Shown in pieces: positions 1 to 64,000 of a stretch of 64,000 bases of DNA. The number at the start of each line of letters is the position of its first letter. Positions within the stretch are counted from its first letter, which is position 1. Below the pieces are notes generated by a model. The model had not been told where the DNA came from and did no database searches. It was given only the letters and a program-made list of their open reading frames with translations. This stretch comes from Tubulanus polymorphus (lineage: Eukaryota > Animalia > Nemertea): NCBI RefSeq assembly GCF_964204645.1, contig NC_134026.1:22974150-23038149 (forward strand), in the 5' to 3' direction. The position numbers and the translations under genes are program-made.

Positions 1-9
1 TTCTTGCAG

Positions 10-3000
10 GCGATGAGTTGGATGACTTGGAGATGCAAGTTGTTCGTTATAAGCCAGAAGGACTTGAACAACTTTGCAGAAACACCAAATTCACAAAGAA
101 AGAACTTCAGATCATGTATAGAGGTTTTAAACAGGTGAGGCAGAACACAAGAGAAATCTGAAAACGTCACAAACAAGCAGATTTCCAAGATCCAAGCCGC
201 TTTATAGTTGAAGCGTTATCTCGAATAAAAGTGAAAAGTACTTCCTGTATTTCTATGCAAATTGAACGATAGTGGGAGGAAAAGATTAAGCTGATCTGGA
301 TTAAGATTTGAGCCCTCACATCTGCTATATGATATTTGAAGCCAATTACAGATCTATCGTATTTTTCAAATCAGTGCTAATGTGACTTCTTCTTTTCCCA
401 TTAGATGTTTTTGTTGCTTTTATTTTGTTCATCGATGTTCGAAAATAAAATCTTGTTTGATGAAATCCTGATTGGCGGCTGTGTCTCATAATAGCCAGGT
501 TCGTGATCATCATTGCCATGGTTACTTGGGGAACTTGTTCAAGGCTATATTGCGCCACAATCGCGGTCTCTGTTGTCATAGATTTTGTCGGATATCCTAC
601 GGCAAAGAAGCAATCATGCTTATATCTTACTGTAATATTTTCACTTCCCCGATTACTCCGATTCCTGGCTTGCATAATAAATTCCATGCAGTTGAATCCT
701 ATTGATATCCGCAGTTTCCATATTTTTAATTTCTCCTTAAGACGGTACCACTATTGAGATTTATTAAGATTATCCTTGTTTCTAGCGCAATTTATGAGAT
801 GAATGATGACATTTATTTTCAATGCGTTGTCATCACCTGAAATTCCAGAGATGGAAGGTAGGCTGTAACGTTCATTTCGTGAATGGGGTGATTGATCTTT
901 CATTTTTCTGAAAGTTTAGCTCGTGAGAAATTGGAGAGAAATGTTCCTAAAGGCCCAGATATCGAATCAGGATATAATAAAAAAACTGAAATATCACTGC
1001 TTATTATTCATATAAATTTCAATTTAAAAAAAAATGTCGTAGAAGATAAATCCAAATAGACTTATGAGCATTCTTTTGTTTTATGGTCTAATTTCCAAAA
1101 TCCATTTGGGATAAAGCTTACCGAATTCATTACTTGTCCATCAATAATCATATTTGAGGTGCAGTATGATAAAAAACGATGGTAAAATTAAATAGCATTA
1201 AGCATAGAATAAATTGGTTACCATGGAGACCAAGGATGCCATATGATACTGAACTGAAAGCAGGTGTGAAGATGATTGAAAACTAGAGGAAAATATTTTT
1301 TGAACACGTTGTAGTGAAGTATGACATTTGTCCGTTCTTTTTTCTCAAAAATACTAGATTATATATTGCAGATCCATCCAGAAGTTCCAATTTTTCTGTG
1401 AGATGAATATTCTATTAGATTTGGTATCTGTTCGATTTGTGCAACAAGTGAAGATGGAAAAATTGAACATTACATTTCTGTTCCTTTATTCTCATTTTAT
1501 CATCAATTATTCAATCTATTTACTGACAGCGAAGGATCATTCATTTTTAAGGTGAATTATAATTTCCTTTCGTCTGGAGAAATTTATCCCGATTTTTAAT
1601 TCAGTATTTTTTGGTGAGTTTCAACGTAACCCCATGTGCAAATTTGATGCAGAAGAAATTCTTGCATATATTCATAGAAATTTTGTTCCCTGAATTAGGC
1701 TTATAGCTCAGTCAGCTTGATATAAACGTCTATGCCACCATAGATTTGATATTCGAGAAATTGAAATTAATGGCTTGTCATGTTTGAGGTTTTATTGATT
1801 ATGCTTTCCTGTTCAATTAATTTCATTGAAACATCTCATCCCGCATAAATCTGACAGAAATGACAGTCACACTGGAAATTGTGTTGTATTTGTCTGTGCT
1901 ATTACCCACAAAATTTGAAGTAATTTTTTAGAAAACTTATGTGTTGAGCCTTCAACAGAAAATACTTTGAGGGAGGTATGCGTGTAGACTTACACATCCA
2001 TGGCACATCTTTCAATCAATGGCTTAGGAACGCTGAGGGATCGGCCAAAAAATTATTGAGTGCTTTTCACTCGATAACAGTGCCTATCTACGCCCGATTG
2101 AATTTCTCAAGAAGGAAGCTGTGAACTTAAGAAACACATTCATTTTTCATTCATTTCTAAACTCTACATTCGATACTATTATTAGAAAGATCCTGTTTGA
2201 AATTCTGTTTGAAAAGGAATTTTAACCAACAAATCTTACCTTTTTGTATAAAAAGCCCACATTTTTTCATCTTTGATGATGTATTGTACAGGCAGCTTGT
2301 TAATGATGTGTTCTTGATGTACTATTCTCAGGAATGTCCGACCGGGATAGTGAATGAAGAATCCTTCAAGGAAATATACTCCCAGTTCTTCCCTCAGGGA
2401 GGTAAGATTTAGAAACAATCATATGATGCATAATGACCTAATCATGTTAGCTCTTAATTGTTCATACTGTACATATTGCATATGTTTTTGCAAATGTCCC
2501 CATATGAATTGCATCACATTCTTATGGATAAATGTAGTTGAAAAAGATTCATATTTCATGTTTTTATAGATGCATCTGCCTATGCTCATTATGTCTTCAA
2601 TACATTTGATCAAGATCACAATGGCTCTATAACATTTGAAGTAAGTACCATACACAACTGCAGAAATACTGTTAAGTGAATGAGTGTGCTGTGTCGAATA
2701 AGTGATATGAGATAAATCTTAGCTCATTGCCTGTTCTCATGTATCTGGCTAATTTTTTATCATGACAAGCAGCATATTATTCTCTTTGATAGAAATTATG
2801 AATAGGAATCGTAAAAATGTCTGGTCTCCCTATTTACGACTATTTTCTGTTTGCGTTGCTATGGAGGACATGTTGTTGATGTGGCAAAATGAATCTTGTT
2901 CCGAAGTCGTAAATCGCGCATTAACAGCAGAAGTGCATTATTAATATCTGATCAAATCAATATTCGATACGTGAATTTTGTTTTTTCAGATTTATTTTAG

Positions 3001-6000
3001 TAGTTGCAACTCTGGAAATTACACATTTCTCAAATAACTATGCATTCAGCAATAAGTATAGTATTTTGATAGATTGGAACAACAAAACTAATTGGCTCTA
3101 GTTCCTTGGTTTCGTGTAAACATTCATTGAGGGATAGCTTGATAAGTTACGAAGCGTTAGATATTTGACTGTGTTAGATGACAATCAAATCTTTTTGCTT
3201 TGCTATTTCAGGAATTTGTGCAGGGTCTCTCAGTATTATCGCGTGGTTCATTACAAGAAAAATTGTTGTGGGCTTTCAACTTGTACGACATAAACGGGGA
3301 TGGTATCATAACGAAAGACGAAATGTTGGACATCGTTTCAGCTATTTACGACATGATGGGCAGATTCGCTGAGCCGTGTGTAGATGAGAACACAGCTAGA
3401 GAACATGTTGAACGTGTCTTTCAGGTATTTCTAAACTCAAGGATGACCCCCCCACCTTTCACTAAAATTCACGCAGATGGGGCGAGGTTTTACAAAATAT
3501 CATGAAAAGATATATCTTGTCATCAAAGCTCTGCTCTAAAGCTGTAAAAGATTTGTGAATGAATATGTATTTGTTTAATTCTACAGAAAATGGATTTGAA
3601 TCAAGATGGAGTGATAAGTATGGATGAATTCATGGATAGCTGCCGGCGGGTATGTATTTTCTCCAATGAATGAGTTTGTGTTTTTGTATCAGTGAATAAC
3701 AAGCACACACAAACATGCATTAAACCCAATACACATGATACACACATTTACGCTTTGAAATAGTCACAAAATTTGAGCACTCATTCCACTTATAGGTCTG
3801 CACATATACTACTATAGAAGTTCGATACCTGGAGGCAACCATAGAAATAATGCATTTCCATGATGATTGATCAAGATATCAAATGGCGAAAAAGCTTAGA
3901 TTAATCTATACAAACTGCTGTTCATTGATCAATTTTTGCAGTAACAGTATAAGAATAATTGATTATTTACCTTGAGTATTCAATTCAATTCTGACTACAA
4001 GTTTTGTAAATATATGTGAAAAGGATGAAACCAATTTATAAACCAACTAAGAAACTTTTTTCGGGAGAAAATACCTAAAATGGTTCACTGTACAGAAGAA
4101 CTGCATCATTATATGCTGGTTGCCTCTGGTTACATTGAGGCAGTGCTTTTCTGGTGTCTAATAATGCATCATAATGCTTGCAAGAACTTTTATCACCATT
4201 TTGGGTGTGGTAAAAATACGTATTGTCATTCGTAATATGTTTGCAGTCTAATCTTAAAGATTTCTTTTGAAAATTCACTCATTACTGACTAGCTGCTAGT
4301 AACTTGTAGTTACTTTTTTGGGAATCATTCGGTACATACATGTGTCAGCCAGAGGTAACAAGCAAAGCAAAGATTTTGAATTAAGAATATTACTACTTAT
4401 GAATTTAAAATGAGTAGCATGTTTCTATCAGTGATCACCTAGTATGCTTTTACACTTTTGCAATCTTTCATTTTGAATATTTTGAGAAGAAATTTTACTG
4501 CTTCAAACATACCACCGACCTAAATCTTCACTCGTGTTCATTTCAACTTTTTACCTTTTTGCCTTAAAGATAATATCTTTGAATCATCATAAGTTCTTAC
4601 GGTGACAAAATACTAGACCCAAAATGTGGAACAACTTTTGATTTGGTGCAGTTTTTGAATTAATTAATCAAGCCAAAATTATATACATTCTTTTTCTAAT
4701 TTTTGGTTACTTGTTCAGAAAGCATTGTCTCATATACTTTTTCATTTCCCGCCCTCCCTTCCATTGCAGGGCGAGGTAAGTAACTATGGTCATCACAAAC
4801 TGGTTTACTGGAATCGTGGGCTACATGAAAAAGGTTTGGGCCATCCATTATTCATGTACAGCAAAAAAAGTTCAAACACAAAGAGTTGCAAATCAGCCAA
4901 CTGCTGGTCGACTTGCCACTTTGAAGTACATGGGCATTGAATGACCATTAGGTTGAATGATGTTTCTATTTGCAATTTGTTACTGACGATAAGGGTTTGC
5001 ATGATGATAGATTTTGATTTTAACAGTTTACGCAGGTAAATTGATATTTTTTCTTAATCAAAAGCATTTTTCAACTTACACTAAATTATTTGACCAGATG
5101 ATAAATGATTATTTCTAGTGAGAGTCTTTATATTCTTTTCAATTGAACTATAAAATCAAGTTTTTTGGTTGTATGTGCCGTTTTTTTAATTCGTTGTTAG
5201 ATTGATTATCATTATCAAAGAGGCAACTTAGTTTCTGCCCTCAATTTCAAATACTCATACACTAATTGCATTGAGCTTTTTCTCAGTCTACTTATTACTG
5301 ATTACTTTCCTAGGCTATGTCGTCCCTTTGATGATAGTGGCAGTACTTTTCGTGCATGAATATACTTTTAATTTCATGTTTTTGTGATTCTTTTATTATA
5401 GAATAAAGATATGATTGCATCATTTGATATGCTCGATACTGTTCTAACCGTGCCACCATCACGATCATAGCATCAATGAGTATGCGTTCGGTCATCCTAT
5501 CCGATGTTCTGTCATAATCCTGTAATTGTTGTATTACTTAATACACTATGGTCATTACTTTTACCCGGTACCATTTGTTTAGTTAAAGAAAATATTTCTG
5601 ATTACCATGCTTACCTTTAGTATTATTTATGCCACTATTTTCTATTGAATTTTGCCCCAAAATATGATAGTTATCTTCATCTATTCATTACGCCTTCTTA
5701 ACCTTAGTTGCACGATTGATGGGCTTTGTACATATTACTTTGCTACTGATATATTATTATTTCTCAAATCTGTCGATGATGTTGATATTTTTTGAGAATT
5801 TGATAAAGATGCCAGCCAATACCTACTCTTTTGTCCAAGTGTGAAAATGAAATATCTGTTTTCATTTCACTCTCCACTGTGCCCGACAATAGTTATTAAG
5901 GCAGCTCCGGATATTTCTTGAATTTCCTCATTTAATCATAATTTTCCAAAAATTACTCAGTGATGGAAATCAGGGACAGTGCTAATGCAGTAGTAGATAA

Positions 6001-6504
6001 ATGTCATATATTTTTATAAATGTCATATCAACAACTTGAGGCTATTAAAATATTGAATGAATGATTTTCAATATTGCCTAACGGTGAATGTTGTATAAAA
6101 CAGATGTTGTCCAAACATATCACATGCTGTATCTATTCTATATACAATCATTTGGGTTTGTGTCCAAAAATACTATGTGTTCAATCTGTTACGGTAATAT
6201 TTGTTGTGAACCACTCAATCATATTAATTATTTGATTATTCAATCGTAATCACGTGATTTTCAATATCCATAATCTTGTATCATCATCTTCATTTCGTAA
6301 TTTTGGAGCTGTGATACAAGTTTGCACAGCAAATAAAAGGATGATTTTCGTTTTTGGAAAATTTAAACTATGTGGAAATAGCATAAAATCACAGCAGTTT
6401 ACCTTATTCTCGTATTCTATCTAGTATGGCCTAAAGCTTTTTGCCTTTCATTTCAGGATACGGCAGTTGGATTGTCAATGTCGATGTTTGATACCGTACT
6501 TTGA
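10..6504 (+). CDS. KCNIP: Kv channel-interacting protein (KChIP/KCNIP, neuronal calcium sensor family), 5'-partial
   Basis: GT-AG exons 10-134 ([41 protein letters not shown]), 2332-2401 ([23 protein letters not shown]), 2570-2640 ([24 protein letters not shown]), 3212-3424 (…[18 protein letters not shown]…), 3587-3649 ([21 protein letters not shown]) and 6457-6504 ([15 protein letters not shown]). They splice in frame and show the KChIP signature motifs and EF-hands. The first exon(s) lie upstream of the window. Confidence 0.95.
4770..4775 (+). CDS. Candidate 6-nt micro-exon (Gly-Glu) in the last KChIP intron
   Basis: Long pyrimidine tract ending ccattgcag|GGCGAG|gtaagt, with a perfect donor. 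Phase 0/0, so it preserves frame between exons 3587-3649 and 6457-6504. Confidence 0.6.
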
Positions 6505-8894
6505 CAAGATTGCAATACAAGCAGCCGATTGTATCCTCCTGTGGCTGGACTTTTTTATTGTGATATATTTTGAAGGGTGTCTCTTATCAGCCGTATCTCT
6601 CGATCCCTTATTAACCCCATGTCTATGTCTGTATGTATGAAATATACAACAAAAAACAAATCATGTAAATGGCTGCTATGACTACTACTTTGTTTCAAAC
6701 TGTTTAAAGACATGGCTGATTAAGCAGGCAGATGGAGAAAATCTCACTCCTTGGACACGTTCTCGGACCAAGTTCTCGGGGAACAGTGGATAGAGGGTTT
6801 ATGGATTGTTATTACTGAATGGCAGCTCTATGAAATGTTTGAAGATGATGCTGACATTACGAATTCGATTCAAAACCTCAGTTCAACATAAGACACGTAG
6901 TAGTGTATTACAAATATGGAAAGGCTTTTTAGTGGCGATGGCAATTGCATGTAAAAATAAGAGATTTAAAGGTGTACCTTTCAAGAATAGCGATTGATAT
7001 AGGATAAGGCACAGCCGCCATGAAAATCGAAAAAACGAAATATCACAAGATCATATAGACATGTTGTAGAACATCAATATACTGCATTTCATGTGTATAC
7101 TGCATTTCATGTGTATGCAAGCTAAGTATTTAATACTTGGATTCACTTCGATTTTATCGAACACCTACCTACATTATTCAAGCTACTTGTCTATCTTGAC
7201 TTAGAAGATTCACGATGAATGATGAAAATGAATTTAGAGCTATACCTCAAACAATATGGAATGCATGCTTGATTCAAACCACCTGGCTTTGGCGCACCAG
7301 GGTTGGTTTTGACTAACTCTTTGTAATCTTGATCATCTATAATCTACTAACTTTCTATAACCTCTGATCATTCCATTAATGTTTGAAAGAAAATTGTATA
7401 GACTTTTATACGCTTTCTAAAATTTGTTTTTTCTCCTTGATAATCCTAATATGTAGGGAGCTTTCAGGTTGTGGATTTGTGAAAAAGATGAAATTTTCAG
7501 TCTGATCAGGGAAATCTCCCAGGTTTGTTTAAGCAATGATGCTCCTTTATCAGACCTTTAGCCAGGGGGGTTATACTATTAGTTGATGCTGCAACTAAAA
7601 AATCAGAGGTAAAGAATTTACATTAAGCAAAAAGGAATTATCAATACTGTTCTCAATCACTATATGCTTGGATCTCAAAAATATTTTGCACAACATATTA
7701 CTTGATATACATCTAAAAATGAGTTTTAATTTTCTGCAGCTATTAACCAATAGAACTTTTTTCATCATGCTTTACTCGCTGTAGATAAGGTACCCATATT
7801 TGTGATCGAATTTTGCAACTATTTGTTAAAAAACATTTAAAAATCAAGTGATTAATATCTTACCTGTGGTGTGGCTAGCGTTGCCAAATGTTGTCATTAC
7901 GACAAGTTTTTTTTTAATAGTAAATGAGAAAAGTAATTGATATTCATGGTAGTGACATTTTAGTGCTGTATTTGAACCAAATTATTGTATCAAGTATAGT
8001 ACAGGTATTTTTTGAGCAGTCATTGTTTTGGACTATTAAGACAAAAGAAAACATTACCAACCCCGTGAAAAAATGACATTCTTTCATATATACCTGTATT
8101 CAAACTTCTAATCAGTTTTTAAATTGAATATATATTATGATAAGAAAATATGTTATATTTTGAAATTGAGAGTTTGATCTGTGTGACAAATTGTAATGTT
8201 TTTCCAAATACGTTAAGAATGATAAAAGGCACTATTATTATGTTTCAATCAATTAATAACAGTACTAATATTATTATTATTGTTTAATTACTAATTGTGC
8301 TAGATTATTTGTATATTTATTTTGAATATATATAGATCAATATCATATCTTGATATCTTGTTGTAAATGAAAATTGTAAAATCTTGTTAATTTGTAAATT
8401 ATTGGGCTCACGTAGTCACAGATTTTTATCATCGAAGAACATGAAAACATTTGTTGGTTTATGAAATGAAAGTCAAATAAACTGCATGTTTCCATATTTT
8501 GTAATTGCGCTTTTGCTTTTATTTGCTTTTATTTCCAACACAAATATGGACTTGGTGATTGTTTTAAGACTTGGCCGTTTCTCCGAATTTGAAGCAGACT
8601 GCTCCAAGTAAACAACAGATACGTGCAGATCCATGATTAAGGAAGCGTTCTCCCCAGTAAATTGAATATTCTTTCTGTAACGACCACCCATAAAAATAAA
8701 CGCTGTTGCTAGGCACATTGATAGCGGATCTTTTATGAACCGACTTGTGGCAATCAACATGGGTCAACTTGTCTTGGAAGCAACAACATCCATCTCTGGA
8801 TCAACATGCTGCCTCACCAAGGTATGAGGTAATGAAAAATATTTGGAACATTTGTGTGAAACTATCTACACAAATTGTTCAACAAAATGGGATA

Positions 8895-9049
8895 CAGTAA
8901 AACTCAAATCTAGGGACTGCCCAGATTTCTCTGAATTAAGTAAAATCCGAATATTTAATAGTTATGGGTTTTGGTAAAATGGACCAATTGTTACATTCAA
9001 ATTAAGTGAAAATCCTAATTGAAAAATGTGAATTAAATGAGTTCCATTG
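8895..9049. mobile_element. Degenerate Tc1/mariner-pogo-type MITE
   Basis: TA|CAGTAAAACTC … GAGTTCCATTG|TA: imperfect terminal inverted repeats flanked by TA, with internal aattaagt(g/a)aaa sub-repeats. Confidence 0.55.
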
Positions 9050-9737
9050 TATATCCCAATTGCTTGTCATAATTTAGTTGATATATTAATTGTGATATGG
9101 ATAACAGCTTTTACTGGTGTCGATTATCCGTGTCGACATTACCATACAGTCACCATACTTATTATGACCCTACCTTTAATGTCGTGATATGGAAGTTGAT
9201 ATAATGAAACATTGCTAAGTTGACTCTCATCATGGTGAGATAAGTGATATCGCTGCATTTCCTCGTAATATACTACATGGCACAAACCATAGACGTTAGG
9301 TTTGGAAGGTTACCAGCAATCCTAGAAATCTAGCCAATGACTGTTATATGAATATTCTAATCAAGATTGCTGATGCATGCACGGGGGACTAGTTTTCCAG
9401 CAGAGCACTCCTAACTTCCATGTCAAAGAACTAATATAAAAATAAAAACAGTTTATCTTATAATTGACCAACCTTTAAAAAGGTAAGTTATATTTATTAT
9501 ACACGTACAAATTCAGGGAAATGTATACAAGTGTAATATATGATTTCTAAAATATTTGCTGCCATATCCATAGTACATTTTCCATGTCGACTATGCACTT
9601 ATTTCTGGTTGAACAGCTTTAGGTCTTATTCAGTTTCACTGCATTGATGCCCCACAACCAGGATTGTAGTTACATGGACAATGGAGAAAAAGTTTTTTAA
9701 AAACAAAATATAAAATCTAATGAGCAACTGCCTGCTA

Positions 9738-11351
9738 TCAAGAATTCACAGCAGGCAAATGTAGATAAACCTTTGGATGAACTTTGTAAAACAGCATCAT
9801 TGGCGAAGGCTAAAAATAGAAGATAATTCTCTGATACTCACTACTTTCGTAAAGTTACTATGACATTCAAAAGCTGCAGAAATTATTCTTTATATACATT
9901 CTTATCCTATATTACTTACTCGATCAGACCAGAACATAAGCCAGATCTGTTTCACACTGTAATCACAGTCTAATACTTGTTCATCACATACTACATCAAT
10001 CTAAAACACAAGACCACGTTTTCTATCTTGGCAAAGATACAACTATCCTTGGGAAGAAATCTCTTCTATATCCAATCCTTACCTCTAGCGGCTGTGGAAT
10101 ATCGAGCATCTTTCGTAGCAGTTTTTTTAAGTGAGCTACGCATGTCCTTGTCGGGCAGCGAATAAACTTTTGATCCAAAACAGGAAGGTTGTAAGTGCTG
10201 CTCTCATATACAACCGATGTAGCGCTGCAAAATTTCAATTATCAAATTATCACAATCAAAATTGGTGCAAGCCTCTTCATATTTCAGCAGAACATGTTCA
10301 GAAACTGTTATTTCAACATTATGATTTATACCAACTACATGTACATGTTTTTTTCTTACCTAAAGCGATCTAAGCACATTGTGATGAGTTCATCATGAAT
10401 GTAGTGATGCGCATCTCGAGCATCATAAACTGTACACAGGGGTTGCACCATATTTTCTGTTTCTCCTGATATAACAATTCAAACAATTTTAAGATACCTA
10501 TTCGAGTTGAAGTTAATACACTAAACAAATCTCAGTCATTTTGAGAAAATACCTTTTGAAATCTTTGACTTGAAAAATTCTTGTTTCCTACATTGTTCGT
10601 CTTTTTTAGAAGAGAAAGAAATGACTTTTATGTAATTTTTCTCAAATAAACTTTAGGCCTATTACGAATGGAGCTGGAAACCTTAGAAACTTACTTTCAT
10701 ACAGACCAGGAACTAATTTGTATACGATATCCTGAAGATTGCGGTCACTTCTGAGGTGAAGAAATGGCTGAGTTTCGTGTATCTTCAAATTACACTGAGG
10801 ACAGTATTTACTTGTTTGCAAATATTTTACTATACAACTCTTACAAACTATAAAAGTAGGGTAATATACAAAGTGAGTTAATTTGGAGACCACACACGCA
10901 ATGAAATATTGTAAATTAATCGAATTCCTTAGAACAGATTACTAACATGTATGTAAACATTCAGCGATAGTGGTGGCATCAATAAAATACCCAGCACATA
11001 ACGAGCACACAATATGTGGGTTTATATCACGAATTCGTATTTTGAGAGTTTTACCCTGAAATGAGAATAGATAAAAAATGCACTGATATCAATGGCCAAG
11101 AAGCATGTAAGTAAAACTGTGATTGCAATGATGAATGGTCTTTTAAGTTCTCGAATGCCCCCACATCGTCCTTAAGTTGAAGTTTTGCCTTTTAAGCTTT
11201 TTTTGGATTAACCAAATAAGTTATAGTGGCACGAATTGGAATGCTCAAACTAACGGCCTCTTATTGAAAGAATGTATGAACAGCAAATTCAATTCAAATT
11301 TGACTTTAAAAAGCAATACTTTCTTCGCTTTTTTTTTACCTCATCCATCAT
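9738..11351 (-). CDS. PCGF1: Polycomb group RING finger protein, PCGF1-like (RING + RAWUL)
   Basis: Exons 11351-11340 (MMDE), 11055-10947 ([36 protein letters not shown]), 10847-10695 ([19 protein letters not shown]…[14 protein letters not shown]), 10600-10553, 10465-10360 ([17 protein letters not shown]), 10224-10083 ([18 protein letters not shown]), 10000-9920 ([13 protein letters not shown]) and 9809-9738 ([10 protein letters not shown]…*). The RING is C3HC4, and the [10 protein letters not shown] and KQIWL…PSP motifs match PCGF1 as I recall it. Confidence 0.92.
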
Positions 11352-11507
11352 TTTAAGACATTTTCAATTTTCCATCGGAATATTTTCAGTACGAAAATAT
11401 AACGTGATGAAAAACTGATTACGTTTTTAATTCGAATGCGAAGATTGCTCGAAAAATAACGACGAATTTGAACGTCTAAATTCATAAAACAGAAAAATTA
11501 ATATAAC

Positions 11508-11515
11508 CCGGAAGT
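11508..11515. promoter_or_regulatory. ETS-family site (CCGGAAGT) upstream of PCGF1
   Basis: Consensus ETS motif about 160 nt upstream of the PCGF1 ATG in a locally CpG-richer segment. Function is inferred. Confidence 0.35.
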
Positions 11516-12130
11516 AAAATCGATTAAAGCGCCGTCTAGGCTGGTCGTGCTATTTAACGCAATTCGAGAATATATATTCCGTTCTTTTGAATAAGAACTT
11601 TAAAGCGATTTTTCCTACGCATAAATTAGAAATTTTGTTAAGATCAACAAACATATGAATGATTCAAGAATCTATTCATCCTGTCAATTATGATAAGAGT
11701 ACACATTTTCACATGACGGTTATATTTGATAATTAGTACATCAATCGGTAACGTGTAACGTGGAGCCAATTTATTTTATTGATATTAGACAAGCGTGTGC
11801 CCCGGCATAAGGTTTTGTATACAAACAAATAAGCTCTCTTTGTAATTGTAAATGTGAACATTTTGTAGAAATTATTTGTCAACGGCTCTTATTGAATTCA
11901 TTCAACCCAGATTGCCGTTTCTAATTCTAAGATAGGCCTATCACTTGACTGAGTTCGACTAAAATCAATTCAATCAAAAATGTCTACCACTCACTGGCAC
12001 TGCACAGTCTACACTATATACAGTACACGTCCACATATAGTCCGAATACCAGTCGTTACGGGTTCCCTTAAAACGGGGAACAACGGCTAGGTACTAGACT
12101 TTTAGTCCAAACACTGTCTGTGTGTGTCTT

Positions 12131-12745
12131 ACAGGGGCCTGATACACAAAACGTTTTTGACCCCAGTATCCCAGTCCTAAAAGTACTATATGATTTATAT
12201 TTGGAAGTAGTTATTTTACCGGATCCGGTCACCGACTTCTGAACGATATTTTTCTGGATATCGCCTCTAATTGGCTAATTTAATCCGCGCATGCGCGAAG
12301 AGGTGACTTAGAAAATTCGAAGGAAGTGTGGAGAACAGAGTTTGAGAAAATAGAGCGGGACTCGAACCAAGTGCCAGTAAATTATAAGCGCAGCATGCCC
12401 CCAATAGACCACTGAGCTCGCTGAAAACCAACCAAATGTTTTAGCTTGATAAAGTACCTAACCTTACCCTAATCCTCTCCCTAGCTGTAAAACGGACCCT
12501 AACTCTAATCCTAACCCTCTGGACCCTCCTCTCTCTCTTGACACTAACCCTATCGAAACCCTAAACCCAATATAATGATTTTATTGTTTCTTTTATTAGT
12601 TTGTATTATAATATATGGATCGAGCTAGATATCTTTTATAAGTCGGCAACCGGATCCGGCTAAATAACTACTTCCTTTGTATTTATAAAGCTTTTTTTAG
12701 CTAGGAGGATACTAGGGTCAAAAATATTTTGTGTTAGGCCCCTGT
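12131..12745. mobile_element. Nested inverted-repeat (MITE/foldback-like) element with telomere-like internal repeats
   Basis: Outer IR ACAGGGGCCT…TTTTTGACCC-AGTATCC (from 12131) matches the reverse complement of the segment ending at 12745. Inner IR GGAAGTAGTTATTT…CCGGATCCGGT…CCGACTT (12203-12238 vs 12640-12675) is flanked by TTT on both sides. Degenerate CCCTAA repeats at about 12456-12570. Confidence 0.75.
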
Positions 12746-12779
12746 GGTTTAACTCTTATCAGGGTTTGCTTCATCAGTC

Positions 12780-12992
12780 AAAATTGGTCATGTACTCAAA
12801 ATTTATTGATTGATTTTTCATAAATTATCAAAATCCCATCATAATTTAAGTCACTTGTTCACTAATTAAATGTGACCTACTCACCTGCGCTTACTTCAGT
12901 GACTTAAGTAGAAACAGTTGGGTTTATCACAATTCTTCCTTTTTGAATTTTCAATTCATAGTCGGGGAATTCATTAATCGAAATACCAGGCA
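12780..12992 (+). promoter_or_regulatory. Possible HMGCS core promoter and non-coding first exon
   Basis: Inverted CCAAT (attgg, about 12783), SRE/E-box-like half sites (gtcacttg, gtgacctac, ctcacctg; about 12850-12888), initiator-like TCAGT (about 12896), donor ca|gtatgt at 12993, and acceptor tgtag| at 13105 just before the ATG. Motif-level evidence only. Confidence 0.3.
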
Positions 12993-13114
12993 GTATGTCT
13001 GGGGTTCACTGTATTTGCAAATTCAGTGAATATTTTTGATTGTATTGTATCCTTAAACCATCAATTCATTCAGATCCTTTTAATCGTGTAGTGTTTCCTT
13101 TGTAGTTCGAAACA

Positions 13115-16100
13115 ATGGAGGGTCATATAGGAAACGGAGATGCAGCATGTGGACGATGGCCGGCAGATGTCGGCATCATTGCAATGGAAGTGTATATCCC
13201 TAGTCAGTACGTAGATCAAGAAGAGCTGGAACAGTTCGACGGCGTATCAAAAGGAAAATATACAATCGGATTAGGACAGGCGCGAATGGGATTTTGTTCA
13301 GATCGCGAGGATATCAACTCATTGTGTCTAACTGTGGTTCAAAACCTTATGGAACGGCACGATATTGATTACAAAAATGTCGGACGGTTGGAAGTCGGTA
13401 CAGAGACGATCATTGATAAATCGAAAAGTACGAAGACTGTTTTGATGCAGTTATTTGAAACTTCAGGAAATACCGACATTGAAGGAGTGGATTCCAAAAA
13501 CGCCTGCTACGGTGGCACTGCTTCATTGTTCAATGCTGTTAATTGGATTGAATCTAGTTATTTCGATGGTAAGTTCTGCTCCACTAGCCATCAACAATGG
13601 GTCATCAGTCTATGAATGGCTTGATATCCAGTTTTTTTAATCTAATTTCAGGTCGCTATGCTTTAGTAGTTGCAGCAGACATAGCTGTTTATGCTACAGG
13701 AAATGCCAGATGTACTGGTGGTGCTGGTGCTATTGCTATGCTCATTGGTGCCAATGCCCCATTGATATTTGACAGAGGTGAGTCAACCAGATGATCTCGT
13801 TGATATTGATAACCTTGGTATTTTGTACTGATTTTGTGAACAATCGAAGCACTAGTAAAATATTGCATACTTTCGATATCGAGGAGGTAATTTTTAAAGA
13901 AAAAAAACTTGTCATTAATTTACTGTGTATTCAGTCACTGAACAATTTAATTTCGCTATGATTACGTAAATCATGCAACTGGATTTGCATCAATTTTGGT
14001 CAATGTCCATCTGCTAAGTGAATTTGTTGATATCACATGTGCTGTGTTTACTGCGTAATCAAGTTCTTATTTTACCGTGAAAAGTTTATAAATGAACTTC
14101 TAGTATTCCCGGATAGAACTAATTATTTAATGATCCGTGAGTCACACTAAACTATGGAATCAAACAAAAGTACTATCGGCACATGTAATAACAATAATAA
14201 TGTTTTCGGGTCATGCCTGGAAGTTGTAGCTACATACTAACACTGATATGTCATACATATAGGGGGCCTACTCGGTACTGGTGTACTCAAAAACATCAGT
14301 GCATTAAACAATTATCTGCAAAATATTATCCAAAAAGTTTATATTTTTCTTGTGTAATTAGTTGTGTCAACATGTTTTTCCGGGTTATACAGTTCTACTG
14401 ATTATTATTTCTACCCGATCAAAAATATCCTACCAAATGATATCCTGCAACTAATTTTTTATTTTCTCACATGGTATGTGATTAATAGCTTCAATGATTA
14501 TATCGTCCTTTTTTTGAACTAAGGTACGGATGTACTGAAACTGATGAACAACGACAGAAAACTGGTTGTGATGAAGTTCATTTCAAGTTGAAATATTTTC
14601 AAGATAGATACTCTAGGCTCCCCGAATAAAATCTGCATAATCTGTAGTCTATTGATTTTAAGAAAAATAATCAAATCACTTTATCGACACATTAGCAGAG
14701 TATTCCAGGGGTATTTTCTCACTCTGAGGTGATGTGACCCTAATCTTATTTTGAATAACTGAGGGAATCAAAGGGTGCCAGTTGAGTTATGGGCCTACAA
14801 AGATTCTAAAAGATATAAGCCGCGATAACACAAGCATTTTTGGCCTGGGTCAGATTATTGTGTGTGAATTGCTGCAGGTTCAGCTGACTCACTTCACTTT
14901 GCTTAAGGATGGGCCGAATTTGTGCCATCTGTGCTAATTTTGTATCTATGTGATCGCGGCTTAATTCTCCTCCCTGGATCCACATCAGTCACCTGTATGC
15001 TTAAGCAATGACACTGGTGAATTAACTGTCACACACACGCACATTTTGCAGGTTTGCGAGTTAGCCACATGCAACATGTCTATGATTTCTACAAACCCGA
15101 TTTAGTGTCAGAATTTCCTGTGGTTGCCAGGAAACTGCCCCAAAAATGTTATCTGATGGCTTTAGATAGATGCTACAAACAATACTGCCAGAAATTGGTT
15201 TCAATTACAGCAGGTAAATTCACCCTCCCCGTAGATAGTAATGTCCTTTGCCCTTAATTTCTTTCCAGGTTTACGGGCAATTCATATGCAACATGCATAT
15301 GATTTCTACAAGCCTGATATGGCATCTGAATACCCGGTAGTCGACGGAAAACTTTCTATAAAATGTTATCTTGGTGCATTAGATAAATGCTACCAACTAT
15401 ATGCCAAGAAATATTTGTCTCATGCAGGTAAATTCAACTACTACCAGAACTGGCAGACAAAGTGTCCATACCAGCATTTTGAGGGTTCAAACATTGTCAC
15501 TCAGTCAGTGAAATTGATATGTTCTAAATAACTAATGTTATGGAAATATTTGGTAGCTTTATTTTACCTTATTATTTTAGTTCCAAATGTTTAACGTATT
15601 CAAAATGATTATCTACTTGTTGATACATGTATGACTCATTCTTTTCCAATTCCCAGAAAAGTGAACCACTTCTGCAAAAAAGTGATTAAAAAGCAATTTC
15701 GATGATTTTATTTTCAGGAAAGTCTTCTTCGATATCAAACTTCAACATAGATTCAGCCGATGCATTCCTGTTCCATTCACCTTATTGCAAATTGGTTCAA
15801 AAATCTTTTGCTCGTCTCATGCTCAATGATTTCCTTCAAGATGGTGATCCAGATTTTTCTGGAAAATACGCCGGGTTAAAAGAGTATAGGTACTTCTTGT
15901 TATGTTTATTCATGCCATACATGACGCATATGCTTGAATAATTCTTAATCTTAATGAAAATTGTATATTTATCAGAAAAGTTAAGTTGGAAGACACATAC
16001 TTCAACAAAGATGTGGAGAAGGCTTTCCTAGTAGCCAGTAAGAGTGCATATATACAGAAAGTTGAACCAGGTCTTCATATGGCAAATCAATTAGGAAACA

Positions 16101-16917
16101 TGTACGCGCCTTCGTTATATGGTTGTTTAATATCATGTTTAAATAGGTGAGCATATTTGTATTTACAGTTCAAGTTCATGTCATAATAAGGGTGCTTAGG
16201 AATATCTAAAAAGTAGTATTGTTCTAAAAGATTTTAAGCCATTCTCCTTATAGATTATATTGCTTTATTATTAGAAATTGGTTTCTGGATGTATTTTTTC
16301 CAGTTGGTCGTTGTCGGAAGCAGCTGGTAAACGTCTAGTATTGTTCTCATATGGTTCGGGGCTTGCATCCTCTATGTTCTCAATGCATGTGACAAACGAC
16401 GTCGCTCCTGGTTCAAATCTGGATAAACTTAAGTCTGGTTTCAGTGATATCGACACTAGACTGAACTCACGGACGAAAGTCTCCCCTCAGGAGTTCGCTG
16501 ACACAATGAAATTAAGAGAAGATACCCATCATATAGGTACCTATGTGACAATACACTATGTACTAGTCAAGTCAAGGAATTTGTATGAGAACTTTAACCT
16601 GGGTTTTTGCTGGTACTTAAAATTAGCATTATCATCAGGTTATTGAACTGTTAGAAGTTTTCAAAATATTCTTTTTATCATGGTGCTATTAGGGCTTATC
16701 TACGCGGATCGACTTAATCAAATCATCCATTTGCTCTTTGTATTACTAAATGATGTTAGTGTAAAATGAACGGCATTTGTCTCGATATTTTTCAGCTCCA
16801 TACACCCCTGTAGGAGATATTCATAATTTATTACCCGCTACGTGGTATCTAACAAATGTAGATGACAAGCACAGGAAAACATATGACCGGAAACCAATAT
16901 TGAGTGTGTCCACTTAA
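13115..16917 (+). CDS. HMGCS1: Hydroxymethylglutaryl-CoA synthase (cytosolic type)
   Basis: Exons 13115-13568 (WPADVGI…[13 protein letters not shown]…NACYGGT, with catalytic Glu and Cys), 13652-13777, alternative 15052-15213 or 15269-15427, 15718-15889 ([11 protein letters not shown], catalytic His), 15976-16146 (GNMYAPS), 16304-16536 (FSYGSG) and 16796-16917 ([15 protein letters not shown]…*). There is an apparent 3'UTR intron at 16933-17147. Confidence 0.97.
15052..15213 (+). CDS. HMGCS1: HMGCS duplicated exon 3a (divergent copy)
   Basis: ttttgcag|…|gtaaat, 162 nt, phase 1/1, open frame: [54 protein letters not shown]. Confidence 0.8.
15269..15427 (+). CDS. HMGCS1: HMGCS duplicated exon 3b (canonical copy)
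   Basis: ctttccag|…|gtaaat, 159 nt, phase 1/1: [53 protein letters not shown]. It keeps the conserved VDGKLS motif. Confidence 0.93.
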
Positions 16918-18154
16918 CATAAGTCTTTGTAGGTGAGTAATAGAGATTGCTTTTTGGGCTGCATTTATTAAATAGTGAGCATATCAGAATTGGTGGCACT
17001 TATAGATAGAATGTAATGTAGCTTAAAACTTTAACAAAATTAAAATATCCTGGATCCAACGGACTTCCTAGTTTCTTTTTACATAACCTACAATCGATAA
17101 TGGACCTCCTTATTTTCAATCTACAATTTATTGCCTTTGTTTTTCAGGTGTTTTTTAAGCAGTGTTTAGTGCAACATGCCATACAAGCACTTCGTTTTTT
17201 TGCTATGGTCAATGATTTGTTACAAGATGGAAAAACTCTGCGTAATTCGTAATGTTCTCAGTACATTTTATTCATCATTGATGCACGCTCACACACATAT
17301 ATTTATATTTATGGTTTAGTATTTTTATATAATTGTTATTAGGCCAAAATTCTTTGTTTAGTTTTATTGGCTGTACTGGTCAGGATTATCAATAATGCAT
17401 GTATTTGATGTCAAGATGTATACGTGTATGTTTTGGAAGTGAATGAGTTTCTAAGACCATTTTAAAACCCAGTTCATTAGCTTTGGTTCTTAACATTTAA
17501 AATGGGATAAAATCCATTTGTTTAGCCTTAGAGTTAAAACTGTGAATTGTGCCACTGTCTCTTGGTTTATGCTTTAAAAGGAATAAGAATCCACAGAAAA
17601 TGAAAGATTGATGTTTTGATTTAAGTATTAGATTTTAGTTTTAATCATATTTACGATTCTGGCCTTGGGGTAAAATTCCTTTTCTGATTGCTTCTCTTTT
17701 GTATCAGAAATTTAGCTCATGCTCATAATGTTAGTAAATCAATTAGTATTACACATCTCTATGATCATTTATTGTTTGGTTGATTCAGTTAGTTAATGAA
17801 ACAAAACTGATATTAGTTGTTTGTATGTACACGGAATAGTATCTGACATATTTTCCAGTATTACGGTAACAATGTTTACACTATGTATTTAAAAAACAAT
17901 CATAGCAACAAAATATCCTGACAAATAAAATATAGAATTAATTAACACCATTGTTTGACTTTGTTAGATTATTGGTTTCATCATTTCTAATTTTGATTTT
18001 TTAAGTCAGAGCCCTGTAGATACGATTTAGGAAGAGGATGCTGAAAGCTCGCATCGTGAGTCCTAATGGTTTTGGGTCAATGGCCGACGATTCCTAGAGT
18101 GGGTGGCATTACACATTACATAACACGCGTGGTGTGGTTTCAGTGCTGGGTAAA

Positions 18155-18545
18155 TGAGTGTACACATTGTAGTCTTAACAAAATCGGCGATGAATTCCAT
18201 TTTCTTTTTGAATGTTCCAAATTAATCGGTATACGAAGAGCTTTCCTAACCCAATTTTATGTAAATAGACCTAACACTTTCAAAATGTCACAATTACTTA
18301 ATGCTGTAAATAACACTATACTAGTTAAACTCGCTAGATTTGTAAATGCTGGTCTCAAGCTACTTAAGTAAAATTCATTTATGCATACCAGTTATCTGTA
18401 CTATCATTCTATTATATGTGTATTTCTGTTTTCTTGTTTTTTTTTAAAGTTTTGTAAATTATAAATTTTATTGTGCAAATTCCTGTAACCTCTATAAACC
18501 AACATTGGTTAGAGTGAAATGAATAAACCTACAACCTATTAAACT
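18155..18545 (+). mobile_element. 5'-truncated non-LTR retrotransposon (CR1/L2-group-like ORF2 C-terminus plus 3' tail)
   Basis: CTHCSLNKIGDEFHFLFEC…RPNTFKMSQLLN is the Cx2C…DEFHFLFEC zinc-knuckle-like motif typical of LINE ORF2 C-termini. Stop at 18371, then a T-rich 3'UTR, AATAAA at about 18522 and a short acct-repeat tail. Confidence 0.8.
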
Positions 18546-20089
18546 ACATGATGAAACCCAACCATTTGAATTTAGAAGTTCAGAAGCCACCATCTTGGCG
18601 ATAGAAACCAGATTTTGCTCTTGTAGATGAGAATTGATTCGAGTTAAAATGTCTGATCACTTGAGTAAATGAGTATGACGCATCGAGAAAAATGATATAG
18701 GAGTCCAAAAACAATCGACAATCTTTCGAAAGATGACTACGACGTCTAGACTTCATTCCGACGAAGCTGTATTTTTAATTTCCAAAATTGAATGTCTCAA
18801 CATTTAAAACAAAAGCACAATCGAAACGTCGTCTTATCTGACCTGTTGACGTTGTTGCTGGATCGAAGTTCTACATGACACTTTAACTTTTTGACAAGGG
18901 TTACCTTCTTATGATATCGAGTGATAACAACACGTTAACAAGGCTGCGTCACACATCAAATAAGTTTTCATTCCGTTTAAGTGAGCATGTACATATACAT
19001 GAATGTATGTATATACGTTTCTGAGTAATTATTTCCCGCGACGCAAAATCTTGCCGAAATTGAATGATACAGAATTTCTCTTTTAAAGGCCAATCATCTA
19101 GATTTCAAATTTTACAACCCAGCAAAAATTACGTAAATCAATCAAGTAAAAAAATATTTTTCTCATTTGCAAATGGAATTTGGTCCAAAAGGGTGTCCTC
19201 GCACCAACGTATATCCGAGTTCTCGTCAACGAGGTTCCACTGTTGTATGTAGGGTCCTCGTGGTTGTCAGTAAAAGGATACGTTTATGCAGTCACATCTA
19301 TACCAAGAGGCAAAGTTCGCGCGCTAAAAATAAAAATTGATGACAATAAGGAAAGCGCTATGTGGGCCAAGGTTCAAATCAATTGTTGATTCAAATGCCA
19401 GATAAGCATGAAATCTTGACACTTCAAACAACAAACGAGCGCAGATTAACCAAGTAAAATAAATCATTTACTTCGAAATTTGTGTTTATATATATACATG
19501 TGTTTTTAAATTTCTTTGTTTACGGGTTGTGGGTTTTTTAAGATTATTACACCACATTGATACGGCCATCCTTCGTAGCGTTGTGAATTTGATAGTCCTG
19601 CCTGTGTGATGGGGATAGGCATCGATACATTTTTCTTTAAATTGAGATACTCGTTATTTAATCAAATTGAATTAACAAATGCATTCAAGATGATCAATCG
19701 TTGTTTTTTATCAACAATAAATGTAATATCGCCGATAGGGAAAACGTTTTCGTTGTAAATTGCTGCGTTCGCTGAACAGGCACATGTTTCAAGTCAGCTG
19801 ATCGCGTTTACCCACTTGGACCTTGTGCAGCAACACCGCAGCTTTATATAATACTAAACATTTAAGAGGTTGATGTCCCAGGGTTCACATACATGCCGAT
19901 TATTAAGCAACCCGATTGGACTTTGGGAGCAAATTATCGAACATTATCGATATAAAATCAGATATCATGCCCAACGGGCGTTAGTTAGAATTGTGGAAGC
20001 AAACTGTGCACATAACGTCGTTAAAAGGATTTGAAAACTATCAGGAAGTGACAATAGGTGCACTGATCGATTAAGTGAAGACTTTCACA

Positions 20090-23000
20090 ATGGAGTTAAA
20101 AAGGGCGCTTGTCGTCCTAGCGTTCGTCGCTACATCATATTCAAGTAAGTATTTTGTAAGATAAAAAATTATCTTTTAATTTTCAGTTCTTGTGGCGAAT
20201 GAATGATTTTATTGAAAATCTTGGTACGATCTTTTTTGCTCATGAATATAACTATCATTTATGCTCACTGAACATTATACGTATGTGAATTTATCCTTTT
20301 TGAATTGCAATTAATGTTCCGTTTTTGTAAATCTTTCACAATTCATCGTAAAGAGTTTAAAGTTGTTTACTTCATAATGATCATGCTGGTATTGACGACA
20401 GATTTGAGAAAAAGCACACCAGTTTTCCAAGTTCTTTTATAAAATTCACGGTGAAAATTAAACGGACTGATTAAAAAATAGAACGACCATGGACTAGGCT
20501 TTAATACAAACTACTTGTAATTTGTTTGAGTTTGATTAATTGGATCGGTTTCAAGCATTGAAATTCTAGCTTCCGTACTACAAGATCTCGAAGGCTACGT
20601 TATCCCTGGGAGTAAATTGTACGCCATACGAACACAAAAACAATCTAAACTTAGACCTGTTCTCTCTCGTGACTTTCTCTATTGCATCCAGGGATGAAAT
20701 TGTTTTCCATGCTAGATCCGGGTTCCCGGAAAAGTCATCATGCCTACACATTTATGTGTTTTGGAAATCTGTGTTACATAATCACAATACCACCATATGG
20801 CCGGCCTTATAAGAAAATAATTGATGATAATTTTCATATAGGATATTGCTCTGGCTCTGAACCTATTGAGACGGTTAACGTTATTGTATTTACCCTAGAC
20901 TATAACTGAAATACAAAAGTCTAGCCCAATACGATAATATAAATTTACGTACATACGAAACACCATGTTTTCAAAAAAAACATTTGAGTATGCATATGTG
21001 ATTGAATGCAAGATTGCGTCCATAATGCAGCAACAAAGGATGTCAAAGGACAAGTAATACGATGGATTTATGATAATATTTCTGTATTTAGATTTAATTT
21101 TTGCATTGTAAGATTGAAGTATCAAATTGTTCTGTTTTGCTGAATAGTGGTCTAAGATGATTCGGCCATGTTTTTGACGATTATCCTTACAAAATTTTAC
21201 AAAAGCCGTGATAAATTACTTAACGAAGTCGCTTGAAAACAAACAGACGAAACCAAGCGCACACTTAATCACCACATTGCCACTGTAAATTATTTCAGCG
21301 CCGTCAAAACAAACCTCACGCCGAATCTTTTATCTTTGCTATTCTTCACGTGTAACCTTCGTTTTTGAAAAACATTGACACGCGCACGTTTTACGATAGT
21401 TGCTTTAATGAGTTATTACCGTTGAAACCATCATATACATTGAATCTTATCGCGAAAAAGAAATACTTAATGAAAAGGGATAAGTTACTTATTACTTATT
21501 ATTCAAATATCTTACTGACATCGAGTACATGGAAAACGCTGATAACGATGTGTACTCTAAGGCTGCAGTGTTTGTAAACACAACCGACCCATTTCTTTTC
21601 TGAAACTTCTTGGAATCTTGGCTGTTGATCAAATACAGGCTTTTGCCAACAATATACGTCGACCAAACACGAGGTTACCCCCTGGGTCCGTAAAAAGGGG
21701 TGTAGCTGTAAAAATCCCCTAGGTAGCAATCTATGATTCTTTAAAATAGGTAGAAATCTCTACCTTCTTGAACGGAAAACAAATAGATATAATCTGAAAG
21801 TTTATTCATTGATAAATTCAATTTATTCATATCTTACTGTGCCTATATCATACCATGAATACAACGATTGTACAATTTGATTTATAAGATCCTACTAATT
21901 TAAAAGTCCATTAATACTAAAATTTTTCACACAGCTCAAATGTAGCACAAATTAAAAAGAAGTCATTGCACAGTTAGAAATACAACTTGAGTATTAAAAA
22001 ATATTACAAATTTAAAGTTCTTAATGCGTCAGTTTTCGAAAGATTTCGCATTGCACAGTTTGAATCTTACAAACATGAAAAATTCTTAATTTCATTTATT
22101 CTTTTGTTCTGATAGTAAAGAGGCCGAAACACAAATGGAGATTTTCGTTTTCGTATTTATAAACTGCTCATAATTCTTTCAGGTCCCATCAACTTAGGGG
22201 ACTACCGTCATAGTATTTGTACGCAAACATGCACAGGTAATTTCATTGATATATTGATAAGCATTCAAATTCGTGAATACTTGAATTATTTTACAATTTA
22301 GAAACTTTATTCATCATAAACTCATACTTTATAAAACTCCGTCGTTATTTCAGAATCAAACACATTCAACTACAATCCGGGAACCACGTACTCGTTCAAA
22401 TATGAGAGTGGCGTTTTAACGGAAGTCAGTGGTTCAAACACAGAGAACTCAGGACTTCATATGACTGCCAACGTGGACATCGAGGTCTTAGACAAATGTA
22501 ATATGGCACTAACGGTATGAACTAAACTGATTTGACGCTAACGTGCGAAATATAACCTTTCCCTTGAAAAAATGCCGCTACTTTCATTTTATTTGGGGAT
22601 GAAAATTAAGAAATACACTTCTAAACTTCTAAATGTGCTAAAATATTTTGGAAATTTCAGATGAAAAATGTTGCCTTGTACATTACTGATCCGACTAACC
22701 GCAATAGAAAAACGATATCTGACGGTAGCTCTGATTTCGGTCGAGCTTTAGAAGCGCGTCCTCTGAGATTTTCCTTCCAAGACGGTAGCATCGACGGTGT
22801 ATGCACCGATAGACCGGAGGATGAGAAAAAATGGGTGGTCAATATCAAAAGAGGTGTGCTGTCCTCATTCCAAAACACCATGGGTGATCTGATGGTGGAT
22901 ACAAAACTGAAAGAGGTATATGAATATATTTTTGTTGTGTTGTCGAAACGACTATCAGACTTAGGACGTATCTATGAACATTCATTCATTTTGGTTGGTT

Positions 23001-26000
23001 TACAGAATGACGTCAGCGGCAATTGTCACTCCGAGTACAAAGTAGCTGAAAGAGGATGGAACAGTTTTACAGTTAAAAAGACGAAAGATCTTTTAAGTTG
23101 TACTGATAGACACGGGTTCAGAACTTCTCTACAAACCACTCCATACCGAGTCAATTCGGTAAGAAGCGAAAAATGATGTTCTCTAAAAAGATTAATTAAT
23201 GATTTATTTTCTCCACAAAATTATATTATAATTAACAAAATATGTAAGAGGGTTGATTGACAATATGGAGAGGGACAACAAGCAAGCTTTAAAAGCTTTA
23301 CACAGCTACAAGTGCTGAGGCGAGGTGCCCCTGAAGACGATTTCAAAGTTGAATAGGCAATGTACTACTTCTGTAATTGAATTGCAGGATATCCAGTCCC
23401 TGCCCCTGTTGAAAGGTACCCATGAATGCATTCAGAAAATCCATAAGAGCGGCCGGTTACTGAAAAGTGAATGTACTGAGGTCCACATGTTCCGACCATT
23501 CTCGAAAGAAAACAGTGGTGCAATGACGAAAGCAACTCATGTGCTTGAGTTCCTCCGCGAATCCGCTGGAGTACGAACTTCACCAAGTAAGTAAAACTGA
23601 TGAGAAAATAATTGAAAAAAAAACGGTTACTATACGCGCGTAAATAGTGAGAGACCTAGTACCAGGGTACTGTCGTAAAAAGTCGTGAAACATGTCTTCC
23701 GAACGTGCGTAACGTTTCAAAGTCCTGAGTTCAAGTGTTGTTAATCGATAGTTCTAATTGTTTTCTATGATTACTGGTTAATGTACAACTACTCGGGTTA
23801 TAAAGCTATCGCTGATAAAACAATGATTCAAATAGGTTTAAAGATCGAAAAATATGAATCCAAATCATAAAAATCTGGACAAAGAGCTTATCATGTTTCG
23901 AAGTTCAAGTTCGAGTGGATTTTCGCACCTTGATTGTTATCAGTGGCGTAATTGTTTTTTCCCGAAAATAATGGTTTGGGGTATAGAATTGTGCCCATCC
24001 TTTTTGTAGGAGGCAACTTGCGTCGGGGAAATTTGTTTTTCGAACACGAACATGACGCAGAGCAACAACGAACCAACATTCTCCAGGCAACCAATCTGAT
24101 AAGGCAAATTTGCGAAATGACTCAAACTGACATCAGGCCAGAAACTCCCCATCTGTTCTCGAGTCTTGTCTACAGTTTGAGACAACTCGACAGCGCCTCG
24201 CTCAGAGATATGCACAGAAGAATCACATCAAATGCTGTCTGCACAAATAATCATAAAATTGCCAAGTGAGTGTTCCTTTGTGCGTGACTGATAATCCAAT
24301 TCCATAAAAAAGAAATAGATCTCCTTTTCCGCAATTTGACGATGATGATATTTGTCACCATATTCGATATAGCCTGAAAATGACGGTTTGAGCTTGATTG
24401 AGCTTGGAAAAGAATTCATTTCCTGATTTATCTTTTCTCAGGAAGTATTTCCACGATGCCATCCCTATGGTGAATTCCGAGGCTTCAGTTGCACTAATCA
24501 GCGCTCTGGTCACTAATCAACATATGCGAGGTTTGGAAGCGGACATGTGGGTCACGTCTCTCGCGTTCATCCAATCACCTACCACGCAAATGCTCAAATC
24601 TGTTCAGGTAATCACAATCGTAGCTCCAAGCAATTGAAAAAAGAACATTTTTTTCGGTTTGATCAAAAGCAATTAACACCGTGCTATTTGATTTTTGCAG
24701 AGATTATTAGAAGGCCAACCACGTAAGAGCGCTTTCCTGTCCGTATCGGCAATGGTCAACACGTTCTGTAAACATAATTCAGAATGCCATCGTCTCACCG
24801 AATTCGACGGGATTGCAAACATTCTCGGACAACGGCTCGGGACTAGTTGCAAATTCTCCAGCGAAAGTGATAGGCAGTATTTATTCATGGCACTGCGAGC
24901 GGTTGGTAATATGGGGCATTCGACAAATTTGGCCCGTCGTCTGCAAGGTTGCATGCGCGACACGACAAACCCGATTGAAATACGATTAGCCGCCATCGAC
25001 GCCTACCGCAGAATGCCTTGTTCCGTCGATGTAAGTTCAGCGTACGAAAATAGAAAAAAAAGAATGATTATATACTTGAGACCCATTTAGTTATTTTGAA
25101 TGAACAGAAGGCCGCATTACATACGACTTTTCGAACATTATTTGCCGCTTTCTGATATATCCATAGATCGGGCAATAATTGTTGAGTATATTATGTAGAA
25201 AGGTCTGCTGGAGTCATGTACTGTGATGATTCTGATTAGAATAGAAATATCGTATATTTCAGAACACGCATTTGATAGATTTGTTCACGAACAAAAAAGA
25301 AGACCCAGAGGTACGCATCGCAGCCTACAAGGTACTGATGCAGTGCGCCTCACCCGAGCTGCTCGACACAATCAAAGCCACGATGTCTCGTGAAGATGTC
25401 AACCAAGTAGCTTCGTTCGTCTGGTCGCATTTGAACAACCTGCTGAAGACGAACGATATTCACAAGCAAAACATTCGTAAAATTCTCGACGAGACTGACC
25501 TCAACAATGCGTTCGATATGGATAAAAGGAAGTTCTCGAGAAACTACGAAGCTTCGTACTTCTCAGACATGGCCAACGCCGGAATCAAAGCCGAAAGCAA
25601 CGTGGTGTTTTCACCGAAGTCGTTCGCACCACGATCGGTCAACCTGAATTTAACGATGGATCTATTTGGCGAAACGTTCAACCTTCTGGAAGTCGGAGGA
25701 CGCGTCGAAGGCTTGGAGGAAATGGCCGAAAAACTGTTTGGCCCGAAAGGTTATTTCTCCGACAATTCGATCAAAGATACGATCAAGAGAACTCGCCGTA
25801 GCATCAATGACATTAACCGTATTCACGAACAGGTAGAAAACTGTGAATAAAGGATTTGAAATATAAGTTCATGAAATCAAATTATTCAATCTATCACTCG
25901 TTCATTTTCAGTACAAAGGTGGAGCGAACAGAGACTTAAAGGGAAATATGTATTTACGTATTTTCGGCCACGAACTGAGCTACTTAGAACTGACGAACAT

Positions 26001-29000
26001 GGGTGGAAGTGGCATGAACATTCTCGATATTCTTATTGCGTTGGCCAGAGATCACCACATCGACGTGTCGAAAAGTTTCATGTTCTTGGATACAACGATG
26101 ACCATCCCCTTGATGACTGGTATGCCGCTGAAACTGTCCGTCAACGGAACTTCAACTATCAACCTTAAAATCAAAGGAAAAATGGACATGAGAAAATTAG
26201 GCAGTAGTCCACGGAGTCTCGACATTACAGGATATGTAAAACCAAGGTAAAGAAGCTAATCCGATATTGATATACTGGCATTTTAATACCATTCCCAATA
26301 ACTTATCTTATAGCTTCACAATTCTTTTACAGTGGTGCTGTAGAAATATCTTCGCTGATGGGTGTCGATGCTGCAGTTGCGCGAACTGGCCTGAAAATGG
26401 TCACCACCCTGCATTCCAGCACTGAAGTCGACGGCTCCATCGTCATCAAGGATAGCCAGATCGTCAACGTAAAATTCAACATGCCGAGAGATAAGATTGA
26501 AATCCTCAATGTTGAGTGAGTTCCACATGATAATACCTTATTTATCACTAACAATTATACGATTCTTACATCGGTACGTGTATTCTATTGACAGGAATAA
26601 ATTCTTCATCGTTCACCGCGAGACCGAGCGAGAACAAAAGATGCTCGCCACCGAACCAATAAAAAAACGCACATGTACGCCTGCGTACATGACGAAATTG
26701 GCGGGAGTTGAGGTCTGCAGTCAGATGACTTACCCTAATTACGAAAGCGGTAGCTTGGAACCTATTCAGTATCCATTAGCTGGACCTTTTAAATTGGGTG
26801 TAGTTCTTAACAAACGTGATACGCATAGTTCGTACGAGTTTGAAGCCAAACTGTTGACTCGAAAGGTTAGACAAAGATTTCCTCACGTATAAGTTTGCTA
26901 TCATTATATTACTACGTCACAGCCAGTTACAAATGAATTTGATTATATAAACATCAATCATATCTAATCGTATTTTTTCAGCACCGTAAGAACGGCGTTA
27001 CCCACTACGCTCACGAAGCAAAATTGGCGTTTAACACTCCGAATTCACAGGTGAACAGGGAATTGCTTCTGGATTTCAAGTTAAACAGGGCCGATAAGGC
27101 TTTGAGCTTTAACCTCATTTCACCATGGAAGAAAGTCAATATGAACGGTAAAGATTTATTCCAAAATCCCTTTTTTTTTGATTTTCTGAGCTTAAGAATG
27201 TGTTTTTGCAAAATAAGCTTAAGAGAATTGGTTCAAAATGCATTAATTTTATCATCAAAAAAATTTATCTTATTATCATCCAGGTGCCATTTTGAATAAT
27301 GCCGGTCACAAGCGTTTGACCGGACGTCTTATGATGGATCAACTTCGAGAATACTCGCTACTTGCCGAGGTTGAGATTGACACCAAAGAAGGCCGACGAA
27401 CCATTACCCCTAACGTCGAAATCCGCATGCACAACCGCAATACTGTATCCCTGCGAGGCCAGATAGATCACAGCATCGGACAAAGTTTAAGCGCTCATTT
27501 ATCAGTGGAGAATCTTTTCCGTCGACCTTTGACAATGAAGGCTGACTTGAAAAAACAGAAACAAGGCAGTAGTGGCACAAGGTTAGTTAAATCTGCCTTC
27601 ACAACGTTTATTTACAAATGAATCCTTATCGTAAACTTGCAAAATGCCCGTGAAAACTGTTCAAGGCACTTTTTTAGCAAAATAGTGAACATGAAATTAG
27701 AAAATTATTCATCTATTGTCATATCGAATCATTCGATGTAATCATTTCTTGTTAGTTGACAGTTTTGATGAATCTAATTTACATGTATTTGTTAAATCTT
27801 GTCACCAACAGATACGACATATCAAGCGAGTTCCATTCGCAGATCTTTCACTCGAAGGTGAAAGGATTCCTGGACGCAAGACGCGGGAGCCGTTACACGA
27901 GTCGAGTCGAGATCGAATACGGGAAACAGCGTAAACCCGAACATCGCATGGTTGTTAACTACAAGATGAGGGACAGAACATCTGCAACATTCCGACGAGT
28001 GATGGTCGACACGTAAGTCGTGTGACATTAAGTTCATTTCTTCAATCTCTAACACATTCGAACCGAATGCAAAAGTTTGGTTATTTTCAACTTTTTTGAT
28101 AGAACAATGACGTTTACTTTATCTATTACGTTTTATTTTGTCACTTTCTTTTCATTTGTTCAAAAATTTGATTGAAAAATATTTTCCTTCAGCGCAATTG
28201 AGAGCAGCCAATACCCGGATTACGACTTCCATACACGGTTTGATCTTCAGAAAACTACCACTGGTCATTACGAAGGAACTGCATCGTTGCAGTACGGTCG
28301 TAACCCTAATGATATTAACAAAAAAATCGACACACATGTATTACTCAAGTACAACAGAGCTGGCAAAATTGTAAACGTCGAATCTTCGGCTAGTTTCAAG
28401 TATCCAGTCATTGTAAGTGGATTTGTTAGAGTTTAATATAGTCGGACACTACAGTCCAGACCCATCATGAATTATTGAATATTTCTTTTTCAGGAAGCTG
28501 ATTTAGCCACGAAACTGACGGCTAACCACCGACCGTCGCAAACAAAGGTTAATACTGTCTTACAGTGGGCAACTGGTAAGCAGATGACTACCGACGTTAC
28601 CTATCGAAAAACTGGTGAAACGCACTATATCAACGGTGCAATGACCTTACCAGCCAAAGCGCCAATTTCATTCAGCGGAAATGCGAAGCTAGACCCCAGA
28701 GATTTGGCCATATCGGGACAGGTAAATTATGAAGGCCGTATCTATGTTGGTGATGTTGCTTATGTTGGCGACGCTTCTATCAATCACGATCTTACTGCGA
28801 ATCTCCAACTGCCAGACAAACCCCCGGCCAATCTGAAGGTTATTGGCAAGTTGGATCCACGTGATTTCATTGCCAAACTTAATCTGAAACACAATTACAA
28901 AGAGTATAACAGTGAATTGGTGTATAGTCTCAAAACCACTGGAGAATACCCGTCTGTTACTGGCAACCTTGACCTTAAGCACCCCACACGAAGAATTACA

Positions 29001-32000
29001 TCAGTTCTCGAGTTCGGATTTCACCCAAGGAGAGTTGACGGAAAATTGGACTTCAAATGGGACGCTGATAGGGATAGCAGCAAAGTTTTCGCAACGAATG
29101 TGAATTACAGATATGAAAATGAAGGCATTACGGTAACTACTCAAACAACTTACCCAGGACGCACGATGAAAGCAAAATTAGATGCGAATCGAGTAGGAAA
29201 CGCATATAGCTGTCGTACCGAAGCAGAATGGAGTCCAACCGATAAGATTGTACTTGATATATCATTCAACAAAGCCACCAAAACCGACGGACACGATATC
29301 AACGGAAGAATTTCTCTTACATCACCGTTTAAGAATGTGAAGAAAGTTGGATCACAATTTACGTTGACATCCGGCAGTACTCCGACAAGGAAATACCAAG
29401 GAAATGCCGAGGTGTGGTGGGGAGACCAGAAAAAGATCATATTGGATGGAATTCTATCCACCCACTCCATTAAAAACTTCGAAATAAAACTGACAGCTAC
29501 TACACCATTCGACGGTTATCGTAATCTTGGCGGTCATTTGAAAAACGTTATGGACACTTCATTGTCGACAAAGGCATCTATCAAATACGGCAACAAGGGC
29601 ATTGACTTCGATCTTCGACTTGACCGACGAGAACTTACGTTAAAGATGATGTCTCCGTTTGAATACATGGAAAATGCAATGCTCAACTTACGCGTATCGA
29701 CTGCAGATGATGGCATGCGTATGGTCGAACTTCTTTTCCGTTCCAAGCCACTCATTGATGATGTTACTGTGACGGTTGGTGTAAATCCCACGGGTTGGAA
29801 GAACTTTGGTGGAAAACTAGCGATTAGAACGCCATTCGAGTTGGTGAAAACTGCTGACGTAGAATTGGTTAGTTTGCTGACTGACAGGGAATTTAAAATG
29901 ACGTTTGGTGGCAATTATAACGGAGTGCAAGGAAAATACAGCTTGAATTTGAAAAATAATGGCAATCTTGGTAGAAACAACGTCGAATTCATGATGAGCG
30001 GCAGATGGAAGCAACGTATGGTTGAACTGATTATGAAACACAACGACAACGGAAGACAATTTAACTCGAATTTCGATCTAACGTACAACACCATGAAACT
30101 GCTTTCGGCTGCACTTGACGTGTTCCATGATGCGAACGATGTTCACGTTGAAAATAACGGAAACTACGTATGGGAGCTTAATCTATATCAGAAGAAGTAC
30201 ACATACAATCACTCCTGGAGACAGAAATTTACGAAAAGTGATGGACAAGTTTCGGCCCAGCACGCCATTACTGTTAACGGTCGTAATTACGTGTTCGATT
30301 TAAGTGGTTCGCATAGGTTCTCATTGGGAACTAGACGCATGATTGGTACTCTCGAAATGACTATTCCCGGACTTTCTGAAAAGGTCATCACTAAATTGCA
30401 CTACGTCAGAAACGGAAAGGAGAACCTCGAAGCTAAATTGAATGTATTCAGCGGTGTCCGTATATTTAACGTTGAGTTCGATTACAAGTTTGATGGCAGT
30501 TATGCTAACGTAGATGCAAATTTGAACCTGGACGTCAGTGGAGTCGTTGCTACAGCAGTAAATCCGATCGATATGAACATCAAGACGCATTATTCGGGAT
30601 TCCCGTACACAACGCATTTTGAAATAACAGGCCTGAAAGACCGCTTCGTCGTCGATCTGCGACACGAGAGACGGTCTTATTCAACCTACTTTACCAGGCT
30701 AGATGCAGACATTTACGGGAAACAGGCCAGTCTTCAGTCAACCTACGAAAAAACTTTTGATTCGATGAGCAGCGACATAAAGATCAAAACTCCGTATAAA
30801 CATCTTCAAACTCTAGATACGCTAATCAAGTGGAATGGTTACATTGGTGGGCAATTCATGCACTCTTACAAAGTTGTCTATTCTGGGGAGAAATACCAGT
30901 TCACTTATGCAGCTGACCAACAGATGACTACATTGACAAATCACGTGACGACTATCAGTTTAACCAGTAATATTCCATCTTACGAAAACGTTCAGATTAA
31001 GTTTGACCAATCACTGACTCATAATAAGTACCAACTTATCAAAGACATGACCATCGGACAGAAGTTGCAATGGCAGTCAACCTTCACCATCGAGTACGAG
31101 AACAACCGTCCGTCATCAACATGGGTCGCAACGATCAACGGAAACAAAATCAATATACACGGTGAAGCTCTTTATCAAAAACCATCATTTAATGGAGAAC
31201 TCAAGTTTGAATTTACTCCATTAAACGGAGAACTAAGCTCTATTGTTACTAACGTTAGGCTGAATCATGGAGAAGAACTCGAATTGCATGGAGATTTCAA
31301 GTTGACATGTCATCATATGAAAAACATCGATATGAAATATGACCTGAACAAAATAGCCAACAAATGGCACTCTGCATTTGAGGCTAATGTAGAAAATATG
31401 GGCAAATACGAGATGAACGCTGAATTCAAAAAATCATTGGAAAATGCTAGATTTACGATGAAAACTCCACATGAAAAGCTGAAGTCGCTTGAATCTACGT
31501 TTGAGTATAATCCAGAAAATCCATTCCGAAATGTAAAATTAACCGGGGAACTTATCTATTCCGGATACAAGAAAGCGTCACTGTCGGGTAAATTGAAAAT
31601 CAAGTCGTTGAAAGACATCGAGGTTGAATTCACAGCAAACGCTCCATCACGAAACTACGAGCTCAAGCTGATGCGCAGGAAAGATATTGGAATGTCCAGT
31701 ACGAAATTCTTAGTCGACAATGCTGGATCGAAATTTGAATTTTCCTCACTGTATCATCCAAAGAATCCTTTCAATTTAAAAGTTGAACTGAAAACACCGA
31801 TACAGTTCATCTCATCGATGTTGCTTGAAATAAACAACGATGTGAAAAGTTACAATGAATTTAAGCATAAGTTCGTGTTCGAATACAACATTTACGTCGC
31901 CCGTGTCAGACTGGAAAATGAATGGGAAGTCAACGGACCAGAATTAGTCAAAGGAGCCATGAGAATGACGAGTCCAATAAATTCGTACGAGTTCTTGCTA

Positions 32001-35000
32001 TTTACCGTCGATCACAGGCGGCAAGGTGACGATTTACTGACTGATGTAGAATTCAACCGAGTGTCAAGACAGAGGTTCCAGTTAAGACAGAGATTGAACC
32101 AGATAGACCGACGATATGAGCTTGATCTCGAAACACCTTGGGAAGAAATGAGAACGATGAAAGTTGTGGCTGTACAAGAGGGAGAGGGTTCCAGCTACAA
32201 CTTCAAATTGGATATGGAGATTCCACGATACAAGTTAGACTATTCGTCAATTCGACGACCAAGTTCAATAAAGACCATTTTGAAATTGGATACACCCCAT
32301 GATGGTTTCAGAAAAATCTCCCAAACCATGGAATTACAATTAGACGATGACACTACCGATTTCGGTTACAATGTCGACATTTCTAAACGCTATAACTTCG
32401 AAGCGAAATACAACCAACGAAACCAAATTGGAAACGGTATTGAAAGGAAGATATCAATTACTGGAAGTACCCCACACGATGTAATGAGGTCAATATCCAT
32501 CGATCTAACCTATGGTGGTGTGTGGAATAATTTCAAGAGTAATTTGATTATCAACCACAATAAACTACAAGTTCCGGTCTATGTTGTTTTGAATTATAAA
32601 GCAAAAGCTAATGCTGAGTTTTCACTGAAAGGCCCGGTTATGGAACTGGTGTTAAAATACGACAAGTCAAATGATTACACGTATGTTACTGAAACAAACT
32701 TACGTTACGGCAGCGATATGTATATCCGGCTGAACAACGAATTAAGACCGCATAGTTGGACAAGTTGGGGAGGCTCATTAAAATTGGAAACGTCGTTTGA
32801 AAGATTGGAGATGACGAAGATAGACTTTTCTCACACTGGATCAAGACTTTCATTCACCAACAACATCAAACTGGATTCCCAACGTTATGGGGAGATAAAC
32901 TGCAAAACTGAATGGACGACCCGGCCACAGTACAACGCGAAGGTAGCCATTCTCACGCCTTTTGATTCGTGGGAGAAAATTGAACTGTCACTGAATCACA
33001 TGGGCAGCAAAAAGGAATTCACCACAACTATCTCAGCAGTTACAAATACAAAGAGGCTCAGCGGTACATTTAACTTTAAGAACATCAACGGTCTCGAGGC
33101 TCACTTAATGTTATTGACACCATTCAAAGGGTATAACCGAGTCTCAGCAGCATTCAGTCACACTGGAGTGCTCCGAAACTTCCGTACCGGTTTAACGATT
33201 TCACGACCTGGCCGGGAATATAAAGTGAACGTCGAATTCAAGAAGCGACCAGAAATTGAAGTTCGACTAGTTGTCAAGACGCCCTACAAACATTACAAGC
33301 ATCTAGAGTTTTACATGAAGCATTCTGGCAATTTCCGACAATTCACCAACACCGGTTTGCTACAGCTGAGACGAGGAAAGCGCATTGATACCAAAGTTAT
33401 CATCGATACAAATGATTTGAGTGCGCTGTATGTTCGAGGAGAAGTAAAAACTCCATATGAGAAGATGAAACAGTTGGTTGCCTCATATCGACACAGCAGC
33501 AATTCTGCAGATTTAACTGGCAACTTAGATATCACTTTTAACGGCCGTGCTATAAACACGATTCTAGCGTTCAAAATGCCAACGCTGAATGACATCACTG
33601 GATCCATAACGATGAAAACACCGTACACAAATTATCAAGAACTTGTTGCTTCATTCGAACATAAAGGTCATTCGAAGGCATTCCATACCAACGGTAAAAT
33701 CCAATACATGACTGGAAAAACTATTTCTGGTGAATTGACGTTTGGAAGGGAGATTAGAAAGATTGATGTTGAACTGAAAATAAGATCCCCGTGTCCACGC
33801 ATTCCAAATGCTGCTGTCATACTGAAGTTTGATGCAAACGACAAACTGGACTCCAAATTACAAATCCTCAGTGGTTTAAATGAAGCTATGTTTGATTCTG
33901 GTCTATTGGTAGCTGCCAATGCAATTGATGGGCATTTACTTATTAAGACTCCTTTCAAGCCGATGCGCAAAGCTGAATTTAAGTTGGCAGTCACTGACCA
34001 AATCGTAGCGTCGTTTGAAGTTGATCATAATGCTGGAAAAAGCGAAGGATCAACAACATTCAAATACAACAAACAAAATGGCATGGAGTTAACTGCGAAA
34101 GTAAATACACCACACGACATATCAGGGTTAATTTCTGCTACTATAGCAAACCGTTGGACGACATACTCTGGTACTACAAACTTCCAGTGGGCTGCAGACA
34201 AGAAAATAACGTTTAGTGAAGACACTAAATTTACAAAAACACATGGTTTAGTGAGCAAGTCGTATATTTATACTCCGTTCGAAAGACTTGAGATCATATC
34301 TCTTGAACTGCACCACAATGGCAATATGGATGATTTCACGACCAATGCTGTTGCTGAATTTGGCATGGGTAACAAGGCATATGCGGCTGTGCAATTCACA
34401 AAAGGTGTCAGTGGCATTTTATCATTCCGAAGCCCATTCAATTATGCAGAGAACTTGAGTTTGAAGTATAGCAAGAGAGTAGTCGATGGAAAAGACGGTG
34501 TCCATTTGGAGACATCGTGGGCCGAGGGTAAAAAAGTAACGTTTGATTTTGGACACAAATTCTCTGGTATCCCATCCGCCTTAACGCTCGATGTTTACGC
34601 AAAGATAACCACCCCAACGAGTTGTTTGCCACGACTGACAATTGATATGGAACACAAACACGGCGACGGATTCATTAGTAATAAGTTGGCTGTTACTACT
34701 CGCAGACGATATGACACAGAACTTGATCTTGAATGGAGTGGCACAGGAGTAAAAGCAGAGCTAAATACCAGATCACCGGTACCAATGCAAATAACTATGA
34801 ATTTGCTGAAAACTGGTAACGACGTGACAGGAAACATGATGGCTAACTGGGACACGCGGGTATTGGACAAAAACGTTCAGGTTAACCTCATGCACACCGA
34901 CAGTTCCAATTACTTTATGCAAAAATACACGACATCAGTCAAAGTGACTTTACCATGGAGAACTATGGGCGCCGAGAACTATTTCGAAAAGACGACATAC

Positions 35001-38000
35001 AAAAGAATTCACCGACTGACGACGACTCTCGACGAATCCCGAAACAGAAAAGCTTCTTGGGAACTGATAGTTAATGACAAATCCAGAACGTACGTGAGCA
35101 ATTTCGATGGTGAACTCACAGTGACGACGCCGCTCCGCACGGTCCGCACAAAATTCTCCCATTTGCGAAACTCGGTTAAACACGACGATTCTTTGGAGAT
35201 TATGTGGGACGCTGCCAGTGATATGGCGAAAAAGGTTACAACTCGAAGTGTTATAGAAACCAGAGGCAAAACGAATACTATGAAGCTGTCACTTACGCAT
35301 CCTAGACTATCAAAGGTAAGCTTCGCGTGTATTTCGATGAATTGTTTTGGGTGTGTCAACATCGGAGTTGGAATTTAAAAAGCTTTCTGAACTAAAGATA
35401 AATTTGTTTCCTCTTTTCCAGCCTATTTCAATTTCTGGTGAAGTGACGATGAACAGCGGTAATAAGCTCATTGATTTGAAATCCACCTTGGACTATTCTA
35501 CTGATCCACGTGACCTGATAACAATGTATATGACCATACAGTCGAGAGGACAAGCAATGGACTACGTAACAACAATCGGTTACACGCATCCTAAATCAAA
35601 CTCCGACCATAAAATCACGATTACGACGATTGACACAAGCTCTAGATTGGAAGGTGGTATCGAAATAAAATATGTGGGAAAAATTGCTGAGTTGAGGATG
35701 GAAATTGACAAGTTAAAACGATCACTACTGATAAAGGTAAAAAAGCACGCTTGGATTTTTCTCTTTTATATGAAATTATCTTCTATAAAATATATCCTGC
35801 AGGTTCCTGTAATGAAACCACGTCTTTCCCATTTAATCGCCAATGGCAAAGTGGAAAGAACCTCATCAGGATACAAGGTAGACTGGACGAGCAGTTATGG
35901 GGTGAGGAAAGTGGAAGCTGAGGTAGACATTAACATGGTAGTACCGAGTATTGATCTTCGTCTAAATCATGACAGTGGTAATTACCTCGAGATGTCAGTG
36001 TATGTAAAAATATACAAATGCCGTATTCTAGTAATATTATTTGTTATCATTGTCCAATTGCAGAAAATCCAGACAATCTTTTGCACCTGTATGCCCGTTA
36101 CCTTAGTCACAAAGAACTAAAAATAGAGGCTTATCGTCTGCAAAATGGTCTGAGAATTACTGACGGCTTATTGACTTTATACATGAATACGACTAGACTT
36201 CTTCATACTCGTCTTCACTGGAGACCAAATTTCTACAAAGAGGCTAAGGTAAAACTCTAATTATTCATCAATATTTTTAGAAAGGTAACGTTGAACCAAA
36301 TTAACCGTGTTTTGTTTTCTATTCAGTCATACTTCAGTTCCCAGTTGAGTGACTACCGCACAAGAACATCAGAGATGCTGGAAGCAAATCGTTTGGCATT
36401 TGCTCGATTCAGAGCCAGCCGATCTCAGGAAATCAAATCAAGTATTCCCGATGTCACCGAGCTACAGAACTACATCCGCAGTGAAATAGACTCCGTTCTA
36501 ACTGAAGTGAACATTGTTAGAAATGCGTTCGATGTTATGTACAATAATAACGAATTCTTCATGCAGGATATCTCGACTCACGTTGGACGTGCTGCTGCAT
36601 ACATCCAGTATGTATAAATTCGCACGGATATGTTTTTCTCTTGTTGTTTTATTTTTCTTTTGTTAATTAATTCTAAAAAGCACCAAAAAGATTAAGAAAA
36701 TTAACTCTCGTACCTTTTAGGGCAAAGACCAGGATTGTCGGCCTCCGAGCTCTTCGTGCATGGGGACACTTGAAACGTACGTCGTTGCAACGTTTGGCAG
36801 TGTACCGACGCAAATTGGAGGAAAAACTAAATAATCTGCAGGATGTAATCGCCGAACTTGTTCTCAAGTTCAGACCAGCTTGGCAAAAGTATGGCTACAT
36901 GATGATAAGCAGTTACAATGTAGTTGTGCAGAGGATTTCTCACACTATGGAAGAGATGGTTGAAAAAATGGAGGTTAGTTGATAAAACCTTTTAAACATG
37001 TTTTGCATTTTAGAGAATCGCATATGTTCTATGAATATCTATTGACTTACGAACTGTATTTCTTAAACAGGATTTAAAAGTCCAGATTGTGGATTATTTC
37101 GATAATCAATTTGACTTCATCAGCTTGCGAATGCAACCATACTGGACTAAGTTTACAGGTTTGTATTACATCGGGTGATCGATGCTTTAAAACCTCGTGC
37201 TTCTTTGATTCTTACGAAGAGATTTCTTCGTTTACAGAATGGCGCCGTAGCTTGAGGAGTTCTCTTGCCAATGTCGATGACGAAGGATACCTCAGAAGCC
37301 TTTTGGAAAACTTAAGCAGGTATCGTGATAGTTACAACAGATGGGCTGCTGAAGTTAATGCCAAATACAAGGAAGTCATGCAGAAGGTCGAACAAAAGGT
37401 TGACGAACAAATGGAAAAGATTCTTGGTCATCGTTTAACTCAGATGGCCATTGCTAAATCCAAACAGCTTTATGAAGAGGTAAAGAATAGAGTAAATGCA
37501 TCCATCAGGGTATTCTTTAGAAACAAGTTCACAAATCTGAATCATCTACTCTTTTACAATGCTAGGCTAAGCGTCTTTACATTGAATACGAAGTTGAAAA
37601 GAATTTCCAAGAACTTGTTGCCACATCAATTGAAACTGGCAAGAAAGTACTTCGCAGCCAACTCCATGACATCGCGAAGAGTTTCCTACTGTTGGACAAA
37701 TCAGGATTTACAGTGTGGGACCCGAAGAATGGGGAAATTCAAGCTGAAATCTATCTGCCAACCAAGATCAAACAACTGAATAAGTTGCCAGAATTCAACC
37801 TTAACCAACTGAAAGCAGAATTGAATAAACTCTACCGGAAATTCATACCGAAATCCGATTACACCGTATGGGACTACTTCTATATGTACAGACCATCATC
37901 TGATATCAATAATTGGCTACCACCATTTAAAGGTAACGAAATTAATATTGCTTTGCAAATGTTTTGTGACCATGTGCTTGAAAACGTGGAATTCGTTCTA

Positions 38001-40291
38001 ATAACAGTCGATCTTCATTTCAGGGCACGCTTCCATTCTCGGCCAGAGTCACTTCGTTACTTTCGATCACCGTATCTACGACCTAACAGGAAGCTGTAGC
38101 TACGTCTTAGCGCATGACTTTGTTGGTAACACTTTCACATTCCTTATAAACTACGAAAATGGTGTCAGGAAATCAATCACAGTTATCAGCAATAACAAAC
38201 AGATCGAGATCTTCCCAGATTTCAAGGTACAAATGTGGAAAGCATTTCAGATATTTCCAACGCTTGGTCTGTGGGATGTGGGATCCGAAGAAGAGAAATC
38301 GCAAAATTATCATTTACATTTCAATTCTTTTAAGGTAACTGTTGACGATCGCCAGACTGAAGTGCCAATCCAATTCATGAATACGTCTGTCATCAGACAC
38401 AGCAGTGAAATTCGCATCCATAACGAACAAGGCTTTACAGTTACTTGCAACATGCTCACTGAGATTTGTCGCTTCAACGTGTCCGGCTGGTATTTCGGAA
38501 AGACTGCTGGTTTACTCGGAACCTTCACTAACGAACCTGCAGATGACTTCACCACTTCTAGTAATCAAGTAGTCGAAGATGTTGACGAGTTTGCTCGCAG
38601 TTGGCAAGTGGGAGAATATTGCAGAAATACCCGAACATTCGCGGTTCAAGCTGTACAAACCGGGGCGGCCGCCGACAGATGTAGAGAACTGTTTGAATCA
38701 ACATCATCACATTTGCGACCAGGTTTCAAATTGGTAAGTCATTAAAGTTTTGAGTTTGTTTTGTGTCAATGATTGTACTGATGAAGCAATTGGTTTTATA
38801 CAGGTAAACCCAAAACGCTACTTGGACATGTGTTTGAGGGATATTACATCCGTTTATAGCGAAGACGTTATCAATGATAAATTATGTGCAGTGTCAGCGC
38901 TATATGTTTCCAACTGTAGAAGCCATGGAGTTCCCGTGCGTCGTCCTAAATTCTGTGGTAAACAAATCGTTAATGTTATACATACATTTTGGTAGTCATA
39001 CCAGACTTATTTGAACGAATAAAGACATTTGAAATGTTTCTTCTGATCTAAAGCAAAATGTGATAGTCCGTTGTCGTCGTTCTTAACTGAGGGACAAAGT
39101 GTCAAGATCAAGGCTTCAGAGATTCCGGCGACGAGATCTGCAGATGTTGTATTCGTGGTTGAGGAAAAGCAATGCAATATGGGTGTCGCCCAGAAACTTC
39201 AGGATCTCGCTATGCAAATAGATACTGCTTTGAAGGCTGAAGGTAGGAGAAGTCAAAGATTCTGTTACTTATTATGCATTGTAATGAGATATCAAAACGA
39301 AATGATAGTATTTCCAAATTTCAGGCAAAGAAGGTAACAGATTCGGAGTCGTCGGCTTCGGTGGTAACAAAATCCACGATTGGGAGCAAACTCACTCCAT
39401 GGAAAATCTTATATTCAACAATGTACGTAAAGTGAGGATGGCGGCCGAGATTCTCGACTTCTCAAAGGACGGTAGCAATAAGGACATCCTTCGAGCTGTT
39501 CAATTTGCTGCAAAATATCCGTACCGAGCCGGGGTCGCTAAAATCGTAATCGCTTTGCCATGCTCGCAATGCATACCGAAATCGGTGTCGTACACAGAAA
39601 TGCAGTCCGTTTTGAATGACAGGGATATCCAGTTACATATTCTGATGAATTACGACTTCTTACTCAGAACGAGCTCACCGAAGAGTAACTACATTTTTGG
39701 AGCTGACGGTAGAGCTGTTTACACGAGCAAAGACGTGTATTCCGAGGTTCTAAATGGCGACGAGACCTTACTGCGTCAAGTGGTTATGCCAAAGGATATC
39801 TGCGTCGAATTGGCAACGCAACGAAAGGGATCTGTATTCAACATCAAGAAAATGATGGCCGGTCGCGTAAGCTCGCAGAAATCCTTCCTTGACGTATTCG
39901 CTCGACGTGTTGCTAAAACTGCCAAAGCCACTGAATGCCAAATTTGTGAATGTACTTCCGATAATACTGGTGCTGGCTTAACAGTTTGTAAACCATGTAA
40001 TATTCCGTCCCAACGATTCCGAGTAAGTTTCTTTCATTTTGATTTTTGCCGAAATAATGTCAGGTTTAGCATTGCAGCATTTAAATTCCGTTTTCAGTAC
40101 ATTTCTGGTGCATACAACCGTCTATTTGGCCACCCAGATGAGCGACCAATAGATATACCAGAACCAGATCCAATGTCGACCCCTAAACTTGACTTCAACT
40201 ACCAGGTATGCATTGATTTAAATCTGTTTGAAATATTAATTTATTTGTAACATTATTCATATATTGTTGTTCATATTTTTAGGAACGATAG
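20090..40291 (+). CDS. Apolipophorin / apoB-like large lipid transfer protein precursor (vitellogenin_N/LLT domain, long beta-rich region, VWD, C8, VWA-like), about 4,780 aa
   Basis: Signal-peptide exon 20090-20144 (MELKRALVVLAFVATSYS). Next exons are 22183-22236, 22354-22514 (FNYNPGTTYSFKY), 22661-22915 (WVVNIKRGVLSSFQN), 23006-23158 (DVSGNC), 23388-23586, 24010-24265, 24442-24607, 24701-25030 (LRAVGNMG, EIRLAAIDAYRR) and 25263-25832 (EVRIAAY, NQVASFVWSHL, RKFSRNYE). Later exons include giant exon 28494-35315, VWD from 38024 (HFVTFDHRIYDLTGSCSYVLAHDF…GLLGTF), VWA-like (ADVVFVVEE…FGVVGFGG), 40098-40205 and last exon 40283-40291 (ER*). About 33 exons; the length was summed by hand and is approximate. 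Confidence 0.92.
28494..35315 (+). CDS. Giant 6,822-nt internal exon of the lipid transfer protein
   Basis: tttttcag| at 28493 and |gtaagc at 35316. Open for 2,274 codons and contains almost all of the 2264-aa ORF. Amphipathic beta-strand pattern with recurrent (T/S)P(F/Y/H/W) motifs. Confidence 0.93.
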
Positions 40292-41780
40292 TGGGTATGA
40301 AAATACAATCATATAGATTACCATAGGATCCTACGAAGTGACAAAGACTTGTGCCTGTGCACGGGACTGCCTGAGCGATATACATTTGTTGGATCCGAAA
40401 ATTTCACATTGATTTCATGAAATTATTCGCATAATTCCTGTGTTTATACATCTTCCTAATCTGATGCATATATTTTATCGACATACTACAGTGTTTTTCT
40501 CCAATGTTACTTAACTATACATCTAATAATGTAGTTTTTTTTCAATATTTGTGTACAAAATTATAATTGTAATCGTGTTTATGGATTTTTATTTACTTTG
40601 ATAAATTGTTGTATAAATGATGAAGATGTAATTATTTATTGTCATACGTGGATTAAACTATTAATACATTGTATCATTGAATTAGAAATAAAATCAAAAA
40701 TGTCATTTTGATGATCTTAATGATAAATACTGTTTTACTCTTTCTGCCGACTATCAATTTTCTCTGGATGGCCTTCACATTTTGGATTCTTGCTTAATTT
40801 AGACTTGAGGAAAATCTGATCTGTTCACTGTTTTCTTGTGAATGTAGAAGTCCAAATACATTTACATATGGAGCAGCTTGAAAGCAATGGTGTAATGTTC
40901 GGTGGAATTAAACTTATGTGTAGGCTGGAGTCTCGCCTCGCGCACAACTGTCTAAGAACATAAGTGGAATTCACCTTAAAGTGATTCCACAGATTCTTGT
41001 GGAATTCAACTATAGAACGGGTTTGACTCTGGGTTAAGAGATTTGACTCTAGTTTGAGGATCAACCAGGTACCATGGAACCGCGCTTAGCAAAATCGTTT
41101 ACTATAGGACAAACATAAGATGTAAACTTAGCCCTAGACGTAACCTTTTTGATTGTGCTCTTCCAGTAGAGGAACTTTCTATTTTTTCTTTGTAAGTTTC
41201 TATCGTGTGACGGTAGAAATAATATTCCATCTTCCGAAAGAGCAAAATCGAAAGGGGCCTTTTATTAGTAAACTTTATTAGTAAACAGAAGAATAACTCC
41301 GAGTATAAATCACCTAATTAAACAATTCTTCTCAACAATTTATTTAATCCTTAAATCATCCATTCATCCGAATCAATCTAATGAGACATACATATAAATA
41401 GAAATGTATACGTAAATTTTGTGACATTTATTTATTTCACAATATCTTTTTATAGGTAATGATATACACGATATAAAATGATTCATTATTTACAAAATCT
41501 ATAAGAGACATGTTAAAATCAATGATTCTATGAAATAAAAAAGTTGCATCGTTTGGACAATTATTCTCGAACTTTATGCTGATTCAAGAGGTGTATGTTA
41601 GTTACTCTTATAGTCTTTATTTCCAAATAGTAAATGTATTTTCTGGATTTCGAAGTTCGAACCCATCATTCAAAATGACCTTTTAAGACTCTGTGACGGT
41701 ATACAGTGTTAACGATAGTTAATTTTGGTTTTCATTATTTACAGCTTTTTTATCCGCATATGTACGACAGGGGGGACACG

Positions 41781-43199
41781 TTATCCACACGAACAAACGC
41801 CCCCTTTTTTCTTCTCCTGCTCTTCTTCCACAGGCACCACTGGATCGATGGACTTCGGTCGGGGAACAAAATCTTTTGGCAGCTTCTTTGCTGACAAATA
41901 TGATTCAAAACGACGCTTGTACAAAATGAATATTTGAAATGCGTGACACCCATAATTTACAAAACAAAAGTATCGCATTTAGCAAATTTGCTAGACTGAA
42001 TAGATATGTACCGGTGCCTTTTTACCGAACTCACCTATTTCTATAAATATTTCGTCAACATTCGTGCCAAATTTTGCCGAGGTTTCCAAGAAAATGAAGC
42101 CGTGTCCAGAGGCGTATTGCTTGGCTTCCTGAAAGGAAACGTCGTAAGCAAAAAATTAATCAAGACAGTTGTATTATGTAGTGTAATGAAGAAAAAAACG
42201 TAATTCTTGGAAATGATGTTCCCACTCACTTCGTACGACACAACACGTTGCTCCTTGAGATCAGATTTGTTTCCAGCAAGAGCAATGATAATGTCTGGAT
42301 TGGCTAAACGCTGCACCTCACGAACCCATTCTTTGGCCTTTTGGAACGATTTCTTTAAAATAGACATCGTAAAGCAGAGAGTCAAATTTCAAAGCCCGAA
42401 TAAAAATAAGTCAGATTCAAATAAAAATAAGTCAGATTGTCTACACAATAACGTACTGATTACAAAATATATAAAAAGTAATACGATTTTACGGAGCCCT
42501 GGGATTGACTCGAAAGAAAATTTTCCACAGACAACTACCAATATTAGGTACTATTAGTATGGCTCATACAACTGCGTGTGACGATTTTATGAAATTTTCA
42601 GTGTTCAATGGTAACTTATTTGGCTTCAATTTCAGAAAGGGTCCCCTCTCATCCGGGCCCATTTTAAAGATGCCCGCCGATGGCGTTCCCACGAAGAAAA
42701 CATATTTTTCGCTCTGTCACACATTTCTTTCCAACGAAAAGATTTTACTTACTCTGTCAGTGATGTCGTAAACTATAACTGTTGCTTGGGCACCTCGATA
42801 ATACATTGGGGTTATACAGTGAAATCGTTCTTGACCAGCTGTATCCCATATTTCATATTTATACGTGCAATCTTCGATTGTCACCGCATGTGACGAATAA
42901 GCCGCTGAAAAGAGGCGATTATTTGATTATTATTTGCCATTATGTGAAGATATAAATCACGTGCATCAAACGAAAAAAAGAAAGTCTAAAAGAAAGATGT
43001 TTGTTATTTATTGCACTTTAGTTTTACCTCCGATAGTAGGATCGATTTGCTTAAATCGTTTGTCCGTAAGCTGTATGACGATACTTGTTTTTCCAACTGC
43101 CGCCTCCCCCAGAAGTACTAAGCGAAAAGGTCCTGACTTCGAATGTGCACGTGGTCTCGGCCGTTGCGGATTCTGAGACCGTTTAGTCTTATTTGGCAT
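41781..43199 (-). CDS. Rab GTPase, divergent Rab5-group member
   Basis: Exons 43199-43028 ([13 protein letters not shown]…PTIG), 42904-42753 (AAY…[32 protein letters not shown]), 42352-42230 ([31 protein letters not shown]), 42128-42035 (FLETSAK) and 41890-41781 (AKKLPK…GGVCSCG*). All G1-G5 motifs and C-terminal prenylation cysteines are present. Confidence 0.93.
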
Positions 43200-43723
43200 G
43201 TTCAATGTGATCGATTGGCGTTAGTAATTAGAAATGTTCAAAACCGCATAATTCCATGACACGTATATGAATTTGTCTCATACTATATCTGCAAAATGGC
43301 GTGCATCCTTATCTCAAGAGAAAAATAGTACAAAGTACGTACATATGGCATACATTCATATGCCTGCGACTTGTGGATCGGTGCCAGTCACGACGAAGAT
43401 ATCAGATTACAACGCGCACACAGAACCTCAATCGTTCTTCATAAAATTAGTAAGGTTACGTCATTCTCATGAAGATGCGATCAGACCACAGAGTTTCAAC
43501 TTTATTTTTGAACTTTGCTTTCAATTAATTCTTAAAACTTCTTTGTTAGATTCATTGTCCAGTTCCTTTAACACATATATTTTGAATATAATCATAGGTT
43601 TTATTTTCAAGAATCCATCACGGTACACTAATAAAGTTTTATTTTTCCTAAGTACTTGAAATTACAAATTTGTTAAAGCTATTTTCCCCTTCTTTGTTCT
43701 CTTTCATCAGTTTAACTGTTCGG

Positions 43724-43906
43724 TAGCATCCTCGCAGTCAGAATTATCAATTACTTTATATCACATTCTGTATATTTTCATAGTGTTTATTTCCTTTTTA
43801 ATATTATATGTATATAGCATCCTCGCAGTCAGAATTATCAATTACTTTATATCACATTCTGTATATTTTCATAGTATTTACTTCCTTTGTAATATTATAT
43901 GTATAT
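43724..43906. repeat. Direct tandem duplication, 2 x about 91 bp
   Basis: tagcatcctcgcagtcagaattatcaattactttatatcacattctgtatattttcatagt… starts at 43724 and again at 43815. The first 61 nt are identical. Confidence 0.9.
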
Positions 43907-44834
43907 GGTATGATTGTAATATCTTATCTTATTTTGTTCTGAAACGAAAAGTGGAAGTAGAATCGAATCTCGTAGTTGTAGAGACACGACTGTAGGACAG
44001 AACACAACTCACGCCGTGAACATATATAATGCAATTATATTATCTCCGTACTTTGAATTGATTAAACTTCTTTTAAACCACTTGATAAATAGATGAACAA
44101 TTATCATTGATTCATCTAGCTTTGTACCCGGGTATGGCGGCGATTGATAAGCCACGTTATCCGACTCGTTCAATTTTATGATTTAAGACTTTTTTCTAAC
44201 TATCTTTCTTTATTTTTTTTTCTAACAAATATACCTTGTTCAAGACATACTTGTAAATCACATTACAATTAACTTTCACATCTAGGACATCAAGCATTCC
44301 GCTGCCGAAAAAGAAAACAATTATCACTTTGAATGAAATGGGATACGATGGCTTTACAATTGGTTTACGATGCTAACTAAAGCGAAATAGAATAAGATTT
44401 TTAATGGACGATATATAAATAATCTTTCGGGAGAAACCAGTTTTCATATGCATATACATTCGAGATCGCCTTGCAAAATAGACATCCATAGAAAAAACAC
44501 GTTAGTGTTGTAGCTGTATGCCGATATATTGTGTACTGACTCCATTGTCGTGTCGCCCGTTCACACGACCAAGTGGATTCATTGTCAGCTCTAAAGTCGA
44601 CCTGCTGTATTTTAGCGAAAAAGCGACAGAAGGTTTGCGGTGTAGAAATTCTTAATCTGTGGCTCGTGGAGGCTGTTTAAAAAACCCGGATAGAATCAGG
44701 TCATTCGGTGGAGTTCGCATGCGTCCTTTGAACCCGTTTGAAAACGCCTTTGTGTAGCCTCGTTGTCAGAGTCCCCATTGCTCACCTGCTCCGCGAGAGT
44801 GGCTTATGTGAAAGGATTGTAAAAACTCTAGATA

Positions 44835-47800
44835 ATGGATTTTATCAAATCAGTAATACTGATTGCAATGGGTAAGTTTAAAAAACAAGCTTTTGTCTAA
44901 CTGCTAGTGTAATTAGATCGAGGAATTAACATGCTTGGTGTCACATTGTCGTCGCATGTGCATATTAGATTTTTGAAGAGATTTTTTCAATTCTAAACAA
45001 CATCTGCGGTATATTGGTTTATATATTTTTATCCATGATGCGATTTGGGTAAAACTCCATGTTGATGGTCCCGCGCGCGATCTAAGCAAAATTTAAAAAG
45101 ACGTTTAGTAAACCTGCCCTGATTTTTCGTATAATCTAATGCAAATTGAAGCGGCAAATTGAACTGCTGTAAGTGACAAATACACTTGAAGACGATTTTG
45201 TAAAAACGGTTTGAGAGAAAAAGCTCAACCTGATCACATTTCGCTAACATTCGACTATAACTACATTCCTTTCTTCTCTGAATCGTGATCGTTGCAGGGT
45301 TATGGCGGACAATATTATGATGACTAGATTTTTATTGCTTTGCACACGCCCAACATGTCGTCTCATAAAGAAGATTACTGCAGCGCAGCTCGGCTCCACA
45401 ATGCGAGAGCTGGTTTGGTATCATCGATTAGCACAGTCCCAGATGATATTTCAATAAATCAGAAAATACACAGCTCCAACGAGCTGCAGGAAATCAAATA
45501 TGGGCCTACACTTGAAACGGCTCGCCATCTTGCAACCTGGCTGACGATTTTCTGACTCACAATTCAAGCAAGAAAATATATATATTGTTTAATAACTCCT
45601 GCTAGACGATGATTTACATGTAGTGGGTGCTATTTCCGCTAAATAAACAGGATCTAATAATAACTGAGCCAGGAAAAATCTGAACAGATATATATATATG
45701 CTGGCACTCCTCGTTTCGTAAACAAGAAATCTTACTAAAAAACCCTCTATAAATGCATGTCAAACTGGATAAGCATTGGTGAACTGGGAAAATTGCAAAT
45801 TATCTTCAATCATTTATGGATTGCCGTGATTACGATTCGAATGGCATAATTGACATTCGATAGTATTGCACAAATATCGACTATATATGTATATAATATA
45901 TACAGTATATATGCTCCACAAAAAGTAGTTATTAACTAAAAAAGGAAGAGAAAACGATTTGAGCTATGTTTTTATTACCGTTTTCGGAAATCGCATTACT
46001 TCGATATTGCGCTGTATGAAATTATGGGATTCATTACTTCGAAAGTGAAACTATTTCTGTCACGGCACGAGGAGGTGACAACAGATTGATTTTAATACTG
46101 TTTCGCAATTGTAATTCTTCGAGATCCTAAAAATATCCTTTATTTGTCATACCATATAATGTGAAACATTAAATAAACATAAAATTTACAATTCAATAAT
46201 GACCTGCATAGAATAGATAAAAGCGGGAAAGCAGAACGAATGTGCATTAAAATTGGACTGGAATACATTTACCAAAAAATTAGAAAGGAATTTCACTTAA
46301 ATCGAAAATTGCTCTTTTTGTACGTCGTATCCTTCAGTGTAGAGCCGAATCAACCGGTCAAGTAGTTTAGAGTGGCCATATTTCCCGGGGCTGTTTCCGT
46401 ATCATGCGTTTATTTGCTTGCCGAAGGAAATACTTTTTTTGTGTTTAACACGAACCGCAATCATAAGCTACATCAATCTTTAGTAAGGTAATGGCCCACG
46501 AGAGCAAGCAAAACAGCAGGATATTACCCATTCAAATGTACGTATCTAGCGTACTAATGAAAAGACACATGGCTCGACCGGTTAAAGATTCGAACATGTA
46601 GTCCACACTAGTCAACGACCAACGTCGAATAAGCGAAAAAACCATAAAGTTCCATTTCACACACATAGAAGAATGTTTGCCGCATTGCATTTGCTATTAG
46701 GAAACAAAAAGATAACTCAAAACGTTTCAGCTTCAGTAATGAAAGAAACGGAAACCATGGCAACCGTCACATCCATAGAATGACTATTTTCTGCGCCAGT
46801 ACTCGGGTGGCATACTCAGCGATTTGCTATAGCGCTACGTGTTGATTCCCACATCGGCTACAGATCGGTTACAAATTGGTTAAACGAGCAAAAGATGATA
46901 GCCATTCATGGCATTTATCAAATCAGTTGAGATTCTGAAATTAATCGAGCCGATATACGCTGCGACTGCATATTGAAATGTTTAATTCGATAGATGCTAA
47001 TTGTAGAAATAAACAACGCCGATTTACTGAGGAGACAAAGCAACTATCAGTCATCGGTGTCAGGAGGTCGTTCAATAAACGTCAAAGAATTATAATTCAA
47101 TTAAAATTTATAATGCACGAAACAGCCAGTTTACACTTAACGAATGCGACAAGTAGAACTACGTATGAATAATGCCAGCATTTTGTTTCACCATTTACGA
47201 TGCAAATGACCCAATATTTAGAACTGTTGTATGCCTGGCATACAGAAATATTAAGTTATAACACCGAGTCATTTCATATTTCACCACATAATTGAGACCC
47301 AATGACATTGCCATTGAGTGATAAACGCTTTGCAGCAATTTGCCTACGAGCACCAACGACCCCTTGTTCACTGAGTAAACATTTCGCCATTGATTTCAAA
47401 AAATACATTTGCGTAACCACACTATTTATTTAGACTTAATCAAAAGAGTAACAAACTCTGAAAAATAAACAGCGTTTCTAAAATGAATTTCATTTTCATT
47501 CCTTGGACTAATCGTTAACAGCTTTCACGTAGGCCTACTTACTTCGGTTTGATTATTTCCCCATTACCCAAAGAACCATACTGGGTTATGAATTTTCAAT
47601 TTAGTTATTCGTATGACGTCACTGCAAAAATCTCAAAATCTTTAAGGCATCATGCTATTCTATGGTGGCTGATAAGGGCCATAGCGTAAAATTCCTGGTA
47701 TGTAAATGAGGGCGCCAGAACGCCAGAACGCCAAAACGAAAAAAAAACGTCCAATTTTCTCTAAAAGTTCGTTTTGCCAAAACAAAGAAAAAACGAACTT

Positions 47801-50800
47801 TCGTTTTGGCGCCCCCGCCAATTTTCGGAATTTTCTTTGTTTTGGCGCGCCAAAACGAACTTTCAGAGAAATTTGGACGTTTTTTTTCGTTTTGGCGTTC
47901 TGGCGCCCTGATTTGCATACCAGAAATTTTTCGCTATGGCCCTTATCAGCCACCATACTATTCTACATATTCTATATATATTAATGTAGCCCATGCCGCG
48001 GCCTTCATTCTTAAATTGTTAAATGTTCCTCCGGTTTGAGTTTTGAATGTATATACATGTATATGTAGACGTCTTCAAGCGATAGCGGTCAAAATACGAC
48101 CGATGAGCGTCGCCTGGCGGTTGTTTTTAAAGGGAGTATTACTGCGCCTTTTCTTATTGCGAATATAGTCACGTCATCGAAACGCGTTAATTATGTCGCG
48201 AAAGAAGTAGAAATAACATCCGAGTCTCACAGGAATTAACCATTAATCCGGCTGTCATTCTCAACACGTTTTTATACAGAAATGCTGGTACAAACCAACC
48301 ATGTACTAAATGTAATGTCTTAAAAATTTTCAGTGGAAGCCGACCAGGTATAGTGTGTCCATGAAAAATAAATAGATCAGCCGTGCTGGGCCAAACAGGC
48401 ATATCTTTTTCGCCAATACTGAAACACCAAAAACAATTTAAATTTTACTATGTATTGACATTTTTGACAGCAATTTATCAGGAGGTTTCTTAATCGATTC
48501 AAATTAGTTTGAATCATTTGATATGATAGAAATGTCTATGATTGACGTGTCACTATAATGTAAACGTACTACGGCGCCTAATGTGCTTTATCTGTGTAAT
48601 TTGTGTTCTCAACTAAATTTTTTAGTATACGAACTACTCATCAATCATTCCGAATTTGCTGATTTGTCAGCCAGTCGTAGTTAAGGATACCTTACCAAAT
48701 TATCTATGCTTACACTCCATAGTTCTACGTGTTGTGGCCTTAACATCGAATGGCCATCAAGCAATGCAATTTGAAAAAAAAATCACTCCAGAAACCAGAA
48801 CATGAAACCTCCTTTTTATCGACTGCTCCACATCATCCGTATTCATATGTAAATATTAAACAGTCCATGACAGTTTCTAAACATTTGTATATCGTATAAT
48901 TTAGTTTGTTGACGGGATTAGGCTTACAAAATCATCGTTACTATGTATATGTCGAAAGGGCGAGCCTTGTTTTCTTCGTGCAAATGTTGTCCATATATAA
49001 TGCAAACTTGTTGTACCACTCTGATAGGTATGTACACTATGACGGGGAGTAATGTGTCGCTGCCATCAATAACATCTATAGTTAAAGACTCTTACCATGG
49101 ACTCTGAAGTTCGTTTTACAGTCCACGCTCTTACATAGTAATTTTTCGATTGTGTACGTAGTGAAAACAATGTATGCACCGTTGAAGGATCTATATTTGT
49201 TTCAATATTCGCCAATAAAATCACTCTGATATTAACTTTCTCTGGTATCTCAGTGACGGTTCTTTTTTTTCATTTTGCATTTGCTAATGAGGCGAATGAA
49301 CAGATTTTAGGACCTTCCTCTCATCGCTCTAAGCATAATCTATAATTCGACTGTATTATGGAGATGACCTTGAAGCTGTCAACTTAGTGCGTGTGACATT
49401 ATTTGCACTAAGCTCTGCTTACCCGTTTTAGTAATCATTTTCTGCGAAATCTGGAATGAATATGACATGCCACGAAAATATATATATATCAGTTGACCTG
49501 ATCATTTTGGCATCAGCTGTACCAGCTGGTTAGATTTATAATCATAGAATTAGTGGCCCGCTGGTAATATTTCAGGGTCATCGAAGGGATCAGAGAATAT
49601 TTCTATGAATCAACTAATTGACTAAAGTATTCAAATTTCACTTAGTGAGAGTGAAAAATATGTGTATGTGTATGTGCTTTTTCATGCACATTTCATCGAA
49701 AAAGCTTGCGTGAAGAACAACGGATAATCCGTTCGGATTTGGAAAAGGGCAGAAACCAGAAAAATGAAGTAGAATTATAGATAAGAAAAGAAAAGCAAAG
49801 AACTGTTTGTCTCTTAACGTTTCGGCTAAGTATTAGTTTCTATTGATAACCCCTCCTCACTCACGTGGAACGAAGTAGCCAAACTCAACAGCCTGGCGTA
49901 CTTCACAGACTTGGTTGCGAGTGTTTCATTAACATGATTCCATCTTACTGTAATTATGGACTCTAAAATGAGTTCGTGTGGTGGATTTGTAATTTTTCTC
50001 CATCCGCCTTGTTAGTACATCGTTGTTAGTACATCGTACATCAACTATGAATAAAGTATATAATATATTTTGTTGCTAAGACTATATAGCAAAGCATATC
50101 TTCCACTTTAATACGGTTGTGATTCATACTATAAAGGCTACGAACACTGATATCGATCATCATATCACTTCGTTCAATGACTGATCACTAAATCCATATG
50201 ATACGGACCAATCCGTTACTCTCTGACAGGACAGTACATTACTGAAACGAAACGAAATTTTCAGCGATGGTTTATTGCACTGGGGATATAAGGCGGCCCA
50301 ACTAAACACCGAAGAGTAGCTTTGGATTGGTATCATGGCATACACTGTGGAAATTTTTTATTTTCGAGTGATGCTAAAAATAATCAACTATAAAACAACG
50401 CATAGACCGAAACATAAACTCTTGACTATGCGTCTGGAATATTTGGTACTAAATATTAGGTATATACAGTGAGCTACATCTGGCCACCGACGAAAAAGTT
50501 GCGCGTGTAATAAAACGACGAATTTCTGACGGATTATTCTAAGACCTCATTTCGTTTCTCGAAAAGCTCCACCTAACTAATGCCTACGTAAATTTGAATT
50601 TTAAATCACCAACCTATTTCGTCCCGTGAATTCTACTGGACCGTGGGGAAACAGATTGTTGGGCATGGCGGATGGAATCCGCGTCAAACTTCCAAGGTAT
50701 CTGTATTCAAATATGATTTGGCCCAGTCGAGGTGCAAAGATGCGCGCCTTCTCATTTCGTAATGATATTTCTATAAAAAAGGGCAGCTGCAACGAGATAT

Positions 50801-53800
50801 TTTCATTGAAGTACGTCTATCGTCCTCTGAAGCGATCTGAAATAGACTACTATAAATCGTAATTATAATCATAATGTGGACTTCATTCGGGAGAGGGGAA
50901 CACTGAATAAAATCTTTGAAAGGTGTCCCGTCTGACTGATTCGTAAAGTCTTTCTGAACGAAGTTTTTACCTTCGATTTATATATATTTACTTATTCAGA
51001 AAGATTTGTGATTCTGTATGCATTGATGAATTGATTTATCCCCTTCGTCACCGCGCGCCGCTACGAAGCAGTTGTCATGGAAACCGTATTCTTTTTTTAC
51101 CACATCTGTACCGTCGACGTACTGGTTATAATCAGCAGATACTGATGGCGAACTGGCTGATACCATAATTGTAGCACAGTAAAACACGTTGTAGCCGATG
51201 ACTGCTTCTCATTTTCGTTATAAATCAAAGCATTTCCCGTGACATCGGCGATTCCTTACAAACATTCACAGAGATTCACCATTAATTATCAAAATATATA
51301 TAACTCGTCCTATATATGTCACCAGCGCCCGAGGCTTTAATTATAGCGAAATGACATAACCTTATGCATAACAATCAACGTAATTATTAACAACAAAAAT
51401 CATATAAATAAATATACATGCATAGTTGGGCCAAGTTGGAAAATCTAGTTTCTTTTCTTCCGTGTCCCAGTTAACCGTGGGATATCATGATATCGGCGAT
51501 GATTCATGGTTACTGATACGGTACATCAAAAATCTTGTCACTGGCTTTTCGTTTCTTAGTCAAATCAATGAAGCTTGTACATGGCGACTCAGTATACACA
51601 AGAGACACTCATCTCGACGAATTAGAAAATAATCCGCGAAATCAAAAGGATGAACTACTAACTACTGATAGCTATACTACTCACGCTATTATTGATATTT
51701 CTGAAGGACCATTTTTTCAAAAAGTCGTACGAAGTGGACTGACCAGTTCAATGCCAAATGGGAGGCACCCTCGTACAAAAAAGCTCAAATAGTGCGAATA
51801 GATACGACATGTCGGCTCGAGGCCACTTCTTTTCTTCTTTAAAAGGAGTATTTGTGGTGTATTATTCTTTTCATTAATGGGATGGATTCGAGGCATCCGG
51901 TTTTTATAATAGCATCGCCCAGGCTTGCAACGCCAATCGCTGTATCCAGGGTAACCGGGTTCACGCTACGTATGGCTCTAGTAGCGTTGAGGCATTCCAT
52001 TACGGAGAGTCAAATAAAGTAAAAGCCCATTAATTCAAGATTTACGACATAAGTCTCTCAATATATACTCTTGGATAAGCATTTAGATGCATAGATACAT
52101 TTCATTTGTTAATCTGTTGTATAATACGTGGTCGAAGAAGTCAATTCGGACCACCGGACACCTTGTCGATGAGTTTCGATACGATACGTCATATATGAAA
52201 AATGCTATATATGGGCATAAAAGCACGCGTTAATCAAATTTATTGCAATGAAGTAATTTCTAATTTCCATGCAATACGAACTGCTGTCAATAGGTTTATT
52301 TTATATTGGATGTAACAATAATGTCCGAACGTGTTTCATTTAATTTAAACTTATCATATTTTGCATTTCATCTCGCACGCCGCACCAGCATCTCCACATG
52401 TTTTGCCAACGCTCTGATAAGTTTGAATTTCTTTAAGAGACATTGATTCAAAATTGTACATAAGTCCTCTATTATACGATATATTTACTAATGAAAGATA
52501 TGTATACAGGCTAGTATTGCAATATACTAGTCGATCTCTGTTTCGTGACTGGATCGGGTAATTAGAGGAAATTTGCGTGCCAAAAAAGGATAGTACAGCG
52601 CATTGAAATCGGCAACGAGATCCTTGGTAACCGTCACGCTGTCTCCCAATAGAGCAGTTACCTTCGTATTTTATGTCGCCACTTTGCAAGTACCGGTTAA
52701 ATGCTTGATGCGTATCGCTTGTTAAAGCCGTATATGTTTCGAACTATCAGAATATGATACTGATATAACAATCTAGCATATCATGACTGCAGATCATGCA
52801 ATCAACTATAGATTCCAATGAGACAAGATCAAGGCCTGTCCTTTAGTATCAGCATTTCTGGATTCACACCGTATAGAAATGGAGAACAGACATTTCTTAT
52901 TTTGTCATTCCCTATAAATTCGACGTACAGAGTCTTATCTTGATCATCGACACTAATTCATCTACATTTGCATGCATAAAATCATTCATTAACATACAAA
53001 AGGTATCAACGCTCGTATTGCCCCTAGAGTTTTCATTTCCAATCTAGAAGCTAGGGTGGGATATGATTTTCAAGACCCGCGACCGTACATATACTGAGCC
53101 AAGGCTTTTTATAGATGTTGTCATAAAAACGTGTTTTATGTCATGCATATTGTAATCATGTGTACAAATTGTAAAGAAAAAAATTACGATTGTACTTGGT
53201 TAACTGCCGAACTGTGCGCGGAGATTTACTGGGTCACTATTACGCTATTAACCACAAAATCCCCTTTTCAGTGATATTGATACGTTTTTTGTATGTAATA
53301 AACTCTAAATTTGAATAAGCTGCTAAAAGGCAATATTTCATTTTTCATTTTTCCCCAGAACTCACCCATATAAATAAAACCTTGTTTGGCATTGACGTAT
53401 ACTGCATTTATATATAACATATAAAGTCAACCATACGCCTTTTTCCTTTTCATTAAAAAGCCCATTTCTATTCTACCATTCATGTGACCTATTTAGGGTT
53501 TTCTGATCATTCGGCAGAAAACTCTATTGTAATTCCCTTGATTATTATCATGATGCATATTTTCCTTCACTGGACACTTTTCACTTAAAGTACATAGTCT
53601 TTCTTTCGTTACCGCCATTTTCGATAACATCTACTTATGATCACTTACAAATGCCGCCGATAGTATTTTGACGAATCAACGTTATAAAAAGCACAATCAA
53701 GCCGTAATCATCGTAAATTTGGCCGCACTGATTAGTCCACCATTCTGGTGAATCGAGGCATGTTTTGCGGCCATGCATAGACGGCAGCACCAATTCCGAT

Positions 53801-56800
53801 GTAGAGTGGGGTTATCGACAACGATTCGGACAAATCAATTCAATAAGGACTTATTGCTTCCAAGTAGCAGAATCATTAATGCAGGAAAGCTGTTATCGCT
53901 ACTGTACAGCTTTAGTTCTGAATTGCTATTTTCAGGCTTTCTGTCCTTCATATCAGCTACGGAAAAACCCCCCATCGTAACAATAGAAGGAAAGCCAGGA
54001 GAGGTCATCCCATCTGTAAATGATAATGTCATCGTTAAATGTAAGAGTTTCGTGGCCAATGGAGCCAAACCGAAGCTTTCTGGAACAGCAAACATGGTCA
54101 CCTTAATAGTCAATGATAAGACACAAATGGAGAAAATTAACACGCGTCGCTATTCCAAAGTTGCTGGAAAAATGTCTGAAATAAAAATCGCGGGTGCGTA
54201 TTCTGCATTATAAACTTTATTAATTTCAAGCTGAGTAATGATGTGATGAATGACCTGATGACCTTTTAACAGATTTTGGGCAACTTATGATATTTGTATT
54301 TAATTCATAGGCATCAAACCAGCCGATGGTGGTTTCTACGCATGCGTCGGTGCTCCACATGAAGGTTTTGGTGTTAGCCCATCTATTGAATTAACTGTAA
54401 GAGGTAAGCGAAATAAGTTAAACGAAATATTAAATATGAACGTGTTCGACAAATTCAAACCGATTTCCTAAAAACGTTGTTTTCTTCTAGATTCGCCAAC
54501 GGTTACGATGGAAGGAGTGAGAGAAGGCCAAGTGATTAAAGTAAAAGAAATGGACGAGCTTCCAATTGATTGTAAAGCTAGCGGCAAATATAAAAATACA
54601 AAGTTGACTGTGAAGATAGGCGAACAGGATGTTCTTCCAAAGCTGAACAAAACCAGCTCCTTCAATTGGAATCCGACTTCTTCTGAAGGTCCAACTCAGA
54701 TGAACCCACGCTGGACCGGTTCGGCGAAAGGCAAAGTCGAAATTGGGGTCAAAGACCACGACATGAAAGTAGTCTGCAAGGCGAGCGTCGGTTCACCAAA
54801 ATTAGACAAATCATTCTCATTTACATTGAATGTAGAAGGTAAATCCATCAATATTGATCTCTAGAACATGATTTCACTGTACGCTTCTGATTTATAGCCC
54901 CAGAGGATTGAAATGCTGCTCAATTAATTCTGGTAATGTCATTAAATATTCTTCCCTTGAAAACAGCCATCGACTCTATATTGTGTAAAGGAAATAGGGC
55001 TATTTGGGTACTGTGGGCTTGATTCACGAATTTAAAACCCCTGAGGGGATTGTCACGCAACTGTGCCTCACCTATTTCACCATACGCAAATTCAAATTTC
55101 AGCTAATCCGAGAAAGATGAATTGCACTGTGGACAAAACGATTATCGAACTGGGCGACAAGGTGACCTACTCATGTCGGTTCGCTTCGAAACCCGTGCCG
55201 AAAACTGTGCTTTGGAATTACAAGTTGAATGACGGTGAGGTATTTAATTTGACTTCACCGGGCATAAATGAAAAGAAAACTATGACTACAAAGCAAATGG
55301 AGGTATGAATATTGATTTTATATAGACTTAAAATTGCATAAGATCGTGCCATTGATATATGAATTTGACATATATACCCTGGCGGGGTTTCGGGTATATT
55401 CACATGAATTTGAATAAAGATATACCATGTGTGATTCAACTAGCTCAAATTTCCCCTCAAATTTTTTCTAAATCGTCTACTGGTTGCTGTTTTAAAGATC
55501 TGGGGTCGTTAACTTATCATTTTTTGTCTTTCAGTCGGGAAAGACGCACATCGAAGCTACGCTCTCGATTGAGTACAAATATAGGTACATGTTAGAAATG
55601 GAAGATGTAACGCTAAAGGTTGTGAACTCCTATGGACTTATGGACCATGTTTTCCCTCAGTTAACGATAAGTAAGTCAGTTACTGATACGTACTACTTTT
55701 ATCGACAATTTTAGGCTCATCTTCACCTGAAAGTACGAAGTATATTGTGTCTCCTTTGTTTGAAAACCTTTCTATAATTGACATATATCATATTTGTGGG
55801 GGGCTTTGCCTTAAACCTGTCGAGAGGAACATAAGAAACCAGCGAAAGTGTGTAATTTGATTTTAACTATCGTTGTTTACTTCTCTTTGTAACTCCTTCA
55901 TATACTGGGCATTCTGTCACACATTGCTTTAGTTTTTCGAACATTTTTTTCTGTTTTTTTTTTTCAACTCGAGTATTATTATTTATTTCAATTATATCTG
56001 TCAGCCTCTGTTCACACTCTTAAAAGTTAACGTCAATGTTGTGTGTTTTTTTAAAAGATTTGCCGGATAACATAGGTAAGTATATTTGTCGATTGCCGCT
56101 TAACAATTCAAAGATAAATTCACTGATTACAGTGCGTGAATTAGCAAGAAATTTGATGCGTAATGACATACACCATGAACAAATTTACATTCGGGTTTGA
56201 TGATTTTTGTTTAGTTTTAGTAATTTTGATTTGTAATCCATCTTTATTGAAATAATGATTAAAATGCACCGAACATTGCAGATGAGTTTTGTCTCTTTAA
56301 ACGTTATATGTGTTGCAACACTCAGTTAACAACTTTACAGCAATGGTCGTGTCTATAATTCTTGCAATTACAACGCATTTTAGTGTATTATATAATCATC
56401 TAATCTGAGATGGACTATCGTACAATAAATACGCTACATTGTGCTCTCTAATCCCCGTTTAATTAGAACACAAATACCGAATGATTATTTTCAAGACAGG
56501 TATATCTATATCACACTATAATTTGTAGTTCGTTTTATTCTGCCTTCCCTAAGTCTAATTTTATATGGATTTATACATTTAATTCAACATTGTGTATTGT
56601 ATCGTTATTTTACCCGCATGAGTAATTATCGCGAAAAAAGTAAAACAGATAATTTTGTGGCTTGCCAAATGACTTAAATTGAGAACTGCCAGAGGCGTAG
56701 CAAGGGTTTTTAATCGCTGATCCAACTAGAAAAGATTGGAAATCTAGGTTAATTGAATTTCACCTAACCGCTTGATCTAACTATAAAAGAGCTTACTTAT

Positions 56801-57045
56801 TTATCGCAATAATAACTTGAGAAGCACTTCAACGCAACGCATTTGCACTGCTGGCAGGTTGAATAACCTTTCTCCACAAAGGAGCTCTGGCTACGCCGCT
56901 GATTCATCTATTGATATCTATCTATAAGTCCTAACTCAATTTGTTAATTCCCATTTATATTTCAGAGGGAAGTGCCATGAGTCTTCGCATATCTTTAGGC
57001 ACAGTTCTAATATGCCTACTCGCCGTGGTGTCTCATCGTTTCTGA
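44835..57045 (+). CDS. Secreted/GPI-anchored immunoglobulin-superfamily protein with three Ig-like domains
   Basis: Exon 44835-44871 (MDFIKSVILIAM, donor gtaagt) splices in phase 1 to 53936-54193 (GFLSFISA/TEKP…VKC), completing a signal peptide. Then 54311-54403 (DGGFYAC, the Ig DxGxYxC motif), 54491-54838 (IDCKASG…VVCKA), 55103-55302 (YSCRFASKPVPKTVLW), 55535-55670, micro-exon 56058-56075 and 56966-57045 (EGSAMSLRISLGTVLICLLAVVSHRF*, GPI-signal-like). The first-exon link is inferred. Confidence 0.78.
47661..47957. mobile_element. Near-perfect palindromic MITE (about 297 bp) with target-site duplication
   Basis: TATGGTGGCTGATAAGGGCCATAGCG … CGCTATGGCCCTTATCAGCCACCATA, with complementarity extending almost to the centre. 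Flanked by the direct repeat CTATTC (47655-47660, 47958-47963). Internal GCCAAAACGAA sub-repeats. Confidence 0.92.
56690..56901. mobile_element. Degenerate hAT-like MITE in the last intron of the Ig gene
   Basis: CAGAGGCGTAGCAA … TGGCTACGCCGCTG, 12/14 complementary termini beginning with CAG. No recognisable 8-bp TSD. Confidence 0.5.
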
Positions 57046-60000
57046 GGCCCCAGCTCCATCTTTGAAACGCGCGTAGTACTTCGATGCCTTGCAGATTACA
57101 ATAGATAACAAACAGGATCGTATGAACCATCCACCGTATCCACGATATCACCTTCATGAGAATCTTATATTCCAGAGGAAACAACAACCAAGGATCGAGA
57201 GAATGTGAAACGAAATTATTGTTAGAAGTCTATGATCTCTAAAGACAATACTGGACTCGATATGTCATACGACGATGAATTTAACGAAATGAATAGACTT
57301 CATTCTACTCCATATTTAAAGAATACATACTTAAAATCCATTTTTGTCTTGGTCACCCAAGTGGAACACGATTGAAAACCCACTCATTTTTTCGTGTTTG
57401 AAAATATCGAATGTGTTTGCTATATACTTATGTTGTAAAATGTCGTTCGTGCCATACCATTCGACTCGAGACTAGAGAGTCTGAAGTCATAGAGGGTGTT
57501 TCATATAACTGATATATGATGAATAAATTGAATTGAAAATTGAGGCATTTTGTTGATAGTATGGATTCACTGCTGATTTTATGAATCCTTCAGTCAAATT
57601 GGCTACGAGCAGAACTCTCAATTTAAGCGGCCAATTCTTGATTTGGGACTTGATTAAAGCTACACGAACAAATTATTAGCATCACCAACCAGTTGCCATA
57701 AATTGCCCCATGACGAGTTCCAACAGAATTTGCCCATGACAACTACTCAGATCTGCTAAAATCACTTGTTCAATATACAAAACGATGATATTATTCAAGG
57801 TTCAACGAGATGAAGTTTTATGCAAGTCTTAATGTGCCATACGAGTATTTCTAATGTTCGTTTCACCGGTGAAATAGATAAATTAAGGCGAAACGATTTT
57901 CAAAAAAGTCTTCGCCGCATGAGTGAATCATCGTTCGACTTACGAAATCAGCAAACACTATAATAAAATATCTGAGTTGAAATTAATGTGCTTTTTATAT
58001 TTTAGTTTCTATAGCATGTCCCTTTATTATCAGAATGGTATTCGAAATTAAGTAATTGAATTTTGCAGTCAAATTAGTGAGTTGGATACTGCTAAAATGT
58101 TAAGACTTGTAAGATGTCAGCAGCTCATCCATGACCAGGTTTTATCCAAAAAATCCAATTTCGATTGGATCGCTAATTGTGTCAATGTCAATATTTCTAG
58201 AAGTGTGAAAGTATTTTTCGATCGAATTCGAATTCAAGGACCGAAAAACTTACGCTCGGGCTAGAAATTTGGCGACTAGAATAAAAAATTGTCGCGATGT
58301 AGTGACAGACATCAAAAGAAATAAATATAGTATGATATCTCGAATTCATAAGTAGTCATTATGTATTTGTAGATTCGATATGTACGTATAGTTATTTCTT
58401 TCTCATCTTATGAAAAACCATCAAATTCATATACTTGTAAATATGCATAAAGGTATGTGTATACTGGAAAAGACTCAGGAAATGTTAATACTATGAAATG
58501 CGTGTATGATAATTATATTGAAGGGACAGAGTGTATTCATTTATATGCATTTACTTATTCACTAGACTATCATAGCCTATATATGTTATAATACGTACGT
58601 ACGTTGGCATAGAAAAAGTTACCGAAGAAGAAAAGTATGTCGTATTAAAAAAGCCTTCTCAATGTGTATGTTTGGTAATGGTTTTCATCTATGGAATGGG
58701 GAAGTATCCAACTATAATGTAGTAAATGCGACAAAAAATATATGAATAATAGTTCGTAATCATGTTAGTTAATTATGACCTATTAATACCGTATCGTACA
58801 GCTTCTTAACAGAGAGTGGCTACCCATAAAGCTTCTCGTAGTAAAAGTAGTGTATAGCAATGTTTAGTCTTCGAATCACCGGAGCTATGATTAAAGATGT
58901 TGCGCTACCTGCACCAGCTCATGTCTTAAACGCGATAGAGAATGTCTCGAATTGGCGGTTGATTCCCAACCGCAATCGTGTCGAAAAAACCCAGATGAAA
59001 TCTTATATATACACCTAAATCATTGTAGTAGAGTGTATTCGGGGATATGTAACTGAACCACTTTTCCCAATGGCGTATCGTTTATTATACATTATTATCA
59101 ACAATGATTAACTATTTATCATCATTTTATCGTGTGAAATGATCTGGTTCTATGTATTTTGATATGCTTGCTGGTTACCATGACAATTTTGCGCCACTTC
59201 AGCTTCCGAGATGGCTAATTTGAATAAAGAATTATCGGCTAATATTTATTTTTCCTAAACAATTCCAAGTGTTTATGCTCTCCTAAATGGGTGCACATGC
59301 ATACATTATCGACTGCATTGGTATTAATTTAGTTGTAATAAGTTTATTTTCGTTATAGAAAATAGCTTATACTCTTCTACTCTCTACTTCAAAAATAATG
59401 AATGCGCTATCTCCTTTCAGTCAAAATTAACTACACTTTGCATTTCTCGGCTGAATCGCTAGAACCTCGTCAGATTCAATAGGAGCGACGTTGACTTAGA
59501 AAACGAAAATAATATTCAAACAGTAGAAGAAATATTTGATGGTGGCATTAAAGATATAGAATCTATGTATTTATTTGGAAACCAGTTATTTTTGCCTTTT
59601 CATTGCAAACGGGTGTATATCATTATAAACTTCAAAGAATGTATCCTCTACCTTCCCAGACATGTATGCATGCCTATTAGTGTTAATGTTTAGTATTGTG
59701 TAAAGGATGATACATACATATTATTTGGATTTAGAAAAAATATATACCTCTAGAAATCAATGGAAATAACTAGATGTGTATAGTATAAGTTGCTCTAAGC
59801 AGTGTGGTAACTTTCTAATCTCATATTGATGACTACCCCCAAAGAATGATTGGACCCAACAACCTTGGCCTGTCGTTCGCTTGACATGTGACACATGTGT
59901 GAAACTGTATCAATTATTCGTGATTAGATGGGCATCGTACAACTATCGGGACAACTTCCCTGGCGATACAGCCTATATATGTAAGCCATACATCTTGCCC

Positions 60001-61375
60001 TGGGACGTAATGATCATAATATGTATGATGATAATCATATCATGATTGTTGTCATTATTATTACGTTTTGTTGCCATTGTCTCACTGCTAGATGAGCACC
60101 ATCCCCAGTGTTGTCACTATAAACATCATAATTTTGTGTTTTTCTTAATTGCTCGATCCTGATTTTACAAAAACTTTATATCCCACGCAAAACAAAAACC
60201 GATGCTCTAAAAACACAACGCGCTTCTATTTTTTTTGATAGACTTGTGAAAATGTTTTGAATGTTTCACATAGTACGTGGCATTCCATGCTGTTAATTGC
60301 ACCCCTAAAACTATAACTATAGGTGTGGATCTTAATTTGATGAATGTATTTTATGGAATAAGTGTGACATTGTATTCGATAACTAAATATAACTTGTATC
60401 CAGACATATATGCGGCATCCTGCTAAAGCTTCTAGCTATTCTTCCTAAAATCGGCACGCATTCGGTGTAGCGCGTTGTATCGATCAACTAGATCATACGT
60501 TGCTTTTGATTCGTAAGTTTATTTTGGTCGCGACGCATGAATTGAAGAATCTTTTAACAAGCGAACGCTCTGAATATTTGACTCTACTGAACGCTAAACT
60601 ATGAACTCATCATTTCGTTGTTTGTTTTTTTTCCTTCTAATACGTGAATTGAAACTTTGTTTCCCCCGAAAACCTTTTCCAATTCGAATCGCTACGAAAT
60701 TGCACACACGTCGAACGGTGTCACAATTTCTCATGTACAAAGACTTTTCCAAAAAAATGATACTTTCCTTGTTCTTTTTGTACGAATATTTCTCAAATAC
60801 TTCACAGATCTAATCTACGTAATCTAATGATGAATTTTCCACCTTAGAATAAAAGACAAATTTACTATAATGAGCACATCGTTGTTAATTCAGAATATTT
60901 ATGTAGATAGAACCATGTCTTCTGCGTTCGAATTGTTATCTAATGAATTCTTGCATGACTAGAAAAAACTGCAAATTCAAACTTTATCATGTTTTCGGTA
61001 ATAAAAATTCACTTTTTATATATGTGGTAACGACCTTGTTTTGTTCGTGTTCCTAATATTTTGGGATCTGACTTCGTTTTTCGTCCAATCCGCAAAGTTT
61101 CGGCTCAACTGAGATGTGTGCAGCGAGATGGAATTGCACTGAACATAGAATGGCTTCTTGACCGAGGCCAACATGGTTACTGCAACTGTTTTTCTGATTT
61201 TGGAGTGAGGATTTTGCCTTTTAAAAGAAACGCCGGTAAGACATTTTCCATTTTTAATCCGCAACTCTTGAATGGTAAGCTAATAATCTAACAAACAATC
61301 AATAGCCATCTGAATGCCATATTTATTCATACCTAAACCTTATGGATAAGAGAGAATCAACCAATTGGAAAAAAT

Positions 61376-63448
61376 TCAGTAACCGTCAGCTTCAGCCGTT
61401 TTGGCATCCAGTAATCTTAACAGCAGTCGTCTATAATTACCGGAAGTGTCATCTCTGATATAGTTGAATAACGTATCGTTGTAGGTGCTGTCAAATAATG
61501 CTCTTATACTCTGTAGATCGATCTGTAGTAAAGTAGATATAGTATTTGATATCTCAATCTCTTTCCTCTATCCGAACCGAAAAATCTATCTATTCAAAAT
61601 GTAGCATTTTGAGTAAATAAATTCATATGTCTTTTGATAATAGTATAATACTTATCAAAATGCTCACCTCACTTCTGGAGATCAATGTTCTAGTCAACGT
61701 TCTTTCATCAGTTCCCAAACCGTTCATTGACCTATGCAATACGCCGCTGAAGTATCTCGTTCGGCTGTCAACACATTGGGCTGAAAGTACAAAAACAGAT
61801 TTAAAGGATTTCCAGCTGCTATACTTACGTACAACTTAAATATTGAAAATATGATAAAGTAGTAACAACATGCATATAGTGCATCACACAAAATACATAC
61901 ATATCGCCATGAGGCCATCTCTAAAGCCCCCAGATGCATTTTCATCAATCATATCCTCAATTGTCATGCTAAACGATTTGTGGTAATCCTCAAACACAAC
62001 CTTCAGATGGGCCATACTTCTACGACAGAATACAGCGTGAAATGTTATGACATCTGGACCATCGCCATCCTACAAGTTATAAAATATGATCTTACTTCAT
62101 AGTGTATTAATTGTCATTACTCCTCAGACGATACTTACATTATAAAGTCTCTTAAGATCCTCCTCAACTATGATCTGGTCAATAGGAGATTCCTCATCTT
62201 CACGATCTGCATTAGCCAGCGAAAACAGAAGACGACCAAGGTCACCACCAGTTTTGTCACTTACGTCATCCATAAGATCGGTGTTGAATTCTGTAATCAC
62301 GTAATCATTTAATGAGAGCAGTTCACGATTAAACGGTTTTTACTTTGATGTAAATATTGAGCGAAATGATTGAAACTATATTTTATAATGTATCCATTAC
62401 TCTTGTTGTAGAATTCGGTTATTTCGCTCATTTCCTCATTCGTTCTACTGGCGAAGATTTGAATCAAACACCTGTGGTCAGTACAACAGGCCTGCAATTG
62501 ATATCACCTATGTGTAAATGGATCAGTAATTTTTGACGAAAAGATGCGAATATTTTCGTACCGTAAGTGCGTCTCGAATTTGATAGGCATCATATTCCCG
62601 TGGTTCGTAACACAGCCCTACTACAGCTTCCTTGTAATATCCACTTAATGCATTAACTATCTCATTCGGCAATCGCTTAGAATAAAATATCAAATAAAAC
62701 CATATTGTAATCAAAATAGAGAATGTATATATAGATACACTATTATATCCATGCACGATTCTCACACATATCTCCAAAATAGGGGAAATTTTCAATGATT
62801 CCAAAAAATTCCAAATTGAGATGCAAGAATAATAATCATAACAAGTAAAGATATATCACAATACCCTTCCGTAGATGGTCTTGTACGCCCTTCGTATTTC
62901 TTTACGTAGCGCGCCATCGCTTTGAGTGAATACTTCAATGATTGAAGTATTTGGACACATGCAATCACTTAACGGTATTACGTTTCCTTTAAACGACAAA
63001 AGGAGGAATACATAATGCAAACAGCACCCTACAGGAAAAAGCTTTTATTAATGATTATCGGATAGAGTGAAAATTCTATCGACTGCACTTACGCCAAAAT
63101 CCTGGTAGATTATCGTGTATTTTCGAACACGCGCTATTAACTATTTCATTATCCGCGTTCGTTGCCTACAATGACACATTTTTGTTGACTATAAAATGCC
63201 ACATTTAATAGATCCGATGGTGAGGGATAAATAACGTTCCAAATGCAGCATACAACATGTTACAAACGCGTTAGGCCTATAAAACTATAATCTAGTCCCT
63301 GCACCCTGGGCATTTCAAATTACAAATTTCATTGCAATTCCAAATAAACCTTGATGTTCACCTGTAGCCTTTTCCGTAGTTATTGATTCAATTTGAGCCT
63401 GGAATTAAGTCTTACCAAGACTCGGTACAGGAATGCACGAGAAGACAT
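61376..63448 (-). CDS. Annexin, divergent; 5' end uncertain
   Basis: Exons 63165-63093, 62986-62865 (IIEVFTQSDGALRKEIRRAYKTIYGR), 62675-62562 (LSGYYKEAVVGLCYEPREYDAYQIRDAL), 62491-62401 (TDHRCLIQIFASRTNEE), 62290-62139, 62069-61901 (FCRRSMAHLKVVFEDY), 61780-61668 (SMNGLGTDERTLTRTLISRSE) and 61522-61376 (IDLQSIR…DDTSGNYRRLLL…*). These give four annexin repeats. A possible start exon is 63448-63416 (MSSRAFLYRVL), but other upstream exons cannot be excluded. Confidence 0.9.
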
Positions 63449-64000
63449 TTTCAGGTAACCGATAGAACGAAAGAGTTTGGATTATTGTCCCAGATTTGAA
63501 ATCTGAGATTCAACATAATATCACCTATTGTATATGATAAAAATAAAGGCAAGCCCATTAGAGAACAAACTATAGAACAGTAAGCTAACGGTTCGTGTGT
63601 AAAAAGAACAGCTCTGAAGAAAACTTAGGTTGCACCCTGTTATCCCTTATCCAGCACCCATATGCCATGATTATCAACTGAAAGCTGCTTATATTGATAA
63701 TGGCCGTGGCATCTTGGTCGTTAATGCGAGGGCAACAAATTTGCCTGAGTCCCAAATCAACTTTTTATCTAATGATCGTTTGGTGAGGAATTCTTATACT
63801 TACCGACAACATGTTTGTATATCCACAAGGGAATTACCGATACGTATGCTCCAGGCGGCTGGTAGCGCCTGTGTTGTATGGGAAACTTGCGGATTGGGTT
63901 GAAATAAATTTATTCTGAATAATCCGGATACGAAATCGCGCATAATGTATACCGGATAGAACTATACGGGAGGTATCTGTTGCACCAGATCGAATGCTAC

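Follow-up and report, generated by a model that had tools for sequence, protein, structure and literature searches.

An unannotated duplicate exon, probably mutually exclusive with its neighbour, in the HMG-CoA synthase gene of Tubulanus polymorphus and its predicted impaired product

The HMG-CoA synthase gene and its surroundings

The window, a stretch of 64,000 nucleotides from the palaeonemertean Tubulanus polymorphus, contains the gene for HMG-CoA synthase (HMGCS), an enzyme that acts early in the synthesis of sterols and isoprenoids. A protein search matched coding exon 1 at 100% to XP_074640695.1 ('HMG-CoA synthase 1-like'), the only HMGCS protein on record for this gene. PF01154 and PF08540 are both found in the protein, which identifies it as a eukaryotic HMG-CoA synthase, and the catalytic Glu, Cys, His and Asn (E97, C131, H266 and N345) are present. 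Exon 3 exists in two copies, here called 3a and 3b, and all four catalytic residues are encoded by exons common to both forms. The coding part of the gene comprises the following elements (X2 is one of three runs described below):

13115..13568, forward strand: coding exon 1, with the ATG at 13115 and catalytic Glu97 and Cys131
13652..13777, forward strand: coding exon 2, whose donor is seen joined to 3b by a GT..AG joint that skips 1491 nt
15052..15213, forward strand: exon 3a, an open duplicate in phase 1/1 that is absent from the annotation and present in the spliced run X2
15214..15268, forward strand: the 55-nt intron between 3a and 3b, with candidate branch adenines at intron nucleotides 28 and 44
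15269..15427, forward strand: exon 3b, the canonical copy in the annotated protein, with all conserved columns retained
15718..15889, forward strand: exon 4, with catalytic His266 (3b form)
15976..16146, forward strand: exon 5, from the gene model and X2 contigs
16304..16536, forward strand: exon 6, from the gene model and X2 contigs
16796..16932, forward strand: exon 7, with the stop codon at 16915-16917, retaining the equivalent of Arg500, the partner of Asp254

XP_074640695.1 corresponds exactly to the 3b form. Its 90% cluster has this one member, so that no 3a protein (the 3a form is about 96% identical) is found in the cluster of the record. An intron of 215 nt in the 3′-UTR (16933-17147) starts 15 nt past the stop codon and was seen in its spliced form; at the other end of the gene, the exon 1 contig (13106) carries 10 unplaced letters before the AG at 13104-13105, which suggests an untranslated exon upstream.

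A high-copy repeat region (12190-12750, summed X1 depth about 3000) lies 5′ of HMGCS, and the upstream genes are represented by an EF-hand-coding frame (3182-3505, forward strand) and a weak RING-finger-coding frame (10642-10938, reverse strand). Directly downstream, at 22400-40300 on the forward strand, is a large lipid transfer protein gene of the apolipophorin/apoB-like type with Vitellogenin_N, open beta-sheet, DUF1081 and VWD domains, including an open frame of 2299 codons at 28479-35378.

A likely old tandem duplication of exon 3

Exons 3a and 3b are a tandem-duplicated pair: they are adjacent, homologous, equal in phase (1/1) and similar in length (162 and 159 nt). The encoded residue is the same at 33 of the 53 full codons, or at 34 of 54 if the split Gly is counted, and 14 of the 33 identical residues use different, synonymous codons. 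DNA identity amounts to 72% over 151 nt, and a tblastn comparison between the copies gives an E value of about 5e-19; no third copy of exon 3 was detected within the window by tblastn. Both exons match Pfam PF08540 and, in structure 2P8U, human HMGCS1 residues 201-248.

Judged by sequence, the splice signals are whole on both exons, with AG and GT flanks and candidate branch points, and the two copies have the donor context GCAG/GTAAATTCA (exon/intron) in common. Two features precede 3a:

14805..14991, no strand assigned: dispersed repeat in intron 2, about 60-250 nt 5′ of the 3a acceptor; the limits given are depth-bin limits
15022..15051, forward strand: 3a acceptor region, with the candidate branch point TTAAC (A at 15025, 26 nt 5′ of the exon, assigned by consensus only), a CA-rich stretch and TTTTGCAG

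The dispersed repeat has a summed X1 depth of 604 versus 34 and imperfect inverted arms (14811-14830 and 14949-14968); it could be a small transposon relic that affects the use of 3a. The original prediction for this locus had described a pair of open, homologous phase-1/1 exons of 162 and 159 nt, with 34 of 54 residues identical and synonymous differences, intact splice sites and a common donor, set unusually close together. Recomputed coordinates and counts agree with this description, and the AG/GT ends and the donor context are confirmed.

An X1 contig spans 12559-17600 with 0 differences. X1 may itself be the source of the window; even so, this contig together with saturated four-fold sites rules out an assembly error as the origin of the pair. 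All 10 four-fold sites differ between the copies (15054-15203 versus 15271-15420), which also rules out recent gene conversion, whereas only 4 of 21 two-fold sites do; this contrast makes dS uncertain. Maximum likelihood gives a dN of 0.22 and a dS of 1.9, and NG86 leaves dS undefined. The duplication is thus likely old, with an age that is large but imprecise.

Exon 3a keeps 24 of the 29 columns that are conserved at 90% among 104 distinct peptides. In a drift simulation with 3b as the stand-in ancestor and indels ignored, an open exon with at most three unseen residues arose in 1 of 20000 runs at 0.3 substitutions per site and in 0 of 20000 at 0.5. The kept columns and the simulation rule out neutrality of 3a since the duplication; since simulated drift of at least 0.3 almost never reproduces 3a, the exon appears to have been under purifying selection for most of its life.

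Protein and metagenome searches found no 3a-like relative. An adjacent exon-3 duplicate was present at none of 80 metagenome loci and in none of 280 proteins, none of which is known to come from a close relative. Two exon-3 matches do occur in 7 of the 280 proteins; these are double-length whole-gene models and not neighbouring exon copies. Four mosquito records (941-946 aa) each contain two complete HMGCS units in one protein model, from either a true fusion or merged tandem genes.

Use of the two exons in spliced contigs

Three runs were examined (X1, X2 and X3); none is recorded as RNA, and X1 and X2 come from one study. From a sample of 34 words drawn from 15052-15427, the share found was 1.00 in X1, 0.71 in X2 and 0.00 in X3, which has only one aligned piece (44 nt at 86%). 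X2 behaves as RNA because it shows six GT..AG joints that X1 is without. Its word share of 0.71 fits the presence of both exons with the 55-nt intron removed, for which 0.76 is expected, and does not fit 3b alone (0.38 expected, P about 1e-4). Exon 3a is thus present in this spliced run and, from the contigs described next, likely used.

In X2, a contig of 767 nt (depth 46.7) consists of exon 1, exon 2 and 3b, skipping 3a through a joint that does not occur in X1. Another, of 426 nt (depth 21.3, 0 differences), spans 14795-15214 and so takes in the whole of 3a together with the 257 nt of intron 2 before it, unspliced. The match of the 3a and 3b contigs ends one base past the donor in each case, followed by exactly six unplaced letters. 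Were the donor joined to exon 4, the match should extend one base beyond it, and were it joined to 3b, two bases; by this one-base match and the six leftover letters, whose identity is not displayed, the 3a donor appears to be spliced to exon 4, skipping 3b. The contig end points to the same partner for the 3b donor. If both contigs run into exon 4, both end at 15724, and the exon 4-8 contig starts at 15726, a gap for which a variant at 15725, the third position of a codon, would account.

Several junctions had been named as a check on exclusive use. That from 13777 to 15269 was seen in the X2 contigs, while those from 13777 to 15052 (exon 2 to 3a) and from 15213 to 15269 (3a to 3b) are not among the 15 joints listed of 24. 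The exon 2 contig runs unbroken into 3b, and the contig ends also argue against co-inclusion in this one sample. The predicted mutually exclusive use is supported by the skipping from exon 2 to 3b, which is seen, by the apparent skipping from 3a to exon 4, by the lack of a co-inclusion joint among those listed and by the unusually short intron. We conclude that 3a and 3b are probably mutually exclusive. It is important to point out that all RNA evidence consists of contigs from one sample not recorded as RNA, in which contig depth cannot rank isoforms; depth arithmetic in X2, where bins 15179-15926 keep unexplained depth, cannot rank them either. Since the assembler simplifies its graph and filters short contigs, according to the Logan preprint (10.1101/2024.07.30.605881), a minor joint could have been lost.

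The unspliced 3a contig raises the prospect of an RNA-level shunt, with 3a carried mainly by transcripts from which intron 2 is not removed or which begin within that intron, perhaps at the repeat. The contig is unspliced from 14795 and has a depth of 21.3, compared with 8.12 and 7.48 in the other two intron-2 contigs, and an in-frame ATG lies at 15069. Yet contigs cannot show transcript starts or levels, a partly spliced precursor accounts for the same contig, four upstream ATGs precede 15069, and a shunt does not account for how long the 3a coding sequence has been conserved. We consider such a shunt very unlikely, and the same holds for the fates it implies, namely degradation of the transcripts or translation into a 280-aa C-terminal piece without Glu97 and Cys131.

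The 55-nt intron and the possible enforcement of exclusion

A steric limit of about 50 nt between donor and branch point has been derived from vertebrates (PMC7969005 and PMC5740500), while C. elegans splices introns as short as about 40 nt (PMC4165533). Because the vertebrate limit need not hold in a worm when C. elegans goes to about 40 nt, local intron sizes were compared. Five HMGCS introns are seen spliced (83, 86, 157, 215 and 259 nt) and one is modelled (290 nt); the neighbouring lipoprotein gene has 14 predicted introns of 79-426 nt. At 55 nt, the intron between 3a and 3b is 24 nt under the shortest (79 nt) of these 20 other local introns, 15 of which are predicted, and its spacing is as unusual as the original prediction held. 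Both candidate branch adenines, at nucleotides 28 and 44, fall under the 50-nt limit. Given 55 nt against a minimum of 79 nt nearby, steric interference, with branch points assigned as candidates, is a plausible enforcer of 3a/3b exclusion.

Other enforcers fare less well. The predicted products have 479 aa with 3a, 478 aa with 3b, 532 aa with both and 425 aa with neither, and since all four splice forms are open and in frame, the reading frame is unable to enforce exclusion and frameshift surveillance is ruled out. Competing RNA structures of the docking site/selector type were rejected too: four duplex tests were matched by 26, 7, 5 and 18 of 30 shuffles. Folding of the sequence upstream of 3a has a z of only 0.06, and a comparison with Rfam had no matches.

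Residues changed in exon 3a

The notable residues of 3a, given in human HMGCS2 numbering anchored in part on a table of human variants, are found at two places:

15060..15062, forward strand: Val at position 232 of 3a, where 174 of 179 homologues have Gly, Ala or Ser
15114..15143, forward strand: altered stretch of 3a, positions 250-259, with Y250F, D254A, G255R, S258P and I259Q

Over positions 254-258, 3a reads A-R-K-L-P and 3b reads D-G-K-L-S. As reference, 280 of 283 retrieved proteins yielded 236 distinct peptides. D254 is present in 230 of these peptides, G255 in 235 and S258 in 234; none is without two of the three, and the 3a states A254, R255 and P258 occur in none. The S. aureus enzyme retains VDG and the Ser. 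The three losses were found here and had no place in the original prediction. Val232 is shared by 2 of 179 homologues, and 3b has Ala at this position.

The model of the 3b protein has a mean pLDDT of 87.9, with only 65-67 over residues 201-220, and a long helix begins at Gly220. Helix termini follow capping rules, and on these 3a would lose the cap residue of the long helix and place a Pro at its fourth position; only the 3b protein was modelled, so that such effects on 3a are read off the 3b model. When the human enzyme was simulated, Asp254 formed a bridge to Arg500 in the partner subunit (PMC12428298), and Ser258 is among the residues that maintain active-site structure (PMC5979369). The three positions thus contribute a salt bridge between subunits (D254), the start of a helix (G255) and a part of the frame of the active site (S258). 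Variants of human HMGCS2 deficiency fall in the same segment as the 3a changes or at its partners: G232V has no detectable activity (PMC5979369), R500H is inactive, R500C keeps 3.7%, and V253A, beside Asp254, keeps 24% (PMC12428298 and PMC7480138). These human data cover neighbours and partners of D254A, G255R and S258P, in another enzyme background than that of the worm.

With the Asp254-Arg500 bridge lost, the helix cap lost and Pro in place of the active-site-shaping Ser258, the 3a enzyme is predicted to be impaired and perhaps to dimerise poorly. Classical pseudoenzymes have lost catalytic residues, whereas 3a loses supporting residues only, and because the catalytic triad is intact in shared exons, the 3a form may keep some activity.

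These changes bear on the proposal of two competent isoenzymes with different kinetics or regulation, after the fashion of PKM1/2 or KHK-A/C, which the original prediction had favoured. In its favour, 3a is open and has intact splice sites, it was long kept by purifying selection, the triad is whole in shared exons, and the changes adjoin the substrate tunnel, as does the KHK exon (PMC9741552). Against this, 3a replaces D254, G255 and S258, near-invariant down to the S. aureus enzyme, with residues absent from all 236 peptides, and it carries V232 besides; disruption of the bridge at Arg500 lowers activity to 0-3.7%, and V253A lowers it to 24%; human duplicated-exon pairs retain 80.6% of ligand-binding residues (PMC9741552); and the joint from exon 2 to 3a was not seen among those listed. 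Two working isoenzymes are accordingly improbable.

A proposed on/off exon pair, or an exon in decay

The reading we prefer, with a probability of roughly 0.4, is that 3a and 3b form an on/off exon pair in which 3a is a maintained off exon. The 3b copy would give normal HMG-CoA synthase; the 55-nt intron is likely too short to be removed, so that the two exons would be spliced mutually exclusively; the 3a copy would give a folded, catalytically impaired subunit that acts as a splice-controlled off or damping switch, putatively damping 3b subunits through mixed dimers.

Nearly as likely is a decaying relic: 3a would long have been a working alternative exon, lately fallen out of use and gathering damage while its splice sites are still leaky. 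Recent release from selection is a strong rival because drift of 0.04-0.08 per site accounts well for how many changes there are, giving an open exon with three unseen residues in 11-15% of runs and leaving the frame open in 58-75%. The missing exon 2-3a joint among the 15 of 24 listed and the lack of an annotated 3a protein agree with it, as does V232, which equals a human null variant, and the repeat 60-250 nt 5′ of the 3a acceptor could have weakened that acceptor. On the other side, the donor, acceptor and candidate branch point of 3a are intact, 3a is present in a spliced run with its donor likely used, and the unseen changes are clustered. All three fall within five residues, which at the best-fitting drift of 0.06 per site happened in 49 of 3054 qualifying runs (about 1.6%; about 1.4-1.9% under drift overall, P 0.01-0.03 by counting), in a test that was post hoc, chosen after seeing the data, and with V232 outside the cluster. 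This confinement suggests that the changes were targeted rather than random. The dead duplicate that the original prediction had allowed for is borne out by half at most: 3a is open and was under purifying selection for the greater part of its history, but it may have begun to decay recently.

A more specific version of the on/off pair is somewhat less likely, namely that a 3a kept by selection rebuilds a tunnel-lining loop and a dimer contact, so that the HMGCS gene makes its own inhibitor through regulated splicing. A dead or monomeric subunit would then throttle mevalonate flux via mixed dimers or have a non-catalytic job.

Relation to known exon pairs and significance

A literature search, with subscription journals mostly outside its scope, found no description of HMGCS with mutually exclusive or duplicated exons, in keeping with the original remark that none was known for the animal enzyme; the main texts of PMC9741552 and PMC5740500 do not mention HMGCS, and neither does one supplement of PMC8373072. 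With an identity of about 63%, the 3a/3b pair is in the company of the PKM, KHK, PFKP and ACOX1 pairs (PMC9741552), in which, as here, adjacent homologous in-phase exons swap a segment beside a ligand site. Pairs of the PKM type mostly keep their ligand-binding residues (80.6%), whereas 3a is without three near-invariant residues of the active site and the dimer contact. Among human duplicated-exon pairs, PMC9741552 names only ACTN1, ACTN4 and ACAN as losing most of a site. In these calcium-site pairs and in OGDH exons 4a/4b (PMC7969005), one copy loses a functional site, as 3a does, but the loss concerns a regulatory calcium site, and in 3a it concerns parts of the catalytic frame.

As regards exclusion, OGDH 4a/4b relies on branch points 25-41 nt from the donor (PMC7969005); these are distant branch points in a longer intron, whereas here the entire intron measures 55 nt. 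Alpha-tropomyosin and C. elegans egl-15 and let-2, as cited in PMC7969005 and PMC4165533, have a donor too near the branch point, as proposed here, and like 3a and 3b their exons have lengths of 3n and thus no frameshift safety net. The C. elegans cases measure 14-30 nt, where the minimum is about 40 nt; for T. polymorphus the minimum is estimated from 20 introns and the branch points are candidates.

Overall, the analysis uncovers a real, unannotated duplicated exon that is probably used in a mutually exclusive fashion. The enzyme it gives is predicted to be impaired, and not to serve as a further functional isoenzyme. If 3a is decaying, the locus offers a clean snapshot, of modest interest, of a long-functional alternative exon being lost. 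Duplicated-exon switches known from enzymes mostly modulate a functional enzyme. Should selection maintain 3a, two proteins that differ in one 54-residue segment only would let splicing choose between an active subunit and a disabled one early in the mevalonate pathway.
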